Source: Erysipelotrichales bacterium
Lineage (GTDB): Bacteria > Bacillota_I > Bacilli_A > RF39 > UBA660
DNA length: 64,000 nucleotides
Direction of reading: 5' to 3'
Assembly (NCBI GenBank): GCA_022508565.1
Contig: JAFLUY010000003.1
Coordinates: 69,599 to 133,598, forward strand
How positions within the stretch are numbered: the stretch's first letter is position 1; the number at the start of each line of letters is the position of its first letter. The position numbers and the translations under genes were made by a program. Positions 1 through 64,000 of this stretch are shown piece after piece. A model generated the notes under the pieces. It was not told the origin of the DNA and ran no database searches. It saw only the letters and a program-made list of their open reading frames with translations.

Positions 1-47
1 ATTTATCATAAATTAAATAAAAATATAATATAATTATAATGAACTCG

Positions 48-76
48 TTGACAAACATTAAGTATTAATGTAAAAT
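48..76 (+). promoter_or_regulatory. sigma-A-like promoter for tRNA-Cys (TTGACA-17-TAAAAT)
   Basis: TTGACA at 48-53, 17-nt spacer, TAAAAT at 71-76, about 30 nt upstream of the tRNA 5' end. Confidence 0.5.
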
Positions 77-104
77 TAGTAAATGTAAAACAAATTTAAG
101 TGAT

Positions 105-178
105 GGGTCTATAGCCAAGTGGTAAGGCGTGGGACTGCAACTCCCTGATCGTTGGTTCAAATCCGACTAGGCCCTCCA
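105..178 (+). tRNA. tRNA-Cys (anticodon GCA), CCA encoded
   Basis: Cloverleaf folded by hand: acceptor GGGTCTA/TAGGCCC, T-stem GTTGG/CCGAC with TTCAAAT loop, anticodon loop CTGCAAC, discriminator T followed by CCA. Confidence 0.8.
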
Positions 179-190
179 ATATTTCATAAG

Positions 191-220
191 AAAACTAATT
201 ACACTATATTAGTTTTTTTA
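191..220 (+). terminator. intrinsic terminator after tRNA-Cys
   Basis: AACTAAT / ATTAGTT hairpin followed by T7 run. Confidence 0.55.
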
Positions 221-464
221 TTTGACAATTTCTTTGAAATATTATAAGTTATAATTAATTTTTTGAAGGCGGAAACATGAAAATAAAAAGCGAAGAAAAA
301 AGCAATTAGAACTGGTAAAAAATGAACTAATAACGTTAAATAATAAATATAATGAAAAATTAGAATTAAAAAGAGAGTTAGAAGATAATGTAAACAATAA
401 TAATTTTAAAAAAAAAAGTTGGAGATATCTTTTATTAAGTTTATCATTCCCCATTGAAGGGTTT

Positions 465-830
465 ATGATATGGATTATGCTATCAATGGTATTCGAGCCA
501 CTTACAAAATTAATCTATTTTTTGCAATTATTTATTAGTTTAACTTTGACAAGTATTTGCATTAAATTAAGTAAGAAAGAGGACCACAAGCTCGAGTCTC
601 TAAAAAAGAAATATAAAGGGGTTAGAGATGAACAAAACAAATTATTCCCAGAATTATGCAAAAAAAGAGAGGCTTATCATAAATTAAGAAATCTTGTTGA
701 AGCTTATGATAACGACAATGAAGAAACATTAGAAACAACCACCTATGAAAGTTTAAATCAAGAGGACCTGGCAGTTGCTAATAATAAAGAAGTAAAGATA
801 TTATCACTATTGAATAATACAAAAAAATAA
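465..830 (+). CDS. hypothetical small membrane/coiled-coil protein (one TM segment, then a charged helical region)
   Basis: ORF with hydrophobic N-terminus and K/E-rich C-terminus. The frame stays open upstream to 267 without an ATG. Confidence 0.4.
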   Translation: MIWIMLSMVFEPLTKLIYFLQLFISLTLTSICIKLSKKEDHKLESLKKKYKGVRDEQNKLFPELCKKREAYHKLRNLVEAYDNDNEETLETTTYESLNQEDLAVANNKEVKILSLLNNTKK

Positions 831-853
831 AGATTCCAAATGGAATCTTTTTA
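828..853. terminator. bidirectional terminator between convergent genes
   Basis: AAAGATTCCA..TGGAATCTTT perfect hairpin, flanked by A-run and T-run. Confidence 0.5.
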
Positions 854-2461
854 AGTCAATAAATTACTTAACAATGGTATTTCATAAGTTGTATCTCTAA
901 AATTAAAATACAAAGTTATTTCCGATGCACTCATTAGTTTTCTATCCATAACTACAAATATTTTACCATCTACATCACTATTGGCTACTACATTAGCTTT
1001 AATAGAATAACCTTTATTAAATACTTCATAACTTACTGTACAATAGTTTTCAAATACTTTATTGTAAGTATTAAAAGTTCTTGTGAAAATTGCATCATCA
1101 TACATAGTGCCTCTATAGTCAATTACTAACATGGTTTCGCTACTAATACGAGACGGTTTAATAATATTTGAAAGTGGTAAACAATTATTAATATTTTGAC
1201 AAACTACATATCTATTATCAAAAGAATCCAGAATTTGATATCCTGTTATAGTTAAATTAAATTCATTTTTTGAAATTACATTAGTATTGATAGTTTCATT
1301 AATATTCATTTTAGTACTCTTATGTTTTTCATCTATTTGTTTTGGATGAATATCAAAGTTTCTATATCTACTCATGATCTTTTTGCCAGAAGTATCTAAG
1401 CCATACTGAACTCTTAAAGCAAAGTTTCTGGTTGTAACACTTGCTGGTATTTCAAATGTTAAAGTAGCATTCTTTGATTCACCTGAAAGTATTATATCTC
1501 CTTCGTTATAAGGTTCGCCTAAATCATAAAATTTTTGGTTTTTTGTTAATGTTGGTTGATATGAAAGAGTTCCATCCGCCAAACTAATTTTGTCTAAATC
1601 AAGTGTTTTAGTTTCAGTACTTGAATTATAAAAAATCATATCGACAACAACATACTTATACCTTTCATTAATAACATTCCCGTTAAAATCATGTGATGTC
1701 ATATAAGAACCTTTAACAGTATAAGCTATATTATCAACACTTGTAGATTCTGATGCTGCCATTTTTTTCATGTATTGGTTATAATAATAAATTCCATATC
1801 CTGAAAAGAACAAGATAAGAATTCCACAAAAAATACTAATTGCAATTTTATTTTCTAAAATGTAATATTTTATTTCTCTAATTGTTCTTCTTATAAATCT
1901 AAAATATATATAATTGTTTTGACCTATTAAAACTTCAAATTCAGCCGAGTCTTTATCAGCAATTTCAAGCTCTTCTATATCTTTACTAAAATTAAACTGT
2001 TTTAAATTAAAACCTATTCCTCGAATAAAACATATAACAATAAAAGCATAGTTAGGGAGTGATGCAATAAGTGAAATATCTCTACCCAATATTAACTGAT
2101 CGGCTTCAATTACATTTTCTTGTAAAGTAGCTAAAAGATTGAATTCATAATAGAATAATACACCTAAAATAATACCATAGATAAATAAAAATAAATAAAG
2201 TTTTGTTGGCTTTTTCTTTTCTCTTAATAACCAGTAAACAACACCACACAAAAATAATAATATAAGAATTATATAATATACGTTGTGATTTATATATACA
2301 TCAGCACCAGCATAAATATATGTACTAGTACTTTGTAATGTTGTAAACAATTTATTAATATCTCTAGCTAAAATTAAAAGATAAGCTAAACAGGCAAGCA
2401 TCATTAAATGTATCATTCTAAAATGTCTAATTATAAATGCATATGGTTTTCTTAGAATCAC
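851..2461 (-). CDS. polytopic membrane protein with large extracytoplasmic C-terminal domain (hypothetical)
   Basis: 536 aa, multiple N-terminal hydrophobic segments, then hydrophilic domain. Last gene of a co-directional cluster. Confidence 0.6.
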   Translation of the reverse strand: MILRKPYAFIIRHFRMIHLMMLACLAYLLILARDINKLFTTLQSTSTYIYAGADVYINHNVYYIILILLFLCGVVYWLLREKKKPTKLYLFLFIYGIILGVLFYYEFNLLATLQENVIEADQLILGRDISLIASLPNYAFIVICFIRGIGFNLKQFNFSKDIEELEIADKDSAEFEVLIGQNNYIYFRFIRRTIREIKYYILENKIAISIFCGILILFFSGYGIYYYNQYMKKMAASESTSVDNIAYTVKGSYMTSHDFNGNVINERYKYVVVDMIFYNSSTETKTLDLDKISLADGTLSYQPTLTKNQKFYDLGEPYNEGDIILSGESKNATLTFEIPASVTTRNFALRVQYGLDTSGKKIMSRYRNFDIHPKQIDEKHKSTKMNINETINTNVISKNEFNLTITGYQILDSFDNRYVVCQNINNCLPLSNIIKPSRISSETMLVIDYRGTMYDDAIFTRTFNTYNKVFENYCTVSYEVFNKGYSIKANVVANSDVDGKIFVVMDRKLMSASEITLYFNFRDTTYEIPLLSNLLT

Positions 2462-2525
2462 ATTTACCAGCCTCCTTATTATGCCTAAATTATATCATAA
2501 AAAAAAGAAAAAATATATTCCTACA

Positions 2526-2864
2526 TTAATTCTTTTTGTTTACAAGCATTTGCCCTTCAAGCAAATAAATTGTTTTATTATCATCTAGTAATTTGTTATT
2601 AGATATACCAAAAGTTTTACTTACCATATCAAGTGTATCCCCTGCTTTTGTAATGTAATAACTATAATTTTGATTTGGTATTAATAAAACTTGCCCTGGA
2701 TATATATAATCACTTATATCTAAGCCATTTAAACTAGCTAGTAAATTTGGATTTATATTATATTTTTTACTAATCTTATAAAGATTATCTCCTTTATCTA
2801 TAGTATAGAAATCAAAATAAGTATCTTTATTAACATCTCTAAAATACATAAGTTTACCTCCCAT
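2526..2864 (-). CDS. tandem LysM-domain protein (peptidoglycan-binding)
   Basis: Two LysM-like repeats (YTIDKGDNLYKISKKYNINPNLLASLNG... and YITKAGDTLDMVSKTFGISNNKLL...). Confidence 0.7.
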   Translation of the reverse strand: MGGKLMYFRDVNKDTYFDFYTIDKGDNLYKISKKYNINPNLLASLNGLDISDYIYPGQVLLIPNQNYSYYITKAGDTLDMVSKTFGISNNKLLDDNKTIYLLEGQMLVNKKN

Positions 2865-2893
2865 TATAGAGTATGCATTTTAGCCTATAATTG

Positions 2894-3970
2894 TTAATTA
2901 AATATAAATATCTTATTACTATAAGAAAAATTCCACTCAAAATAACTTAATAATAAAGTTCTTCCTTCATTTATGTTATATTTATATAACTCATCTTTCT
3001 TTAAATAGAATATATCATTTACTTCATAATCTAATATAGTTGATATATCACCTTCATCAAATAACACATTTATATCTGAATTCATATAGGAATAATATAA
3101 TGAGCCATCTTTTAATAAATAATTAATCAAAGATGTATTTTCAAAGTAATAATCATTATAAACTAATTTATTTATACCTATAGTTTCCCATCCATCTTTA
3201 TAATATAGTGCCCCATTATTGTCACTACAAATAGATATCTTATTTTTATATAAATCTATTTTATATTGTACTTTGTTTTTCCTATCAAAAAGATATATAA
3301 AATCGTCATAATCACCCATAAAGTATGAATTAAATGAGATTTTATAATCAAACTTAAACTCGGTTATATTCTTTTCTTTAGAATTAAATACATAAAATTT
3401 ATCAAATTCGCGATCTCTGTCATAATCTGCTACAATTAAATATTCATGTAATTGATAAGATAAGTTATTATCATAAGATTCCTTGCTTAAAAAATTATAT
3501 TCCTTTTTATCTAGAATGCTTGTTATACCATATCCATTCCACAAGTAATAATCATAAGCATCATTGTATACAGATATTTGAGATACTTTTCTAATCTCTG
3601 TTACTTCGCTTTCTTCGTTTAAACCAGCAATATAGCTATCATAATAAAGTCCATCTTTATTACATATATATGGCAATTTTTGTGAGAAAAGTTCAATACT
3701 AACACATTCATAATCATCGTTTTCTTGTATATTAATTTTATCAATATTTTTTCTATTTTTTGTATAGTTATTATTAATTGTAAATTCATAAATTTTATCA
3801 TCTTTAGCCAAAGTTAAATAATAGTTACTGTTTTCTACTTTATAAGATTCTGAAACCTCAAAACCATCTTGTTGATAAGATACTTCATAATCTTTTTTTC
3901 TGTTGGAAAATATTAAGTAACCAACAATTAATAAAATAATAAATAATATTAAACTAATTAATTTTTTCAT
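2894..3970 (-). CDS. secreted/membrane-anchored Tyr/Asn-rich protein (hypothetical)
   Basis: N-terminal signal/anchor MKKLISLILFIILLIVGYLIF, then Y/N/D-rich repeats. Confidence 0.55.
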   Translation of the reverse strand: MKKLISLILFIILLIVGYLIFSNRKKDYEVSYQQDGFEVSESYKVENSNYYLTLAKDDKIYEFTINNNYTKNRKNIDKINIQENDDYECVSIELFSQKLPYICNKDGLYYDSYIAGLNEESEVTEIRKVSQISVYNDAYDYYLWNGYGITSILDKKEYNFLSKESYDNNLSYQLHEYLIVADYDRDREFDKFYVFNSKEKNITEFKFDYKISFNSYFMGDYDDFIYLFDRKNKVQYKIDLYKNKISICSDNNGALYYKDGWETIGINKLVYNDYYFENTSLINYLLKDGSLYYSYMNSDINVLFDEGDISTILDYEVNDIFYLKKDELYKYNINEGRTLLLSYFEWNFSYSNKIFIFN

Positions 3971-3996
3971 ATTACCTCATTTAGAAAAAATGAATC

Positions 3997-4452
3997 TTAA
4001 GATTCATTCTCTATTTCTTCATTGTTATTTTTCTTTTTTGCTTCATGCATAAAGGTAGTAATTGAAGTTTCTATTTCTGGTAAACTTCTTTTATCTAAAT
4101 TTGATATATAGATTTTTTCTTTTACTGTATCAATACATAATGTTCCCCAAAGTAGTCCACAATCAACTTGCATATCATTATATAATTCTGGTGTAATTGA
4201 AGATAGCTTATATCCAACTATTAATCTATTTTGAGCAACTAATAATCTTTCTGATGTAACAGCTAAAACACCTGTATTAAAGAAACTGAAATGATTGTCA
4301 TCCAATTGACCTGCAATAACATAATCAATTGTTTCGCCAGGATTTAGATGTTTATCAATTATTTCACAATGTTTTTTTAATCTAAACCAGGTTACACCAT
4401 GCGGATATTTATCTGTAAATAATTTTAAATTGCCATAACAACTTTCGTTCAT
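3997..4452 (-). CDS. hypothetical protein, possible bacterial PH/GRAM-like domain
   Basis: 151 aa soluble ORF, 4-nt gap to the upstream gene, acidic tail. Domain assignment is a guess. Confidence 0.45.
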   Translation of the reverse strand: MNESCYGNLKLFTDKYPHGVTWFRLKKHCEIIDKHLNPGETIDYVIAGQLDDNHFSFFNTGVLAVTSERLLVAQNRLIVGYKLSSITPELYNDMQVDCGLLWGTLCIDTVKEKIYISNLDKRSLPEIETSITTFMHEAKKKNNNEEIENES

Positions 4453-4456
4453 ACAA

Positions 4457-5263
4457 TTACTCCTTTACTATTTTATATTCCCTTAACATATCTAATACAG
4501 TATCTTCAGTAACATAGCCTCTAATACAATCTACAAATTTGCCATTCTTTGTAATTATTGTCATAGGTTTTGGGAACGATTTAGTCATAGATGTCGAATA
4601 ACCAGTTGTCGTACATTTTGCTGGAATCTCAAAATCCAAATCCATTATTTTTTCGTATTCATCTTCATCATATTGATCACGATTAAAGTAATAAATATCT
4701 AAATTATATTTATTAGCAATATCATTAACTACAGGTAAATAAAGATCACAATAAGTACAATTATCAATTCCAAATACAGCTACTGTATAATCTTTACTAT
4801 TAACTTTCTTTATATATTGGTTAGCTTTAGATAAAACTTTATAGGAAATCTCACTTTCTGGAATAATGTTATAAAGATGTTTATTCAACAATTCTACAAC
4901 TCTATTGTTATCAACTGTGCTAACAACATCAACTGGTTCCCCATTCATAAATATAATAAATACTGCATCACTTTCTGTTGATAATTCATAATCAGCAAGC
5001 ATATTATTTATACTTTCTAAATCCATAACAGAGTAGTATGCGGAGATTCTAAATTCTTTATAATAAGATTCTAATCTTTCTTCTATACTATTATTAAGTT
5101 CTTTAGTATAAAGTATAGATGCCCCACTTGTTTCTACCTTTTTTAATATATCTCCATTATCTAACTCAATTACCGAAAAAGTATCCTTTTTAGAGATAAT
5201 TAAGATAACTAGTAATAAAAGTACAGCAATTACTGTTACAACTAAATATACATTTTTCTTCAT
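4457..5263 (-). CDS. membrane-anchored thioredoxin-fold protein (CxxC = CTYC)
   Basis: N-terminal TM anchor, then CTYC motif in a Trx-like context near the C-terminus. Confidence 0.55.
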   Translation of the reverse strand: MKKNVYLVVTVIAVLLLLVILIISKKDTFSVIELDNGDILKKVETSGASILYTKELNNSIEERLESYYKEFRISAYYSVMDLESINNMLADYELSTESDAVFIIFMNGEPVDVVSTVDNNRVVELLNKHLYNIIPESEISYKVLSKANQYIKKVNSKDYTVAVFGIDNCTYCDLYLPVVNDIANKYNLDIYYFNRDQYDEDEYEKIMDLDFEIPAKCTTTGYSTSMTKSFPKPMTIITKNGKFVDCIRGYVTEDTVLDMLREYKIVKE

Positions 5264-5323
5264 ATGTAACCACCTACAATTATTTTATAATAATTAATTT
5301 GAAATAGCAATTGTTAAGAAAAC

Positions 5324-5908
5324 TTACACAATTTTATTTGTTTCTAGTAATTTGCTGAGTTCTTCAAATATTGGAATATTACCTTTATAACTTTTTGGAG
5401 AGATTGGACTCGGATGATAAATAGGTAATATTCTAAATCCGTTACATTCATGAATTTTTCCTACTACCTGAGAGAAATTATTAAACTTAAAATCTAATAA
5501 CACCCTAGTTGGAAATTCACCCAAAGTTATAATTAATTTTGGATTTAAAATGTTTAGTTGTTCAAGCATAAATTGTTTGCAATTAACAGAACAGGTGTGT
5601 AAATTTTTTCGCATCAGTGGATAACATTTAATTGCTTCTAAAAATGTTGTATCGAAAATAGATCTATCAATAATATCAAAAAGTTTTTGAAGAACAACAC
5701 CACTAGGTAAGATCTTGCCACTATCATTTCTCCATAATTTGTGACTTTTTCTCCAGCCATTATTAGCAGGTGCTTCACCAACTAATACAATGTCATTATC
5801 TATTCCTAAATAAACTGTTTCTAAGTCAGGAAATTTCTCTACTAAAGATTTGCATTTAACACATTTGTTTATCTTTTCATCAATAACTTTTAAATCATTA
5901 TTATCCAT
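5324..5908 (-). CDS. uracil-DNA glycosylase superfamily protein (family 4/5-like)
   Basis: GEAPANNG (motif A-like) and YHPSP (motif B) plus N-terminal CVKCKS Cys cluster. Start moved to the internal Met at 5908, preceded by AAGAGGAG RBS. The ORF-track start at 5962 adds a hydrophobic leader with no RBS. Confidence 0.6.
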   Translation of the reverse strand: MDNNDLKVIDEKINKCVKCKSLVEKFPDLETVYLGIDNDIVLVGEAPANNGWRKSHKLWRNDSGKILPSGVVLQKLFDIIDRSIFDTTFLEAIKCYPLMRKNLHTCSVNCKQFMLEQLNILNPKLIITLGEFPTRVLLDFKFNNFSQVVGKIHECNGFRILPIYHPSPISPKSYKGNIPIFEELSKLLETNKIV

Positions 5909-6003
5909 AAATATACTCCTCTTACTTGGGAGTATTATAACAATATTAAAAAATATGGTCAATTAGATATATTTTTATAATACAAAATTGTTAAGTTTGA
6001 TTT

Positions 6004-6032
6004 TTGACAACACATATATAAAATGTTAGAAT
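6004..6032 (+). promoter_or_regulatory. promoter TTGACA-17-TAGAAT for the radical-SAM gene
   Basis: TTGACA 6004-6009, TAGAAT 6027-6032, then AAGAGGT RBS before ATG 6058. Confidence 0.55.
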
Positions 6033-6057
6033 ATTTCGAAGAAAAGAGGTTATAATT

Positions 6058-7080
6058 ATGGAAATGATGCAATATAAACCCTGGGAAAAGAATGAAGTAT
6101 ACTCTTTAATAAAAGAATCTAACAAAAATCTTCCAATTTTGGATATTCAATTAGGAGGAGCTTGTAACCTGAATTGCATCTATTGTGATACTCCTAAATA
6201 TGGTCATCCATGCGATGTTAATCTTTCATCTATTGAAAAATTGATTAATGATGGAAATGTTAAATGGGTTTATATATGCGGACTTGGAGAACCAACTGCA
6301 ACACCTAATCTGTATCATTTAAAACAAATTTTAAAATTATGCAAAGAAAAAGACATTGGTTTATCAATGTTTAGTAATATATTAAATATTGATGACGAAT
6401 TAGTTAATTATATTGATAACGGAACTCTTCATGTATTATTCAAATTAGATACTTTTGATAAAAATAAAATGGCACACTTATATGGTAAAGATAAAGGCGA
6501 CATTATATTAAAAAATTATGAAACATTAAATGAAGTTGTTCATAACCAAAATGGTGTTACAAATCTTGGTGCTTCAATCGTTCCAACAAGTATCAATTAT
6601 ACTGAGTTACCTTATATCATTAATTATTGTATGGAAAATGGCATTTTCCCTTTAATAGGTCAATTAGAAGATGCAGGCAGCTGTTCAAAAGTATATAAGG
6701 AACTAGAGGTAAAGGAAAAAGACTTAATTGAATTTAGAAATTACATATCTCAAGTATATGGTGTTGATTATGAGATGCCTACTTGCCCTGCAACTATAGC
6801 TGGGATGCATGTAACTAATACAAACAAAATTATATTAGATAAAAGAACTGGATTATCTTGTCCATGGTTCTGGCTAGACGAACCTCAATTACAAATTATT
6901 GGTAATATTGAATCTATGAGCTATAATGAAATCGTAAAAAAAATATTAGATTATAGGAAAGCAAAATTATCTGATGTTGAACAAATGGAACAAAACATAG
7001 AACTATATCCATTCGGAGGTTGTGGAGGAAACGCAAAACAACTTCTAAAAACTTATTTAGATATCGCAAAAAATAGATAA
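6058..7080 (+). CDS. radical SAM enzyme, QueE-like core (CNLNCIYCDTPKYG) with extra Cys-rich C-terminal region
   Basis: CxxxCxxC immediately followed by DT-x-Y as in 7-carboxy-7-deazaguanine synthase. GLGEP SAM-binding motif. C-terminal Cys in TCPAT, SCPW and FGGCGGN. 340 aa, longer than QueE, with no que genes nearby. Confidence 0.7.
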   Translation: MEMMQYKPWEKNEVYSLIKESNKNLPILDIQLGGACNLNCIYCDTPKYGHPCDVNLSSIEKLINDGNVKWVYICGLGEPTATPNLYHLKQILKLCKEKDIGLSMFSNILNIDDELVNYIDNGTLHVLFKLDTFDKNKMAHLYGKDKGDIILKNYETLNEVVHNQNGVTNLGASIVPTSINYTELPYIINYCMENGIFPLIGQLEDAGSCSKVYKELEVKEKDLIEFRNYISQVYGVDYEMPTCPATIAGMHVTNTNKIILDKRTGLSCPWFWLDEPQLQIIGNIESMSYNEIVKKILDYRKAKLSDVEQMEQNIELYPFGGCGGNAKQLLKTYLDIAKNR

Positions 7081-7089
7081 TAATAAATT

Positions 7090-7126
7090 AAGCAAATAAC
7101 AAAAATGTTATTTGCTTTTTATTTTA
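7090..7126. terminator. bidirectional intrinsic terminator
   Basis: AAGCAAATAAC/GTTATTTGCTT hairpin plus TTTTATTTT, between convergent genes. Confidence 0.6.
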
Positions 7127-7144
7127 ATATATAAACGCTTATGA

Positions 7145-7978
7145 TTATATTTTAAATAATACAATAGTTTTTTCGCTTCCATACTTATCATAATCAGCAA
7201 TAGATTTATCTAATATATACTTTTGAAACTCTTCTTCATTAAAATTTAATATTTGATTAATGAAATCTTCATCATGTAAAAAGTTAGCTAATCCATCACT
7301 ATAAACTAGCACTGAATCACCACTATCTAATTCTAATTGTCCTGATTTAATAAATTCGGCTGCTGCGTCTTCACCTGTTAGTGCACCAAAAGATACACAC
7401 TTTCCATCTTGAATATTATTTAGATTATTTCTAAAATCTTTTCTTACTTTAACTCTTGCTTCCGGTAAAAACCAAGAAATTCCAATACTATTAATATAAG
7501 GCTGACTTATGGCTGCTTTATCATCTTGAGTTTGAAATTTTACATTACCTAATTTATCATAAACGATAACACCAGAGTCACAAATATAAGCATATTCTAA
7601 AACATTACCATTTATTCTTACACATGAAGCAACTGCAGCATAATAATCATTTTGTAAGTAGTCGCATTCTTTAATATATTTATCATTTAAAGCTTTTACA
7701 CTTTTATTTGATTCAACTAATCTTTCTTTTAAAGTACCAGCTGTTTGCGAAAAAGACTCACAAATTTCCTTTGCTGCAAGCTCAGCACCACTAGGACGAG
7801 GATATAATTTTACCATATCACTAAATTTATGTTCAGTAAAATTTAAAACACCAACCGGATCCCTAGTAATTCCATCTGCGACAATTGCTTCAAAATCATT
7901 TGCATAATATTGATCTTCAATAGGAAAATCACAATCTAGTGTTTTAATATTTTCAAAAGTATTTTTATAAATTAACAT
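7145..7978 (-). CDS. PP2C-family (PPM) Ser/Thr phosphatase-like protein
   Basis: Motifs VADGIT, ICDSGVIVY, LVYSDGLANFL resemble PP2C Asp-containing motifs. Lacks the canonical GMGGH, so possibly divergent. Confidence 0.5.
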   Translation of the reverse strand: MLIYKNTFENIKTLDCDFPIEDQYYANDFEAIVADGITRDPVGVLNFTEHKFSDMVKLYPRPSGAELAAKEICESFSQTAGTLKERLVESNKSVKALNDKYIKECDYLQNDYYAAVASCVRINGNVLEYAYICDSGVIVYDKLGNVKFQTQDDKAAISQPYINSIGISWFLPEARVKVRKDFRNNLNNIQDGKCVSFGALTGEDAAAEFIKSGQLELDSGDSVLVYSDGLANFLHDEDFINQILNFNEEEFQKYILDKSIADYDKYGSEKTIVLFKI

Positions 7979-8015
7979 AAAGTATTTCCTTTCTTATTAT
8001 TAATTATAGCACATA

Positions 8016-8048
8016 TAAAAACTCGAAACATTTTATTTCGAGTTTTTA
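8016..8048. terminator. intrinsic terminator
   Basis: AAAAACTCGAAA..TTTCGAGTTTTT hairpin. Confidence 0.55.
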
Positions 8049-8052
8049 TCAA

Positions 8053-8574
8053 CTATTGTTTGTGTAAAATCTTTTGGTTTTCTAATTTATTATGTTCAGC
8101 CACCAATAAATCAGCTAAATCTAACATATCATAACCTGATGTTATAGGAATCACTTTTTCGCTTTCAATATCGTTTTTATAACTTGCAATTACAAATTTA
8201 TGAGAAACATCAAAGTTTTCTCTTTCATCTTTTGGTATAAAATATATATAACCTGAAGTAACTCTTTTATTGCTTCCGCTGGATAACTCTTTAGCAAATC
8301 TTTTAACTTCCAAATATTCTGCTTCTCTATACTCTTCAGAACTATCTAAAATGATAAAATCACAATCTAGTGGGATATCATTTTTTCTCATACGAACATA
8401 ATATGTGCCGCTGCCAAAAACTGCAAGTTTATAATTACTAGATATTTTTTTATATCTCTCTAATTGATACCAATATGCATTATGACACATAAGCATTAGA
8501 GTTGTCTCAATTCCATCTTTTAATCTTTTTATAAAAACACTTTCTTCAAAATCGCCCACTTTTAAACCTCCCAA
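8053..8574 (-). CDS. hypothetical protein (173 aa), co-directional and 21 nt downstream of the UvrA paralog
   Basis: ORF with no recognisable family by eye. Probable operon partner of 8596-10845. Confidence 0.5.
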   Translation of the reverse strand: MGGLKVGDFEESVFIKRLKDGIETTLMLMCHNAYWYQLERYKKISSNYKLAVFGSGTYYVRMRKNDIPLDCDFIILDSSEEYREAEYLEVKRFAKELSSGSNKRVTSGYIYFIPKDERENFDVSHKFVIASYKNDIESEKVIPITSGYDMLDLADLLVAEHNKLENQKILHKQ

Positions 8575-8595
8575 ATTTAATATATCAATATTTCC

Positions 8596-10845
8596 TTAAG
8601 ACAGATAATGTTTAACGGCATTAGAAGTATAAGTATCCGAGTCAACAATATCTTTTAAATATCCCTCATAAACTATTCTGCCACCGTTTTTTCCAGCATC
8701 TGGGCCCATATCGATAATATAATCTGCATCGATAATAAAGTCTAAATTATGTTCAATAACTATAATTGTGTTGCCATTATCTAACATCTTGTTCATTACC
8801 TGTTTAAGAATCTCAATATCTCTTAAATGTAAGCCTTGAGTAGGTTCGTCAAAAATATAAATATTACCTTTTTTGACTAAATATTTAGACATATTTACTC
8901 TTCCAACTTCTCCTCCGGATAAAGTATCCAAAGTTTGTCCTAGTTTTAAATATTCCAATCCCACATTTTTAAGAATTTCTAGTCTTGCAATAATATCTTT
9001 ATTATCGAAGAAGTTTAATGCTTCTTCAACCGTCATTTCTAAAACTTCATTAATATTTTTGTTCTTATATAAATATTTTAAAACTTCTTCTTTATATCTT
9101 TTACCATGACATATTTCACAAACTTGTTTAACATCGCCTAAAAAGTGCATATCCATTTTAAGTACACCAGCACCATCACAGTTTGGGCATGCTCCTGTTG
9201 AGTTAAAGCTAAATTCACTTGCAGGAACATTAGTGGCTTTTGAGAACTCATCTCTTATAATATCAAAAGTTTTAGTGTAAGTTGCAACATTACTTCTACA
9301 ATTAATACCTATGTTATCTTTGCCAATTTTAATTAGATTCTTGTCACTATTAATTAGATATCTTATTAATGATGACTTTCCACTTCCTGATACTCCTGTA
9401 ATGCAAGTCAAAACATTAAGAGGAATTTTAACATCTAAATCTTTTATATTATTTGTATTTATACCCTTTACCTCATAAAAACCATTTATTTGTCTAGGAG
9501 TATTAGAAATTGCTTTTTTGTCGTTTAAGTATTGTCCAGTGATTGATTGAGAACATTTTTTTATTCCTTCAACAGATCCCGAATAAATCAATTCTCCGCC
9601 GTGTCTTCCAGATTCAGGACCAATATCAATAATATTATCAGCATTATTAATAATTTCCCTATTATGCTCTACTACTATTGCGGTATTATTATTTGCCACT
9701 ATATTTTTAATAGATTTAATAATTTTAGAAACATCCTTACTATGAAATCCTAAGCTTGGTTCATCCATAATATATATTAACTCATTTAAAGTATTACTCA
9801 TACTTTTTGCTAATTTTATTTTTTGTGCTTCCCCTCCTGATAAAGTACCAACACTTCTATTTAAAGTTAAATAACCTATTCCTAAATCGATTAGATTTTT
9901 CAAGTCTTTTTTCATTTTAGAAACAATCTCATTAGCTTCAACCTCATCAATTTTTAAAATAAAATCATATAAATCAACTATTTCTAAATTTAATAAATCT
10001 TTTAAACTTTTGTCATGTACTTTAACTGATAAAGCTTTTTCATTGAGTCTTGCCCCTTCGCAAAGCGAACATCGCTCTTCTTTAAAAAACTCTCTGTCAT
10101 AATCATTTATTTGTAATCCTCTAGAGTCTGATTGTCTTTTAATAAGCCTACTAACAATACCTTCATAAGACCAGTTTTGAACAAATCCTTCATTTTGATT
10201 CATAAATGTTGTTGGTTCTTTATATAAAAGTAGATCCAATTCTTCTTTAGAATAATCTTTTAATTTCTTGTTCATATCAAAATAACCGGTAGATTTTTGT
10301 ATGTTAAAATATCTAGAATCAACTTTCCAAGTTCTATGTTTAATGGCTCCTTCATTTAATGATAAATCAAAATCTATTATTTTTGCTAGGTCAACTACTA
10401 ATTCAACACCAAGTCCACCACATTTTTTGCATGCACCTTTTGCAGTGTTAAATGAAAAATAACTACTATCAAAAATAGGATAACCAATTCTAGAATATAA
10501 TAATCTTAAGTAAGTATATATTTCCGTATATGTACCAACTGTACTTCTAGGGCTAGAACCAAGTTTCCTTTGTTCCACTAGAACACAAGGAGATAAATTA
10601 ACAATTTTATCTACATTAGGTTTATTTATCTTAGGCAAATTCTTTACTACATAAGTTGATAATGTTTCATAAAACGAAGTCTGCGCCATAGCATAAATAC
10701 AATCAAAAACTAAAGATGATTTGCCCGATCCAGATACTCCAGTTACTACATTAAACTTATGCTTGTCGATTTCAAGTGATAAATTTTTAAGATTGTTTTC
10801 TTTAGCACCAACTATTTTAATCTTATCAAAATTATTATCCAACAT
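8596..10845 (-). CDS. UvrA-like double ABC ATPase, class II (short, no UvrB-binding domain)
   Basis: Two Walker A (GVSGSGKSS, GVSGSGKSSL), two LSGGE signatures, zinc-finger Cys pairs (CKKCGGLG, CPNCDGAG). 749 aa versus about 940 for canonical UvrA. Confidence 0.8.
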   Translation of the reverse strand: MLDNNFDKIKIVGAKENNLKNLSLEIDKHKFNVVTGVSGSGKSSLVFDCIYAMAQTSFYETLSTYVVKNLPKINKPNVDKIVNLSPCVLVEQRKLGSSPRSTVGTYTEIYTYLRLLYSRIGYPIFDSSYFSFNTAKGACKKCGGLGVELVVDLAKIIDFDLSLNEGAIKHRTWKVDSRYFNIQKSTGYFDMNKKLKDYSKEELDLLLYKEPTTFMNQNEGFVQNWSYEGIVSRLIKRQSDSRGLQINDYDREFFKEERCSLCEGARLNEKALSVKVHDKSLKDLLNLEIVDLYDFILKIDEVEANEIVSKMKKDLKNLIDLGIGYLTLNRSVGTLSGGEAQKIKLAKSMSNTLNELIYIMDEPSLGFHSKDVSKIIKSIKNIVANNNTAIVVEHNREIINNADNIIDIGPESGRHGGELIYSGSVEGIKKCSQSITGQYLNDKKAISNTPRQINGFYEVKGINTNNIKDLDVKIPLNVLTCITGVSGSGKSSLIRYLINSDKNLIKIGKDNIGINCRSNVATYTKTFDIIRDEFSKATNVPASEFSFNSTGACPNCDGAGVLKMDMHFLGDVKQVCEICHGKRYKEEVLKYLYKNKNINEVLEMTVEEALNFFDNKDIIARLEILKNVGLEYLKLGQTLDTLSGGEVGRVNMSKYLVKKGNIYIFDEPTQGLHLRDIEILKQVMNKMLDNGNTIIVIEHNLDFIIDADYIIDMGPDAGKNGGRIVYEGYLKDIVDSDTYTSNAVKHYLS

Positions 10846-10930
10846 AAATACCCTCCAAAACAGCTAACTCGTTATTATATAAAGTATTAAAATTATGCAC
10901 GCATATATATATTACTATTATATCAAACAT

Positions 10931-12409
10931 TTATTTTGTTTTAGCATATTTTTTTTCAAAGTAATTAACTATTGGATCAACTGATATTTCAGAATTACAC
11001 ATTCTATTGATTATTTCAGAAGACGTATAAGCTGCACCGTTTTTATAAATATTATTGATTAAATAATCAGTTATATCTTTTACTCTTCCAGCCTTTAATA
11101 ATTCATCCAAATTACCTAAATCTTTTTCAACAGCTTGCATAAACATTCCATCATATATTGTTCCTAATAAGTAAGATGGGAAATAGCCAAAGTCGCCTTC
11201 AGACCAATGAATATCTTGCATTAATCCATCAGAATCATTTTTTACCTCTATTCCTAAATAATCTTTCATTTTTTGATTCCATAGACTTGGTAAGTCATCA
11301 AGAGAAACTCCTTCGTTAAATATTGCTCTTTCAATCTCATATCTTAATATTATATGCATGCAATAAGTTAACTCATCAGATTCAATTCTCTTAACATTTG
11401 GAACGGGATGATTTAATATTTCCACAAATTCAGATAGTGATCTGTCTAAGCGTAACCTTTTACTGATCTCATCGTAAATAGGTATCCAAAAGTTTATATT
11501 TCTACCTAAAATATTTTCGTAAAATCTAGATTGACTTTCATGTAAAGCATATAAATTATCTATAGTAACATTTTCATATCTAGATAAATTGTCACTTATA
11601 TTTTGTTCAAATATAGCATGGCCACCTTCATGTGTAATCGTTGTAAGGAAATCAAATGGATCATTTACATTTCTGAAGGCTATTCTTATATCATTACTAC
11701 ACATTTTTTCAGTATAACCATGAGGATATATTCCAAGCGTACCTTTTTTTAAATCAAATCCAATGTATTCTAATAAAAATTGAGCACAGTCAATTAATTC
11801 TTGATTAGTATACGAATATCTGTTATTAGGTATTACTTGTTCAGATCCCTTTGGAATCATAGGTAAAAGTCTTTTCTTTAATTCATCAAATAATCTATCT
11901 ATAACATCACTTGTCATACCAGTTTCATATTGATTTAGCATAACATCATATAAATTATCAGATTCACTATCAATATATCTATAATATTGCTTAGTCATTT
12001 CAATTATTTGTTCTAAATATGGTTTAAACATTTGATAATTATTTTGTTCCTTTGCATTTTTCCACACAACATTAGACTTACTTCTTAATTCCATATATTT
12101 TGCATAAAAATCTGAAGGAACTTTTTTATTATCTTCATAGTTTCTTAATAATTTACAAATATAACGTCTTTCTGCTTCTTCTATATTTTTAAACTCTTGA
12201 TCATCTACAACTTCATTTAACAACTCACCATAATAATCTGAAGTTTGAAGTTCAAATAGTTTGCTTTCATAATTTGTAATTAAATCAATTAAATCTTGTT
12301 CAGCTTTTTCTGGTGTTGAAATTTTTAATTCCCATCTTAATAAATTGAGTGTGTACTGAATATTAGATATTTCTTTCTGATAATCCAGCAATTTTTTTAA
12401 TTTTTCCAT
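10931..12409 (-). CDS. M32 carboxypeptidase (Taq-type)
   Basis: HEGGHAIFE zinc motif in M32-like context, about 490 aa. Confidence 0.7.
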   Translation of the reverse strand: MEKLKKLLDYQKEISNIQYTLNLLRWELKISTPEKAEQDLIDLITNYESKLFELQTSDYYGELLNEVVDDQEFKNIEEAERRYICKLLRNYEDNKKVPSDFYAKYMELRSKSNVVWKNAKEQNNYQMFKPYLEQIIEMTKQYYRYIDSESDNLYDVMLNQYETGMTSDVIDRLFDELKKRLLPMIPKGSEQVIPNNRYSYTNQELIDCAQFLLEYIGFDLKKGTLGIYPHGYTEKMCSNDIRIAFRNVNDPFDFLTTITHEGGHAIFEQNISDNLSRYENVTIDNLYALHESQSRFYENILGRNINFWIPIYDEISKRLRLDRSLSEFVEILNHPVPNVKRIESDELTYCMHIILRYEIERAIFNEGVSLDDLPSLWNQKMKDYLGIEVKNDSDGLMQDIHWSEGDFGYFPSYLLGTIYDGMFMQAVEKDLGNLDELLKAGRVKDITDYLINNIYKNGAAYTSSEIINRMCNSEISVDPIVNYFEKKYAKTK

Positions 12410-12577
12410 AAATGATCTCCTTAATTGCCTAATATTATAACACTTTCTATATTTTTATCTACAAAAATATCAAAAAATTATTTAAGGATTTTTTAACAAT
12501 AAAAAACCAATTCTTTTAGAATTGATTATATATTTATTCTCAAAGCTATAATATAAAAGTTTGAGTTGATTTCTCAT

Positions 12578-12935
12578 TGGTGGAGTCGAGCGGACTTGAA
12601 CCGCTGTCCAGATTACTCTTTTAAGTAGCGTCTACAAGTTTAGTTAGAAATCATAATTTCATAAGTACCATAAGCTTCTAACAAACAAGATACTTACTAT
12701 CTTATAAATATTCGTCTACATCATATAAGAACTAACATAGATATATTCCATATATATGAACCGCTATAATAACTATGGAAGAATTATTACATCAGCGCTC
12801 GTCTGCTAATTATTAAGCAGCTGCTAGAGCAAAATTAAATTTATTGTCAGTTAATTTTAAATTTTTGTCACTTAGGATTGACTACCACTTGCAACTAAAT
12901 CAAGACTGTAACCTGTCGAAACCAAATACGACCCC
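12578..12935 (-). ncRNA. ssrA: tmRNA (ssrA)
   Basis: On the - strand: 5' GGGGTCGTATTTGGTTTCGACAGG..., 3' GGTTCAAGTCCGCTCGACTCCACCA. Tag ORF ...GAC AAT AAA TTT AAT TTT GCT CTA GCA GCT GCT TAA TAA (tag about DNKFNFALAAA). Confidence 0.85.
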
Positions 12936-12997
12936 GGTGTACATGAAGAATGATACCATAATAAGGCTTTTTTTTCAAGAAAAGAAGAATAGATAAA

Positions 12998-13291
12998 CTA
13001 TTCTTCTACACTACTCATATCAATAATTAATTCACCATCTTTGGTAAATAAATACTTTTCTCTTGCGTACTTAGCAACATATTCAGGATCTTGTAGTTTT
13101 ACAACAGTTCCTTCTAATGATTCTTCATTTTCAAGTAATTCGTTATATTTTTGTGTTAGTTCTTCTTTTGTCTTTCTATTCTTTGCTATTTGTTGCCATG
13201 TACTAAAACACGATAAAGAGAGAAATGCCGCAATGCCAATTAGCATACAAAGATATATAAACAAACGTAATCTATACTTTTTCATAGCCAC
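12998..13291 (-). CDS. divIC: septum formation initiator DivIC/FtsB family
   Basis: N-terminal TM segment plus coiled coil and KLQDPEYVAKYAREKYLF motif. Synteny yabP-yabQ-divIC. Confidence 0.7.
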   Translation of the reverse strand: MAMKKYRLRLFIYLCMLIGIAAFLSLSCFSTWQQIAKNRKTKEELTQKYNELLENEESLEGTVVKLQDPEYVAKYAREKYLFTKDGELIIDMSSVEE

Positions 13292-13341
13292 ACTCTCCTT
13301 TATAATAGTATACTAAATTAGCAAATATTTTACATATATAA

Positions 13342-13593
13342 TTACTTCTTTAACTTTCTCTTTACATACGTTTTTACAATATATGCTATGTAAACTGAAT
13401 ATAAAATATCCAATATAACATATTCATTAAAAATAAAGGAATTATATAAATAACATATATAAGTAAATATTAAAGAAAAAATTATAATTAATAACAACTT
13501 TAAAATATTATTTATGTTATTAAGATATAAATAGAATATGGACATTAAAAAAGATATTATAAAAATAATTAATAAATAAACTAACTGATTCAT
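13342..13593 (-). CDS. yabQ: small membrane protein, YabQ-like (spore cortex biosynthesis)
   Basis: 83-aa hydrophobic protein in the yabQ position between yabP and divIC, with 4-nt overlap to yabP. Confidence 0.4.
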   Translation of the reverse strand: MNQLVYLLIIFIISFLMSIFYLYLNNINNILKLLLIIIFSLIFTYICYLYNSFIFNEYVILDILYSVYIAYIVKTYVKRKLKK

Positions 13594-13856
13594 TTAAATA
13601 ATTTAGTTATTAAAGATTCGTTGTTTTTAATATTCGAATAAGTAAAGGAATCTATAGAACCTTTTATAGAAACATTTCCATCTATTGTATCTAATTTAAT
13701 CATTTCTAAAGATTCTCCTTTGATAATAATATCTCCCATATTAGATTCTAAAGAAAATTGTTTATCATCAAAGTTAATAATGCGCTTAATACCACTTATC
13801 ACAATACTTTTGCGATCTACTATTTTTACTACATGATTCATGCTTTGTGTTTCCAT
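13590..13856 (-). CDS. yabP: sporulation protein YabP
   Basis: Similarity by recall to YabP (...RKSIVISGIKRIINFDDKQFSLESNMGDIIIKGESLEM...) and conserved position. Confidence 0.6.
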   Translation of the reverse strand: METQSMNHVVKIVDRKSIVISGIKRIINFDDKQFSLESNMGDIIIKGESLEMIKLDTIDGNVSIKGSIDSFTYSNIKNNESLITKLFK

Positions 13857-13913
13857 AACATCCTCCTATTTAAGAATATTACAAATACAAAAAAAAATTC
13901 ACATTAATGTGAA

Positions 13914-14192
13914 TTATTCTTCTTCAGTCGCATTTTTTAATTCTTTTTCATATTCTTCTAAAATGGCATCAGTAAAAATTTGACGTGCTTCTGGGTTAAT
14001 TGGATGAGCTATATCTCTATATTCTCCAGGAGCAGTTTGTTTACTAGGCATTGCTAAGAATAAACCATTGTCTCCTTCAAGAATTCTAATATCATGTACA
14101 ACAAATTGATTATCAATTGTCACAGATGCGAATCCTCTCATTTTTGAATTTTCCTTTTCAACTACACGTACACGTACATTTGTAATCTCCAT
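13914..14192 (-). CDS. spoVG: septation protein SpoVG
   Basis: MEITNVRVRVV...FVVHDIRILEGDNGLFLAMPSK..YRDIAHPIN is near-identical in pattern to SpoVG. Confidence 0.85.
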   Translation of the reverse strand: MEITNVRVRVVEKENSKMRGFASVTIDNQFVVHDIRILEGDNGLFLAMPSKQTAPGEYRDIAHPINPEARQIFTDAILEEYEKELKNATEEE

Positions 14193-14254
14193 CCTGCATT
14201 CACCTCTCTATTATAAGTTAATTGTAATACAATTTAAAGATAATTGCAATATTT

Positions 14255-15013
14255 TTATCTTGGATAGCCAACGTACATCATACCATTTCCCAAAATACCG
14301 CCTATACCATTTTTACCATATTTTGTCTTACTTAATAATTCTTTAATATTAATCATTTCGTCTCTTTTTGTTAGAGAAACATTAACAGCTATTACAGCTG
14401 GATCTAATGCATGAATATTAACTCGCTTGGGACTAGAAGCAAAATTTGCTCCACTTTTAATTAAATCTTCATAATCACTTTGACATGCGCCTGCTACAAT
14501 TACTAATTTTTCATGAGACTTTTCATATTCACGTGCTTTCAATATTGTATCTCTAAAATATTTAGAGTTTTTATAATTATTAATATTGTTAATATCTCCG
14601 TTTTTATCATAATATGCATCATGACCAGTGATAACTAAGATATCTGGTCGAGTTTCATTTAATAATTTAAGAATTGTATTAGGCATATCCGATTCTTTTA
14701 CTTGTTTACCAATTGCTAAAACATCACATTCTTTATAAAAAGTTAAAGACTTATTTAAATAATCGATATCCCCATCTATATGAAGAATTTTTCCTGGTAA
14801 ATAAAAATATTCATCTCTTTCTAACATCTCTGTATCAAGAGTAGGTCGATAATCATCTACTTTATCAGATAAAACTAAATCTTCTAAGTCTGCATCAGCA
14901 TAAAGTCTTATATCAGTTCCCTTAAGTAAAGCAACTTTATCTTTAATTTCTAAAATTATAAAATTAATATCATTATTATGGCTTATTCTTGAAACAATAT
15001 CACCTATTTTCAT
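14255..15013 (-). CDS. yabG: sporulation-specific protease YabG
   Basis: YabG-like N-terminus MKIGDIVSR... and position between ksgA and spoVG as in Bacillus. Confidence 0.65.
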   Translation of the reverse strand: MKIGDIVSRISHNNDINFIILEIKDKVALLKGTDIRLYADADLEDLVLSDKVDDYRPTLDTEMLERDEYFYLPGKILHIDGDIDYLNKSLTFYKECDVLAIGKQVKESDMPNTILKLLNETRPDILVITGHDAYYDKNGDINNINNYKNSKYFRDTILKAREYEKSHEKLVIVAGACQSDYEDLIKSGANFASSPKRVNIHALDPAVIAVNVSLTKRDEMINIKELLSKTKYGKNGIGGILGNGMMYVGYPR

Positions 15014-15054
15014 AAAATCACCTATTATAAGTTATTCATGAAAATTTAATATTG

Positions 15055-15831
15055 TTAATATTTGTTAGCAATGTCTACAAATACTTTATAGTTTAAATTT
15101 TCAGCTCTATGTTCAAGTGTTAATCCATGTTCATCTAATATTGAAGCTATTTTTTCTAAATCATATCCTTTTAAATTATTTTTTAAATTCTTTCTTTTAA
15201 ATTTAAAAGAATCTTTAATAATTTTATTAAATTTCTCAATATCGACAGGAATTTGATTTTCTTTATGAGTTAGTTTTATTACTGCACTATCGACATTTGG
15301 AACTGGATAAAACTTTTTTCTATCTACAACAAATAACTTTTTAGTATCAAAATAATAATTTAAAAAGACACTTATAGAACCATAATCGCGAGTTGAAACT
15401 TTAGCAGTAAATCTTTCTGCAACTTCTTTTTGAACCATAAATACTAATTCTTTAGGATTAAGTTCAGATTCTATTATTTTAGTAATTATAGGTGTTGTTA
15501 TGTAATAAGGAAGATTACCTATAATATAGAGATTTTTATAATTAATATTCTTTATATCATTAAGAATATCTCTTTTTAAAAAATCATCATATATAACCTT
15601 AACCTTATCACTTTCCAAAAAAGACAAATAATCGAATGCATCTGTATCAATTTCATAAGCAAGCAAATATGAATTTTTCCTTACTAAGCTCTTAGTTAAA
15701 GCACCTGCTCCAGGGCCTATTTCAATAATTAAATCATCAACTGACGCATTTATAGAATCAACTATATTATTTATAGTTGTTTTATCTTGCAAAAAGTTTT
15801 GACCATATTTTTTCTTAAAATTAAAACTCAT
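15055..15831 (-). CDS. rsmA: 16S rRNA (adenine1518/1519-N6)-dimethyltransferase RsmA/KsgA
   Basis: MSFNFKKKYGQNFLQD... GPGAGALT SAM motif. Confidence 0.85.
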   Translation of the reverse strand: MSFNFKKKYGQNFLQDKTTINNIVDSINASVDDLIIEIGPGAGALTKSLVRKNSYLLAYEIDTDAFDYLSFLESDKVKVIYDDFLKRDILNDIKNINYKNLYIIGNLPYYITTPIITKIIESELNPKELVFMVQKEVAERFTAKVSTRDYGSISVFLNYYFDTKKLFVVDRKKFYPVPNVDSAVIKLTHKENQIPVDIEKFNKIIKDSFKFKRKNLKNNLKGYDLEKIASILDEHGLTLEHRAENLNYKVFVDIANKY

Positions 15832-15899
15832 AACAAATCCCTCATTTCAAATATAATAACATAAATTTTAAACAAAAGAAAACTTCACAATTGTGAAGT

Positions 15900-16448
15900 C
15901 TAATTATTTCTTTCCCATCCAAATCTTAATACATCATAAGTTAATTTGTGACGTCCAATATTGTTTGTAGCATAAGATTGAGACGGAACTAATAAATCTA
16001 AATCTGTTCCTAAAACTCCTCTATCTAAAACAATACCTATAACTTTTTGACTAGATACATATGATGCATCAAATGTTACAATCGAACCACATGGTAAGTT
16101 ATTAGAAGACGCTAAGATTACTACATTTCCATAATCTTGATCAAAATAACTTGTTGTTCCATTTCCAACATATGAGCCAGTACAAGCTAAATATCCAGTA
16201 CATAATGGGCAATCAGCAGCATATCCTGTTAAATCTCCAGTAAATGTATCTAATGGATAATACTTATCAGCTAAATTTATTTCATTTAATTTCATAGCCA
16301 TAGCTGTTAAGTCTAAAGTTTTGTTTAAATTTTCATTAGTTAATTTATCATTTAGACTAATAACATTGACTCTTTGTAGTACTAATACTGCAATTAATAA
16401 TAACAAAAATTTTGATGTTTTGAATAATCTAGAAAGAACCTTTTTCAT
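15900..16448 (-). CDS. 3D-domain protein (YabE/YuiC-like cell-wall protein)
   Basis: Signal/TM N-terminus, C-terminal Asp-containing 3D-like domain. Start placed at MKKVLSRL (AGGGTGA RBS) rather than the upstream ATG that overlaps tatD. Confidence 0.5.
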   Translation of the reverse strand: MKKVLSRLFKTSKFLLLLIAVLVLQRVNVISLNDKLTNENLNKTLDLTAMAMKLNEINLADKYYPLDTFTGDLTGYAADCPLCTGYLACTGSYVGNGTTSYFDQDYGNVVILASSNNLPCGSIVTFDASYVSSQKVIGIVLDRGVLGTDLDLLVPSQSYATNNIGRHKLTYDVLRFGWERNN

Positions 16449-16486
16449 TACTATCACCCTACATTTAAATTGTACCATGAGCAACG

Positions 16487-17236
16487 CTAAATGTCAAAAA
16501 TTTCTTGAATATTTTTATTGGTAATTTCTTCTACTTCTTGATAATTTATATGCATTAAATTTGCAAAATATTCAGCTATATTTTTTATATATTTTGGTTC
16601 GTTATTTTTACCTCTAAAAGGTTCAGGCGCCAGGAATGGAGAATCAGTTTCTAAAACTATTTTATCTAATGGAATTTGCTTAATAATTTCATCAATTTTT
16701 GAGTTTTTAAAAGTCATGACTCCACCAACTCCAATAATATAGCCCATCTTAATATATTGCATTGCTGTCTCTAAACTACCAGAAAAACAGTGGATCACAC
16801 CCTTTAATTTATATTTGCTTAAAATACTTATAGTATCTAATGTTGCTTCTCTTGAATGGATTACAACTGGTAAATTATATTCTTGAGCTAACTTTAATTG
16901 GTATTCAAAGACTTCTATTTGCCTTTCCTTTGTTTCTTTACCATAATAGTAATCCAAGCCTATTTCTCCAATTGCTACTAACTTTTTATTACCTAGGTTT
17001 GCTTCTAAAATATTCTTTAATTCTTCTAAATCATTGAAGCAATTTTCAGGATGTATTCCAAGTGTTATATATACTTCTTCATACTTTTTTGAAAGATCAA
17101 TCATTTCATAACAAGCGAGTATTGAATCAGCTGCACTTATATATCTAGTAACACCTGCTTCTTTTGCATCTTTTATTACTTTATCTATATCAGAAAAAAA
17201 TTCTTTAGTTAAATGACAATGTGTATCTGTTAACAT
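16487..17236 (-). CDS. tatD: TatD-family deoxyribonuclease
   Basis: MLTDTHCHL..., metal-binding His/Asp pattern of TatD. Confidence 0.85.
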   Translation of the reverse strand: MLTDTHCHLTKEFFSDIDKVIKDAKEAGVTRYISAADSILACYEMIDLSKKYEEVYITLGIHPENCFNDLEELKNILEANLGNKKLVAIGEIGLDYYYGKETKERQIEVFEYQLKLAQEYNLPVVIHSREATLDTISILSKYKLKGVIHCFSGSLETAMQYIKMGYIIGVGGVMTFKNSKIDEIIKQIPLDKIVLETDSPFLAPEPFRGKNNEPKYIKNIAEYFANLMHINYQEVEEITNKNIQEIFDI

Positions 17237-17271
17237 AAATATTCTCCTTAAAAAGAGTCCTAAAGGGACTC

Positions 17272-18807
17272 TTAATCAGCTTTTTCAATTCTAGCAAATA
17301 ATATTTCTGGATTATTTAATACTGTACCTGATTTGAACACACCAAATTTATTTGTAGATTCATATGTTTTTTCATCAGTATTTATTAAGTCAAATATCTT
17401 ATCTGCAGTATCTGGTAAGAAAGGTTGTAAGTAAACGGCGCAAACTCTAATAGATTCAACTAAATTATATAATACTGTTTTTAATCTATCATGCTCATTT
17501 TCATCTTTTGCAAGAATCCATGGAGTTGTTTCATCAATGTATTTATTAGACGCTCTTAAAACATTAAATATTTCATCAATAGCATCAGCTATTTTTAAAT
17601 CGTCCATGCATTTTTTTACTTTAGCACCTAAACCCTCAACTTTACCTATTAGGTTTTGATCTGCATCTCCAACAACTTGAGTGTTTTCAACAACACCTTC
17701 AAAGTATTTATGAGACATTGAAATAGTTCTGTTAACTAAGTTTCCTAAAATATTAGCTAAATCAGTATTATTTCTTTCGATAATTAACTCTTCTGTAATA
17801 ACTCCATCATCTGCAAATGGAATTTCATGTAATACAAAATATCTAATAGCATCTAATCCGTATTTTTCAACTAAGTCATCTGCATATAATAGATTTCCAC
17901 GGGATTTACTCATCTTATCTGTACCACTTAATAACCACGGATGTCCAAATACTTGTTTAGGTAAAGGAATGTCTAAACTCATTAAGAAACAAGGCCAATA
18001 AATAGTATGGAATCTAATTATATCTTTACCAATTAAATGTAAGTCGGCAGGCCAGAATTTTTTAAATTCTTCAGTTTGTTCATCTACATCATAACCTATG
18101 TTAGTAATATAATTTGTTAGAGCATCAAGCCAAACATACACAACATGTTTATCATCAAAATCTACCGGAATACCCCATTTAAATGAAGTTCTTGAAACAC
18201 ATAAATCTTGTAATCCTGGTTTAATGAAGTTGTTAAGCATTTCGTTTTTTCTTGATTCAGGTTGAATAAACTCTTGATGTTCATTAATATAATCAACTAG
18301 CTTATCTTGATATTTAGATAATTTAAAAAAGTACGCTTCTTCAGTTTTTTCTTGAACATCTCTTCCACAATCAGGGCATCTTCCATCAACTAATTGAGAT
18401 TCTGTCCAAAAAGATTCACAAGGAATACAATAAAGTCCTTTATATTCACCTTTATAAATATCCCCTTTATCATACATTTTCTTGAAAATATGTTGTACAA
18501 CACTCTCATGATTTTTATCAGTAGTTCTAACAAATCTATCATAAGTTGTATTCATTAAATCCCAAATATCTTTGATTTGAGAGGCAACTCCATCAACATA
18601 CTCTTGTGGTTCAACAGCAGCTTCCCTAGCTTTTATTTCTATTTTTTCACCATGTTCATCTGTACCAGTTTGAAAATAAACATTATAACCTTCTAATCTT
18701 TTATTTCTTGCAATTGCATCAGCTAGTACAATTTCATATGTGTTACCAATATGTGGTTTACTAGATGTATAAGCAATGGCTGTACTTATATAATAATTTC
18801 CCTTCAT
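17272..18807 (-). CDS. metG: methionine--tRNA ligase (short form)
   Basis: HIGN (HIGH-class) and KMSKS motifs, zinc knuckle CPDCGRD. Start at MKGNYY with AGGAGGG RBS. Confidence 0.9.
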   Translation of the reverse strand: MKGNYYISTAIAYTSSKPHIGNTYEIVLADAIARNKRLEGYNVYFQTGTDEHGEKIEIKAREAAVEPQEYVDGVASQIKDIWDLMNTTYDRFVRTTDKNHESVVQHIFKKMYDKGDIYKGEYKGLYCIPCESFWTESQLVDGRCPDCGRDVQEKTEEAYFFKLSKYQDKLVDYINEHQEFIQPESRKNEMLNNFIKPGLQDLCVSRTSFKWGIPVDFDDKHVVYVWLDALTNYITNIGYDVDEQTEEFKKFWPADLHLIGKDIIRFHTIYWPCFLMSLDIPLPKQVFGHPWLLSGTDKMSKSRGNLLYADDLVEKYGLDAIRYFVLHEIPFADDGVITEELIIERNNTDLANILGNLVNRTISMSHKYFEGVVENTQVVGDADQNLIGKVEGLGAKVKKCMDDLKIADAIDEIFNVLRASNKYIDETTPWILAKDENEHDRLKTVLYNLVESIRVCAVYLQPFLPDTADKIFDLINTDEKTYESTNKFGVFKSGTVLNNPEILFARIEKAD

Positions 18808-18817
18808 ATTATCCCTC

Positions 18818-19252
18818 CTAATTATCTTCACTATAAATTGTATTATTTAAATAATTATTTATAATTTTTAACGAAATAAAGTTGATATTTTCAGGTAAGC
18901 CCTTTACATCAAAAAATTTATAATCAACATGTTCTTCTGTATTACCTAAATCAATATTTCCACTGTGGCTTTTAGCTAATATACCAAAAGTAATAAAATG
19001 AGCAAACTCATTTATATCTTCTGTAATTGATATAAGTTCTAAATCAGATACATCTAAATTAACTTCTTGTTTTGTCTTACGAACAGCTGCTTCAAATAGA
19101 GTCTCACCATGTTTAACTTTGCCTGCTGGTAATGTCCATGTTCCTTCAAAACGAAATTCACTATCAGCTTTTTTAGCATCTTCATTTCTTAGTATCATTA
19201 ATACTTGATTTTCATCATTTAGGATTATTACTCCTAATCCAACTCCTGGCAT
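18818..19252 (-). CDS. NUDIX hydrolase
   Basis: Nudix box GKVKHGETLFEAAVRKTKQEVNL. Start at the second ATG, 8 nt after AAGGAG. Confidence 0.65.
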   Translation of the reverse strand: MPGVGLGVIILNDENQVLMILRNEDAKKADSEFRFEGTWTLPAGKVKHGETLFEAAVRKTKQEVNLDVSDLELISITEDINEFAHFITFGILAKSHSGNIDLGNTEEHVDYKFFDVKGLPENINFISLKIINNYLNNTIYSEDN

Positions 19253-19264
19253 ATTCTTCACTCC

Positions 19265-19470
19265 TTAAAAACAAAAAAAGTCATAAACTAAGGACGGATA
19301 TTTCCGCGGTACCACCTTAATTCATGACTATTATCATGCACTTAAATCTTAACGCGATATAACGATTTAAACTCCAGACCCATTCGACTAAACTTAAACT
19401 TGTTTGCTTTCACCTTACCAAACTCTCTAAAAAGTCTCCCTTTAGCTTCTTTCCTTCTTTGTTTAACACT
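19265..19470 (-). promoter_or_regulatory. T-box riboswitch leader (likely Met-specific) upstream of nudix-metG-tatD
   Basis: - strand reads AATTAAGGTGGTACCGCGG (conserved T-box sequence) followed by a stem and T7 run. AGAGAG GA-motif and AAUGG in the upstream stem. Confidence 0.7.
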
Positions 19471-19503
19471 CATAATATACCATAGTAAATATAATAATTC
19501 AAG

Positions 19504-22500
19504 TTATTTAATTATACTAATTATTTCATTTAATAGACTAACAACATAATAAATAAAATGTTTTTCTAAATTAAGTAATGATAATGAAATATGTATCTTT
19601 TTCATTTTATAACTAAATTTAAATTTAGGATTTATATTGTAAGCAATTAAGAATAATTTATCTCCCTGAATACTATTAGATAGATCTTCTGGTAGTTCTA
19701 TTTCTAGTAAAGTTTCAGTTTGTCTGACTCTATTTATATTTAACTTAGAAGCAAGTTTTTCAAACCACTCTTCATACATATAAATTTCCATTTCATCAGT
19801 AACTTTACCAAATCTATCGACTAATTCTTCTTTTACTTCTTCTAAAGATTTTTCATCTTCTATTTTATTTATTAATTGATGGATTTCAATCTTAATACTT
19901 TCTTCAGATACATATTCATCACTTATATGATTTTCTACTTCAATTAGAGGATTTCCGTTATCTTCAGTTTCTAGTTCTTCGCCATGTAATCTCTTTATCT
20001 CATCATTAATCATTTGAGTATATAATTCTAATCCAACTGAATCAACAAAACCTGCTTGTTCTGCTCCTAATAAGTCTCCAGCTCCTCTTATTGATAAATC
20101 ACGCATAGCAATCTTGTATCCACTACCCAATTCAGTAAATTCTTTTATAGATTGTAATCTTTTGATCGCCGTATCAGTTAAAACTTTTGCTGGGTTATAC
20201 ATTAAGTAAGCATAAGCAATTTTATCGCTTCTTCCAACTCTTCCTCTTAATTGATATAACTGAGCAAGTCCAAAATTATCGGCATCTAACACTATTAACG
20301 TATTAACATTAGGAATATCAATTCCCGTTTCGATAATTGTAGTACATACTAAAACATCATATTTATAATCAACAAAGTCTGTAACTATATTTTCAAGTTC
20401 GTTTTTATCCATCTGTCCATGAGCCATAACAATATTTGCTTCAGGAACTAACATTCTTAACTTATCAACCTCATCTTGAATAGACACTACACGGTTATAT
20501 AAAACAAACACTTGTCCATTTCTGCTAAGTTCTTTTATTATTGCATCTTTAATTAAAAATTCATTTTCTTCAACTACATAGGTTTGAACAGGATATCTGT
20601 TAATTGGTGCTGTATCAATTATGGATAAATCTCTTAACCCACTCATAGCCATTTTCAAAGTTCTTGGAATTGGAGTTGCTGATAATGTTAAAACATTAAC
20701 TTCATTTTTTAGCTCTTTTAGTTTTTCTTTATGAGTAACTCCAAATCTTTGTTCTTCATCTATTACTAATAAACCTAAATTATTAAAGTCAATTTTATCA
20801 TTTAATAATTTATGCGTACCAATAACAATATCAATTGACCCGTTTTTTAAACCTTCATAAATCTTTTTTACTTCCTTTTGACTAGTAAATCTATTAAGAA
20901 GTGAAATATTTATTGGAAACTCCTTGAATCTTTCTAGAGCATTTTGATATTGTTGGCGAGATAGTAAGGTTGTTGGACAAAGATAAGCTACTTGATAACC
21001 ATTTATTACAGTTTTAAACATTCCTCTAAAAGCTACTTCTGTTTTGCCAAATCCAACATCTCCACATAAAAGTCGATCCATCGGAATACTAGATTTTAAG
21101 TCTTTATTGATTTCAGCAATTGATTTAAGTTGATCTTTAGTTTCGTTATATTCAAAATTTGATGCAAAAACTAATTCATCTTCATTATCATCAAATAATG
21201 GACCCTTCATATTAGATCTTGCAGCATATAGTTTAATTAGTTCGCCACTAATATCATTGATTCTGTTTCTTACTTTCATTTTAGTTTTAGCCCAAGTTGT
21301 AGAATTAAGCTTATTAATCTTAGGTGGTGTTCCATCTTTATCAGAATACTTATAAATTGTTGTTATTTTTTCAACAGGTATATAAACTTTATCATTTCCC
21401 AAATAGTTAATGAGAATATAGTCTCTAACCATACCATTCTTTGTAATTGGCTCAATTCCACCATAAATACCTATACCATGTTGAACATGTACGACATAAT
21501 CACCTTTTTTTATATCATCAAAACTTTTTATTTTTCTTCCAATTTTTAAATTACTTTTATATACTCCAGCCACTTTTAAATCGTCTATATCAAATTCGGA
21601 TATAACTATATATTTATCAATATCAAAACCTTCATTAATTTTTATATTTAAAATATTAACTTCGTTTTCAACAATAGAACCAACATTTACTTTATCAAAT
21701 AATTCAGAGATTCTATCAATTTGTTTCTCTTTAGATAAACAAATTATTACTTTTTTTAATTTTTTATGAACATTACAAAAATCTTTTAGTGCTTCATAAT
21801 CACCTTTAAATTTAATAATATCTTTAGAAGTAAAATTAATTGCATTATCAAGATTATTAATAGTTTCAATCTTTATAAAATCACTTGGCATTATATCTTC
21901 ATACTTATACATATAATCTATATCATCCAAATGTTTTGATGCATTATAATCTTGAATATCTGATAATATTTTTGTATAACCATTCAATATTTGTTTTTCA
22001 TCAACATAAAAGATAAAAGGATTATTCATATATTCAAATAAAGAACTGTGCTCATCACTATTTAATTCATCTATTGGTAATATAGTAATGCTATCTATTT
22101 CATTAATAGATAATTGAGTTTCTTCATTAAAATATCTTATGGATTCTATTTCATCACCAAATAGTTCTATTCTTATTGGAGATGATTCATCTATTGGAAA
22201 AACATCAATAATGTATCCTCTAATTGCGTATTCACCTGTGGATGTTACTAAAGAAGATCTAGTATAACCAAATTCTTCTAGTTTTTTTATAACTTCTTCT
22301 CTTTTTAATTCTACACCTTTTTTTATCTCTATTTGAAGTTCTTCAGATTTCTTATAAGATGGCAAATATCTTAAATATCCCATTAAGTTTGTAACTACCA
22401 TGGATTTCTTATTGTTTTTAATATGTTCTAAAGTTTGTAATCTATTAACCTTTAAATCTGGCGATATAGCTAAAGCAACTGAAGATAAAAAATCATCCAT

Positions 22501-22701
22501 TGGAAAAAGACATACATCATCTGTGTATGTTTTTAATCGTTGAAAGATTTTATTAGAATCATATAAAGAATTAGTAACTATTAAAACATTTCTATCATTA
22601 TTTCTAAAGTAATTATAATAATATAGAATAGTTAATTCATATGTTAGACCGCAAACTCTCGTATGATTCTCGTACTTAAAAAGTGAAGTAAGAAAATCCA
22701 T
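19504..22701 (-). CDS. mfd: transcription-repair coupling factor Mfd
   Basis: 1065 aa, helicase motifs GDVGFGKTEVA, DEEQRFGV and QLRGRVGR, UvrB-homology N-terminus. Confidence 0.9.
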   Translation of the reverse strand: MDFLTSLFKYENHTRVCGLTYELTILYYYNYFRNNDRNVLIVTNSLYDSNKIFQRLKTYTDDVCLFPMDDFLSSVALAISPDLKVNRLQTLEHIKNNKKSMVVTNLMGYLRYLPSYKKSEELQIEIKKGVELKREEVIKKLEEFGYTRSSLVTSTGEYAIRGYIIDVFPIDESSPIRIELFGDEIESIRYFNEETQLSINEIDSITILPIDELNSDEHSSLFEYMNNPFIFYVDEKQILNGYTKILSDIQDYNASKHLDDIDYMYKYEDIMPSDFIKIETINNLDNAINFTSKDIIKFKGDYEALKDFCNVHKKLKKVIICLSKEKQIDRISELFDKVNVGSIVENEVNILNIKINEGFDIDKYIVISEFDIDDLKVAGVYKSNLKIGRKIKSFDDIKKGDYVVHVQHGIGIYGGIEPITKNGMVRDYILINYLGNDKVYIPVEKITTIYKYSDKDGTPPKINKLNSTTWAKTKMKVRNRINDISGELIKLYAARSNMKGPLFDDNEDELVFASNFEYNETKDQLKSIAEINKDLKSSIPMDRLLCGDVGFGKTEVAFRGMFKTVINGYQVAYLCPTTLLSRQQYQNALERFKEFPINISLLNRFTSQKEVKKIYEGLKNGSIDIVIGTHKLLNDKIDFNNLGLLVIDEEQRFGVTHKEKLKELKNEVNVLTLSATPIPRTLKMAMSGLRDLSIIDTAPINRYPVQTYVVEENEFLIKDAIIKELSRNGQVFVLYNRVVSIQDEVDKLRMLVPEANIVMAHGQMDKNELENIVTDFVDYKYDVLVCTTIIETGIDIPNVNTLIVLDADNFGLAQLYQLRGRVGRSDKIAYAYLMYNPAKVLTDTAIKRLQSIKEFTELGSGYKIAMRDLSIRGAGDLLGAEQAGFVDSVGLELYTQMINDEIKRLHGEELETEDNGNPLIEVENHISDEYVSEESIKIEIHQLINKIEDEKSLEEVKEELVDRFGKVTDEMEIYMYEEWFEKLASKLNINRVRQTETLLEIELPEDLSNSIQGDKLFLIAYNINPKFKFSYKMKKIHISLSLLNLEKHFIYYVVSLLNEIISIIK

Positions 22702-22709
22702 AATATCAC

Positions 22710-23255
22710 CTAATTATATTTATTCATTAAATCATTTATATAATTGTAATCAAAATGTTCAATGATATCGTAAAAATTAGAATAGTTTCCTTCAATAACT
22801 TTTAATTCAGATTTGGAAAAAGGCCCTAATACATAATCTTTAGTATCTATACCTTTATTGTTTGATATTCCTATCTTCAAACGTGCAAAAGCATCTGTAG
22901 ATATAGCATTAATAATATCTTTTATACCATTATGACCACCTGATGAAGAATTGACTTTAATTCTATAATTTCCAACTTCTAAATCCAAATCATCATGAAT
23001 AACTAAAATATCTTTATAATCTAATTTATAAAAGTTCATAAATGAACAAACACATTTGCCAGATAAATTCATATAAGTTTGAGGTTTTAAAAATATATAT
23101 TTTTCATCATTAATTTTTGTTTCATAATAAAGTCCATTAAACTTACTAGACCATTTAACATCTCCAAGATAAGAATCTAGAACCATAAAACCAACGTTAT
23201 GTCTTGTTTTATTATAATCTTTTCCAGGATTTCCTAAACCAACAATTAATTTCAT
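22710..23255 (-). CDS. pth: peptidyl-tRNA hydrolase
   Basis: MKLIVGLGNPG...HNG. Start at MKLIV with GAGAGGTG RBS. Confidence 0.9.
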   Translation of the reverse strand: MKLIVGLGNPGKDYNKTRHNVGFMVLDSYLGDVKWSSKFNGLYYETKINDEKYIFLKPQTYMNLSGKCVCSFMNFYKLDYKDILVIHDDLDLEVGNYRIKVNSSSGGHNGIKDIINAISTDAFARLKIGISNNKGIDTKDYVLGPFSKSELKVIEGNYSNFYDIIEHFDYNYINDLMNKYN

Positions 23256-23259
23256 ATTA

Positions 23260-23973
23260 TCACCTCTCAAATATGCTTTTGTAACTCTTGTAATCAGATA
23301 AAAAAACAGGTTTTTCTATAATAACATAATTTTTACCATTAAAGACACTTTCAATTAAAAATAAACATGCATTTTTATCCTTATCATCATAAACTGGAAC
23401 AATTCTTTTAACTCCAAAGTTATATTTGTTTAGAGTTGAAATAACATCAGCTATTCTATCTGGTCGATGAACCAAATAAAAATCGCCTTGATTTTGAATT
23501 ATTTTTGATGCAATTTTAACTAATGATTCTAAATCTATTTTTATTTCATGTCTAGCTATTGCTTTTATTTCATTTTCGTTAATGTAATTAGTCTCATTAT
23601 TCTTAAAATATGGTGGATTGCAAGTAATAATGTCAAACTTACTATTTTTAAATAAATCTACTATATTATTTATATCAGCATTAATCAGATTTATACATTT
23701 GATATCGTTATATTCTAAAGATTTAAGAGCTAAATCATAAATCTCTTTTTGTAGTTCTACTCCTGTGATATTAACAGAGCTTTCAAACTTTTTATGTAAT
23801 ATCATTGGCACCGGTGCATTACCAGTACACAAATCAATTAATTTAGTTTTCCCTTTTTTTATATTAACAAATTCTGCAAGTAGTACAGAATCTATAGAAA
23901 ATTTAAAATACTCCGAATTTTGATAAATTGAATATCCATAATCAAATAAATCATTTAATTCATTAGATTTCAT
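23260..23973 (-). CDS. tRNA (adenine37-N6)-methyltransferase TrmN6/YabB-like
   Basis: SAM-binding LIDLCTGNA and N6-MTase NPPY (ITCNPPYF). Confidence 0.65.
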   Translation of the reverse strand: MKSNELNDLFDYGYSIYQNSEYFKFSIDSVLLAEFVNIKKGKTKLIDLCTGNAPVPMILHKKFESSVNITGVELQKEIYDLALKSLEYNDIKCINLINADINNIVDLFKNSKFDIITCNPPYFKNNETNYINENEIKAIARHEIKIDLESLVKIASKIIQNQGDFYLVHRPDRIADVISTLNKYNFGVKRIVPVYDDKDKNACLFLIESVFNGKNYVIIEKPVFLSDYKSYKSIFER

Positions 23974-24754
23974 ATTCCTTTTTATCTCCATCAATTAAAA
24001 TAGTATATTTTTTATTTAAAACATCTAGGCTAACTACTTTGCCTTCACCATCTTTAGTTTTTATAACTTCACCCATTTTAGGTAAATCTTGTCTATGCTC
24101 AGTATAAACTTCATCTTCATATGATAAACAACATAATAGTCTGCCACATGCCCCATTGATTTTTGATGGATTTAACGCAATATTTTGGTTTTTAGCCATA
24201 TTAATACTTATTGTATCTATTCCATTTAAGAATTTTGAACAACAAAGTTCACGACCACATTGACCAATTCCGCCGATTTCTTTGGATTTATCTCTTACAC
24301 CCATTTGGTGAAGTTCAATTCTAGTTTTATATTTAGCGGCAATATCTTTTACTAAATCCCTAAAATCAATTCTAGAATCAGCAATAAAGTTAAATGTTAA
24401 TTGTTTCTTATCTAGAGTAAAAGATGCGTCTAAAAGTCTCATATCTAAATTCATTTCTTCTGCAATCTTTTTTGCATAAGCCAATGCTTCTGTTGCTTCT
24501 TTTAAGTTTTTCATATATTTGTTATAGTCTTCTTTAGTCGATATTCTTAAAACTGTCTTCATTGAATCCATATCAAGATTTTTAATTCCCGTGATATTTG
24601 TTTCGACAACTTTAGCGTATTGTTCGCCTTTTTCAGTATCAACTACAACAGTAAGATCTTTTTTTAATTCAAATTCATCATTTCTAAAATAATAGATTTT
24701 TCCAAAATCTTTAAATTTAACACCACATATATTACTCATAATTATTACTCCCAT
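23963..24754 (-). CDS. ricT: PSP1-domain protein YaaT/RicT
   Basis: PSP1 C-terminal pattern with Cys cluster (QCGRELCCS...CGRLLCC), position between holB and yabB. Confidence 0.7.
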   Translation of the reverse strand: MGVIIMSNICGVKFKDFGKIYYFRNDEFELKKDLTVVVDTEKGEQYAKVVETNITGIKNLDMDSMKTVLRISTKEDYNKYMKNLKEATEALAYAKKIAEEMNLDMRLLDASFTLDKKQLTFNFIADSRIDFRDLVKDIAAKYKTRIELHQMGVRDKSKEIGGIGQCGRELCCSKFLNGIDTISINMAKNQNIALNPSKINGACGRLLCCLSYEDEVYTEHRQDLPKMGEVIKTKDGEGKVVSLDVLNKKYTILIDGDKKEYEI

Positions 24755-25602
24755 AAAACAAAAAATTTATTTATTATTAATTCCTTATTAACATTAAAAT
24801 TAAGGTCATTGATTATATTATCTAATATTTTTATTCTTTTTACAATAATAGATAAATCATTTGTTGAAATAGATTCTAAAATACTATTTACATATTCTAA
24901 ATCATTATAAAGACATAATTGAATATTTTCATATTTTAATACGTAAAATTTTTTAATTAATTTAAATAAAAGATCAATCTCAGTTCTTTCTTTTTGTGAT
25001 ATATTTTTAGATTCGGCCATTAGTAGATACTTAGGACTGTCATTAAGAAGGCCTGTTAATTTAAGTGCTTCATTAAAACATTCTGAATACTCATTTTCAT
25101 TTATCTCCAATAAATCTAATATTGAATTGCTGCCATATTTGTAATTATATAATTCGCATCTACTTTTTATAGTAGGTAGAATTCCGCCAACTTTATCTGT
25201 TATAAAAAAACCAATTATATCACCTTCAGGTTCTTCTAAGAATTTTAACAGCTTATTAGCCGATGAAGCATTCATCTTATCTGCTTCACAAATAATATAA
25301 GATGAATATTTAGAAATAAAAGGTTTTGTTGAAAATGACTTTATAATATTTAATATTTGATCGGTTTTTATTTCTTTACCATCAGGTTTTTCTATAATTA
25401 AATCAGGATTTGTCAAATCATCTATACTTTTACAAATACTGCAATCATTGCATCCATCGTTTTTACAATTAATGCTTTTTATTATAAAAAGAGCATCTTT
25501 TAAACAAGATTCAATATTATTTGTTGAAAGCAAAAAAGCATGAGAATTATTATTCTCATGGAAAGAATTAATAATTAAATTGTTAATTTCATCTGTCTTC
25601 AT
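24745..25602 (-). CDS. holB: DNA polymerase III delta' subunit
   Basis: Size, position after recR/bofA, Cys cluster CKNDGCNDCSIC typical of delta'. Confidence 0.7.
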   Translation of the reverse strand: MKTDEINNLIINSFHENNNSHAFLLSTNNIESCLKDALFIIKSINCKNDGCNDCSICKSIDDLTNPDLIIEKPDGKEIKTDQILNIIKSFSTKPFISKYSSYIICEADKMNASSANKLLKFLEEPEGDIIGFFITDKVGGILPTIKSRCELYNYKYGSNSILDLLEINENEYSECFNEALKLTGLLNDSPKYLLMAESKNISQKERTEIDLLFKLIKKFYVLKYENIQLCLYNDLEYVNSILESISTNDLSIIVKRIKILDNIINDLNFNVNKELIINKFFVLWE

Positions 25603-25605
25603 ATA

Positions 25606-25791
25606 TCACCTGTATTTTAAAACAAGAAGTGCAATTAAAACAATCCCTGGAAACCCAAAAACAGTATAAATAATAATTGAAAAACAATTAATTGGCAGGA
25701 TGATTCCAAATTTAATAAGAATATAATCAAGAGTGTATATAGTCAATGTAGAAACTATAAATCTTTTAAGATATTTCTTTAATTGAAACAC
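25606..25791 (-). CDS. bofA: small membrane protein, BofA-like (pro-sigma-K processing inhibitor)
   Basis: 61 aa, 2 TM. C-terminus TVFGFPGIVLIALLVLKY resembles BofA GILGIPGIAALVVIKQF. Sits in the recR-bofA position. Confidence 0.45.
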   Translation of the reverse strand: MFQLKKYLKRFIVSTLTIYTLDYILIKFGIILPINCFSIIIYTVFGFPGIVLIALLVLKYR

Positions 25792-25830
25792 ATTTTTTCA
25801 CCAATTAATTATATTATTAATATATATCAA

Positions 25831-26430
25831 TTATGAAATCTCTTTTCTATCTAATAGTGCTCTATCAAGAGTAATTGAATCTAAATAGTCAATGTCTACT
25901 CCCATAGGAAGACCATAAGATAATCTAGATACTTTAATATTTTTATCTTCAAATATTTTTTTAATATATAAAGTAGTTGTTTCACCTTCAATAGATGGCT
26001 TCAATGCGAGAATAATTTCAGCATTTTCTTCATTTCCTTTAAGTCTATCAAGTAGCGAATGAACATTTATATCTTCTGGAAAAACACCATCAATTGGAGA
26101 TATAAGACCATCTAAAACATGATAAACCCCATCAAAAGAACGAGATTTTTCAAACATTATAACATTTCTATAATCTTCAACTACACATATAACATTTTTC
26201 TTTCTACTTGTATCAGAACAGATATCGCAAATATCTTTATCAGTTAAATGGCCACAAATAGAACATCTAACTATTTTCTTTTTCATTTCTTTAATCTTAG
26301 TTACAAAATCATCAAGCTCACTATCATCAAGTTCCAAAACAGAAAGAGCATATCTTTCTGCACTTTTATCACCTACTCCAGGTAATTTTTTAAATGCTGA
26401 TTTTCCTTCTTCAAATACTGCAGGATACAT
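25831..26430 (-). CDS. recR: recombination protein RecR
   Basis: C4 zinc finger CSICGHLTDKDICDIC, Toprim domain. Confidence 0.9.
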   Translation of the reverse strand: MYPAVFEEGKSAFKKLPGVGDKSAERYALSVLELDDSELDDFVTKIKEMKKKIVRCSICGHLTDKDICDICSDTSRKKNVICVVEDYRNVIMFEKSRSFDGVYHVLDGLISPIDGVFPEDINVHSLLDRLKGNEENAEIILALKPSIEGETTTLYIKKIFEDKNIKVSRLSYGLPMGVDIDYLDSITLDRALLDRKEIS

Positions 26431-26729
26431 TACATCAATCCGCCTAATTGTTCAGCATATGGTCCCATTTTTGCTTTAAGATCAGCATTAATCTTTTTAA
26501 TAGCATCATCATGAGCTATTTTTATCATATCTTGTAACATTTCAATATCTTCTTTGTCCAATGAATTTATATTTTTAAAATTTACTGACTTCAATGTTTT
26601 ATCACCCATTAAAACAACTTTAACAAGTTGACTTTCACCAGTATATTCTGTTGATTTTAATTCATTTTGTTTTTTCTCCATATCTTTTTGCATTCTTTGA
26701 GCTTGTTGCATTAATGCTTGCATGTTCAT
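26430..26729 (-). CDS. ybaB: nucleoid-associated protein YbaB/EbfC
   Basis: 99 aa, MNMQALMQQAQRMQKDMEKKQ... typical YbaB. Confidence 0.85.
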   Translation of the reverse strand: MNMQALMQQAQRMQKDMEKKQNELKSTEYTGESQLVKVVLMGDKTLKSVNFKNINSLDKEDIEMLQDMIKIAHDDAIKKINADLKAKMGPYAEQLGGLM

Positions 26730-26741
26730 ATATCATCTCTC

Positions 26742-28328
26742 CTAATCTATTTTAACTTTTTCTTCTCCAAATACATCTTCAGCAAGTTTAACCGAATTTG
26801 CATCTGAAACTATAAACTCGTCTTCACTAAGAATATCATATTTTTTTGTCTTATCATAATCTTTCATAAATAATTCCCAATCATTCTTTGAAATAAATAC
26901 AAATTTATAATCTGAGCCATTATTTGATAAAAATTTGTTTTCTAATTCGTATAACTTAGAATTAGCAAGAATCTTAATACTTTCAGACTTTGTTAAAAAA
27001 ATTACATACTTATCACTCACAACCTGAGGTATTGCTTTAGAAACAATATTTAATAAATCAACTATATTTTCACTTTTTAAATTATTTATAAAATCTTTCC
27101 ATATTTCACTAAAAGACACTTTAAATTCCTTAGTACAGTTTACAAAAGTATTATTTATTCTAACTTTTATAAACTCTTCAGAAATCAAGTACTTTTGGGA
27201 ATTTTTATTATCATTTAACATATTGTTTACATCAATTTTAGTGTCAACTCCAATTATTTCCCGGGAAATAATTTGATTAATATCTCTATTGGAAATTTGA
27301 TTTTCTTCATCATTAATAAATGTAATCAATTCTAATTCCAAAAGTAGATATCCATTTGAGTTTTTTCCTATCTTACTGTATAGTTCATTCAAACTTTCAA
27401 TTATTTTCTTTAATTGATTAAATGCCGCAGAAGAAATATTAGCTTTTTTCATGTTAATTGCCTTATCGATAAAATTATCTAGTATTTTATCTAAGAAAAC
27501 CTTTATATCAATACCAGTATCCTTAATTTTTCTAAGTAATAATACAAGTCCATCAATATCATTTTTAATTATGAATGTATAAAGGAGATCCAGTTCTTCA
27601 GAAGTTACAGTACCAAAATTAGATTTCAAAACATCAATGGAAATATTATCAGTGACCTTTGATAATTGGTCTAAGATACTTAGGGCATCTCGCATACAAC
27701 CTTCGCTTAAATAAGATATTTCCGTTAATGACGCATCATCATACTTTATATTTTCTGAATCACATATCTTTTTTAAGTTATCAAAAATTAATGATCTATC
27801 AATTCTTTGAAAATCAAAACGTTGGCATCTAGACAAAACAGTTATTGGTACACTTTGAATTTCCGTTGTAGCTAAAATAAATATAACATTAGCAGGAGGT
27901 TCCTCAAGTGTTTTTAATAAAGCATTCCAAGCTTGATTTGAAAGCATATGAACTTCGTCAATTATATATATTTTATATTTGCTATTAGTTGGTGCAATAG
28001 CTACATTATCGACGATTTCTCTAATATCAACTACGCTATTATTACTGGCAGCATCCATCTCAATTACATCAGGAGATGTATTAAAATTAATACAATTATT
28101 ACATTCTCCGCAAGGAATACCTGAATTTTGATTTATACAATTCAATGTTCTAGAAAATATTTTCGCTGTACTTGTCTTACCTGTACCTCTAGGGCCAGTA
28201 AATATATATGCATGAGCTATTTTATTGTTAATAATTGAATTTTTTAAAATATTTTTTATATGATCTTGACCTACTAAATCGTCAAATGTTGTAGGTCTAT
28301 ATTTTCTATACAAAACCCTGTAATCCAT
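26742..28328 (-). CDS. dnaX: DNA polymerase III subunit gamma/tau
   Basis: Walker A GPRGTGKTS, zinc module CGECNNC, DEVHML. Confidence 0.9.
   Translation of the reverse strand: MDYRVLYRKYRPTTFDDLVGQDHIKNILKNSIINNKIAHAYIFTGPRGTGKTSTAKIFSRTLNCINQNSGIPCGECNNCINFNTSPDVIEMDAASNNSVVDIREIVDNVAIAPTNSKYKIYIIDEVHMLSNQAWNALLKTLEEPPANVIFILATTEIQSVPITVLSRCQRFDFQRIDRSLIFDNLKKICDSENIKYDDASLTEISYLSEGCMRDALSILDQLSKVTDNISIDVLKSNFGTVTSEELDLLYTFIIKNDIDGLVLLLRKIKDTGIDIKVFLDKILDNFIDKAINMKKANISSAAFNQLKKIIESLNELYSKIGKNSNGYLLLELELITFINDEENQISNRDINQIISREIIGVDTKIDVNNMLNDNKNSQKYLISEEFIKVRINNTFVNCTKEFKVSFSEIWKDFINNLKSENIVDLLNIVSKAIPQVVSDKYVIFLTKSESIKILANSKLYELENKFLSNNGSDYKFVFISKNDWELFMKDYDKTKKYDILSEDEFIVSDANSVKLAEDVFGEEKVKID
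27256..27269. promoter_or_regulatory. perfect Noc-binding-site palindrome ATTTCCCGGGAAAT inside dnaX
   Basis: Exact 14-bp NBS consensus. Extended perfect palindrome TTATTTCCCGGGAAATAA at 27254-27271. Confidence 0.55.
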
Positions 28329-28363
28329 TACGTATCACCTGTAATAATTATACCATAACAATG

Positions 28364-28792
28364 CTACCTTTTACATTTTAATTTAAAGAATTTTGATAAT
28401 AATTCTCTATATTTTTTTTGTTGAAAACTATAATCTTTTTCACTTACTTTTTTAAAATTTGTTTTGGCATACTCTTTTTTATAATTATACTTATCTATCA
28501 AATAATAAACATTTGCAATTCTTGATTGTTTTATTACTTCCTTACACATGCTACATGGTTCTAAATTTACATATATATCACAATCATTTAATCTCCAGTC
28601 CCCTATTTTTTTTGCAGCCTTTTTTATAGCAATTATCTCTGCATGACTAGTAATATCGTGATTTCTAGTTCTTTTATTATATGCTTTGGCGATTATTTTG
28701 TTGTTGAAAACTACAATTGCACCTACTGGTACTTCATTACGTTTATACGCTTTATTAGCTAATTTTAATAAAACATCAAAATAACAATTCAT
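28364..28792 (-). CDS. tadA: tRNA-specific adenosine deaminase TadA
   Basis: HAEIIAI ... PCSMC zinc-binding motifs. Confidence 0.85.
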   Translation of the reverse strand: MNCYFDVLLKLANKAYKRNEVPVGAIVVFNNKIIAKAYNKRTRNHDITSHAEIIAIKKAAKKIGDWRLNDCDIYVNLEPCSMCKEVIKQSRIANVYYLIDKYNYKKEYAKTNFKKVSEKDYSFQQKKYRELLSKFFKLKCKR

Positions 28793-28814
28793 TATTAATC
28801 ACCTCATAAAAAAA

Positions 28815-28886
28815 GCGCACACAAACAGAGGATAATATGGCTGCTATCTTCCGATCCTGACCAGGTTATAACATATTTGTTGCGCA
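28815..28886 (-). ncRNA. ffs: SRP RNA (small 4.5S-type, ffs/scr)
   Basis: - strand reads ...AACCTGGTCAGGATCGGAAGATAGCAGCCATA... (domain IV consensus CCUGGUCAGG..CGGAAG..AGCAGCC) closed by a GCGCA/UGCGC helix and U7. Position between tadA and gyrA mirrors Bacillus. Exact ends uncertain. Confidence 0.6.
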
Positions 28887-28942
28887 AATGTATTATAACA
28901 TAATCACGAAAAAAGGAAAAACATTTATTTAATATTCAACAA

Positions 28943-28958
28943 TGTTTCACGTGAAACA
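28943..28958. promoter_or_regulatory. parS site 1 (TGTTTCACGTGAAACA)
   Basis: Exact Spo0J parS consensus, embedded in a 26-bp perfect palindrome. Confidence 0.7.
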
Positions 28959-29041
28959 TTGTTTTAGTTACAAAATATATTATTTATTCTTGATATTTAT
29001 TGAGACCACCATTTTTTTAAGTGTTACTTTATTTTTATATA

Positions 29042-29057
29042 TGTTTCACGTGAAACA
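29042..29057. promoter_or_regulatory. parS site 2 (TGTTTCACGTGAAACA)
   Basis: Exact consensus, embedded in the about 28-bp palindrome TATATATGTTTCACGTGAAACATATATA. Confidence 0.7.
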
Positions 29058-29149
29058 TATATAAAAAAATTTAAAAATATAGTAATAATTAATATAAAAT
29101 AATAAATTTTGCTTTTAAAACTTTTAATTATTATGTTTACGAACACAAA

Positions 29150-29165
29150 TGTTTCACGTGAAACA
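29150..29165. promoter_or_regulatory. parS site 3 (TGTTTCACGTGAAACA)
   Basis: Exact consensus, embedded in the 24-bp palindrome CAAATGTTTCACGTGAAACATTTG. Confidence 0.7.
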
Positions 29166-29233
29166 TTTGCTATTGCTCATATATTATTAGAAAAAACCAT
29201 ATATATCAATACTCTAAAAATTATTTTATTCAA

Positions 29234-29249
29234 TGTTTCACGTGAAACA
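29234..29249. promoter_or_regulatory. parS site 4 (TGTTTCACGTGAAACA)
   Basis: Exact consensus in the 28-bp palindrome ATTCAATG...CATTGAAT, 16 nt past the gyrA stop. May double as the gyrA terminator hairpin. Confidence 0.7.
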
Positions 29250-29270
29250 TTGAATAAAAAAAGAAACTGA

Positions 29271-31733
29271 TTATTCCTCAGTTTCTTGAATTTCGTCTTC
29301 TTCCTCAGATTCGTCGAATTTGTCTACTAAACTAACAGTCGAAACATATTGATTATCTTTAAGGTTAATAAGTTTAACTCCTTGAGTAACTCTACCTAAC
29401 TGTGAAATTTGATCAATTGGTAAACGTATTAACATGCCTGAATCTGTAATAATCATTAAATCTATTTCATTGTTAACAACTTTATGTGCTACTAATGCAC
29501 CATTTTTGTCTGTTACACTTAAGGCTTTAACACCTTTGCTTCCACGTTTAGTCATTCTGTATTCACTAACAAATGTTTTCTTACCAAATCCATTCTTAGT
29601 AACTACTAGGATATTATCGTCTTCTTTACCAATTTCCATTCCCGTACAATAGCCAGAGTCAAGGTTAATTCCTTTAACTCCTGAGGCTGTTCTACCCATA
29701 GGTCTAACCTCATTTTCATCAAATACTACCATTCTACCAGTAGAACTTCCAAGAATAACTTTTGAACTTCCATCTGTTAGTTTAACATCAAGTAACTCAT
29801 CGTTTTCTTTTAGAGTTATAGCTATTTTACCGCTTACTCTTATATTTGCAAATTCATCTACTAGTGTACGTTTTACAATACCATTTTTAGTAGCAAATAT
29901 TAAATATTTACCTTCAGAATCTTTATTGTAAGCAACAATTGAATTAATTCTTTCATCTTTTTCAATTTGTAAAAGATTAATAATTGGTAATCCTTTTGCT
30001 TGTCTAGAGTATTCAGGAATTTCATAACCCTTAATACGATATACTTTACCTTTATTTGTAAAGAATGTTACATAGTCATGAGTCGAACAGTTAACTAAAT
30101 GTTTAACATAATCTTCTTCATTAGTAGACATACCTTTAACTCCGACTCCTCCACGATGTTGAGATTTAAATGTGTCAGATATACACCTTTTAATGTATCC
30201 TTTATCAGTTATACTAATCATTATATCTTCTTCAGGTATTAATGATTCATCATCAATGAAGTCTACAGCTGTCATATCGATGTATGTACGACGTTCATCA
30301 GCATATCTATCTTTAATTTCTGATAATTCTTCTTTAATTATATTAAGAACTAATTGATCGTTAGCCAAAATTGCTTTATATTCTTCAATTTTCTTTAATA
30401 ATTCTTCTAATTCATTAAGAATCTTGTCTTTTTCAAGACCAGTAAGTCTTCTTAAACGCATTTCTAGTATTGCTTCTGTTTGAATATCTGTTAATCCGAA
30501 TCTTTCAGATAGCGTTTGTTTAGCTTCTTCATCACTGTCAGATCCTCTAATTATCTTAACCACTTCGTCAATGTTTTCTAGTGCAATTCTATAACCATTT
30601 AAGATGTGTACACGTTCTTCTGCTCTTCCTAAATCATATTTGGTTCTTCTAATAATGATTTCTTTTTGGAACTCAATATATTTAGCAATAATCTCTTTAA
30701 GACCTAAAGTTCTAGGTTTTTGTTGATCTAACATTAAGAAATTAATACTGAAATTAGATTGTAATGTTGTTTGTTTATATAAATTGTTTAAAACTACATT
30801 AGCATTTGCATCTTTCTTAAGTGTAATTACTATTTTTACACCATTTTCTAAGTTAGTTTCTTCATGTAAATCCGCTATTCCATCAATAAGTTTATCTCTA
30901 ACAAGTTCAGCAATTCTTTGTTGGAACATCTTTTTATTTACCATATAAGGTAATTCTGTTATTACTATCAATTGATGTCCATTGCTTTCTTCTATTGCAA
31001 CTTTACCACGAAGTGTAATAGTTCCTTTTCCTGTTTCATAAGCTTTTCTTATACCTGAATTACCAAGTATAACAGCTCCTGTTGGAAAATCTGGTCCTTT
31101 TACATAATTCATTAACTCTTCAGTAGTTATATCTTGGTTGTCAATATATGCAATACATCCATCAATTGTTTCACCTAAGTTATGTGGAGGAATGTTTGTA
31201 GCCATACCTACGGCAATTCCAATTGTTCCATTAACTAAAATATTTGGAAATCTTGAAGGAATTACTGATGGTTCTGTTGTTGTATCATCAAAATTTGGTA
31301 CAAAATCAACTGTTTCCTTTTTAATATCTCTTAGTAATTCTAAAGATAATTTAGATAGACGAGCTTCTGTATAACGCATTGCTGCTGCTCCATCGCCATC
31401 CATTGAACCGAAATTACCATGTCCTTCAATTAATACATTTCTATATGAGAATGGTTGAGCCATACGTACCATTGCATCATATATTGCAACATCTCCGTGT
31501 GGATGATAATTACCCATAACCTCTCCAACCGTTTTAGCTGATTTTCTAAAAGGTTTATCAGGTGTATAACCATTTTCATACATCGAATATAAAATTCTTC
31601 TGTGAACAGGTTTTAAACCATCTCTAAGGTCAGGTAAAGCACGAGCAACAATTACACTCATTGAATAATCTAAAAATGATTCTTTAATTTCAGTAACAAT
31701 ATTCTTTTGTACTATATTTCCTGTATTTGCCAT
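29271..31733 (-). CDS. gyrA: DNA gyrase subunit A
   Basis: 820 aa, active-site region [10 protein letters not shown]-terminal beta-pinwheel repeats and acidic tail. Confidence 0.95.
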
Positions 31734-31744
31734 TCTTCACCCTC

Positions 31745-33658
31745 CTAAACATCTAGATTTTCTACATAATGAGCATTTTCTACGATAAAATCTCTTCTTG
31801 GCTCTACATTATCACTCATTAGCAATTCAAATGCTGCATCAGCTGCCATTGCATCATCAACAGTTATTTGTTTTAAAGTTCTCTTTTCTGGACTCATTGT
31901 TGTTTCTCTTAATTCAATAGCGTCCATTTCTCCTAAACCTTTAAATCTACTAATTTCTTTTTTTGTATTTTCTGGTATTTCTGCTAATATTTGATTTAAT
32001 TCATCATCTGTCATTGCTAGCTTTTGATTTTTTCCATATGTAACTTTGTATAAAGGGGGAGTTGCTGCATAAACATATCCTCCTTCAACCACAGGTTTAA
32101 AGAAACGATAGAATAATGTTAATAATAATGTTCTAATATGTGCTCCATCAACATCGGCATCGGTCATTATTATTATTTTATGATATCTTAATTTTTCAAT
32201 ATCAAATTCGTCGCCAATTCCTGTACCAAAAGCAGTTATCATACTTCTAATTTCTTCATTAGCTAAAGCTCTATCTAAACGTGCTTTTTCGACATTTAAT
32301 ATTTTTCCACGAAGAGGAAGAATTGCTTGAGTCATAAAGTCTCTTCCATCTTTTGCAGAACCACCTGCCGAATCACCTTCGACAATAAATATTTCACATT
32401 CACTTGGATCTTTACTCTTACAATCAGTAAGTTTACCCATGAAGTTAATATTATCTAATCCGCCTTTTCTTCTAGTTAATTCACGTGCTTTTTTAGCAGC
32501 TAATCTAGCTCTAGCAGCTGTAGTACACTTTTCAACTATTAATCTAGCTTCATTAGGATTTTCCATAAGGAATCTTTCAAATCCTTCATTAAATAGGTCT
32601 GAAGCAATCTTTCTTACTTCACTGTTACCTAATTTAGTCTTTGTTTGACCTTCAAATTGAGGATTTGGGTGTTTACAAGAAATAATCATTGTAACACCTT
32701 CTCTAACATCATCGCCAGTTAAGGCTTCATCATTATCTTTTAATAATTTATTATTACGTGCATAATTGTTAATTACTCTTGTTAAGGCATTTTTTACACC
32801 GTCTTCATGTGTTCCACCTTCAACAGTATGAATATTGTTAGTAAATGAATAAATATTTGAATTATATCCATCATTATATTGCATTGCAACTTCAACAATA
32901 ATACCTTCTTGTTCTCCTTCAACATAAATTACATTTTCATGTAAAGGCGTCTTATTTTTATTAAGCATTTGTACATACTCAATTATTCCGCCTAAATAAT
33001 GATAAGTTGCATTCTTTTCATCTTCTCTTTCATCTCTTAAGAAAATTTTTAGTCCTTTATTTAAGAATGCTATTTCTCTTAATCTTTGTTCTAATGTTTC
33101 ATAACTATACACAGTAGTTTCTTGAAAAATTTCTGGATCAGCTTTAAATCTTACTTCGGTTCCTGTGTTATTCTCATCACACTCACCTATAATTTCTAGT
33201 TTTCCAGTAGGTTTTCCGCCATTTTCAAATCTTAAAAAATGAATTTTACCTTCTCTAAATACTTTAACTTCAACCCAGGAAGATAAAGCGTTTACTACAG
33301 ATGCACCAACTCCATGAAGTCCACCACTAACCTTGTAGCCTCCACCACCGAATTTACCACCAGCATGTAATACAGTAAATATTGTTTCAATAGTTGATAA
33401 ACCAGTTTTTTCATTAATACCTGTTGGCATTCCTCTACCGTTATCTCTAACTTTTATTATATTTCCTTTTTCAATAGTTACTTGAATTTCTGTACAATAC
33501 CCAGCTAAAGCTTCATCAACTGCGTTATCAACAATTTCCCATACTAAATGATGTAGACCTCTTTCACTAGTTGTACCTATATACATACCTGGTCTTTTTC
33601 TAACAGCTTCTAGTCCTTCCAATACTTGAATTGCACTATCGTTATATTCATTTTTCAT
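31745..33658 (-). CDS. gyrB: DNA gyrase subunit B
   Basis: GHKL ATPase, Toprim [20 protein letters not shown]. Start at MKNEYNDS with GAGGAGG RBS. Confidence 0.95.
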
Positions 33659-34748
33659 AACATTCCTCCTCAACTTTACCATTTATAACATTAAAAATCT
33701 TACTATTTTCTTTCAATTTATTTGCTACTTTATCTAATTCTGTAGTTGTAACAAAGGTTTGAATCTCATCACTTATAAAATCTAAAATATTATTAATTTT
33801 CTCTTCATCTAACTCACTAAATAAATCATCTAAAATCAATATAGGAACAACCCCTTTTTTATCCTTAAATATCTCAATTTCTCCCATTTTTAAGGAAATA
33901 ATGGCATTTTTTTGTTCACCCTCAGAACCATAATCTTTTAAACTAAAATTATTTAAAGAAAAATCATAGTCATCTCGATGAATTCCTATATTTGTCTTTC
34001 CTAAAACTATATCTCTATCTTTTTCTTTTTTATAAATGTTTTTCAAATCCTCTTTAGATTTTCCAGTATAATTAGAATTATATTTTAATTCTAATCCTTC
34101 TTTTCCAGCAATTTTTAAATAATTTTTACTTATATAGACATTTAAATCATTTATAAAATTTTGTCGATAATCATTCACTTTTAAACCTAATTCTATTAAT
34201 TGATCAGTTAAAATATCTAAATAATCTAAAGAAGCATTACCATTTAAATACATAGTTTTAAGATAAGAATTTCTTTGCTTTAGAACTTTATTGTAGTAAG
34301 TTAATATTTTTAAATAATCATTAGATAACTGTGATAATTCAATATTTATTAACTTTCTTCTAGTATTAGGTGTATCTTTTATTAATTTTAAATCTTCAGA
34401 AGTAAATAAAACTATATTAATATTAGATAAGTAATAAGCTAATTTTTCTATATTAGTATTATTAATTTTAACTTTCTTCAAATTATTTTTAATAATAACC
34501 TTATAATTATCTTTATTTTTATCCTCTATTGTTCCTTCAATTCTCGTAAGATCAGTATTATTTTTAATAACTACTTCTTCTTTTGAACCTCTAAAAGATT
34601 TAGTAAATGCTAAAACATATATGGCTTCAACTATATTAGTTTTACCCATTCCATTTTTACCAATAATTATATTTTTTGATGGATTAAATGAAAGTTCTAA
34701 TTTTTCATAATTTCTAAAATTTAGTAACTTTAAATTTAAAATTTTCAT
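33648..34748 (-). CDS. recF: DNA replication/repair protein RecF
   Basis: Walker [10 protein letters not shown] and LDDLFSELD. Start at [14 protein letters not shown] with AAGGGGG RBS. The 39-aa upstream extension in the ORF track is rejected. Confidence 0.85.
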
Positions 34749-34864
34749 TTTAACCCCCTTAATTTCAATTTTAAGTGATTTTATATAATTATAGGTACAC
34801 CTATACCACATAATAATTATATCACAAAATAGATATATAAAAAAGATTTTTATAAAAAAGAACA

Positions 34865-35308
34865 TTATTTTTTTCTTAAATAATGTTCTAATTTTGTGGA
34901 TCTTAAAATTTGATTATTTATTATATTTAAACTAACATTAAAATCTATTAATATTCCGTTAGTAAATTCTATTACAGTAACCTTTTTTAACTTATTATAA
35001 TGTACTTTACTTATATTAGATAAATTAACCCATGCTACCTCTTTTAATCGGGTAGAGCAAGTTGGAAAGAATATTAAATTTTCTTTTTCACTTATTAAAA
35101 TAGGACACTTATAATTACTACCAACTAATTTTTCCGCACTTTTTTGTCTTCCATCAATTGTACTGCCATTTTTAATACAATTAATATTAACGATAACATT
35201 TGGTCTTTTATTTATAATGAATATTTCATCAGCTTCATAAACTATAGATTTATTATTATCGCATGGAATTATCGCTAAAGTCTTAGAATTAATAGTATAA
35301 TCCACCAA
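34865..35308 (-). CDS. ComK-family protein (competence transcription factor-like), TTG start
   Basis: Compared with B. subtilis ComK by recall: TLAIIPC/ATIAVLPE, LIFFPTCSTR/IFLFPTLSSTR, KEVAWVNLSNISKVHYNK.../QCGWISHVHVKEF... TTG start preceded by AGGAGGTG. Confidence 0.55.
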   Translation of the reverse strand: MVDYTINSKTLAIIPCDNNKSIVYEADEIFIINKRPNVIVNINCIKNGSTIDGRQKSAEKLVGSNYKCPILISEKENLIFFPTCSTRLKEVAWVNLSNISKVHYNKLKKVTVIEFTNGILIDFNVSLNIINNQILRSTKLEHYLRKK

Positions 35309-35386
35309 ATTTCACCTCCTGACGAGGTATTACCTTAACAAACAATTAGTATAAAATTTGTCGAAAAAAAAAGGAGTTTTCTCCTT

Positions 35387-36508
35387 TTAATAAGTTTTTA
35401 TAGGTAAAACTAGTTGTATTAATGATTCATCTGATACAGACTTAATAACAATTGGTTTTGAATCACTATTCATACAAATAATTATATCTTCATCATCTAT
35501 AGTTCTTAAAGCATCCATCATATACTTAGCACTAAATGATATCGAAATATCATCCATAATATTTCTATCAACTGTAATTCTATTTTCAGCTTTTCCAATT
35601 TCTGATGCATATGAAGTAATAATAAGTTCATTATTATTAGCATCCATTTTTACAATATTCTTTTCTTTACTTTGTGTTAATAATGATGCACCATCTATAG
35701 CATTAAAGTAATCATTTAATTTAACAGATATAATATGTTCAAATTCTGCTGGAATAAAATTAGCTGTATTTGGATAAGTTCCATTTAATAAATTTGATTG
35801 AAAAATAATATTTTCATATTTAAACATAATTTTATTATCAAATATATGAATTTCAACATTTTTATTTTCTTCGCTCATTATTTTATCCAATTCATTAATA
35901 TTTTTCCCAGGAATCACAATATCAACAACATCTTCATAAACATCAGTTAAATTAATTGTCTTTTTAGCTAAACGATAAGAATCTGTTGCTGTACATTCTA
36001 ATAAATTACCATTAACTTTTATATTTATACCAGTAAGCAATGGTCTTGATTCTTGAGTTGATACTGCAAATATAGTTTGTCTTATCATTTTCTTTAAATC
36101 ACCTGATTTAAGTTCAATAAAATGTTCGTTATCTTTTAAATCTATTTGTGGATAATCTAAACTATTTAAACAATTTAAATTATATTGACTAGTTTCTGTA
36201 TAAATTAGTATTTTTAATCCATCAATTACTTCAAAATTAATAACATCACTAGGCATCTTTTTAATGATTTCTAGTATATATTTACTTTGAATAATTATTT
36301 CTCCTTCAATTTCAATTTTTTCAATTTTATCTTTAGGTATAAAAGATTTAATTGTTAGATCAGAATCACTTGCAGTTAATGATAATCCATCTTTACTTAA
36401 TTCAAATTTAATTCCATTTAATATTGGAATAATATTTCTTGTTGATATAGCCTTACTAACATTTGTTAATTGTTCTAAAATAATATTTTTCTTAATTGAA
36501 AATTTCAT
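35387..36508 (-). CDS. dnaN: DNA polymerase III beta sliding clamp
   Basis: 373 aa, three-domain clamp pattern. Position directly downstream of dnaA. Confidence 0.9.
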   Translation of the reverse strand: MKFSIKKNIILEQLTNVSKAISTRNIIPILNGIKFELSKDGLSLTASDSDLTIKSFIPKDKIEKIEIEGEIIIQSKYILEIIKKMPSDVINFEVIDGLKILIYTETSQYNLNCLNSLDYPQIDLKDNEHFIELKSGDLKKMIRQTIFAVSTQESRPLLTGINIKVNGNLLECTATDSYRLAKKTINLTDVYEDVVDIVIPGKNINELDKIMSEENKNVEIHIFDNKIMFKYENIIFQSNLLNGTYPNTANFIPAEFEHIISVKLNDYFNAIDGASLLTQSKEKNIVKMDANNNELIITSYASEIGKAENRITVDRNIMDDISISFSAKYMMDALRTIDDEDIIICMNSDSKPIVIKSVSDESLIQLVLPIKTY

Positions 36509-36657
36509 TTTTTTCCTTCTTTCTTTTTTTATTTATTTTATATAATTATTATTATTAGGGTTGATAAAGTTGAAAACTATTATTTATTCCTTAATTATAG
36601 TGTTTTGAACAGAAAAGTTATTAATTTTTATTGTTTAAAACTTACTATTTATTAACA
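36509..36657. promoter_or_regulatory. dnaA-dnaN spacer: candidate oriC unwinding element with degenerate DnaA-box-like 9-mers
   Basis: Extremely AT-rich. Contains GTTGAAAAC and TTTTGAACA, relatives of the TTTTCAACA repeat upstream of dnaA. Confidence 0.45.
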
Positions 36658-38007
36658 TTAATTAACTATTCTATCTTTAATTTCTTTAATTTGTTTTCTT
36701 AAATCTTCATTTTTATTATATTCTTCATTTATTTTATCACAAGCATGTATTACAGTAGCATGATCGCGATTAAATTCTAATCCAATTCTTTCAATTGTTT
36801 CTTCTGTAGTCATCTTACATAAATACATAGCAACTTGTCTTGCATGATTTATATTTGCTGTTCTTTTTTTGCTTTTTAAATTTTCTACAGTTAAATCATA
36901 ATATTCAGCAATAGCTTTTTGAATTTTGCCTATATTATTAGTTATATATAATGAATTACCAAAATAATCTTTTAAAGCATCTTGTGCAAATTCTAAATTA
37001 ATTTCTTTAGGAGAATACATTGCTGTAACAGCATATAATCTATTAATAGCGCCCTCAAGATGTCTAACATCACTTTCAGAATTATTTGCCATATATTCTA
37101 ATACTTCAGGTTTTATAAATTGAGATACTTCATGACCGGCAATTTTATTTTTTATAATTTTTAATCTTAATTCATAATCGGGTGGGGTAATATTTACTGT
37201 AATTCCCCAAGAAAATCTAGTTTTTAAACGATCTTCTAATACCTGTAAATCATCCGGCGATCTATCAGAACTTATTATTATTTGTTTTTTTCCTTCATGT
37301 AATGAATTAAAAGTATTAAAGAATTCATCTTGAGTTTTAGTAGCTCCTCCAAAAAATTGAATATCATCAATAATCAATACATCGATATTGCGATATTTAT
37401 TTTTGAATTTTTCTTCAAGTTCGTATTTATCTTCATCTGTTTTATATCTTCTAGTAAAATCTTCAACAAATGTTTCACTTGTAACATATAAAACTGATTT
37501 TTCTGAATTATCTTTAATATAATTACCAATAGCATGCATCAAATGTGTTTTACCAAGACCACTTTTACCATATATAAATAGGGGATTATAAAGTTTCCCT
37601 GGCTGTTCAGCTACAGATAATCCTACAGTTGCTGCTAATCTGTTTGTATCGCCAATCACAAAATTATCAAAAGTATAACTCGGATTTAAATTTGAATTAT
37701 TTTCCTTAAATTTAGGAATATCGACTTTTTCTTCAATAATTACTGGTTCATCTTGTACTACTTCATCAGGAGTAACTATTTCATATGAATAAGCTTCATC
37801 AGAACAATTAGCAATAGCTTCTTCAATAACATCATCATAATAAGATAGAAGATGTTGTTTAATATAATTAGAATTAACTTTTATTATTAAAGTACCATTT
37901 TCTATATTAGTTAATTCTGTATCTTTGAACCAGATATTAAATGAAATATTAGATACTTTTGAATAAATATAATCAAGACATTTTTTCCAAAAATTTTCCT
38001 TGTCCAT
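36658..38007 (-). CDS. dnaA: chromosomal replication initiator DnaA
   Basis: AAA+ GKSGLGKTHL, DDIQF, C-terminal DNA-binding domain. First gene of the - strand block at the strand switch. Confidence 0.95.
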   Translation of the reverse strand: MDKENFWKKCLDYIYSKVSNISFNIWFKDTELTNIENGTLIIKVNSNYIKQHLLSYYDDVIEEAIANCSDEAYSYEIVTPDEVVQDEPVIIEEKVDIPKFKENNSNLNPSYTFDNFVIGDTNRLAATVGLSVAEQPGKLYNPLFIYGKSGLGKTHLMHAIGNYIKDNSEKSVLYVTSETFVEDFTRRYKTDEDKYELEEKFKNKYRNIDVLIIDDIQFFGGATKTQDEFFNTFNSLHEGKKQIIISSDRSPDDLQVLEDRLKTRFSWGITVNITPPDYELRLKIIKNKIAGHEVSQFIKPEVLEYMANNSESDVRHLEGAINRLYAVTAMYSPKEINLEFAQDALKDYFGNSLYITNNIGKIQKAIAEYYDLTVENLKSKKRTANINHARQVAMYLCKMTTEETIERIGLEFNRDHATVIHACDKINEEYNKNEDLRKQIKEIKDRIVN

Positions 38008-38349
38008 TTAACCACCCTGTTCTAGTCTAATTTCTAATTAAATTTTATAACTTTTTTGTCGAAAAAGTAAAGAAAAATGTCGTAATAAAAACTATCAACA
38101 GACTTTTCGACAATTTTTTCAACAATTTATACACTATAATATAATGGATTAAATGAGTTTTCAACATTTTCAACAAATTTTTAAAAATTTATTTCAACAA
38201 GTTATAAAAAGTTTTAAACATTAAACGTTGATATTGTTGAAAAGTGTATTAATAACCTATTTTATAAGGAAAAGTAGGGAATAGTTATTGACTTATAAAT
38301 TTTAATATAATATAATAACCTTGCTTTGAGATGTGGAGGTGGAGCATTT
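38008..38349. promoter_or_regulatory. oriC region (dnaA-rpmH spacer) with repeated TTTTCAACA / TTTTCGACA 9-mers; contains the rpmH promoter
   Basis: At least 5 copies of TTTTCAACA-like and 2 inverted TTTTCGACAA/TTGTCGAAAA, plus one ACTATCAACA. TTGACT-17-TATAAT at 38288-38316. Gene-strand switch occurs here. Confidence 0.6.
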
Positions 38350-38472
38350 ATGAAGAGAACTTTTCAACCAAATAATCGTAAAAAGGCAAAGAAACATGGA
38401 TTCTTCGCTCGTAAAAATACAAAAATTTTAAAAACTAGAAGAGCTAAAGGACGTAAAGTACTTTGTAAGTAA
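38350..38472 (+). CDS. rpmH: 50S ribosomal protein L34
   Basis: [40 protein letters not shown], found by hand; too short for the ORF track. Confidence 0.9.
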
Positions 38473-38475
38473 TCT

Positions 38476-38497
38476 AAGCCACTTTGTGGCTTTTTAT
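38476..38497 (+). terminator. hairpin plus T-run between rpmH and rnpA (partial terminator/attenuator)
   Basis: AGCCAC-TTT-GTGGCT then TTTTTATT. Confidence 0.5.
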
Positions 38498-38515
38498 TCT
38501 ATTTGGAGGATTTTT

Positions 38516-38839
38516 ATGAAAAAATATGAAGTAGTTAAAGAACATAAAGACTTTGATGAAATAATAGAAAAAGGCAAATATATAAAAAGTAAAAATTTTG
38601 TTATATATAATAAGGATAGTAAAAATGATTTTCCAAGATTTGGAATTGCAGTTGGAAAAAAAGTCGGAAATGCCGTAACTAGAAATAAATTAAAAAGACA
38701 ATTTAGAATGTTATTAACTACAAATAAAAATCTGTTTTCAAATAATAAAGATTATATTATAATAGTGAAGAGAAGTTCATTAATGTCTAGTTATCAAGAC
38801 TTAGACATAGAATTAAAAAAAATAATGGAAAATAGGTGA
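38516..38839 (+). CDS. rnpA: RNase P protein component
   Basis: Basic 108-aa protein with RNR-like motif KKVGNAVTRNKLKR. Start at MKKYEV with GGAGGA RBS. The ORF-track start at 38486 lies in the terminator. Confidence 0.8.
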   Translation: MKKYEVVKEHKDFDEIIEKGKYIKSKNFVIYNKDSKNDFPRFGIAVGKKVGNAVTRNKLKRQFRMLLTTNKNLFSNNKDYIIIVKRSSLMSSYQDLDIELKKIMENR

Positions 38840-38843
38840 TACA

Positions 38844-39773
38844 ATGAAAAAGAAAATAGTAGTTGTATTTGCTATCATTTTATTAACATTAACTGGATGT
38901 ACCAAATCTTTAATGGATGATGATAATAAAAGAGTAGTAAATGAAAGCACAGGTCAAAGTTTAACAGCCAATATTTTATGTTTGCCTGAAAATGAGAGTT
39001 TATTAGATGAATATAAAAAATATGAAAAAAATATGGCTATAAAACTTGAAGATTTACCAAAATGTACTAACATGAAAGTATATGAAAAGAAATCCTATAG
39101 TGGACTATGGGTTGGATTATTTGTAAGACCACTTGCGTGGTGTATTATTAGATTAGGTAAATTATTTGGCAATTATGGTTTATCTGTAATGTTAATTGGT
39201 TTATTGATAAGATTATTAATGATGCCAGTAAGTGCTAAAACAGCTAAACAACAAGAAAATATGAAGAAAATTCAACCAGAAATGGAAAGAATAGAAAAAA
39301 AATATGCTAATAAAAATGATCAGGAGTCAATGATGAAAAAAAGCCAAGAAACATTAGCTTTATATCAAAAATATAATATAAATCCAATGAGTAGTTGCTT
39401 AGTATCATTTATTCAATTACCTTTATTCTTTGCTTTCCTAGAAGCTATTAATCGTGTACCAGCAATATTTGAAAATTCTTTCTGGAAATTTCAATTAGGT
39501 ACAACACCATTAGTTGGATTAAAAGACGGAAATTATTTCTATATAATTTTAATCGTACTTATCCTATTATTTACTGCATTATCATTTAGATATAGCATGA
39601 GTTCAATGAGTAGTTCTCCAGAACAAGTAAAACAAACAAAATATATGTTAATATTTATGACAGTATTTATTGGAGTAGCATCATTCCAACTACCATCTGC
39701 AATCGCGCTATACTGGGTAGTAACAAATGCATTTAATGTAGTCCAAATGGTATTATTAAAGAAGAGAGGTTAG
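38844..39773 (+). CDS. yidC: membrane protein insertase YidC/SpoIIIJ (lipoprotein type)
   Basis: Lipobox LTGC, then five-TM Oxa1 core, basic C-tail. Confidence 0.85.
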   Translation: MKKKIVVVFAIILLTLTGCTKSLMDDDNKRVVNESTGQSLTANILCLPENESLLDEYKKYEKNMAIKLEDLPKCTNMKVYEKKSYSGLWVGLFVRPLAWCIIRLGKLFGNYGLSVMLIGLLIRLLMMPVSAKTAKQQENMKKIQPEMERIEKKYANKNDQESMMKKSQETLALYQKYNINPMSSCLVSFIQLPLFFAFLEAINRVPAIFENSFWKFQLGTTPLVGLKDGNYFYIILIVLILLFTALSFRYSMSSMSSSPEQVKQTKYMLIFMTVFIGVASFQLPSAIALYWVVTNAFNVVQMVLLKKRG

Positions 39774-39776
39774 TAT

Positions 39777-40388
39777 ATGAAAATAGAAGTATTTGAAGGA
39801 AAAGAAGAAAAAGAGGTTTTAGCTGAGGCATTAACTAAATTAAATAAAAGTGAAGATGAAGTTATGTACTATGTAACAAAATCTAAAGCTGGTCTTTTAA
39901 AAAAAGAAGTAGTTTCAGTTCATATTGCTACCTATGAAGATATAATAAGTTTTATTAAAGAATATTTAGCATCTTTAACAAAAGATATGGGACTTGAAGT
40001 TTCTTTTGAATCAATGATTAGAGAAAAACAAATAACTATAAAAATGTATTCAGACAATAATAACATTTTAATTGGAAGAAATGGACAAACTCTTCAAGCA
40101 TTAACAACTGTAGTTAAACAAGTAGTATATAATAATATTAATAATTATCCTTATTTAATATTAGATGTTGAAAACTATAAGGAAAAGAAAATTAAATATT
40201 TAGAAAGATTAGCTAAGAATATTGCTAGAGAAGTAGCACAAACAAAAAATCCTGTTGAATTAGAAAATATGAATTCTTATGAAAGAAGAGTAATTCATAA
40301 TATATTAACAGATAATACAAAAGTTTATACTGAAAGTGTTGGAGAAGAACCAAATAGACACGTAGTAATAAAACCAAAAGAGGATTAA
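39777..40388 (+). CDS. khpB: Jag/KhpB (KH plus R3H RNA-binding protein)
   Basis: Position after yidC, KH-like and R3H-like segments. Confidence 0.7.
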   Translation: MKIEVFEGKEEKEVLAEALTKLNKSEDEVMYYVTKSKAGLLKKEVVSVHIATYEDIISFIKEYLASLTKDMGLEVSFESMIREKQITIKMYSDNNNILIGRNGQTLQALTTVVKQVVYNNINNYPYLILDVENYKEKKIKYLERLAKNIAREVAQTKNPVELENMNSYERRVIHNILTDNTKVYTESVGEEPNRHVVIKPKED

Positions 40389-40440
40389 ACCTCTTTTTTT
40401 ATTGAAAAATGTGATATAATACGACAAACGGAGGGGTAAT

Positions 40441-41793
40441 ATGACTGATAATATATGTGCAATATCAACCGCATTAGGAGCAGGGGCAATCTCTATTGTT
40501 AGATGTTCTGGTCAAGATGTGGTTGAAATAGTAAATAAATTATTTAAAGGTAATGACTTAACTAAAGTTCAATCTCATACTATTAATTATGGTTTTATTG
40601 TAGATAAAGAAGAAGTAATTGATGAAGTATTAGTATCAGTTATGTTAGAACCTAATACTTTTACTTGTGAAAATATTGTTGAAATAAATTGTCATGGTGG
40701 AATAGCAACAACTAATAAAGTTTTGGAATTATTACTAACTAATGGCTGTCGTTTAGCAGAACCAGGGGAATTTACTAAAAGAGCATTTTTAAATGGTCGT
40801 ATTGATCTAGTGGAAGCAGAAGGAGTAAATGATTTAATTTTTGCCGAAACTGAAGAATCAAGAAAATTTGCCATCAATAGGGTAGAAGGCAACTTATCTA
40901 ATCTAATCAAGAAATTAAGGGAATCTTTAGTATCTATGCGTGCAGAATTTGAAGTTAACTTTGATTATCCCGAAGAAAGCGATGCTCCAGAAGTAACACA
41001 TAAAATGGTTATTGAAGAATTAACTAAGATTAAAACAAAACTTGAAGATTTACTTAATACTAGTAAAGATGGTGAAATAATAAAAAATGGTATTAATATA
41101 GCTATTATTGGACGACCAAATGTTGGGAAAAGTAGTATATTAAATCATTTACTAGATCAAGAAAAAGCAATTGTAACTAACATAGCAGGAACAACAAGAG
41201 ATATAGTTGAAGGAACTATCACACTTGATGGTATTAAAGTTAATTTAATTGATACAGCAGGAATAAGAGATACTGAAGACATTGTTGAAAAAATAGGTGT
41301 AGATAAAAGTATTAATTTCTTCAATAAAGCTGATTTAGTAATATATGTTTTAAATAATAATGAAGAAATATATGAAAAAGAATTAAGTTTAATTAATGAT
41401 AATTCTGTTGAAAAAATTATCTTTATTAACAAAAATGATTTAGAATCTAATATAGATATTACAAAGCTTCAGAATCAAAATATAATTTACGGCAATACAG
41501 TTACCGAAAAAGGTTTAGATAATTTAAAAGAAGAAATAAAAAGATTATTTAATTTTGATAAATTAAAGAGTAATAATTATAATTTGCTTGCAAATGCAAG
41601 ACAAACAGCATTAGTAAAAAAAGCAATTAACGCTATTAATAATGCAGTGGAAAGTACAAAAAATGAAGTACCTTTAGAGATGATTGCTGTTGATATAGAT
41701 GATGCTTTCAACTCGTTAGGCGAAATTATAGGTGAAACTTACAAAGATGAATTACTAGATGAATTATTTTCAAAATTTTGTTTAGGGAAGTGA
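40441..41793 (+). CDS. mnmE: tRNA modification GTPase MnmE
   Basis: G-domain GRPNVGKSS, DTAG, NKND, C-terminal CLGK. Confidence 0.9.
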   Translation: MTDNICAISTALGAGAISIVRCSGQDVVEIVNKLFKGNDLTKVQSHTINYGFIVDKEEVIDEVLVSVMLEPNTFTCENIVEINCHGGIATTNKVLELLLTNGCRLAEPGEFTKRAFLNGRIDLVEAEGVNDLIFAETEESRKFAINRVEGNLSNLIKKLRESLVSMRAEFEVNFDYPEESDAPEVTHKMVIEELTKIKTKLEDLLNTSKDGEIIKNGINIAIIGRPNVGKSSILNHLLDQEKAIVTNIAGTTRDIVEGTITLDGIKVNLIDTAGIRDTEDIVEKIGVDKSINFFNKADLVIYVLNNNEEIYEKELSLINDNSVEKIIFINKNDLESNIDITKLQNQNIIYGNTVTEKGLDNLKEEIKRLFNFDKLKSNNYNLLANARQTALVKKAINAINNAVESTKNEVPLEMIAVDIDDAFNSLGEIIGETYKDELLDELFSKFCLGK

Positions 41794-41797
41794 TATT

Positions 41798-42361
41798 ATG
41801 TTAGAAAATATTAGTAAAGTACATTATAAAATACTAGAATTCTTACCATTTGTAGATTATATAAAATCATTAGATAACTTTAAATGTACACTAATTTCTG
41901 ATGAAGAAAAATATGATTGGAGAACTATAGAATATCAAATTGAAAATGAGTTTATAAAAATTTTAATATTAAAAGATAAAGAAAAAGAATGGGTTGGTGT
42001 TTATAGATCTAATAGCCAAAAAGTATGTTATGAACAAATAGATTTTTTAATATATACTGAAGAGAATAGAAAATATAATGGTCTAGAATACAATAATGTT
42101 ATTAGGTATTCTGCTCATTTTGATGATGAAAAATATTCAAAATTAGTAACTTCAGCATTCACATATTTAGACAATGAATATTTAACAGGATGGAGACAAA
42201 AAAGAAAAATAGCAATAGAAGATTTATCTAAGATTATAACAGATGAAATGAATTTATCTGAATTAATAATGAGAGCAGAACAAAAATTATTAGATTTCTA
42301 TGAAGCAATTAATTTAGAAGAAGGAGAAGTACATAAATTAGTACTAGGATATGACGAATAA
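41798..42361 (+). CDS. hypothetical protein inserted between mnmE and mnmG
   Basis: 187-aa ORF, 4 nt after mnmE with AGGGAAG RBS, 17 nt before mnmG. No recognisable motif. Confidence 0.55.
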   Translation: MLENISKVHYKILEFLPFVDYIKSLDNFKCTLISDEEKYDWRTIEYQIENEFIKILILKDKEKEWVGVYRSNSQKVCYEQIDFLIYTEENRKYNGLEYNNVIRYSAHFDDEKYSKLVTSAFTYLDNEYLTGWRQKRKIAIEDLSKIITDEMNLSELIMRAEQKLLDFYEAINLEEGEVHKLVLGYDE

Positions 42362-42378
42362 ACAAAGGAAGTGATTAT

Positions 42379-44244
42379 ATGAATTATGACGTTATAGTTG
42401 TTGGAGGCGGGCATGCTGGATGCGAAGCTGCTCATGCATCAGCAATGCAAGGAGTAAAAACAGCGTTAATAACTTCAAATATAAAGAATATAGCAGATAT
42501 GCCATGTAATCCTTCTATTGGAGGAACAGCAAAAGGTATTGTTGTAAGAGAAATTGACGCTTTAGGCGGCCTTATGGGACGTGTAGCAGATATATCTCAT
42601 TTACAAATAAAAATGCTTAATTCCGGAAAAGGACCAGCAGTAAAAAGTTTAAGAGCTCAAGGCGATAAAATAATTTATCCGCAAAATATGGTTAAAGAAT
42701 TAAAGAGTCTTGAAAATCTAACAATTATCGAAGCAATGGTTGAAGATTTAATAGTAGAAAATAATGAAATAAAAGGCATTATAACACAAGATAATATTTC
42801 TTATTTTTGTGATTCATTAATTTTAACAACTGGAACTTATTTAAAATCAAAAATTCTTGTAGGTTCAACAAATAAAGAAGAAGGTCCTCATGGAGAAACT
42901 TCATCAAAACATTTAAGTGATAAATTAAAAAATCTTGGATTCGAAATTCAAAGACTAAAAACAGGAACACCGCCTAGACTTAATCCGGAGACAGTTGATT
43001 TTTCTAAATTAAAAGAAGAATGTGGTGATCAAACTCCTTGGACATTTTCTTTTGATTTAGAACCTCAATATGATGTAGAAAACCAAGAAAAATGTTATTT
43101 AGTTTATACAAATGAAAATACTCATCAGATTATCAAAGATAATTTAACTAAATCAGCTATGTACGGAGGATATGCAGAAGGAATAGGACCACGATACTGT
43201 CCTTCAATTGAAGATAAAATAGTTAGATTTGCTGATAAAGAAAGACATCAATTATTCTTAGAGCCAGAAAGCAAATTTTATCCAGACCTATACTTACAAG
43301 GTTTTTCAACTTCAATGCCAGAAGATGTTCAAGAAAAGATGGTTCACTCTTTAGTTGGTTTAGAAAATGCGGAAATATTAAAATATGCATATGCTATTGA
43401 ATATGATGCTATAAACCCACTACAAATGTATCCATCGTTAGAATCGAAAATTATAAAGAACCTTTATACAGCTGGACAAATAAACGGAACAAGTGGATAT
43501 GAAGAAGCAGCAGGGCAAGGATTAATTGCCGGAATAAATGCAGGCTTAAAGATAAAAGGGAAAGAGCCTCTAATATTAAAAAGAAACGAATCATATATTG
43601 GAGTTTTAATTGATGATTTAGTAACAAAAGGAACAGAAGAACCTTATAGATTATTAACATCACGTGCAGAATATAGACTTATTCTTCGACATGATAACGC
43701 AGATTTGCGTTTAAGAAAATATGGTTATGAAGTAGGTTTAATCACAGAAGAACAATATAATAGATTATTAAATAAAGAAAAAAACATTGATAACTTAACC
43801 AATGATTTAAAAAATACAAAGGTGCATCCAAAAGAAATAAATAATCAAATTAAAGAAGCTTTAAATATAGATGAATTACAGTCAGGGATGTCTTTATATG
43901 ACTTATTAAAAAGACCTGAAATAAAGATGGAATATCTTAAAGATTACATTGAAAATATATATCCAAATGATATTTTTGAAATCGTGGAAATCGCTATCAA
44001 GTATGAAGGATATATTGCAAAAACAAATCGTGAAGTAGAAAAAATGTTAAAACTAGAGAGTAAAAAAATACCTAAAGATATCGATTATAATAAAATAAGA
44101 AATTTAGCTAGCGAAGCAAAACAAAAATTAGATAAAATTAGACCAGAGACAGTTGCACAAGCCACAAGAATTAGTGGTGTTAACCCATCAGATATCGCGA
44201 TACTTACAGTTTATCTAAAAAAAGAATATAGTAAGGATGAATAA
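42379..44244 (+). CDS. mnmG: tRNA uridine 5-carboxymethylaminomethyl modification enzyme MnmG
   Basis: FAD-binding VIVVGGGHAGCEAA, 621 aa. Confidence 0.9.
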   Translation: MNYDVIVVGGGHAGCEAAHASAMQGVKTALITSNIKNIADMPCNPSIGGTAKGIVVREIDALGGLMGRVADISHLQIKMLNSGKGPAVKSLRAQGDKIIYPQNMVKELKSLENLTIIEAMVEDLIVENNEIKGIITQDNISYFCDSLILTTGTYLKSKILVGSTNKEEGPHGETSSKHLSDKLKNLGFEIQRLKTGTPPRLNPETVDFSKLKEECGDQTPWTFSFDLEPQYDVENQEKCYLVYTNENTHQIIKDNLTKSAMYGGYAEGIGPRYCPSIEDKIVRFADKERHQLFLEPESKFYPDLYLQGFSTSMPEDVQEKMVHSLVGLENAEILKYAYAIEYDAINPLQMYPSLESKIIKNLYTAGQINGTSGYEEAAGQGLIAGINAGLKIKGKEPLILKRNESYIGVLIDDLVTKGTEEPYRLLTSRAEYRLILRHDNADLRLRKYGYEVGLITEEQYNRLLNKEKNIDNLTNDLKNTKVHPKEINNQIKEALNIDELQSGMSLYDLLKRPEIKMEYLKDYIENIYPNDIFEIVEIAIKYEGYIAKTNREVEKMLKLESKKIPKDIDYNKIRNLASEAKQKLDKIRPETVAQATRISGVNPSDIAILTVYLKKEYSKDE

Positions 44245-44963
44245 TGATGAATATAGATGAATTTATTAAATCAGTATCTTCTTTAGGAATTAATCTAACA
44301 GAAGAAATGCTAAATAGATTGAGTATTTATGCAGAATTTTTAATAGAATACAATGAACACACAAATTTAACAGCAATTAAAGATAAAGATAGTATTTATT
44401 TAAAACATTTTTATGATTCACTAACTTTAGTTAAATCTATAAATTTAGATAATTATGAGTCTTTAGTAGATGTTGGAACTGGGGCGGGCTTTCCAGGCGT
44501 TGTATTAAAAATTGTTTATCCGCATCTAAATGTAACATTAATAGATTCAAATAATAAAAAGATAGAATTTTTGAAACAATTAATAAAAAAGCTAGGTTTA
44601 GAGCATATTAATGCATTAAATGTTAGAAGTGAAGAGTACGCTTTAAATAATCTAGATAAATTTGATATTGTCACAGCTCGAGCAGTAACAACTTTACCTG
44701 CATTAATTGAATTATGTCTTCCTTTAGTTAAAGTAAATGGCTACTTTATTCCATTAAAAGGAAATATAAAAGAAGAATTAAAAATTTCTACAGATATACT
44801 AAAAGTATTAAATGGTAGAGTAGAAGAAGTAATTGAATTTAATTTACCAAAAGAAGAATCAATAAGATCTTTAGCAAAAATAATAAAAATTGAAGAAACC
44901 CCAAGTGGTTATCCTAGAAGTTATGATAAAATTAAAAAGTCATTGAAAAAATATATAAAATAA
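44244..44963 (+). CDS. rsmG: 16S rRNA m7G527 methyltransferase RsmG
   Basis: DVGTGAGFPG SAM motif, position after mnmG. Confidence 0.85.
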   Translation: MMNIDEFIKSVSSLGINLTEEMLNRLSIYAEFLIEYNEHTNLTAIKDKDSIYLKHFYDSLTLVKSINLDNYESLVDVGTGAGFPGVVLKIVYPHLNVTLIDSNNKKIEFLKQLIKKLGLEHINALNVRSEEYALNNLDKFDIVTARAVTTLPALIELCLPLVKVNGYFIPLKGNIKEELKISTDILKVLNGRVEEVIEFNLPKEESIRSLAKIIKIEETPSGYPRSYDKIKKSLKKYIK

Positions 44964-45007
44964 AGTAATATTAGTATAGAAAAGTAGAATAAAAGGGGAA
45001 ATGTTTC

Positions 45008-46150
45008 ATGAAAATGGAATCGCAAATTCAATTAATTAATCTTGATAATATTATACCTAATAGATTTCAACCTAGACTTCAATTTGATGAAGCATCATTA
45101 AATGAATTAGCTAATTCTATAAGAGAACATGGCATTATTCAACCTTTAGTTTTAAGAAGAGTTGCAAACAAATTTGAAATAATAGCAGGAGAAAGAAGAT
45201 ATAAAGCTGCAACAATTGCTGGTCTTACAAGTGTTCCTGCAATAATTGCTGATTTAGATGATAATGAATCAGCAGAAGTAGCAATTATAGAAAATACTCA
45301 TAGGAGATCTTTATCACCAATCGAAGAAGCGAAATCCTATAAAAAATTATTAGATAGAAGATATGTTACTCAAGAACAACTTGCAAAAAGACTTGGAACA
45401 AGTCAATCAAATGTTGCTAATAAGATTAGATTATTAACACTTGATGAATCTGTTCAAGATGCTCTTTTAAAAGATAAAATAAGTGAAAGACATGCAAGAA
45501 GTTTACTTAGAGTAACAGATAAATATAAACAAGTAGATTTATTAAATAAGACTATTAATGAAAGATGGCCAGTAAGACTACTTGATGAAGAAATTGATAA
45601 AGTGTTAGGAACCTATCAAAAAGGAGCTACTACCACAGGAGCAATAAATGCAAATAGTAGAATAGATATAGATGTTGATAATGTAATGAATAATTCAATT
45701 GATATTTTATCTGAAAATGATGGAGAACCAGTAAATTATCAATATACAGCACGCGATACTGAACCAACAAAGAAAAGAGATTCATTATTCTTTAATAATC
45801 TAGAAAACGAATCAGTGAATATGGATCCAACTTTAAATTTTGGTTTTAATCCATTTAAAAACAGCGTAACAACTGATAATGCTGTAGATAGAGACATTGA
45901 AAAAGATTATGACCTACTAGAGTTAGAAGAAGATGAATACGACGAAGAAAAAGACATTGTAGAAGAAACTGCTCCAGTTGAGGCTCAACAAGTAATTGTT
46001 GAAGAAGAATATAAAACCAAAGATGATGTAATATTAGGAATAAAAAAAGTAATTGCTAATGCCAAGAAAAATGAAGTTGGAGTAGATATAGAAGAATTTA
46101 ATTTTGATAACTTCTACCAATTTATTATTAGAATAAATGATGACAAATAA
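45008..46150 (+). CDS. noc: ParB-family protein, Noc-like by HTH and C-terminus, with long acidic linker
   Basis: IPNRFQPR, GERRYKAA box, HTH GTSQSNVANKIRLL (Noc-type Q/K, not Spo0J R/H), KISERHARSL, C-terminus EEFNFDNFYQFIIRI like Noc EEFEEYIQLTIRI. Sits right after rsmG as noc does in Bacillus. No parA/spo0J follows. Confidence 0.7.
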   Translation: MKMESQIQLINLDNIIPNRFQPRLQFDEASLNELANSIREHGIIQPLVLRRVANKFEIIAGERRYKAATIAGLTSVPAIIADLDDNESAEVAIIENTHRRSLSPIEEAKSYKKLLDRRYVTQEQLAKRLGTSQSNVANKIRLLTLDESVQDALLKDKISERHARSLLRVTDKYKQVDLLNKTINERWPVRLLDEEIDKVLGTYQKGATTTGAINANSRIDIDVDNVMNNSIDILSENDGEPVNYQYTARDTEPTKKRDSLFFNNLENESVNMDPTLNFGFNPFKNSVTTDNAVDRDIEKDYDLLELEEDEYDEEKDIVEETAPVEAQQVIVEEEYKTKDDVILGIKKVIANAKKNEVGVDIEEFNFDNFYQFIIRINDDK

Positions 46151-46151
46151 A

Positions 46152-46175
46152 AAACTAGTTTTAAACTAGTTTTCT
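46152..46175. terminator. bidirectional terminator (palindrome AAAACTAGTTT|AAACTAGTTTT)
   Basis: Perfect palindrome between convergent genes. Confidence 0.5.
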
Positions 46176-46711
46176 TTATTTTCTGCTTCGTTATTAACAT
46201 TAGGTGTATTTGTTTGATTATTCTTATTTAGATATTTTTCAAAAATACTATCTTTAGAAACAACAACAGTATTGTCAAATTCAGTTTTCTTATCGAATCC
46301 AGCAATAGCAGTTACTATGCTTCCAAAAATAACCCCACAAACTACCCATCCAGTATCTTTGTGTAGCTTTTTACTTAAATTAATAAATAAAGCAACATTT
46401 CCAATAATCATTGCTAAATAAGCAACCCAAGTAAAATATCCCAAGAATGGAATAATTCCACTTACTATTGCGAAAATGCTTTGAGCAATAATTAATAGGA
46501 ACCAATACCAGTTAAGTCCAGCAATTTCAACTAATACCCAAGTATTGTAAAATGGGATAATAGCCTTCCATCCCTCAACTCCAGCTTTAGTATAAAACTT
46601 GTAATTTCCGATTAAACAAACAACTGCAACTGCAATAACAATTAATACAAGAATTACTAAGAAAATACCTAGCCCAACAAGTAGTCCAGTTAAACTTTCA
46701 TTCACTGTCAT
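46166..46711 (-). CDS. hypothetical integral membrane protein (4 TM) with N/E-rich tail
   Basis: Hydrophobicity pattern only. Confidence 0.45.
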   Translation of the reverse strand: MTVNESLTGLLVGLGIFLVILVLIVIAVAVVCLIGNYKFYTKAGVEGWKAIIPFYNTWVLVEIAGLNWYWFLLIIAQSIFAIVSGIIPFLGYFTWVAYLAMIIGNVALFINLSKKLHKDTGWVVCGVIFGSIVTAIAGFDKKTEFDNTVVVSKDSIFEKYLNKNNQTNTPNVNNEAENKEN

Positions 46712-46773
46712 ATAATCTATACTTCCTTTCTTGACTTTATTATACCAAAAAAAGAAAATAAATCCATAAAAAA

Positions 46774-48699
46774 CTAACTAATGTATGCAAGTTCTGTACC
46801 ACTTAAAAAGTAAAATAGAGATTTTGATTTACTATCATATTTTCCAGAAATTGGTTCCATTGGAACAGCAACCACATTTTCTGGTTTTTGATACCAAACA
46901 TCTTCTAAAGTTTCTTCATAACTTTCCATTGTATCTAACCATATATTTTTTATAATACTTGAATATGTTTTTGGTGTATCTTTATTTAAATCATTACCAG
47001 CCCAAACAATTGCTAGAGCTTCTTTATTATAACCAACTATCCAATAATCATTATCAGTAGTACCACTTTTCAAAGCATATTTATGACTTAATTTTCCGTT
47101 TAAATATAAGACAGTTGGAGAATAATAATCCACAAAATTATAATTATATGTATTGGTCATCATTTCATTAAGAATATAGGTAATTGATTCATCTAATACT
47201 TGTTTATCTTCAACCTTTTTTTCATATAATAAATTACCATTCATATCTTCAACTCTTCTAATAAAGAATAAATCGTGACTGATTCCACCAGAAGCGAGAG
47301 TCGTATAAGCCTCTGCATAATCCAACATATTTATCTCTTTAGCGCCTAATGCTAATGAAGGAATAGCTAGTAAGTCTTCATTCAATCCGCATGTTTTTAA
47401 TGTATCAACTAACGCATTTTCACCTAAGAAAAGATGCGTTTTAACAGCATAGATATTATCGGAGTAAGCAAGTGCTGCTGCCATAGTAATCTCTTTGTTA
47501 CCATATGTATCTCCATAATTAGTAGGGGAATAAGTTTTATTTTCTCCAAATACAAAGGAAGTCTTTTCAGATTTAAAAGTAGAAGCCGTAGTCATTCCGT
47601 TATTAAGAGCAGCATAATATAAAAAAGGTTTAATTGTCGATCCAACTTGTCTTTTTGCTTGGGTAACGCGATTATACTGACTAATAGCGTAGTTTTTACC
47701 CCCTGCTAGCGCAATAACACCACCAGTATTAGGATTAACAACAATACTAGCTATTTGGTTATCGTCTTCTATTACATTATTATTTATACTTTCTTCCATT
47801 ACTGTCTGAGTATCTATATCCAAGTTTGTAAATATTCTCAATCCACCATCATCAAGTAAGCTTTTTGGTATGCTTTTTATACTTTTTAATTCTGATATTA
47901 CTGCATCTTGATAATACATTAAAGTATCTAAATTATTAGTTTGGTGCTTTCCATATAACTCTAAATTTTCAAAATCGAGTGAGTTATATTCACTACTTGT
48001 AATAATATTTCCATCTTTTAAAGCAGTAGAAACCACATAGGCTCTTTTAAATGCAGCATCTTTATTACTAATTGGGTTGTAATTATTTGGGCTTTTAGGA
48101 ATTCCTGCCAATATAATAGCTTCTTCCATAGTTATATTAGATATGTCTTTATTAAAATAATACTGAGCTGCATCCTTAACACCATATATTCCTTGTCCAA
48201 AATATATTGTATTTAAATAGCCTTCTAATATTTCATCTTTTTGATAATGAGTTTCTAACCTTATAGTCAAGAAAGCTTCTTCAATTTTTCTTTCCCATGT
48301 TTGATCAAATTCCAAGAATAGATTTTTTACATATTGTTGAGAAATAGATGAAGCCCCACCAACAATTTTTCTAGCTTTTATATTTAAATAAAGACTTTTA
48401 ATAATTCTTAGAATATCAAAACCTTTATGTTGATAAAAATGTTGGTCTTCTATATTTATAATGTATTTAACAAGTTTTTCATCAATGTTATCAAGGGATA
48501 CCCACTCTGAATTATTTGATCCTTGATAAATAACATTGTCTTTATTGTCATAAATGTAATATGAATTAGCTAAATTTAATGAAATTGGCTCAGTGAAATA
48601 TGCAAAAACATATACTCCTATTATAGATATAACTCCTAAAACGAAGAGGAATATTCCAAATTTAAATAGCCATTTTAAATATTTCATTAAATCACCCAT
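46774..48699 (-). CDS. class A penicillin-binding protein (GT51 transglycosylase plus transpeptidase)
   Basis: EDQHFYQHKGFD, GGSSISQQ, STIKP, SDN, KSGTT motifs. N-terminal TM anchor. Confidence 0.8.
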   Translation of the reverse strand: MGDLMKYLKWLFKFGIFLFVLGVISIIGVYVFAYFTEPISLNLANSYYIYDNKDNVIYQGSNNSEWVSLDNIDEKLVKYIINIEDQHFYQHKGFDILRIIKSLYLNIKARKIVGGASSISQQYVKNLFLEFDQTWERKIEEAFLTIRLETHYQKDEILEGYLNTIYFGQGIYGVKDAAQYYFNKDISNITMEEAIILAGIPKSPNNYNPISNKDAAFKRAYVVSTALKDGNIITSSEYNSLDFENLELYGKHQTNNLDTLMYYQDAVISELKSIKSIPKSLLDDGGLRIFTNLDIDTQTVMEESINNNVIEDDNQIASIVVNPNTGGVIALAGGKNYAISQYNRVTQAKRQVGSTIKPFLYYAALNNGMTTASTFKSEKTSFVFGENKTYSPTNYGDTYGNKEITMAAALAYSDNIYAVKTHLFLGENALVDTLKTCGLNEDLLAIPSLALGAKEINMLDYAEAYTTLASGGISHDLFFIRRVEDMNGNLLYEKKVEDKQVLDESITYILNEMMTNTYNYNFVDYYSPTVLYLNGKLSHKYALKSGTTDNDYWIVGYNKEALAIVWAGNDLNKDTPKTYSSIIKNIWLDTMESYEETLEDVWYQKPENVVAVPMEPISGKYDSKSKSLFYFLSGTELAYIS

Positions 48700-48753
48700 T
48701 TATATAATGAGACAAAATAAAAAAAATATGATAAAATACACCCAGGTGAAAAC

Positions 48754-49092
48754 ATGAATAAACTAACTTTTAAATTACTAAGCAATAATAAAGAAATAAT
48801 TAATGAACAAATTAACTATCTAAAACAAGAGAATATTATTAAATTTAAGATTAACGATGACAATTACGAATATGATGAAAAAAATATTATTTTAGTTAAA
48901 AGAGATTCAGAAAAAGAACTTACAATAAATTTTAAAGAAAAAGTAATAATTATTAATTTATTAAGTAATAATATAAAAATAGATTATCCAATGGATAAAA
49001 GTGATGCAAACATAAATAACAATATAGTTATTTTAAATTATACTTTAGAAAGTGATAAAACTGTTGAAAATACGATAATAATAGAATTTTAA
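48754..49092 (+). CDS. hypothetical protein (112 aa)
   Basis: ORF with TGATAAAAT extended -10 upstream. Confidence 0.4.
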   Translation: MNKLTFKLLSNNKEIINEQINYLKQENIIKFKINDDNYEYDEKNIILVKRDSEKELTINFKEKVIIINLLSNNIKIDYPMDKSDANINNNIVILNYTLESDKTVENTIIIEF

Positions 49093-49203
49093 TATTTATA
49101 TTGACATAAGAAGATTATATGATAAAATTATTATTGTTTTAAGTATCAATGACATTTTTAAATACACTTACATATAATGTTTTTGTGATAAGGAGGAAAT
49201 TAT

Positions 49204-49644
49204 ATGAAATCAATAAAATTATCGGCTGAAGAATTAGAACAAATGTCATACGCAGATGTTGCTAATTTAGTTTTGAAAGAAAAAGGTAAAAAAATGCCAA
49301 TCCAAGACTTATTTAAACAAGTAATTAAAATAATGGGTTTACCAGAAAGTTACTTTGAAAATAAAATAGGTGATTTCTTTGGATTATTATCAACTGATCA
49401 AAGATTTATAATGTTAGAAAAAGGATTTTGGGATTTAAAATCAAATCATTCTACTAAAGTTGTTATTGAAGATGAAGAAGAAGACGAAGAAATTGTAGTT
49501 GAAGATGATGATACTGATTTAGAAGAAGAACAAGAAGAGGAAGAGATCAACTATGATGATGACACTGTAGATGATGATGACGATGAAGACGATTTAAAAG
49601 ATTTAGTAATAATGGATGAAAACGACGAACAAGAAATGATGTAA
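49204..49644 (+). CDS. rpoE: RNA polymerase delta subunit
   Basis: N-terminal HARE-HTH-like domain ([19 protein letters not shown]...) followed by poly-D/E tail. Two upstream sigma-A-like promoters. Confidence 0.7.
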
Positions 49645-49673
49645 GTGACTTCTTAAAAATAGGAGAAATTAAA

Positions 49674-50729
49674 ATGATAGAAAGATTAGAAATAATTTAT
49701 AATAGATATAAAGAGTTAGAAAATGAACTTGTTAATCCAGAAATACTAAATGATTATGCTAAGATGACTAAACTTTCAAAAGAAAAAGCTTCTTTAGAAA
49801 GTACTGTTGAAAAATATCATGAATACAAGAAGATAACATCAGAAATTGAAGAGTTAAAATCTTTAGTTAATGACCCTGATATGGGCGAAATGGCATCTTT
49901 AGAATTAGAAGAAAAACAAGCAAGACTTCCGGAATTAACACATGAGTTAGAAATTCTTTTAATACCAAAAGATGAAAATGATGGAAAAGATATTATTATG
50001 GAAATTCGTGGCGCTGCCGGGGGAGATGAAGCAAATATTTTTGCTGGTGACCTTTATAGAATGTATACGCGATATGCTGAAAAACAAGGATGGAAAACTG
50101 AAGTTATAAACGAAGTTGAAGGTACAGCTGGAGGATTTTCACAAGTAGAATTTTCCATAAAAGGCGACAATGTTTATTCAAAATTAAAATTTGAGAGCGG
50201 ATCGCATCGTGTTCAAAGAGTTCCAGAAACTGAATCTCAAGGAAGAATTCAAACTTCTACAGCAACCGTTGCTGTAATGCCAGAAGCAGAAGATATTGAC
50301 TTTGAACTTGATATGAATGAAATTAGGATAGATATTACACGTTCTTCCGGATGTGGAGGTCAAGGCGTTAATACAACAGACTCTGCTGTTAGATTAACAC
50401 ATATTCCTACTGGTATAATTGTTTATAGTCAAACAGAACGTTCACAAATAAAAAATAAGGAAATAGCATTAAAGATAATGAAAACAAGATTGTATGATCT
50501 TAAATTGAGAGAAAAAGAGGCCGCAGAAGGTGCTGAAAGAAGAAATAAAATTGGTACCGGAGATAGAGCTGAAAAAATAAGAACATATAATTACCCACAA
50601 AACAGGGTTACTGACCATCGTATAGGTTTCAGTGTTATGAACCTAGACAAGGTAATGGATGGAGACCTAGATGCAATCATAGAGGCTTTAATTACTGAAG
50701 ATCAAAGGATTAAACTTGAAAACAGCTAA
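49674..50729 (+). CDS. prfA: peptide chain release factor 1
   Basis: GGQ motif ([17 protein letters not shown]) and RF1-type [20 protein letters not shown]. Confidence 0.9.
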
Positions 50730-51456
50730 GCCTTCATATTTAACTCAAAATGATTGGGAATTACTTAATAAGAAATATAAAAATATGCACAGGATAATAA
50801 GAAAACTAAAAAAGAATTATCCTGTGCAATATTTAATTGGAAATGTTAATTTTTATGGGTATGAAATAATAGTTAATAAAAATGTCCTAATACCACGTTT
50901 TGAAACCGAAACCTTAGTTGAAAAAACAATTGAATATATTAAAAAATATGAGTTAACAAACACTAATGTTTTAGATATTGGAACTGGTTCAGGCTGTATA
51001 CCAATCGCTTTAAAAAAAGAAATTCCCACCCTTAACATAACATCAATTGATAAATCTAAAAAAGCACTAAAGATTGCAAGAAAGAATATAAACAAAAATA
51101 AAGTAAATATTAATCTAATAAATGAGAATATTTTTAAGTATAAACCACTAAATAAATATGGAGTTTTAATTAGTAATCCTCCTTATTTAAGTGTAGATGA
51201 AAAAATTGATAAACAATGTAAATTCGAACCAAAATCTGCACTATTTGCTAAACATAACGGTTTAATATTTTATGAACATATAATCAAATCTAGTAAAAAA
51301 TACATGTGTGAAAAATCAATTTTAGCTTTTGAAATAGGATACCTTCAAGGAAAGTATTTAAAAAAATTAGCAAAAGAATATTATCCTAACGCTAAAATAA
51401 CAATAGAAAAGGATTTGGCAAATAAAGATAGATATTTATTTATAATTAATGAATAA
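50716..51456 (+). CDS. prmC: release factor glutamine methyltransferase PrmC/HemK
   Basis: [10 protein letters not shown] and NPPY, overlaps the prfA stop. Confidence 0.8.
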
Positions 51457-51501
51457 TTTAATGTACTTTATCCCATTTAATAAATAGAGAGGATAAAGAA
51501 T

Positions 51502-52014
51502 ATGAAAAATGTACTAATAGCAATTGCTATTATAATTATAGTTGTACTTAACAATAAAGTAGAAAATATAATAATTCCAGAAAGCTCAATTAGATTTAGA
51601 ATTATTGCTAATTCTAATACGATTGAAGACCAAATAATAAAGAATAATTTAAGTAAAGAATTAACAAAATATATAACTGATTTAGTAATTAATGCATCTT
51701 CAAAAAAAGAAGCAAATGACATTATCAATAGTAATTATAAAAATATTGAAAAATATATTGATAACTATTTAGATATAAACAATATTAAAACAACATATAA
51801 CTTATCTATTGGAAAAAATTATTTTGATGCAAAAAGCTATAAAGGAGTAAAATATAATTCAGGTTATTATGATTCTATAGTTTTATCACTTGGAAATAAG
51901 AAAGGAATTAACTGGTGGTGTGTCATGTATCCACCACTATGTTTAATTGATCAAAGTGAAGATGTAGAATATACGACATTGGTAAAAGATATGCTAAATA
52001 AATACAAAATTTAG
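51502..52014 (+). CDS. spoIIR: stage II sporulation protein R
   Basis: Signal/TM N-terminus and hallmark NWWCVMYPPLC. Confidence 0.75.
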   Translation: MKNVLIAIAIIIIVVLNNKVENIIIPESSIRFRIIANSNTIEDQIIKNNLSKELTKYITDLVINASSKKEANDIINSNYKNIEKYIDNYLDINNIKTTYNLSIGKNYFDAKSYKGVKYNSGYYDSIVLSLGNKKGINWWCVMYPPLCLIDQSEDVEYTTLVKDMLNKYKI

Positions 52015-52102
52015 CATATTTTTTTGTGAAAAAATATTAATATAAATTGTGATAGTGAATATAGATATGGTATAATATATTAAGATCCAAGGAGGGAAAA
52101 AA

Positions 52103-53566
52103 TTGAATAAAATTACACTTGAAGAATTAAACAATGTTGTTCCTGTTTTGGCAGCAAACAATGTAGCACCTAATGAATTATTTGATTATTTCCGAGTAGT
52201 ATCAATAAATAATAAAAAATATGAAATTGAGGCAAAAAACCCATTATATTTTTTGTCTTATAATACTGATAAAGAAGTTCGAGATGGGTGGTTTATAAAC
52301 AAGTTCGATTTAAGACAATACGTTAACGAGATTATAAAAGATCATCCAAATGCTACAATAGTTGTTGAAGAGAATATGGTTGATCAAATTGAAGATCATA
52401 ATGCCAAATTTATTGTGGTTAAAAGTATACCTGAAACAATAGATAGATTATTTGAATACTTTAAAAATAAGTCTCACGCTAAAGTAGTTGTCGTAACAGG
52501 AAGCGTTGGTAAAACTACAGCAGTTGGTCTAATTGAATCAGTATTAAAAAATAAATATAACACTATGAGAATTTATTCTAAAAGAATAACTCCAATTATC
52601 TTAAAAGCAAATATAATTAACTTTTTAAATGATGAAGTTGATTATGTTATTTTAGAAAATTCTTTATATTATCATGATCATGTACAAGTATTAAGTGATT
52701 TGTTAAAACCGGATATTTCATGTATGTTAAATATAGAATCTTGTCATCTTGGAGTAGATAAATTACAAACTTTAGACGATATATGTATTTGTAAGGCACC
52801 AGTGCTAAAACATGCAAAAATGGGGATTATTAACGAAGAAGATGAACACTTAAAAAATATAAACTTAGAAGATGGAATAGTTGAATATAACGGAGACCCT
52901 CTATTTAAAACAAATTTAGAATGTTTAGATAGAGCAAAACCTAGTGAAATAGCAATAGAGGGTAATAATTTTGTCATCGATAATAAAATAACTATTACAC
53001 CATTTATTTTAAGTGATTTAGCAAAAACTCAATATTTATATGCTTATAAAATCGGAAAATATCTAGGGTTAACTAATGAGGAAATTGAAAAAGGCATGAA
53101 AGAATACACACCTGTAGAAAATAGATTAAATAAAAAAGTAGCTTTCGGTCGTGAAATAATTTTCGATGGAGATATAACTTATTATGAAAGAATGAAAGCT
53201 TTATCGGAAATAAAATATGAAAATGCTTACCTAGTTATAAGAAAAGCAGGATGTAGTGAAAGAAGCGAAAGAGTAGAAAATATAGTTGATTACTTTGATA
53301 AATTTAAAAAAGTATTTATTTTTGATGATATTGAATATTTAGATGAGTTAAAAAATCATCCAAATGTTGAAGTTGTTAGCAATCATGATTTTTTAAACAA
53401 TCTTGAAGGTGTAATAATTTATCACTACAGTGGATATTACCGAGTATGGCATACATTTGATGAAAATAATTTAAATATCTACGATAGAGATATCTATAAA
53501 ATCAACAAAATATCAACAGAAGAACCACCAACACCAATTGGTCATAGAAGAATACTAGAAAGTTAA
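52103..53566 (+). CDS. Mur ligase family protein (divergent, MurF-like), TTG start
   Basis: VVVTGSVGKTT P-loop in Mur-ligase context, 487 aa. Not in a mur cluster. AAGGAGGG RBS. Confidence 0.5.
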   Translation: MNKITLEELNNVVPVLAANNVAPNELFDYFRVVSINNKKYEIEAKNPLYFLSYNTDKEVRDGWFINKFDLRQYVNEIIKDHPNATIVVEENMVDQIEDHNAKFIVVKSIPETIDRLFEYFKNKSHAKVVVVTGSVGKTTAVGLIESVLKNKYNTMRIYSKRITPIILKANIINFLNDEVDYVILENSLYYHDHVQVLSDLLKPDISCMLNIESCHLGVDKLQTLDDICICKAPVLKHAKMGIINEEDEHLKNINLEDGIVEYNGDPLFKTNLECLDRAKPSEIAIEGNNFVIDNKITITPFILSDLAKTQYLYAYKIGKYLGLTNEEIEKGMKEYTPVENRLNKKVAFGREIIFDGDITYYERMKALSEIKYENAYLVIRKAGCSERSERVENIVDYFDKFKKVFIFDDIEYLDELKNHPNVEVVSNHDFLNNLEGVIIYHYSGYYRVWHTFDENNLNIYDRDIYKINKISTEEPPTPIGHRRILES

Positions 53567-53576
53567 GGATGAATAT

Positions 53577-54278
53577 ATGAAAAAAATACTATTGTTGCAC
53601 GGATGGAATTATAAAAATTATACAAAGTTAACAGAAGAAAAAGATGCTTGGCATAATCGAAAAAAGTTTGTCAGTGAACTTGAAAAGAATTATGAAGTTT
53701 ATAAATTAAATTTTCCTGGCTTTTGTAGTGAAAAAGAGCCAAAAAAATCATGGAATTTATCTGACTTTGCTAAATATGTTCACGACTATCTTGAAACTAA
53801 TAACTTAAAAGTAGATTATGTTTTAGGTTATTCATTTGGCGGAGCTGTGGCAGTTACTTATAATCGTTTATACGATTCTAAACAAAAACTAATATTAATA
53901 TCTCCTGCCATTGTAAGAAATTATGATAAGTCAAAGAAGTTTATTAAAACCCCAGCATTCTTAACTCCAATTAGAAACTTAATTAGAAATTCATATTTAA
54001 TTAATATCGTAAAAACTAATGAAATGGTTTATGGAACAAAATTTTTAAGAGATACATATCAAAGTATAGTAAGAATTGAATTAATAGATGAAATAGAAAA
54101 AATTGATCCAAATAGATTAAAAATCATATATGGAACAGAAGACAAAATGGTTAATCCAAGACTCGTTGAATCTAAAGTATTAGATAAATATAAAAAATGT
54201 ATTTATTTCATAGAAGGCGGAGGCCATGATATAGCTAATACTCATACAAAAGAATTAATAGATATAATAGGTAAATAA
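53577..54278 (+). CDS. alpha/beta hydrolase fold protein
   Basis: GYSFGG nucleophile elbow, C-terminal GGGHD. Confidence 0.55.
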   Translation: MKKILLLHGWNYKNYTKLTEEKDAWHNRKKFVSELEKNYEVYKLNFPGFCSEKEPKKSWNLSDFAKYVHDYLETNNLKVDYVLGYSFGGAVAVTYNRLYDSKQKLILISPAIVRNYDKSKKFIKTPAFLTPIRNLIRNSYLINIVKTNEMVYGTKFLRDTYQSIVRIELIDEIEKIDPNRLKIIYGTEDKMVNPRLVESKVLDKYKKCIYFIEGGGHDIANTHTKELIDIIGK

Positions 54279-54375
54279 GTATATTTACCTGTTTTCATTT
54301 AATTTACACACAATATTGAATAAAAAAGGCATTAATAATATAATTATAATAGTTATAAATCGAATGGATGATAAT

Positions 54376-55629
54376 ATGAAAAAAATAATAATTGAAGGTA
54401 GAAAAAAAATAAGCGGAACAATTAAAATTAGTGGTGCCAAAAATTCAATAGTAGCACTAATACCTGCTACTGTTTTAACTAATGGTAAATGCGTAATAAA
54501 AAATGTTCCGGATATAACAGATGTAAAAACACTTTTAGAAATAATGAAGGACTTAGGTTCTGTTATTACTTTTGAAAATGACACTTTAACAATAGATAAT
54601 AAAAATTTACAGAATAAACTTATAGATGAAAAACACGCATCTAAATTAAGAGCCTCTTATTATTTTATGGGTTCTTTAATTGGAAAGTATCATAAAGTTT
54701 CAATTGCTTACCCTGGAGGATGCGTTATTGGATCAAGACCTATTGATATTCATATAGATGCTTTTAAGAAAATGGGTATTGATATAATTGAAAATGGTTC
54801 CATTTTTGATATGAGTGTTGATGAGTTAAATGGAATTCAAATATATTTAAATTTCCCATCTGTAGGTGCAACAATTAATATAATGTTGGCATCTGTTCTT
54901 GCTAAAGGGACAACAGTAATCGAAAATGCTGCAAAAGAGCCAGAAATTTCTAATATCGCATCTTTCTTAAATTCAATGGGTGCTCGTGTATTTGGTGCGG
55001 GAACATCAAGAATTGTTATTGAAGGAGTAGAGTCTTTAGGAGATGGCTTTGTTGAAACTATACCAGATAGAATTGAAACAGGAACTTATGTAATAATCGG
55101 AGCACTACTTGGTAATAACTTAAGAGTTGAAAATGTTATTCCTACTCATATTGAAGCTTTACTATATAAACTAAAAGAAGCGGGAGTTAAATACTCATTA
55201 GATGGCAATTCAATCGTTGTATCAGCTACTGAAAACTTAAAACCAATTAATGTAAAAACATCAGTTTATCCTGGTTTTCCAACAGACTTAGGCCAACCAA
55301 TCTCAACATTTTTAACTCAATGTAATGGAGAGTGTTTATTTGAAGAAACTATCTATGAAAATAGACTACGTCATGTTCCTCATTTAAACGCAATGGGAGC
55401 AAATGTCAAAGCTTTCGATAATCGTGCAATAATAACAGGTAAAACTCCATTACACGGAAGAAAAGTAAAGGCTACTGACCTTAGAGCAGGTGCAAGTATG
55501 TTAGTTGCTGGTCTTATTGCTGATGGAGTAACTGAAATACAAAATATTGAGCATCTACTACGTGGCTATGAAAGAATTGTTGATAAATTATCTCAAGTAG
55601 GCGTAAATATCAAGTTGATAGATGAATAG
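54376..55629 (+). CDS. murA: UDP-N-acetylglucosamine 1-carboxyvinyltransferase
   Basis: MKKIIIEGRKKISGTIKISGAKNS... matches the MurA N-terminus. The ORF-track start at 54316 adds a non-homologous 20-aa extension. Confidence 0.85.
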   Translation: MKKIIIEGRKKISGTIKISGAKNSIVALIPATVLTNGKCVIKNVPDITDVKTLLEIMKDLGSVITFENDTLTIDNKNLQNKLIDEKHASKLRASYYFMGSLIGKYHKVSIAYPGGCVIGSRPIDIHIDAFKKMGIDIIENGSIFDMSVDELNGIQIYLNFPSVGATINIMLASVLAKGTTVIENAAKEPEISNIASFLNSMGARVFGAGTSRIVIEGVESLGDGFVETIPDRIETGTYVIIGALLGNNLRVENVIPTHIEALLYKLKEAGVKYSLDGNSIVVSATENLKPINVKTSVYPGFPTDLGQPISTFLTQCNGECLFEETIYENRLRHVPHLNAMGANVKAFDNRAIITGKTPLHGRKVKATDLRAGASMLVAGLIADGVTEIQNIEHLLRGYERIVDKLSQVGVNIKLIDE

Positions 55630-55651
55630 ACACTTTCTATTGATTTTTTAG

Positions 55652-55680
55652 AATTTTATGCTATACTAAACAAGTAATGA
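55652..55680 (+). promoter_or_regulatory. promoter TTGATT-17-TATACT for rpmE
   Basis: Followed by GGAAGGAGG RBS. Confidence 0.45.
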
Positions 55681-55723
55681 ATTTCTATAACTCACATTGG
55701 GTTATGGCGGAAGGAGGATTTAG

Positions 55724-55924
55724 ATGAAAAAGAATACACATCCAAATCAAGTTGAATGCACTTTTAAATGTGCTTGTGGAGCAACATTCAAAGCTAAAAG
55801 TAATAAAGAAGAACAATTATTAGAAGTATGTTCTGAATGTCATCCATTTTATAAAGGATCTCAAGGTAACCGTAAAAAGACTGGTAACGTTGAAAAATTC
55901 AACAAAAAATATAATCTTGATTAA
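55724..55924 (+). CDS. rpmE: 50S ribosomal protein L31 (Zn-ribbon type)
   Basis: MKKNTHPNQVECTFKCACG...CSECHPFY. Confidence 0.9.
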   Translation: MKKNTHPNQVECTFKCACGATFKAKSNKEEQLLEVCSECHPFYKGSQGNRKKTGNVEKFNKKYNLD

Positions 55925-55925
55925 T

Positions 55926-55955
55926 ATTAAACTAGCTAATGCTAGTTTTTTTTAA
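55926..55955 (+). terminator. intrinsic terminator after rpmE
   Basis: AAACTAGC-TAAT-GCTAGTTT then T8. Confidence 0.65.
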
Positions 55956-55990
55956 TAGTATTATTTGCTATAATAATAATAGGTGATAAC

Positions 55991-56989
55991 ATGGGTAAAG
56001 CAAAATATTTACTTAAAAGAATTAGAAGCATGAGTTTTGCGAATATGTTTAATACTATAGATTTAGTTCATGATAAAACGAACAAAAATAAAGTATTTAT
56101 ATTTTTTGATATTATTTCCTGTGGCATAAAATATCAAGCCGGATATGTTGATTATAATTTATATGAAATGTATAAAATGAATAAAAAAGAAAGAAAAACC
56201 GTTATAACTAGAGGAATTAATAATGATATTATAAAAAAATACAATGATATGTCATATGCTTACAAATTTGAAGATAAAGCATTATTTAATAAACTTTTTG
56301 ATAAATACATGAATCGCGAATGGATTTATCTTAAAGAAGCCAGTATTGATGATTTTAAAAACTATTTAAAAGGTAAAAAGGAAATAATTATAAAACCGTT
56401 ATCATTATCATGCGGTAAGGGTGTTGAAAAATTAACTGTTAAAGATTATAAACCAGAAGAACTTTATAATCATTTGCTAGAAACTGATCAAACATTAGTA
56501 GAAGATGTAGCTATTCAAAATAAAGTACTAAGTAATATTTACCCATATTCAGTTAATACTTTAAGAATTGTAACATTAAATAAAGTGGTAGTAGCAGCAC
56601 TTTTAAGAATAGGTAATGACAATAATGTAGTTGATAATTTTAATCATGGAGGTATGGTAACAACTATAGATATTGAAACAGGAGAAATACTATTCCCAGC
56701 AATTGATAAAGTTGGTAATGTTTATGAAAAACATCCACAAACTAATGAGAGTATTGTTGGAGTAAAAATACCAATGTGGGAAGATGTAAAGAATTTATGT
56801 ATTGAAGCTTGTGATATAGTGCCTGAATTAGGCTATGTTGGATGGGACGTTTGTTTAGGTGAAGAAAAACCATTCTTAATTGAAGGAAATGATTTCCCTG
56901 GACATGATTTATATCAATTACCAGTACATAGAAGTGATAATTACGGATTATTACCGGTATTTGAGAAAGCAATGAAAGAAGGTAAATAA
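55991..56989 (+). CDS. ATP-grasp-like protein (TupA-type, sugar-transfer associated) - tentative
   Basis: C-terminal GWDVCLGEEKPFLIEGNDFPG resembles ATP-grasp TupA-like motifs. Low certainty. Confidence 0.4.
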   Translation: MGKAKYLLKRIRSMSFANMFNTIDLVHDKTNKNKVFIFFDIISCGIKYQAGYVDYNLYEMYKMNKKERKTVITRGINNDIIKKYNDMSYAYKFEDKALFNKLFDKYMNREWIYLKEASIDDFKNYLKGKKEIIIKPLSLSCGKGVEKLTVKDYKPEELYNHLLETDQTLVEDVAIQNKVLSNIYPYSVNTLRIVTLNKVVVAALLRIGNDNNVVDNFNHGGMVTTIDIETGEILFPAIDKVGNVYEKHPQTNESIVGVKIPMWEDVKNLCIEACDIVPELGYVGWDVCLGEEKPFLIEGNDFPGHDLYQLPVHRSDNYGLLPVFEKAMKEGK

Positions 56990-57436
56990 ATGAAATTAGG
57001 AATTGCAACAGATCATAATGGTGTTGAACAAAAAAAAGAGATAATAAATTATCTAGAAAATCTTGGATATGAAGTAGTTGATTACAGCCCAAATAACACA
57101 CCAGGAGATGATTATCCAATTTATGCAAAAATAGTTTGTGAAAATGTTTTAAATAAAAACGTAGATTTGGGAATATTAATGTGCGGAACAGGAATAGGTA
57201 TGTCTATTGCTGCAAACAAAATTAAAGGTATTAGATGCGCAAAAGTTAGTTCAACTAGTGAGGCCTCATTAACTAAAGAACATAATAACTCTAATGTTAT
57301 AGCGCTAAATTATACTACACCAATAGAAGAACTAAAGAATATTATAAAAGTTTTTATTGAAACACCCTTCTCCTTTGATGAAAGACACATTAGAAGAATT
57401 TCCTTAATTACTGAACTAGAGGGAAACGATGATTAA
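56990..57436 (+). CDS. rpiB: ribose-5-phosphate isomerase B (RpiB/LacAB family)
   Basis: MKLGIATDHNG...GILMCGTGIGMSIAANK. Confidence 0.8.
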   Translation: MKLGIATDHNGVEQKKEIINYLENLGYEVVDYSPNNTPGDDYPIYAKIVCENVLNKNVDLGILMCGTGIGMSIAANKIKGIRCAKVSSTSEASLTKEHNNSNVIALNYTTPIEELKNIIKVFIETPFSFDERHIRRISLITELEGNDD

Positions 57437-57620
57437 GTTACTTGTATACGTTGTATCACTAATAACATCAATATTTGCAGTAAGTGGATTAAATATCAAT
57501 TCAATATTTAAAAAGAATCACACTTTAGAAGCAAGATTATTTATTTTGATATTAACTTTTTCAATGACATATTTACTAGCTAATTTTATACTAGATCTTA
57601 CAAATATTAGTTTAATTTAG
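57429..57620 (+). CDS. small hydrophobic protein (hypothetical)
   Basis: 63-aa 2-TM ORF overlapping the rpiB end. Weak evidence. Confidence 0.3.
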   Translation: MIKLLVYVVSLITSIFAVSGLNINSIFKKNHTLEARLFILILTFSMTYLLANFILDLTNISLI

Positions 57621-57679
57621 TTTATACGACAAATTATTTAATTAAAAAATATTACCTTATTGATAGGTGATATTTTTTT

Positions 57680-58540
57680 ATGAAAAATTATATATCTAAT
57701 CTTGGCTTCTCCTTAATAATAATTGTATTATTAGCACTATATTTTACTTATATAAATAATTCCACCAAGGAGGAGTCTAATTATGAAGAAGAAATTACTA
57801 TAAAGACAGACGAGAAACTAGAAGACTATATAATTAAAGTAGTTGCTTGTGAAATGCCAGCATTATATGAAGAGGAAGCATTAAAAGCACAAGCCATCGC
57901 CTCAAGAACTTACGCATTATATCAAAGAGATATTAACAATGTTACTCTTACTAAACAAGATCAATGTTTTAATTCAGAAGAAGAAATGAAAGAAAAATGG
58001 TCTAGTAATTTTAATTTATACTACAAAAAAATAAAAAATGCAGTTGAATCAACAGCATCTTTAGTAATGAAAATAGATAATAAACTGTTTAAAAGTTTTT
58101 ACTTTTCAACTTCTAATGGTTACACAGAGGATTCTATGACAGTATTTAAAGAAGGTAATATTAAATCAGTTAGTTCTGAATGGGATAAAGAAAATAAAAA
58201 CTTTGAAGTAAAAACATATTTTGAAAAACAGGACTTAATTAAAATTATAGGTGAATTTAATAATATATCTATTACAAAAAGAAGCAAAACAAATCATGTT
58301 GAAGAAGTTTCAATTGATGATAAAACAATCACAGGAATTGAGTTTCGAAAACTTCTAAACTTAAGAAGCACTGACTTTGAAATAAATAATGTCAATGATA
58401 CATATGAAATAACTACTTTTGGTTATGGACATGGAGTAGGAATGAGTCAGTTTGGTGCAAATATGCTAGCAAAAGATAACAAAACATCAGAAGAAATACT
58501 TAAATACTACTATGGAGATATTGAAATATCAAAATATTAG
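57680..58540 (+). CDS. spoIID: stage II sporulation protein D (SpoIID/LytB domain)
   Basis: N-terminal TM, EALKAQAIASRTYALYQ motif, murA-spoIID neighbourhood as in Bacillus. Confidence 0.8.
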   Translation: MKNYISNLGFSLIIIVLLALYFTYINNSTKEESNYEEEITIKTDEKLEDYIIKVVACEMPALYEEEALKAQAIASRTYALYQRDINNVTLTKQDQCFNSEEEMKEKWSSNFNLYYKKIKNAVESTASLVMKIDNKLFKSFYFSTSNGYTEDSMTVFKEGNIKSVSSEWDKENKNFEVKTYFEKQDLIKIIGEFNNISITKRSKTNHVEEVSIDDKTITGIEFRKLLNLRSTDFEINNVNDTYEITTFGYGHGVGMSQFGANMLAKDNKTSEEILKYYYGDIEISKY

Positions 58541-58590
58541 TATAATTTAACATTTTTTGTAAACACTTTAATTAGGAAGGTGATTAAATA

Positions 58591-59220
58591 ATGTCTAAAA
58601 AAATGAAGGAAATATTAAGTGTAAGTTTCTTAATCGTATTTGTTGCAGTAATAGTTGGAGTTGTTTCATTAGTATCTAAAAATATTTTTTATGCAATGGC
58701 GCCAGATGGAAATTCATATGTCTTAAGAGATATAGTGTCTTATGATTTGCCAGTTATTAGTGAAGTTGATGAAAAAATAGGAAAACCATTTAATGATGAA
58801 ACAGTAAATGTTCAAGTAAACTTTTATAATCTTGCAGATGATTCAGAAAGACAAGAAAAATCTTTAATACTATATGATAATACTTATATGCCTAGCACAG
58901 GAATACTATATTCTAGTGAAAACTCATTTGATGTATTATCTGTAGCATCAGGAACAGTTGAAAATATTGAAAATAATGAAGTGTTTGGCACAATTATTAC
59001 TATAAAACACAACAATAATTTCACAACAAAATACTCAAGCATTAAGGATGCCCAAGTAGAAATCGGTGATACAGTTAATGCTGGTGAAATAATAGGTACT
59101 AGCAGTGTTAATAAAGTAACAAGTGTTTCTGAAAACATGCTTTTATTTGAAATGATATATGATGGAAAATATGTAAATCCAGAAGATTACTATGACAAAG
59201 TAATAGAAGAAATGAATTAA
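58591..59220 (+). CDS. membrane-anchored LytM/M23-like domain protein (possibly degenerate, SpoIIQ-like)
   Basis: N-terminal TM plus C-terminal beta-rich domain with IITIKHNNN...GEIIGTS pattern. Confidence 0.45.
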   Translation: MSKKMKEILSVSFLIVFVAVIVGVVSLVSKNIFYAMAPDGNSYVLRDIVSYDLPVISEVDEKIGKPFNDETVNVQVNFYNLADDSERQEKSLILYDNTYMPSTGILYSSENSFDVLSVASGTVENIENNEVFGTIITIKHNNNFTTKYSSIKDAQVEIGDTVNAGEIIGTSSVNKVTSVSENMLLFEMIYDGKYVNPEDYYDKVIEEMN

Positions 59221-59750
59221 TGAATAAACATGATACATATGTTAAATTAACTGATAAATATATATATGTATATTCAAATAAAACATTAAAGAAATATGAT
59301 TCAAAATATATAAAAAATGGAAAAGTTGATAATACTCATAAATTAATAATATATTTAAACAACTTATTAAACAAAGGAATATTTAAAAGAAGGTATATTT
59401 TTATATTAGATACTTTACTATGTAATTCAGATTTATTTGTTTATAAATATGTATTTGAAAACATGGGTTTATTAAATTATAAAATAATTAATGATATTGA
59501 TATATTAAAAAATCATCTAAATGATGATAATATAATAATTATGAATTGGAGTTCGTCTATTAATTATTGCTATATAAATAATAATGAAATAGTGATTAAT
59601 AAATTTAATGAGAAAATTATAAATAGAATAGGTAAAAAGTATATAGTAATGTGTGGAGATACTAAGACACATTTAAAAACAAACATTCCAGTGTTTAACT
59701 ACGAAGATGAGTATAATGTTATATTCAATTTTTTAAAAGAAAGTAACTAA
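59220..59750 (+). CDS. hypothetical protein (176 aa)
   Basis: ORF overlapping the stop of the upstream gene. Confidence 0.45.
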   Translation: MNKHDTYVKLTDKYIYVYSNKTLKKYDSKYIKNGKVDNTHKLIIYLNNLLNKGIFKRRYIFILDTLLCNSDLFVYKYVFENMGLLNYKIINDIDILKNHLNDDNIIIMNWSSSINYCYINNNEIVINKFNEKIINRIGKKYIVMCGDTKTHLKTNIPVFNYEDEYNVIFNFLKESN

Positions 59751-59781
59751 TACTTTCTTTTTCTATGCTATAATTTAAGTA

Positions 59782-59878
59782 TAAAAAAACGAAGCAGTCC
59801 CCCTGAGAACTGCTTCAAAGAATAAAAAGGGGTTGGCTAGTGTGATACTAGCACCAATTCGCCTGTAAGTGAATTGGT
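59782..59878 (-). ncRNA. candidate small RNA antisense to the recG 5' leader (own promoter and terminator)
   Basis: - strand TTGACA (59908-59913) -17- TACTAT (59885-59890). - strand terminator GAAGCAGT-loop-ACTGCTTC (59790-59815) plus U7. No - strand gene within 11 kb upstream to explain the terminator. Confidence 0.35.
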
Positions 59879-59956
59879 AGTTAATATAGTAATCGATAAG
59901 GCTGTTTTTGTCAACACTTTTTTTACTTTTTTTTAAAACTTTTATGGAGGCATATT

Positions 59957-61948
59957 ATGGAACTATCAAAGATAAAAGGTATTGGTCCTAAAACAATAGA
60001 ATATCTTAATAAAATAAATATCTATGATTGTGATTCTCTTCTTAGATATTATCCTTATAGATATAATGTTTTAACGCCAACTTTATTAGATGATAATACA
60101 AGTGATGAAACCATTATTATACCCGGAACTATTACATCTCTTCCTAAGGTATCATATATTAAAAGAAACTTTAATAGACTAAGTTTTACGTTTGAAACTA
60201 ATAAAATACCAATTAATGTAGTAATCTTTAATCGTGCTTTTCTTGCAAGAAATCTAACTATTGGCAAAAAAGTAACGTTAGTGGGTAAATATAATAGATT
60301 AAATAATCAATTTGTAGCAGCTGATATATTATTATATGAATTGAAGAGCACTAAAGTAGAACCTGTGTACCATACTATTAATGGATTAAAGATGAGTACA
60401 ATTACTAAATCAATTAATAATTGCTTGTTATCAAATATTGAAATAAAGGAAATAATCCCAGAATATATTACAAGCAAATATGATTTTATTGATACTAAAG
60501 CAGCAATTAAAGAAATTCATAATCCTTCAAATACTAATTTACTTAAAAGTGCTCGTTTAAAACTAATTTACGAAGAATTATTTGAGTTTATGTTTAAGAT
60601 TAATATAATGAAGTATAAAAACCAAATATATGATGATTTTTCAATTAAGCTAGTTGAAGATAATGCACTAGAAAATATACTTTCAAGTATTCCATTTTCT
60701 TTAACAAATGATCAATTAAGCGCTATTAATGAAATAATATCTGACTTTAAAGGTTTTAAAAGAATGAATAGATTAATACTAGGCGATGTTGGATCAGGAA
60801 AAACGATTGTGGCATTTATTGCAATTATATTAAATAAATTAAGTGGTTTCCAAAGTGCACTCCTTGCACCTACAGAAGTTTTAGCACATCAACATTATGA
60901 AAACTTTATTAGTCTATTTAAGGATATAAAAGTTGGATTATTAGTTGGTTCATTAACTAAAAAAGAGAAAAATGAAATAATAGAAAAACTAAAAAATAAC
61001 GAAATTGATCTTTTAATTGGTACTCATGCAATGTTAGAAGAGAATGTTGAATTTGCAAATATCGGATTAGTCATAACTGATGAACAACATCGATTTGGAG
61101 TTAATCAAAGAAAATCATTACAAAATAAAGGGAAGTATGTTGATGTTCTTTATATGTCAGCAACTCCAATACCAAGAACGTATGCGTTAACTATTTATGG
61201 TGATATGGATATATCCTATATTAAAGAAAAACCTGCTGGAAGGAAAGACATAATCACAAAGCAATATAAGTTTAAAGACATGAAAAAGATAGTATCTACT
61301 ATTGAAGAAGAACTAGAAAATGGACATCAAGCTTACGTTATTGCACCATTAATTGAAGATGAAAATAATACTGAATTAAATGATTTAAAACAAATTGAAG
61401 ATATTTTAAAAGAAAACCTAAAAAAAAATTATAATGTTGGAATACTTCACGGTAAGATGAAACAAGTCGAAAAAGACAAAGTTATGAACAATTTCAAAGA
61501 AGGAAATCTTGATATTCTTATATCTACAACTGTTATTGAAGTTGGGGTAGATGTTAAGAATGCTACAATTATTACAATATTTAATGCTGAAAGATTTGGC
61601 TTAGCAACTCTTCATCAGCTAAGAGGAAGAGTAGGAAGAAATTCGCTACAATCAAAATGCCTACTTATTTCTGATAAAGATACAGAAAGATTAAGTGTTA
61701 TGGAAGAAAGTAATGACGGATTCTATATTTCAGAAAAAGATTTTGAAATAAGAGGATCAGGAGATTTATTTGGAATTAGACAATCTGGTGATATGACATT
61801 TAAAATTGCTGATATTAGGAGAGATTTTAAGATATTATTACAATGCAAAAAAGATGCAGAAGATTTTGTTTTAAATAATATTGAGACAGACTTCCGTGAT
61901 TACTCTTACTACAAAGATATACTAGAGCATTTAATCAATAATAATTGA
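59957..61948 (+). CDS. recG: ATP-dependent DNA helicase RecG
   Basis: GDVGSGKT, DEQHRFGV, QLRGRVGR, N-terminal wedge domain. TGnTATAAT promoter at 59765-59773 gives an about 175-nt structured 5' UTR. Confidence 0.9.
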   Translation: MELSKIKGIGPKTIEYLNKINIYDCDSLLRYYPYRYNVLTPTLLDDNTSDETIIIPGTITSLPKVSYIKRNFNRLSFTFETNKIPINVVIFNRAFLARNLTIGKKVTLVGKYNRLNNQFVAADILLYELKSTKVEPVYHTINGLKMSTITKSINNCLLSNIEIKEIIPEYITSKYDFIDTKAAIKEIHNPSNTNLLKSARLKLIYEELFEFMFKINIMKYKNQIYDDFSIKLVEDNALENILSSIPFSLTNDQLSAINEIISDFKGFKRMNRLILGDVGSGKTIVAFIAIILNKLSGFQSALLAPTEVLAHQHYENFISLFKDIKVGLLVGSLTKKEKNEIIEKLKNNEIDLLIGTHAMLEENVEFANIGLVITDEQHRFGVNQRKSLQNKGKYVDVLYMSATPIPRTYALTIYGDMDISYIKEKPAGRKDIITKQYKFKDMKKIVSTIEEELENGHQAYVIAPLIEDENNTELNDLKQIEDILKENLKKNYNVGILHGKMKQVEKDKVMNNFKEGNLDILISTTVIEVGVDVKNATIITIFNAERFGLATLHQLRGRVGRNSLQSKCLLISDKDTERLSVMEESNDGFYISEKDFEIRGSGDLFGIRQSGDMTFKIADIRRDFKILLQCKKDAEDFVLNNIETDFRDYSYYKDILEHLINNN

Positions 61949-61971
61949 CAAATTTTCAAAATTTGTATAAT
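61945..61971 (+). promoter_or_regulatory. strong promoter (perfect TTGACA plus TGTATAAT) driving the small-RNA candidate
   Basis: TTGACA 61945-61950, TATAAT 61966-61971 with TG immediately upstream. Spacer 15-16 nt. Confidence 0.5.
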
Positions 61972-61977
61972 ATTATT

Positions 61978-62085
61978 ATAGACATGATACCAAAATATCA
62001 TGTCCGATATCTCCAAACGATTTTACATTTTGGAGATTATCAACCAAAACCCCCTGAAGAGAGCGCAAGCTCTCATTTTTGTTTG
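61978..62085 (+). ncRNA. candidate small RNA (three hairpins, C-rich single-stranded CCCCCUGAAGA, intrinsic terminator)
   Basis: Hairpins GACATGATA/TATCATGTC, ATCTCCAAA/TTTGGAGAT, and terminator GAGAGC-GCAA-GCTCTC plus AUUUUUGUUUG. The downstream gene has its own TGATATAAT promoter at about 62135. Confidence 0.4.
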
Positions 62086-62162
62086 TCTGATAGTATCGCG
62101 TAATTATTATTGTTTCCGATTTAAAAAAAAACTATGATATAATTAATTATAGGAGGGTAATA

Positions 62163-63011
62163 ATGGAAGCAAGAGATTTAAAAAAGTTATCATTATCTAA
62201 TTTAGCATTTATAGCTTTAAATCCAACTTCTAAATCAGACTTAAAAAAATTTGCTGAAATAGAGATACAATATCGAATGAGAAACTTAGGTATGGAGTAT
62301 CAAGATTTTCTTCATAATGAAAATGAATGCCTAAACGTTAGAGGTTTTGATTTAAGAAATTATTTAATTGGACCAAAACCAACTATGCAACAATTAATGG
62401 AGTTGTATTATAAAGAATTATATGGAAACCAACTTGAACTTAGTAATTTACTATTTAGTGAAAGACATCTTTGCAATGTACTAGATTTTCCAGGAGGATT
62501 CTTTAATAGAATATGTGATTTAGAAATTGACAATTTAGATAGATTATCAAGAGAAAACGCAACAGAATATAATGAGTTGTCTTTAGATTTGTTTAAACAG
62601 GCTTTGGTTGAACGCAAAACTTGCATAGAAGACACAAAAAAATTCTATGAAGGAAGTGAGCTTTTTACACTTAATGATGCAGTTCAGTATATAAGTGATG
62701 AAATGATGTTGGAGTTTGGTACAAACCTAACAGATGAACAATACTATCAACTTTCAGGTTCAAGATTAAGAATTCTAAAACACCTTTTCTTAGAATTTTT
62801 AAACGATGGTATACTTGATGCAGATTTCTTCCAAGAATCGTATGCATTATGGAAAGCACTTGAAGATAGATCTAAATTAAGTTTACAAAGAAGAATACTG
62901 CTTAGTGAAGCTAAAAATGGTAATTCGATTAATTACAAAGCACCTGAAATGCAGGCAGTTTTAAAAAAGATAAAAACTCACTTAAATGAACAAAAGAATG
63001 AAAGCAAATAA
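62163..63011 (+). CDS. hypothetical protein (282 aa)
   Basis: ORF with AGGAGGG RBS and its own extended -10 promoter. Terminator GCAAAT..ATTTGC plus T7 at 63005-63030. Confidence 0.5.
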   Translation: MEARDLKKLSLSNLAFIALNPTSKSDLKKFAEIEIQYRMRNLGMEYQDFLHNENECLNVRGFDLRNYLIGPKPTMQQLMELYYKELYGNQLELSNLLFSERHLCNVLDFPGGFFNRICDLEIDNLDRLSRENATEYNELSLDLFKQALVERKTCIEDTKKFYEGSELFTLNDAVQYISDEMMLEFGTNLTDEQYYQLSGSRLRILKHLFLEFLNDGILDADFFQESYALWKALEDRSKLSLQRRILLSEAKNGNSINYKAPEMQAVLKKIKTHLNEQKNESK

Positions 63012-63159
63012 TTAAATTTGCTTTTTTTATTGATATATTTTTAATAAATATGTCTAAGAAAGAACACTTTAGAAATATGTGCGCATCATAAAAACAACTA
63101 AAAAAGAGGTCATTGACTTAATAAGTTTTTCTTATATATAATTAAGTTGGTGATAAAAT

Positions 63160-63795
63160 ATGGCATCTTCAATTATACATATAGCAGTTGCTAATGAGAT
63201 TAATAAAGAATTAAATAAAGACAAAAGTAAAATACTTATTGGTACAATAGCACCAGATATTTCTAAACATATTGGTGAGCCGAAGGTAGGAAGTCATTTT
63301 TTAATAGATCCTGAAAGTGGCATTCCCAACATTCAGAAGTTTTTAGATAAATATAAGAATAATTTAACTGATGATTTTGTAATGGGTTATTTCATTCATT
63401 TATATACAGATTACTTATGGTTTAAATACTTTATACCAGAATTTATTGATACAGAAAAGATTACAGTAACAAAAAAAGATGGAACAACAATCAAATGTAG
63501 TCTTCACCTATTGGATTTATTTGTCTATAATGACTATTCAAATATAAACAATTCTTTAATTGATGAATATGATCTAGATTTAAAAATATTTTATGAAGAA
63601 GTTCCAAAATTAGATAATATAATAGAAGAGATTCCAATGGATAGGATTGATATAATTGTTAATAAAACAGGCATAATTATTGAGAATTCTAAAGAAACAA
63701 AGGAGTTGACTTTCGGTATGGATGAAATAAAACAATTTATCAGTATGTGTGTAAAAATCATATCAGAAGAAATAAATAGACTAAATATTTGTTAA
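63160..63795 (+). CDS. hypothetical protein, possible metal-dependent hydrolase (His/Asp-rich N-terminus HIAVANEI...APDI...SHF...HLYTDY)
   Basis: ORF with TTGACT-17-TATATA promoter upstream. Terminator AAGCTTA..TAAGCTT plus T7 after the stop. Confidence 0.4.
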   Translation: MASSIIHIAVANEINKELNKDKSKILIGTIAPDISKHIGEPKVGSHFLIDPESGIPNIQKFLDKYKNNLTDDFVMGYFIHLYTDYLWFKYFIPEFIDTEKITVTKKDGTTIKCSLHLLDLFVYNDYSNINNSLIDEYDLDLKIFYEEVPKLDNIIEEIPMDRIDIIVNKTGIIIENSKETKELTFGMDEIKQFISMCVKIISEEINRLNIC

Positions 63796-63905
63796 TTATA
63801 ATATAAGCTTACTAAATAAGCTTTTTTTATTACAAAATTTAATAAATATATCTTGATTATTATTGAATAATAAATTATACTAAATTATCAAGAAAAGGTG
63901 ATTAT

Positions 63906-64000
63906 ATGAGTATACAAGAAAACATTGAGAATTATGCAAAATGGCCAAATGCAAAATTAATTGCGCTTTCAGAATCTAGTGATGAGTTTAAGAATATACT
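63906..64000 (+). CDS. partial ORF (5' end only) MSIQENIENYAKWPNAKLIALSESS...
   Basis: ATG at 63906 preceded by AAAAGGTGA. Runs off the window. Confidence 0.3.
   Translation, partial: MSIQENIENYAKWPNAKLIALSESSDEFKNI

Follow-up and report, generated by a model that had tools for sequence, protein, structure and literature searches.

Four parS palindromes between gyrA and the SRP RNA gene of an Erysipelotrichales bacterium: a probable ParB-loading array close to the replication origin

The spacer that separates gyrA from the gene of the small SRP RNA in an uncultured gut Erysipelotrichales bacterium contains four identical palindromes, each of them a match to the parS site of Bacillus subtilis. 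Two questions follow: whether these palindromes are centromere sites of the chromosome, and which protein would read them, the sole ParB-family gene of the DNA analysed (a stretch of 64 kb with a GC content of ~26%, hereafter the window) being located at 45008-46150. Comparison of the sequences with those of relatives and of other bacteria indicates that the palindromes are very probably chromosomal parS centromere sites, which would together serve as a compact array for ParB loading ~9 kb from oriC, bounded by the gyrA terminator on one side and by the SRP RNA promoter on the other.

Sequence and genomic setting of the array

The 16-mer TGTTTCACGTGAAACA is present in the window in four exact copies, starting at 28943, 29042, 29150 and 29234, against an expectation of 0.01 matches per window when up to two mismatches are allowed (estimated with shuffled sequences). 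All four copies are also exact matches to the B. subtilis parS consensus, TGTTNCACGTGAAACA. The initial annotation had reported four identical, exact parS at these positions with centre-to-centre gaps of 99, 108 and 84 bp, and both the copies and the gaps were confirmed. Every site, to none of which a strand is assigned, is extended by its flanks into a longer perfect palindrome: 26 bp for parS-1 (28943-28958, palindrome 28938-28963), 36 bp for parS-2 (29042-29057, palindrome 29032-29067), 24 bp for parS-3 (29150-29165, palindrome 29146-29169) and 36 bp for parS-4 (29234-29249, palindrome 29224-29259). Extended palindromes with differing flanks had thus been described correctly, but not their size, which had been given as 22-28 bp. 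The four sites have an 18-mer in common (ATGTTTCACGTGAAACAT), while the palindrome arms outside this core are different at each of them and the DNA between the sites is AT-rich and mutually unrelated; the variable spacing and the unrelated spacers suggest that the core has been kept by selection and is not the product of recent duplication. The complete spacer, from the gyrA stop to the 5' end of the SRP RNA, covers 374 bp (28897-29270) and contains three ORFs of up to 53 aa, all of them spurious (two start on a parS and read MFHVKH), in agreement with the previous view that no credible ORF exists between the sites. Neither the rest of the 64-kb window nor the DNA flanking related loci contains another perfect TGTTTCACGTGAAACA, so the 16-mer is not a scattered repeat. 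A fifth parS-like site with two mismatches, at 37471 inside dnaA, was dropped as a coding coincidence, because the conserved DnaA peptide YVTSETF is encoded there and relatives lack the site.

The location of the array with respect to the origin was deduced from two features. The GC skew changes sign at ~38 kb in the window, and a cluster of DnaA boxes (38116-38243, no strand), composed of four copies of the variant box TTTTCAACA, is found upstream of dnaA; this variant occurs 17 times in the window against 2.6 expected, and the canonical box TTATCCACA is not enriched in it. Both features place oriC ~9 kb from the array, as the initial annotation had estimated. Reading from the origin, the minus strand encodes dnaA (36658-38007), dnaN, a gene with a ComK domain, recF, gyrB and gyrA, followed by the array, and beyond it by the small SRP RNA, a tadA-type deaminase, dnaX, ybaB and recR. 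The gene series on the plus side of oriC comprises, in order, rpmH, rnpA, yidC, jag, mnmE, an unknown ORF, mnmG, rsmG and the ParB-family gene, downstream of which are two unrelated genes (a DUF5684 gene and one for a class A PBP). Genes related to sporulation (spoIIR, a gene with a SpoIID domain, spoVG, yabG and yabP) are also present.

The upstream neighbour of the array is the gyrA ORF (29271-31733, minus strand) and the downstream one is the small SRP RNA gene (ffs/scr; 28800-28896, minus strand; Rfam, 56.5 bits), which has a promoter with an extended -10 element (TGtTATAAT) at ~28892-28900 and is followed, after its T run, by tadA (28364-28792, minus strand). Transcription of the SRP RNA starts ~65 bp downstream of the centre of parS-1, which is thus outside the core promoter. 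At the other end of the spacer, the gyrA stop codon is 21 nt from the end of the parS-4 core and 11 nt from the end of the extended palindrome, and not 16 nt from it as previously annotated.

This proximity had led to the proposal that parS-4 might act as the gyrA terminator, and it gives rise to a more general alternative: that the palindromes act at the level of transcription or RNA, as terminators of gyrA, as insulators or as operators at the SRP RNA or tadA promoter, and that their match to parS is incidental. parS-4 is indeed a strong hairpin just behind the gyrA stop and was flagged by a terminator scan, its tail (TAATTTTTAG) beginning 0-2 nt past the stem. However, gyrA already has a canonical intrinsic terminator (29261-29287, minus strand), with U7 (T7 in the DNA) behind a 10-bp stem that extends across the stop codon. 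This hairpin sits between the gyrA stop, which it overlaps, and the parS-4 palindrome, the left arm of which shares the U run of the terminator; parS-4 comes second, without direct contact with a U tract of its own. The hairpin at 29261-29287 with its U7, which precedes that of parS-4, is the better terminator of the two, and parS-4 is therefore probably unnecessary for termination. In addition, the extended palindromes have a T run ahead of the stem and an A run behind it on both strands, so none of them is directly followed by a U tract.

Compact parS arrays and conservation of the locus in relatives

The parS sites of B. subtilis are single and distributed over hundreds of kb, one of them inside spo0J. 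The array of the window resembles the Spo0J/ParB-parS system of this organism in the identical 16-bp palindrome, in its origin-proximal position and in the Firmicute dnaA-dnaN-recF-gyrB-gyrA layout, but it differs from it in having four parS in 320 bp of a single spacer, and in that soj-spo0J, which follow noc in B. subtilis, are not beside the noc-like gene. The tight tandem array had been considered remarkable for this reason, an appraisal that did not survive when a single genome of each species was scanned for pairs of perfect parS separated by 81-111 bp. At least 120 species loci with such tight pairs were detected, in Actinomycetota, Proteobacteria, Clostridia, Bacilli, Patescibacteria, Spirochaetes and others. 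Among the matches listed, 14 of the 105 loci outside the clade contain four or more perfect parS within 320 bp, several loci contain 7-10 within 1 kb, and clusters of 3-10 perfect sites within 1 kb are present in many phyla. Compact arrays of perfect parS are thus common across bacteria; the four-site array is a known kind of feature, ordinary in itself, and the dispersed single sites of B. subtilis are one style among several. In Pseudomonas aeruginosa the four parS sites closest to oriC are clustered (PMC4368675), and parS clusters have been studied in Corynebacterium glutamicum and Caulobacter (PMC7083940, PMC5815017). The array of the window shares with these clusters the concentration of several ParB-loading sites near oriC. 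It differs in its position: in most other lineages among the matches listed the cluster adjoins mnmG-rsmG-parB (parAB), whereas here it is found across oriC from these genes, in the gyrA-ffs-tadA-dnaX region.

This position is conserved. The gyrA-array-tadA-dnaX-recR synteny was found in 15 of the 120 loci among the matches listed of the genome scan, all from low-GC MAGs labelled as Bacilli, Bacillota, Mycoplasma or Clostridium; these 15 species loci encode GyrA proteins 59-71% identical to that of the window and carry 3-10 perfect parS each, with the SRP RNA at the same place in 14 of them. The synteny of the window was likewise present in ~115 of the 120 contigs among the matches listed of a metagenome set (GC 0.19-0.31). 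Taking about 130 low-GC relatives, with GyrA identities to the window of 49-71%, 1-10 perfect parS are retained in the same gyrA-SRP RNA-tadA-dnaX interval, where they can be found before or beyond the SRP RNA-tadA unit. The maintenance of perfect 16-mers at an orthologous intergenic spot across such divergent genomes points to selection for a sequence-specific binder, for which this positional conservation is strong evidence. The designation of the sites as canonical parS near the origin holds, given exact 16-mers far above chance and perfect copies kept in place in ~130 relatives, and the pattern is consistent with a functional centromere, i.e., an array for ParB loading.

The spacing of the sites is not fixed. 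In the metagenome set, which was not chosen on the parS-parS spacing, this distance is broad (35-250 bp), and the 84, 99 and 108 bp of the window are therefore without special meaning. A peak at ~100 bp among the loci of the genome scan is due to the search pattern itself, which demanded 81-111 bp, and a preferred spacing of ~100 bp was consequently rejected.

It could also be argued that the sites are relics, or a selfish repeat that was recently amplified, without a current binding protein. Some relatives do have tandemly duplicated arrays (with a 55-bp period in locus L047 and of ~107 bp in locus L087), and others have unrelated spacers, as does the window, where the sites are thus not recent duplicates. 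Perfect cores persist at 49-71% GyrA identity amid intergenic AT-rich DNA that is otherwise unalignable, and the window has no extra copies elsewhere, which makes this the least probable of the alternatives, with a very slim chance of being correct. The relatives also provide an argument for the sites being operators, since in 12 of 14 of them the distance from a parS to the annotated SRP RNA start downstream of it is 26-66 nt. Against this, the conserved portion is exactly the 16-18 bp core bound by ParB, while the arms vary, and the same 16-mer forms clusters by parB genes in many other phyla; together with the terminator that gyrA already possesses, these data leave a role as RNA or transcription elements highly improbable.

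If the palindromes are parS sites, a canonical ParB of the Spo0J type, having Arg at 173 and a small residue at 201 and with its gene beyond the window, would bind each 16-mer as a dimer, close as a CTP clamp and slide into the flanking DNA, so that one dense partition complex would be built over the origin region. This complex would recruit SMC-ScpAB and, with ParA if it is present, would drive the segregation of the origins. Four adjacent loading sites would allow a higher loading rate at a single place. The loading mechanism is taken from established ParB biology. The array would then mark the centromere of this uncultured bacterium, in a clade whose parS cluster is maintained on the side of oriC where gyrA lies and not by parB; its position could be of help for annotation and for the choice of SMC-loading loci, leaving the concept unchanged.

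A Noc-like protein and the search for the cognate ParB

The ParB-family gene of the window (45008-46150, plus strand) follows rsmG directly and encodes a protein of 380 aa, identical to MCH5166822.1, that contains ParB_N and HTH_ParB domains. At the aligned specificity positions this protein has Q, K, T and R, where Noc has Q, K, K and R and Spo0J has R, H, T and G, which verifies the Noc-type specificity residues noted in the initial annotation. A deep mutational scan by Jalal et al. in 2020 reported that R173 is invariant in the proteins that bind parS, which have a small residue at 201, that Q173 and R201 are specificity-switching residues, and that a single K or R at 179 or 184 suffices to permit NBS binding (PMC7383237). 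As the protein of the window carries Q173, K179 and R201, these rules predict that it binds NBS and not parS, i.e., that it is a Noc-type paralogue and not the cognate binder of the array. It belongs to a Noc-like subfamily in which all 262 classified members combine Q173 and R201 with a K or R at 179. Its specificity residues are thus those of an NBS binder and cognate sites are present, with one perfect NBS in the window, where 0 are expected, and 317 in the clade DNA sampled; its score with the NCBIfam model TIGR04285 (260.2 bits) is below the cut-off of 315 bits.

A canonical ParB was searched for at several levels. A six-frame phmmer search of the window, using B. subtilis Spo0J, Soj and Noc sequences as queries, matched only the Noc-like gene, and no Soj/ParA or canonical ParB was detected in the 64 kb. 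None was found beside the noc-like gene in four relatives either, where rsmG and the noc-like gene are followed by unrelated genes, nor within ~135 related loci of the clade; a search for close homologues and an exhaustive one among representative proteins returned only the Noc-like subfamily among the matches listed. A binder encoded inside the array was rejected, given that tadA is the only true gene within the array spans of the 135 loci, the remaining ORFs being spurious ones initiated on parS (MFHVKH). In the literature, ParA and ParB are reported for two cultured Erysipelotrichia at the level of COGs, which do not separate ParB from Noc.

These results bring in a third alternative, according to which the array is bound by the Noc-like protein itself, which would have dual specificity for parS and NBS and would be the only ParB-family protein of a clade devoid of canonical ParB. 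The Noc-like gene is, in fact, the sole gene of the family in the window and in all the related origin regions inspected, and parS and NBS are found side by side, at phased distances, in relatives. However, the combination of Q173 and R201 in every classified member excludes parS binding according to the scan of Jalal et al. (PMC7383237), and the composition of the sites is not what would be expected from one protein of dual specificity. Clade DNA totalling 903 kb contains 439 perfect parS 16-mers and 317 perfect NBS 16-mers (TATTTCCCGGGAAATA), 756 sites in two perfect classes, with no symmetric parS/NBS hybrid and a single chimeric combination of half-sites. Dual specificity is therefore very unlikely, even if it is the least improbable of the three alternatives considered. 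Two discrete classes of perfect palindromes imply that two DNA-binding specificities are under selection, and since the Noc-like protein would cover only the NBS class, we infer that a canonical, parS-specific ParB is encoded elsewhere in the genome, outside the window. With ParB bound to the array, the Noc-type paralogue beside rsmG would recognise the NBS in dnaX instead of the array.

Staphylococcus aureus has a comparable layout, in which noc is beside rsmG without an adjacent soj, and spo0J is far away; the ParB-only (ParA-less) organisation of this bacterium is possibly the same as that of the genome studied here. According to a 2026 preprint, both S. aureus and Streptococcus pneumoniae are devoid of ParA, and a functional Noc is found only in S. 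aureus.

NBS sites and their association with parS

The array of the window is composed of parS only, and the NBS of the window is 1.7 kb away. It is a perfect NBS, ATTTCCCGGGAAAT (27256-27269, no strand), inside dnaX, that forms part of a 20-bp palindrome (27253-27272) and contains the only CCCGGG of the 64-kb window. The system of the window is like the Noc-NBS system of B. subtilis in having a paralogue with Q173, K179 and R201 together with this exact sequence. The dnaX NBS codes for IISREII and does so with TCC and CGG, codons seldom used at a GC content of 26%, and an NBS is present at the same position in 20 of 87 related dnaX genes; the rare codons and the recurrence of the site point to selection at the DNA level.

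Association of both types of sites is closer in other members of the clade. Perfect NBS are found inside the parS array in 6 of the 15 clade loci of the genome scan, often at 22-28 bp start-to-start, and no exact NBS was found in the 105 non-clade loci among the matches listed. A scan of metagenomes for a parS followed by an NBS within 1-31 nt gave at least 120 contigs, nearly all of them at the gyrA-dnaX locus. In this set, which was chosen for parS-NBS adjacency and, like all the DNA sampled for NBS, is origin-proximal, 269 of the 302 NBS are no more than 300 bp from the parS span, in DNA that adds up to 116 kb, and 33 are in the other 621 kb. The distances from NBS to the nearest parS in the metagenome set have peaks at 25-29 and 35-38 bp and lesser accumulations around 45 and 55 bp, and thus recur about every 10 bp, at half-integer helical turns; in the small unbiased set they are 23-27, 37, 45-47 and 56 bp. 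The NBS of B. subtilis are dispersed over its chromosome, and its Noc attaches to the membrane by means of an N-terminal amphipathic helix (PMC4331003), whereas here the NBS are gathered within or beside the parS array, in DNA that is origin-proximal and partly selected for adjacency. No description of parS-NBS co-clustering was found in the literature searched, a search that was not exhaustive.

The Noc-like protein is also atypical. The N-terminal amphipathic helix of B. subtilis Noc (aa 1-15) targets it to the membrane, is needed for its function and is highly conserved (PMC4331003). In contrast to the Noc proteins of B. subtilis and S. aureus, which carry this helix, the protein of the window does not have it: a stop codon is found 5 codons upstream of its ATG, and the NRFQPR box starts at ~residue 17, compared with ~40 in B. 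subtilis Noc. The whole Noc-like subfamily is devoid of the ~23-residue N-terminal peptide that is present in both Spo0J and Noc. The protein of the window has, in addition to a Noc-like C-terminal domain, an acidic linker with a motif of the FFNxLE type (SLFFNNLENE), and such linkers account for the range of lengths of the subfamily (227-821 aa). A loose pattern match detected a linker motif like NKFFNFLEDE in 104 of 148 sequences of the subfamily. This motif resembles the N-terminus of B. subtilis Noc, SRFFGLGEKE, and may be a candidate for a relocated membrane anchor.

The clade-wide hub of parS and NBS, together with its atypical Noc-like protein, is a more interesting lead than the array. 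It is conceivable, with a probability somewhat short of even, that the gyrA-ffs-tadA-dnaX region is a dual centromere, in which ParB-parS and the NBS with their Noc-derived paralogue are placed side by side, the paralogue having been repurposed to an origin-specific role from nucleoid occlusion across the genome. The centre distances of ~26, 36, 46 and 56 bp, the loss of the helix and the conserved (N/G)(K/R)FFNxLE motif of the linker may speak for such an arrangement, and membrane anchoring of the origin or replacement of ParA may be proposed as candidate roles of the paralogue. The four parS of the window and its dnaX NBS may then be one instance of this dual hub. Should the clustering of parS and NBS hold over the whole genome, nature would have provided an example of a ParB paralogue that acquired a different DNA specificity without leaving the centromere, and the role of Noc-type proteins outside Bacillales would become directly testable.

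Palindromes and duplications in the parS arrays

The parS cores are enclosed, well above expectation, by perfect palindromes whose arms differ from site to site, both in the window (28938-28963, 29032-29067, 29146-29169 and 29224-29259) and, among the matches listed, in the species-genome loci with tight parS pairs (L002-L121). An extension of at least 5 bp per side was found in 26 of the 81 sites of the 15 clade loci and the window, against approximately 3 expected from flank shuffling, and, among the matches listed, in 53 of the 354 sites of the remaining genome-scan loci, where approximately 2 were expected. These extended palindromes are probably not terminators, because the T run lies 5' of the stem and the A run 3' of it. 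In some relatives the array has been enlarged by tandem duplication of a unit with a single parS: the genome locus L047 contains ten copies with a 55-bp period (5384-5894; nine perfect and one with one mismatch), and L087 contains six copies with a period of about 107 bp (2679-3276).

Noc-binding sites and the Noc-like subfamily

In many relatives, the gyrA-ffs-tadA-dnaX locus holds parS arrays intermixed with perfect Noc-binding sites (NBS; 22-bp consensus AATTATTTCCCGGGAAATAATT), as seen among the matches listed in genome loci L003, L052, L061, L064 and L118 and in the metagenome contigs L129-L248, which were chosen by parS-NBS adjacency. Centre distances from NBS to the closest parS in the relatives' loci peak, among the matches listed, at about 26 and 36 bp. 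One position within dnaX carries an NBS repeatedly across relatives; the window's NBS (27253-27272) is inside dnaX, where it codes for IISREII using the rare codons TCC and CGG.

The window's ParB-family protein (45008-46150) belongs to a large Noc-like subfamily (P0001-P0268) with Q-K/R-x-R at the specificity positions. Its members lack the N-terminal peptide and, therefore, the B. subtilis-type membrane helix, and range from 227 to 821 aa because the acidic linker is variable. Most of them conserve a linker motif, (N/G)(K/R)FFNxLE(D/E), and the conserved ENLQRE box reads ENTHRR in the closest members.

Gene order and DnaA boxes around the origin

A minus-strand gene for a ComK-domain protein (PF06338, 146 aa; 34865-35308) lies between dnaN and recF, the position occupied in B. 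subtilis by the small S4-like yaaA gene; in the relatives L124 and L127 it is likewise found there. A plus-strand ORF of 187 aa (41798-42361), matching neither Pfam nor NCBIfam, is inserted between mnmE and mnmG; its counterpart has 184 aa in L124, and L127 has none. Directly after the noc-like gene, in the stretch 46166-64000, the layout jumps to prfA, prmC, spoIIR, murA, rpmE and a SpoIID-domain gene, which in B. subtilis are about 400 kb from the origin. soj-spo0J was presumably displaced by this rearrangement.

The canonical DnaA box TTATCCACA is not enriched in the window, and neither of the intergenic regions bordering dnaA contains it. A variant box, TTTTCAACA, appears to be in use at oriC (38116-38243): the window contains 17 copies against 2.6 expected, four of them upstream of dnaA.

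Follow-up and report, generated by a model that had tools for sequence, protein, structure and literature searches.

It is in Bacillus where ComK is the textbook bistable competence switch, and to our knowledge this regulator is little known outside the cultured Bacillales. In Bacillus, the slot between dnaN and recF is taken by yaaA/rlbA, which encodes an S4-domain ribosome maturation protein. The target of ComK in DNA, the K-box, consists of two AAAA-N5-TTTT boxes placed 8, 18 or 31 bp apart. The comK promoter of B. subtilis is bound directly by Spo0A~P, with activating sites located upstream and repressing sites proximal to the promoter (PMC3297582), and the Spo0A binding site, or 0A box, has kept its core TGTCGAA all the way from Bacillus to C. 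difficile (PMC3485338). Regarding the domains of the protein, removal of 25 C-terminal residues from B. subtilis ComK is described as preserving DNA binding while abolishing comG activation (Susanna 2006, as cited in PMC3128618 and PMC3536758). According to the same papers, B. cereus carries a second ComK, ComK2 (BC5250), in which the C-terminal part required for activation by B. subtilis ComK is naturally missing (PMC3128618) and which lowers comG expression (PMC3128618, PMC3536758); this ComK2 lacks 22 residues, coexists with a full-length ComK1, and is not reported at the origin. In parallel, the comCDE competence-regulator locus of S. pneumoniae was found next to oriC, at -1 degree (PMC5034851), and under replication stress the locus gains in copy number, which can set off the competence switch (PMC5034851, PMC8394987), the comCDE products being a peptide signal and a two-component system unrelated to ComK. 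Our search of the literature found no paper on a ComK gene together with dnaN and recF, nor on ComK or competence in organisms of the Erysipelotrichales type.

The gene described here sits in the dnaN-recF slot of a window (the whole stretch of 64,000 nucleotides that was analysed) whose features are collected in Table 1. The dnaA, dnaN, recF, gyrB and gyrA genes are found on one strand, with rpmH, rnpA, yidC, jag, mnmE, mnmG, rsmG and parB on the opposite one, and the sign of the GC skew flips around 38 kb; given this gene set and the skew, the window corresponds to the chromosomal origin region of a Firmicute with 26% G+C. The occupant of the slot, only some 3 kb away from the GC-skew switch, is a ComK-family gene, as the original prediction had proposed from the letters of the sequence, and both its position at the origin and its exact limits, with 147 codons starting from a TTG, were borne out, the gene lying on the minus strand. 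Like yaaA/rlbA, it lies ahead of recF and is the first small gene to follow the dnaN terminator; unlike it, its product has neither sequence nor domain similarity to the S4-domain protein. The order of other genes near this origin is also Bacillus-like (metG-tatD-ksgA-yabG...spoVG and tadA-dnaX-ybaB-recR-holB), and tmRNA, small SRP RNA and tRNA genes were recognised by Rfam at gathering thresholds.

Table 1. Features of the window discussed in the text (positions count from the first letter of the window).
Feature	Position	Strand	Basis and remarks
tRNA	105-175	+	Rfam
tmRNA	12578-12935	-	Rfam
Stretch with sporulation genes	13914-15013	-	
Small SRP RNA	28800-28896	-	Rfam
gyrA	29271-31733	-	ORF list
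gyrB	31745-33658	-	probable start at 33658 (637 aa); overlaps the end of recF
recF	33648-34748	-	366 aa; ATG at 34748, preceded by AAGGGGG; 405 aa in the mechanical ORF list (33648-34865), over-extended to the ComK stop codon
Conserved recF leader-start element GGTATAGGTGTACCTATA	34790-34807	-	folding; can form a 5' stem-loop
Extended -10 promoter TGATATAAT of recF-gyrB-gyrA	34816-34824	-	TGnTATAAT in 76/77 loci; consensus TTTATGnTATAAT
Possible ComK terminator	34852-34888	-	weak AU-rich hairpin across the ComK stop codon, then T-run; -5.1 kcal/mol, z -1.0
Short-form ComK-family CDS	34865-35308	-	147 aa; TTG start, alternative GTG at 35305; ORF list, Pfam, BLASTP and AlphaFold2
Ribosome-binding site AGGAGGTG of the ComK gene	35313-35320	-	sequence; AGGAGGTGA kept 5' of the start codon in most loci
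Candidate extended -10 TGTTAAGGT of the ComK promoter	35332-35340	-	TGnTATAAG in relatives; from right-aligned intergenic regions
TTCGACA box	35359-35365	-	reverse complement of the 0A box TGTCGAA; ~21 nt upstream of the -10-like element
Intrinsic terminator after dnaN	35364-35388	-	terminator scan and folding; hairpin 35369-35388 over the dnaN stop codon, then T-run; -8.1 kcal/mol, z -2.5
dnaN	35387-36508	-	Pfam DNA_pol3_beta domains
dnaA	36658-38007	-	ORF list
rpmH-dnaA origin region	38008-38340		
Perfect 0A box in the rpmH-dnaA origin region	38057-38063	+	among TTTTCAACA-type DnaA boxes
Perfect 0A box in the rpmH-dnaA origin region	38106-38112	-	among TTTTCAACA-type DnaA boxes
Penicillin-binding proteins	46774-48699		
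Stretch with sporulation genes	51502-52014	+	
Stretch with sporulation genes	57680-59220	+	

Membership in the ComK family is clear. The Pfam ComK profile (PF06338) matches the ORF with 100.9 bits (cut-off 22.3; E 7.5e-29) over protein residues 3-146 and model positions 3-149 of 152; BLASTP with a query exactly matching COMK_BACSU (192 aa) aligns residues 12-150 of B. subtilis ComK with the window protein at 28% identity and E 1e-20, and hhalign of both proteins gives a probability of 99.8%. The two ComK-like blocks on which the family had been suggested fall within this BLASTP alignment and are aligned as claimed. Sixteen positions are invariant in the subfamily (Y4, T10, L11, I13, P15, C44, G48, R54, K67, P69, F81, P82, T83, S85, W93 and Q133), and in the pairwise alignment COMK_BACSU carries the identical residue at all of them except L11 and I13, where the residues are only similar. 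About 900 homologues were found, and the protein has already been called “competence protein ComK” in an Erysipelotrichales MAG at NCBI (P0001); an exact-sequence look-up returned nothing for the window protein or P0001, and matched the 146-aa, GTG-starting P0002. In the latter, a 99% identical homologue, the gene caller chose the GTG one codon further on, but the TTG reading, which gives an MVDY N-terminus, is the better fit to the MKDY of the relatives. An AlphaFold2 model built from 25 homologues reached a mean pLDDT of 93.6, and its only sensible Foldseek matches in the PDB were LytTR DNA-binding domains (AgrA, ComE), at probabilities of 0.92-0.99 and yet weak (E ~0.05, TM 0.4-0.59), so this LytTR-like modelled fold is a lead consistent with DNA binding by the short ComK and not a proof of it; searching the PDB by sequence gave no solved structure of any ComK relative. 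Judging from the sequence, a real and functional gene here encodes a ComK-family regulator.

This regulator is, however, of a short form compared with B. subtilis ComK. The alignment stops at residue 150 of the 192 residues of the latter and the window protein ends 7 residues further, which leaves out about 40 C-terminal residues, including the last 25-35 that are reported as necessary for comG activation; it resembles in this respect ComK2 of B. cereus, although the truncation is deeper than the 22 residues missing there. An exhaustive profile search of the ComK family gave 1941 representatives at 50% identity, and given that the top ~100 of them are nearly all of 140-157 aa, with the canonical forms of 185-200 aa appearing only below, the short ComKs constitute a sizeable subfamily of their own, of about 100 clusters at 50% identity, whose nearest long relatives are the ComKs of Bacillaceae. 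The absence of this region speaks against an activator of the classical ComK kind and makes anti-repression or repression as likely as classical activation. We also observed that ComK diverges faster than its neighbours at short distance (62% identity in locus L001 vs. 82-89% for DnaA, DnaN, RecF and GyrB), and that at long distance its identity to the window plateaus at 37-45%, like those of RecF and DnaN (L001-L088).

The conservation of the placement was researched by means of a one-genome-per-species scan with a subfamily-specific peptide pattern, which yielded 80 loci of about 10 kb per genome, all of them from uncultured MAGs labelled as Bacilli, Tenericutes, Mollicutes or Erysipelotrichaceae/Erysipelotrichales, and the gene order was determined by tblastn with the DnaA, DnaN, RecF, GyrB and GyrA of the window. 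What such a pattern can reveal is a fixed place of this subfamily at the origin, and not that these genomes are devoid of other ComKs. The order dnaA-dnaN-ComK-recF-gyrB-gyrA was found in 76 of the 80 loci, a count that overstates the independent events because the loci share descent; two more read dnaA-dnaN-ComK up to the contig end, and only two (L030 and L038) carry the short ComK elsewhere. The placement in the window is therefore no one-off, and the dnaN-ComK-recF order was likewise found in metagenome contigs. Since the identity to the window goes down to 44% for DnaA and 65% for GyrB among these loci, the arrangement spans a deep radiation. In contrast, B. subtilis comK lies far out on the chromosome, and the canonical 177-aa ComK of Geobacillus, taken as a control, lies away from the origin, beside addB. 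In the two relocated cases, the copy of L030 (5001-5450 of that locus) is downstream of pcrA, a VanY-type peptidase gene and ligA, while that of L038 (575-1024) is upstream of a polysaccharide deacetylase gene, and both retain GACA repeats about 10 nt apart in their upstream region.

As for the usual occupant of the slot, tblastn with the exact sequence of B. subtilis RlbA/YaaA against the window and 93 related loci yielded no match below E = 3, so that neither the window nor the ~5 kb around the slot of any related locus showed an rlbA-like gene. Three loci with unusually long slots were inspected for a hidden yaaA and contain unrelated ORFs instead: one of 303 aa between dnaN and ComK (L078, 3948-4859), one of 235 aa between ComK and recF (L055, 5496-6203), and a repeat-containing one of 100 aa in the slot (L010, 3317-3619). 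The block thus tolerates insertions.

In one respect the locus departs from what had been predicted, namely a ComK gene embedded in a dnaA-dnaN-recF-gyrB operon. A hairpin followed by a T-run is located after dnaN, in the same place and with differing sequence, in ~70 of the 77 non-identical loci, and the extended -10 promoter of recF is present in all but one of these 77. Nearly all loci have some 100 nt of intergenic DNA on either side of ComK (medians 110 and 118), whereas recF and gyrB abut or overlap. Downstream of ComK itself, 51 of 77 loci show a T-run with a hairpin no weaker than -4 kcal/mol, and given that the one in the window is weak (z -1.0), some read-through into recF is possible there. 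No RNA family was detected in the two intergenic regions flanking ComK, the sole sub-threshold match being on the terminator hairpin. As far as can be read from these elements, the ComK gene is a transcription unit of its own, separate from the replication operon.

The promoter of this unit has a peculiar design. When the loci are right-aligned, one to three copies of TTCGACA precede an extended -10 of the TGnTATAAG type, which is followed by a strong ribosome-binding site; the wider pattern TGnTA[TA]AA is present in the ComK promoter region of 31 of the 77 loci. Exact TTCGACA has a density of 6.8 per kb between dnaN and ComK, of 0.09 per kb elsewhere in the loci (~75-fold less) and of 0 between ComK and recF, and successive copies are spaced by 10 or 20 nt. 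Allowing up to one mismatch, the box is found in 72 of 77 loci, 48 of which have two or more, and the exact box occurs in loci of all 8 deep clusters (RecF below 55% identity), with exact TCGACA being absent in 28 of the 77. The window has one exact box only, and it is this one that places a 0A box in the promoter region, the mark by which a member of the Spo0A regulon would be recognised. In some clades, an inverted pair TTCGACA-N-TGTCGAA is found 3' of the -10, which recalls the activating and repressing Spo0A sites of the B. subtilis comK promoter (PMC3297582). Given that the boxes match the Spo0A binding site, gating by Spo0A~P is the most likely mechanism.

The rest of the window is in keeping with a sporulation background, as it encodes SpoIIR (E 1.7e-34), SpoIID, YabG and SpoVG, from which we take the organism either to form endospores or to descend recently from an endospore former, and the presence of spo0A has been reported for Erysipelotrichales and RF39 and for part of RFN20 (PMC10868615). 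We also noted an M23 peptidase gene (SpoIIQ-like) adjoining SpoIID, and penicillin-binding proteins.

Taken as a whole, we consider it somewhat probable that a Spo0A-gated regulator of the ComK type, read as its own transcription unit, has been fixed beside the origin since the ancestor of these bacteria. In this explanation, the short ComK would have taken the place of yaaA/rlbA between dnaN and recF in the ancestor of a large radiation of small-genome gut Bacilli, being inherited ever since. Transcription of dnaA-dnaN would end at the terminator that covers the dnaN stop codon. The ComK gene would then be read from its own sigma-A-type promoter with one to three tandem TTCGACA boxes upstream at 10-nt spacing, and transcription of recF-gyrB-gyrA would start anew at an extended -10 promoter of their own, which is strongly conserved. 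Spo0A~P, the master regulator of stationary phase and sporulation, would gate the expression of the short ComK as it does at the B. subtilis comK promoter, and the location ~3 kb from oriC would make the copy number of the gene the highest in cells that replicate or have stalled in replication. Once made, the short ComK would bind DNA and switch on a stationary-phase programme, possibly including DNA uptake, and it may do so by DNA binding with anti-repression or repression instead of classical activation. The gene-dosage link is plausible by analogy with comCDE, where the dosage effect is experimental.

The first alternative is that of an ordinary competence master regulator that activates DNA-uptake genes as in Bacillus, with its place at the origin being passively inherited and without function. 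The fixed position could indeed be neutral inheritance in one of the most stable gene blocks of bacteria, dnaA-dnaN-recF-gyrB-gyrA, where the other slot insertions (L078, L055 and L010) appear harmless, and the clear ComK homology, the NCBI name ComK and the two genomes that carry the gene elsewhere with a similar promoter also favour this possibility. We nevertheless find it rather doubtful, given that ~40 C-terminal residues are absent, where the last 25 are reported as required for comG activation, and that retention in 76 of 80 loci with DnaA identity as low as 44% is high for a neutral placement.

The second alternative concerns the protein that binds the TTCGACA repeats, which could be DnaA, the repeats then being spill-over boxes, ComK itself through autoregulation, or another regulator. 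The autoregulation of B. subtilis ComK provides a precedent for the second option (PMC3297582). The weak LytTR-like fold matches of the window protein are to regulators that bind direct repeats, and, in favour of DnaA, TTTTCGACA is one base away from the DnaA box of the clade (TTTTCCACA/TTTTCAACA), TTCGACA itself is one base away from a relaxed DnaA box, besides resembling a -35 hexamer, and perfect DnaA boxes (TGTGGATAA) are found in the dnaN-ComK region of one clade (L004, L018 and L039). Against this stands the distribution of the box types. In the oriC regions, where the commonest box across the related loci is TTTTCCACA, TCCACA and TCAACA reach 8.6 and 4.8 per kb and TCGACA does not figure among the eight most frequent TxyACA variants; in the dnaN-ComK region, by contrast, it is TCGACA that reaches 8.6 per kb, with TCCACA at 0.9 per kb. 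Because the box types of oriC and of the ComK upstream region are thus reversed, the boxes are not simply DnaA boxes, and DnaA was judged less likely as their binder. Moreover, the core is preceded on its 5' side by varying bases (AAT, AAA, CAT), which breaks the TT of DnaA boxes, and the 10-nt tandem spacing is that of the tandem 0A boxes at abrB. We therefore regard a binder other than Spo0A as unlikely for these repeats. Two further observations concern DnaA boxes. The rpmH-dnaA region of the window has no canonical TTATCCACA box and repeats TTTTCAACA/TGTTGAAAA variants instead. A perfect or near-perfect box, TGTGGATAA or TGTTGATAA, is found right after the dnaN terminator in L004, L018, L039, L012, L013, L017, L019, L020 and L035, sometimes in an inverted pair with TTATCAACA around a central TCGAC, and on account of such boxes, present after the dnaN terminator in one clade, DnaA may also act at the ComK promoter in some lineages.

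A third alternative makes the short ComK a local or replication-linked DNA-binding factor comparable to ComK2, for instance a repressor or modulator of the recF-gyrB-gyrA promoter or of origin function, in favour of which is the absence of the C-terminal activation region. ComK also adjoins the strikingly conserved recF promoter and leader, in which TGnTATAAT (76 of 77 loci) is followed 8-9 nt further 3' by GTATAGG in most loci, a sequence that occurs only once in the window. In addition, one AAAA-N5-TTTT box of the window shares bases with the -35 region of recF, and in 11 loci such a box begins 29-32 nt 5' of the recF -10 hexamer. However, in this AT-rich DNA, AAAA-Nx-TTTT is in excess for all spacings between 3 and 7, without N5 standing out; complete K-boxes with the 8-bp spacer have 9 matches in the window vs. 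4 expected, clustered on terminators, and those with the 18-bp spacer have 1 vs. 4 expected. As the enrichment of A-runs and T-runs coincides with the T-tracts of terminators, which explain the pattern, a search for ComK boxes, covering the two intergenic regions and the whole window, cannot discriminate here, and N5-specific boxes, as known for B. subtilis ComK, were not detected. The relocated copies of L030 and L038 indicate that the gene can work away from recF, and we hold such a local or replication-linked role to be quite unlikely. As to DNA uptake, none of its genes (comG, comE, comF, dprA and others) is present in the 64 kb of the window.

As regards the recF leader itself, its start, GTATAGG(A/T)GTA, can pair with an arm further downstream, located differently from clade to clade, which exposes an AGGAG-like loop, and in one clade the leader resembles a terminator (AATAGGTAT...ATACCTATT and then a T-run). 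The element matches no Rfam family, and it may be an mRNA-stabilising 5' stem-loop, a decoy Shine-Dalgarno or a protein operator. A further proposal, to which we give a low probability, is that the origin-resident short ComKs are a distinct Spo0A-controlled class of DNA-binding proteins, and not competence regulators, which would couple the entry into stationary phase or sporulation to the origin. If such coupling went through the recF-gyrB-gyrA promoter and leader or through origin DNA, which is one possible route, it would explain why ComK has stayed between dnaN and recF throughout a radiation of gut Bacilli with reduced genomes.

Finally, that the ORF is a diverged S4/YaaA (RlbA) homologue or spurious has its position alone in favour and is practically negligible, in view of the lack of any S4 match in Pfam or NCBIfam with E up to 10, the lack of RlbA similarity by tblastn, the strong full-length ComK match, the ~900 homologues, the 16 invariant residues and the confident fold model.

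In summary, the name ComK was already in NCBI, and Spo0A at the comK promoter, the truncated ComK2 and the origin-proximal competence genes are precedents for parts of our preferred reading, a Spo0A-gated short ComK at the origin. What is described here is a distinct short ComK subfamily fixed beside the origin in a large uncultured group of gut bacteria (RF39, RFN20 and Erysipelotrichales-type MAGs), which marks the place where the otherwise conserved yaaA/rlbA was lost from the origin block. It also provides concrete DNA elements, namely 0A boxes, terminators and the recF promoter with its leader, for organisms that are not yet cultivable. The predicted design of the short-ComK promoter points to control by Spo0A, and if this is true, the link from Spo0A to ComK known from B. 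subtilis would be ancient and widespread, and it would be combined in these bacteria with the origin-proximal gene dosage whose principle was demonstrated in pneumococcal competence.

Follow-up and report, generated by a model that had tools for sequence, protein, structure and literature searches.

A putative C-rich small RNA gene downstream of recG in uncultured gut Bacilli, with a predicted integrase crossover core at its 3′ end

The genes for tRNAs and tmRNA (ssrA) are integration sites of prophages and genomic islands, and sRNA loci can also be insertion hot spots, e.g. the ryeA/ryeB (sraC/sdsR) locus of Salmonella. At the RNA level, the C-rich regions of several Firmicutes sRNAs, such as RsaE/RoxS, FsrA and CsfG, pair with G-rich Shine-Dalgarno sequences (PMC4409812). 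RoxS contains several (3–4) C-rich regions and a duplicated CCCCUUUGUU (PMC4409812). Both C-rich seeds that pair with Shine-Dalgarno sequences and G-rich partner sRNAs have precedents (PMC4409812, PMC8216469); in the pairs RosA/RoxS and RsaI/RsaE, a G-rich region of one RNA is complementary to the C-rich region of the other.

Here, we describe a locus directly downstream of recG in a 64-kb stretch of DNA, referred to as the window. The explanation that we favour, and consider probable as a whole, is that positions 61945–62082 are an independently transcribed sRNA gene of about 100 nt, called D, which acts by C-rich pairing in trans, and that a short DNA core within it is used as an integrase site. 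D would share with RsaE/RoxS, FsrA and CsfG the stand-alone organisation, a length of about 100 nt, hairpins, a C run that is accessible, and an intrinsic terminator. In contrast to RsaE/RoxS, D contains only a single C5 run (62050–62054) within a 20-nt invariant block, and its genomic neighbourhood, next to recG, is different.

The initial annotation noted a resemblance to RsaE/RoxS, and a C-rich single strand ahead of the terminator in an RNA of about 100 nt is indeed what a diverged member of that family would have. However, as a sign of kinship the resemblance does not hold. The motif CCCCUUUGUU is absent from D, which contains a single C run in place of the several C-rich stretches of RoxS (PMC4409812), and searches of 2.7 kb and of 121 nt gave no match of D to the RsaE family (RF01820, gathering score 79 bits) even at E≤10. 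The faint RsaE match in the region, 14 bits against the required 79 (E = 2.6), belongs to a neighbouring minus-strand gene, U, described below. Together with the different context, this makes a diverged RsaE/RoxS identity of D extremely improbable. The best Rfam near-match of D is the plasmid RNAIII (RF00235; 22.6 bits, E = 1.5, gathering score 60), which has a similar series of AT-rich hairpins, but the context of D is chromosomal, without any plasmid match, and we treat this near-match as chance. A search of the whole window at the gathering scores of Rfam 15 gave no match, searches at E≤10 with the 2.7 kb, D alone and U alone gave nothing above noise, and no relevant paper came up in a literature search with the D and U sequences and the core. 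D is presented as an sRNA not described before.

The −35 hexamer of the predicted promoter, TTGACA (61945–61950), overlaps the stop codon TGA of recG (61946–61948). A perfect −35/−10 pair had been claimed, and this stands for TTGACA, but not for TATAAT (61966–61971), which lies just 15 nt from it; the −10 hexamer TAATAT (61968–61973) fits the 17-nt spacer found family-wide. The TG that was included in the earlier promoter assignment falls outside the canonical TGn register for TATAAT and TAATAT alike. Among 104 unique upstream regions homologous to that of D, 65 have TTGACA and 18 TTGACT, the promoter matches at 10 or more of 12 positions in 82, and the spacer is 17 nt in 85. The promoter is conserved also where the upstream gene is not recG. 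Expression of RsaE/RoxS depends on ResD/SrrA and responds to NO, and that RNA represses mRNAs of central metabolism at their Shine-Dalgarno sequences. No shared operator was found in the promoter spacers of the D homologues, and the palindrome AAATTTTCAAAATTT in the spacer of D is not kept across them.

Judged by promoter geometry and by where the covariance-model match begins (model R1; 61978–62059, 79.3 bits, E = 2.7e-15), the transcript would run from roughly 61979 to 62082, i.e. about 100–105 nt rather than the 108 nt initially proposed. The predicted intrinsic terminator is as first described: the hairpin GAGAGC-GCAA-GCUCUC (62059–62074) is followed by AUUUUUGUUU, and the terminator as a whole covers 62059–62082. 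This hairpin with its 3′ tract AUUUUUGU is of a type that is often displaced to a far repeat in other loci. A hairpin and T run end D in 115 of 117 unique 3′ regions. No separate terminator of recG precedes D. The comparison thus shows a conserved sigma-70-type promoter and intrinsic terminator, as judged from sequence, and with the predicted single-stranded C-rich region these uphold the earlier proposal of an independent sRNA gene. The gene downstream of D (ATG at 62163) has, as was also proposed, a promoter element of its own, TGATATAAT at 62135–62143.

Two other assignments were rejected. The first ORF downstream of D falls into 52 clusters in 73 loci, and the upstream neighbours into 21 clusters in 61 loci; since the downstream genes differ in nearly every genome, D is not a riboswitch or leader of the downstream gene. 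Nor is D coding: the 45-aa and 52-aa ORFs across it have no Pfam match, and the hairpin arms that they cross vary through compensatory substitutions and indels.

The predicted fold of D has a minimum free energy of −32.3 kcal/mol (z = −7.35 against dinucleotide shuffles), and it contains the three hairpins of the initial annotation. In hairpin 1 (61981–62004), the arm GACAUGAUA (61981–61989) pairs with UAUCAUGUC (61996–62004) over 9 bp, and all nine pairs show compensatory changes in 86 distinct sequences. Hairpin 2 (62006–62041), seen both in the predicted fold and in the alignment, pairs 62006–62017 with 62029–62041 over 12 bp with one bulge, and carries a semi-conserved ACGA...AUGU motif in the top of the stem and the loop. 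The third hairpin is the terminator (62059–62074). When 88 D sequences were aligned with MAFFT and folded with RNAalifold, hairpin 1 alone was recovered because hairpin 2 was misaligned, and a covariance model built from a hand-annotated seed alignment was used instead. With this model, all 12 pairs of hairpin 2 (helices 2 and 3 of the model) also have compensatory changes, and double changes occur at 21 of 21 base pairs. The alignment cells are paired in 92.8%, compared with 68.2% in shuffles and 33–51% with slid partners, and 402 cells contain double changes against 105 in shuffles; the alignment is fitted to the model and therefore favours the structure, but the margin is large nonetheless. 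These comparisons show that compensatory changes maintain the two 5′ hairpins, and this covariation points to selection at the RNA level.

D usually follows closely on recG, and is conserved in a broad clade of gut Bacilli that are uncultured and very AT-rich. An exact 19-mer of its tail occurs in at least 120 metagenome contigs, and each locus, like the window, has one copy. Most D loci were retrieved by this exact 19-mer and therefore cannot be used to gauge the invariance of the seed. The conservation sample without such a selection bias consists of 12 relatives anchored on recG (RecG identity 67–82%); D is present in all 12 of those examined, with AUCAACCAAAACCCCCUGA identical in each.

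Directly before the terminator lies the invariant block UAUCAACCAAAACCCCCUGAAG (62038–62059). About 20 nt of it, AUCAACCAAAACCCCCUGAAG, is invariant, mostly unpaired by prediction and abuts the terminator, and the stretch AACCAAAACCCCCUGAA (62042–62058), which was earlier described as unpaired, is unpaired in the predicted fold and is the candidate seed. We infer that this C-rich single strand pairs in trans with G-rich sequences, the candidates being ribosome-binding sites (RBSs) that contain G runs. Within roughly 1 Mb of sequence from these genomes, about 35 ORFs, recF of the window among them, have a G5 run at Shine-Dalgarno distance. The best duplexes between the seed and mRNAs in the 64-kb window involve the RBS of a comK-like gene (−18.8), followed by those of mnmE, dnaA and recF. 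These are no better than the chance level of about 1 in 600 translation start regions, and target scans of the window and of 599 translation start regions from the loci revealed no outlier.

At 20 nt, the invariant block exceeds a typical seed, and could point to a protein or to another conserved partner. D might accordingly be a protein-binding RNA, in which the invariant C-rich strand is a platform for a KH-domain or other C-rich-RNA binder and not a seed. The lack of a convincing mRNA target in the window fits this, and a KhpB/Jag-type protein with KH and R3H domains is encoded in the window at 39777–40388. However, the link to KhpB comes from the presence of its gene, and in Firmicutes, pairing sRNAs typically have C-rich single strands beside their terminators (PMC4409812). 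We consider a protein platform improbable, and prefer pairing in trans.

The shared motif upstream of recG bears on what D could pair with. The initial annotation reported that CCCCCTGARGA recurs about 2.2 kb upstream, in a hairpin of a recG leader, and suggested a family of related RNA elements. The 11-mer has a single match in the window, at 62050, while the upstream copy reads CCCCCTGAGAA; what the two sites share exactly is the 8-mer CCCCCTGA. This 8-mer occurs twice in the 64 kb, only at these two sites, against 0.18 expected, although 2 of 100 shuffles also reach two. The upstream copy does not belong to a leader. It sits in the terminator loop of a different sRNA gene on the opposite strand, U (59880–59783, minus strand, about 98 nt).

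The promoter of U (59886–59914, minus strand) consists of TTGACA (59914–59909), a 17-nt spacer and TACTAT (59891–59886), and TTGAC is kept in homologous loci, as TTGACA in most and as TTGACT in three. It is followed, on the same strand, by hairpin 1 (59878–59853), an invariant hairpin 2 (59852–59836), the single strand CAACCCCUUUUUAUUCUUU (59835–59817) and a terminator (59817–59790) with a U7 run (59789–59783). U is nearly invariant, and even more conserved than D. A recG leader on the plus strand was ruled out: the A run in front of the hairpin corresponds to the U tail of the minus-strand terminator, the conserved minus-strand promoter argues against it, and 59 G-U pairs in the terminator stems would be A-C mismatches on the plus strand.

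Because of its opposite orientation, U yields an RNA with the reverse complement of the D motif. The terminator loop (59799–59808, minus strand) reads CCCCCTGAGA on the plus strand and UCUCAGGGGG in the U RNA; the latter includes the G-rich UCAGGGGG, the complement of CCCCCUGA in D. Therefore D and U may pair, rather than form one family, and if D binds the G-rich terminator loop of U, the two would be an interacting pair. It can be speculated that D is even chiefly a partner of U, where CCCCCUGA(AGA) of D would pair with (UC)UCAGGGGG of U and one RNA would titrate or destabilise the other, as in RosA/RoxS or RsaI/RsaE.

The occurrence of the 8-mer at just these two sites speaks for such a partnership. 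Of 29 distinct U sequences, 25 retain the loop UCAGGGGG despite at least 15 different stems, and the terminator stem covaries. The U and D genes are syntenic around recG in many loci, and the complementarity reaches 10–11 nt in two loci (L037 and L120) and, via a D variant, in a third (L132). U also has a C-rich single strand of its own, just as RsaI has both G-rich and C-rich regions (PMC8216469). On the other hand, the predicted D-U complementarity is just 8–11 nt, and the G run of U, unlike in the RosA/RoxS and RsaI/RsaE pairs, sits in a terminator loop. Relative to the separate monomers, cofolding lowers the energy by just about 2 kcal/mol, since U is predicted to pair part of the G run within its own terminator stem, and the full-length duplex is not better than shuffles. 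Among 29 loci with RecG and sufficient upstream sequence, the U core was detected in just 16. Further, at least two U lineages (L035/L055/L060/L063 and L057/L123) lack the G-rich loop; the putative interaction can thus not be universal, and as the D seed is kept there, U cannot be the sole partner of D. That D is chiefly the partner of U is therefore possible, but the balance is clearly against it, and the broader reading of D as a C-rich RNA that pairs in trans remains preferred.

The same block is distinguished at the DNA level. The core CCCCCTGAAG (62050–62059, no strand) resembles an attB crossover core, as suggested by the divergence of the flanks, direct repeats and adjacent integrases. 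In 48 pairs of loci the sequences are at least 95% identical upstream but less than 50% identical downstream, and in 36 of the 48 the first mismatch falls 19–25 nt past the first base of CAACC. In 13 loci, CCCCCTGAAG recurs as a direct copy, with a hairpin and a T run, 0.2–4.4 kb downstream; our estimate of the chance expectation is about 0.1 in roughly 1 Mb. These att repeats emerged only with the 10-mer core as query; with the 17-mer, almost no second copy was found. In three loci (L012, L090 and L121), the distal repeats carry hairpins of the GAGAGCGAAAGCUCUC type. A PF00589 tyrosine integrase is encoded on the opposite strand within 2 kb of D in 13 of 73 loci, and in several loci the PF00589 proteins start 130–155 nt past the D seed on that strand. 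These observations show, at the level of sequence comparison, that CCCCCTGAAG behaves as a crossover core that would be used by tyrosine integrases of prophages and small islands.

In much of this, D resembles the tRNA and tmRNA sites: a tyrosine integrase gene adjoins the 3′ end of a conserved RNA gene, direct core repeats bracket the insert, the element rebuilds the 3′ end of the RNA gene, and elements build up in tandem. The site in D differs in that the RNA gene targeted is an sRNA not described before, the core repeat has a length of just 10 bp, and the elements restore the terminator alone, whose sequence is free to differ. In line with this, the same sRNA body occurs with different terminators, and the same element terminator after different bodies. 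We suggest that an incoming element would bring a new terminator directly after the core, so that the D gene would stay intact, while the displaced terminator with a core copy would land at the far end of the element. The region downstream of D is accordingly a hypervariable island.

This use of the core raises the question whether the conservation of D reflects only a DNA recombination site and the terminator of recG, with no functional RNA at all. The apparent recombination at CCCCCTGAAG and the lack of a terminator of recG before D agree with that, but an attB site gives the host no reason to conserve it, the promoter is kept before D even without recG upstream, and both hairpins covary. 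Moreover, bringing a replacement terminator after the core makes sense only if D must stay intact. A locus without a functional RNA is thus very unlikely, and we retain the sRNA gene with an integrase site in its DNA.

A bolder proposal, which we hold to be unlikely as a whole, is that D and U are conserved interacting regulatory RNAs flanking recG and that the 10 nt with which D pairs (CCCCCUGAAG) are a universal landing pad for an integrase family across the clade. On this view, each integration would swap the terminator of D, and might thereby alter how stable or active a host regulator is. The D site may, in the same proposal, also accumulate cassettes with defence genes (Fic, AbiE, restriction-modification) that have no integrase of their own. 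If D and U do pair, comparative genomics alone would have revealed an sRNA-sRNA partnership in organisms that cannot yet be grown.

An IMG/VR prophage contig (L130) contains D, then the integrase and further ORFs, one of which reads like an SSB, and another locus (L119) has two tandem cassettes. The cargo between core repeats includes Fic, AbiEi/AbiEii and a type I-like methylase, and in L133 the stretch from D to the second core copy holds a DUF1016 nuclease gene. Integron-like cassettes were considered and not adopted, since an arm-binding domain of the phage type is present in the L130 integrase, and the hairpins resemble ordinary terminators. Searches of phage and plasmid collections gave no informative match, with no related sequence in 72,556 plasmids.

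D and U are two sRNA families, neither of them in Rfam 15, with which hundreds of metagenome contigs can be annotated immediately. The att core is a practical marker for prophages and small defence islands in these genomes, and explains assembly breaks right after recG. The uncultured AT-rich Bacilli concerned, labelled Erysipelotrichales, are common in human and animal guts, and their RNA regulators are almost unstudied. The RecG of the window is 100% identical to a protein from a MAG with that label.

The small RNA gene D lies on the forward strand directly downstream of recG (59957-61948; Pfam DEAD/Helicase_C/RecG_dom3_C), and its promoter overlaps the end of that gene: the recG stop codon TGA falls within the TTGACA hexamer at 61945-61950, and TAATAT follows seventeen bases beyond it at 61968-61973. 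The folded region begins at about 61979. In the predicted fold, a hairpin of 9 bp (61981-62004) and one of 12 bp with one bulge (62006-62041) are followed by a 17-nt unpaired stretch, AACCAAAACCCCCUGAA, and directly next to it by the terminator, GAGAGC-GCAA-GCUCUC plus AUUUUUGU (62059-62082). The minimum free energy is -32.3 kcal/mol, 7.35 standard deviations lower than dinucleotide shuffles. The anatomy proposed in the initial annotation is thus present in the window, with small corrections to the promoter and the length: its TATAAT, at 61966-61971, is spaced just 15 nt from the -35 hexamer, and we infer a transcript of about 100-105 nt.

The promoter spacer at 61951-61965 is a perfect 7-1-7 palindrome, AAATTTTCAAAATTT, retained in the closest relatives (loci L002 and L005) but not conserved in the family as a whole. 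It may be an operator peculiar to this lineage, or may have arisen by chance in DNA so rich in AT. Downstream of D, two ORFs of 282 and 211 aa (62163-63795, forward strand) have no Pfam match and fall within a region that is hypervariable among relatives. The first (62163-63011) is preceded by TGATATAAT at 62135-62143, and its protein has no exact entry in a large protein collection.

Comparison with other genomes shows that D is a real, independent and structured sRNA gene, previously uncatalogued. The source organism is an uncultured bacterium of 26% G+C, whose RecG matches a protein from a MAG labelled Erysipelotrichales at 100% identity. D is found in all four species-level relatives recovered via RecG (68-78% identity), with the same promoter, an identical block ATCAACCAAAACCCCCTGAAG, different terminators and compensatory substitutions in both hairpins. 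It is also present in all eight further recG-anchored contigs (RecG identity 67-82%), with AUCAACCAAAACCCCCUGA unchanged; the variant in locus L132 reads ...CUGAGA. As the majority of D loci were fetched by exact match to the seed, i.e., the unpaired C-rich stretch, seed invariance is judged from these 12 recG-anchored genomes only. The 19-mer CAACCAAAACCCCCTGAAG occurs in at least 120 metagenome contigs, and those listed include, by name, human gut assemblies.

A covariance model made from 16 sequences detects D exactly once in each locus, and its single match in the window is at 61978-62059 (79.3 bits). In the alignment of 86 distinct sequences, which was fitted to its model, 92.8% of the cells are paired, a large margin over the 68.2% of column shuffles and the 33-51% obtained with slid partners; all 21 base pairs have changed on both sides. 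The promoter matches at 10 or more of 12 positions in 82 of 104 unique upstream regions, where the -35 is TTGACA in 65 and TTGACT in 18 and the spacer is 17 nt in 85, and a hairpin with a T run is present in 115 of 117 unique 3' regions. Of the 61 loci informative for the upstream neighbour, 36 have RecG there and the others a different gene; on the downstream side, the first ORFs of 73 loci group into 52 clusters. With a covarying structure, its own promoter and terminator and varying neighbours, D is neither a leader nor part of a 3'UTR nor a small ORF. Rfam 15 gave no match at D, at gathering scores or at E<=10; the best hit, Plasmid_RNAIII, scored 22.6 bits where the gathering score is 60 and was treated as chance.

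In sequence comparisons, the 3' end of D carries the attL/attR signature of integration into an RNA gene. In 48 pairs of loci, the D bodies and upstream flanks are identical while the terminators and downstream DNA are unrelated, and in 36 of these the first mismatch is 19-25 nt past the start of CAACC, i.e., directly after CUGAAG. Conversely, one terminator and flank can stand behind different D bodies (L061 and L088; L018 versus L047/L107). In many loci, a PF00589 tyrosine integrase gene is aimed at D from 130-155 nt downstream; such a gene lies at most 2 kb from D in 13 of 73 loci. One IMG/VR viral contig contains D followed by an integrase with an arm-binding domain and more ORFs, one of them SSB-like.

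A second copy of the 10-bp core, CCCCCTGAAG, is found in thirteen loci, 0.2-4.4 kb downstream, in the same orientation and without the sRNA body; by our own estimate, about 0.1 copies are expected by chance in the approximately 1 Mb searched. Identity starts exactly at the C run, and a hairpin and T run follow. The cargo between the repeats includes Fic, AbiEi/AbiEii, a type I-like methylase, unknowns, and an acyltransferase gene accompanied by an unannotated one. In L133 a DUF1016 gene is situated between D and the second copy, and L119 contains a tandem of two related cassettes. The arrangement resembles insertion into the 3' ends of tRNA and tmRNA genes, and D is left intact because the element supplies its own terminator. 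The terminator of D in the window is of the GAGAGCG(A/C)AAGCUCUC type, which in other loci has often moved to the distal repeat (L012, L090, L121). No integrase occurs within the 2 kb available beyond D in the window, and the site is therefore probably unoccupied or old.

Integration at the 3' end of D also explains why contigs L002, L005 and L131 end just past it, about 143 nt past recG. Other contigs end inside or beside D (L049, L105, L117, L030), and so many breaks exactly at D fit strain-level variation at an integration junction. Contigs L001, L050 and L087 begin within the neighbouring gene U; these breaks at the U terminator are not accounted for by junction variation, as the U flank is syntenic. 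Inverted copies of CCCCCTGAAG are also seen downstream of D, at +83 to +85 from the core in L066, L099 and L115, at +190 in L004 and L137, and at +390 in L101, where the copy takes in part of the D body. They could stem from inversion or from elements that inserted the other way round. Many integrase-bearing flanks have a recurrent motif, (T)ATAAGGGTTTG(C), 10-30 nt past the element-supplied terminator (for example L018, L036, L039, L047, L096 and L130). The window lacks this motif, which might serve the integrase as an arm site or mark where the integrase transcript ends.

The 135 nt 5' of recG are nearly invariant across genomes whose RecG proteins are just 68-78% identical, and on the minus strand this region is a textbook sRNA gene, U (59783-59914), the second uncatalogued one here and divergent from recG. 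Its promoter consists of TTGACA at 59914-59909, a 17-nt spacer and TACTAT, followed by a hairpin (ACCAAUUC...GAAUUGGU), an invariant part (GCUAGUAUCACACUAGC-CAACCCCUUUUUAUUCUUU) and a terminator, whose stem varies among at least 15 different sequences, with a U run. The fold has -33 kcal/mol (z = -5.9). The strand is indicated by 59 G-U pairs in the terminator stems, which read on the plus strand would give A-C mismatches. U is more conserved than D: the 46-nt block GCUAGUAUCACACUAGCCAACCCCUUUUUAUUCUUU is identical in 29 distinct aligned sequences except for one base in L057. No Rfam family matches U; the RsaE model gives a faint hit of 14 bits, where the gathering score is 79. Between a Peptidase_M23 gene and U lies a 176-aa ORF without a Pfam domain (59220-59750, forward strand), and most recG-anchored relatives have a 169-176-aa ORF without a Pfam hit in the equivalent position.

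The "recG-leader element" of the initial annotation is the U terminator read on the opposite strand, with the motif in the terminator loop. The pattern CCCCCTGARGA, said to be shared by the two, matches D only; the exact word common to both sites is CCCCCTGA, with 2 copies in 64 kb against 0.18 expected. As U is on the other strand, its RNA bears UCAGGGGG, the complement of CCCCCUGA in D. Rather than a family of related RNAs, complementary strands would favour contact between the two RNAs. The UCAGGGGG loop sequence is found in 25 of 29 distinct U genes, the complementarity reaches 10-11 nt in L037 and L120, and in L132 it is lengthened through a change in D. However, the case is not strong, because cofolding gains only about 2 kcal/mol, the G run of U is predicted to be partly paired within its stem, and the G-rich loop is missing from two U lineages in which D keeps its seed. 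The shared motif is thus, judged from the sequences, demonstrably an integration core on DNA and possibly an RNA-RNA contact.

With the signals of a transcribed gene, a stable structure and an invariant C-rich single strand, D would be expected to pair with G-rich RNA. In mechanism D would resemble Firmicutes sRNAs that act through C-rich regions (PMC4409812), and perhaps also the G-rich RNAs that partner them (PMC8216469). D failed the tests for membership in RsaE/RoxS. Of the initial annotation, the anatomy is right, whereas the family assignment and the strand of the second element are wrong. The invariance of 20 nt would also suit a protein-binding RNA, a reading we regard as rather improbable compared with pairing.

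G5 runs are rare in these AT-rich genomes, and some of them, about 35 in approximately 1 Mb, are at Shine-Dalgarno distance from start codons. One such case in the window is recF, with AAGGGGGUUAAAAUG and a start at 34748. The target search gave no standout: the best duplex in the window, at the ribosome binding site of a comK-like gene, has -18.8 kcal/mol, equalled by 1 of 599 start regions elsewhere, and is statistically unexceptional.

The comK-like gene (PF06338, 34865-35308, minus strand) is located between dnaN and recF, and its RBS/start region, UCAGGAGGU...AUUUGGUGGAU, is complementary in two parts to the entire invariant block of D. The longest ORF of recF (33648-34865, minus strand) probably overstates the length of the gene; AAGGGGGUU and an extended -10, tgtgatataat, lie ahead of an ATG at 34748. 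The window has just six G5 or C5 runs, and the one ahead of this ATG shows complementarity of 8-9 nt to the C runs of both D and U. The GC skew changes sign at about 36000-40500, where dnaA (36658-38007, minus strand) and dnaN lie to one side and rnpA, yidC, khpB/jag and mnmE to the other; from this layout, the replication origin is probably in the gap at 38008-38485.
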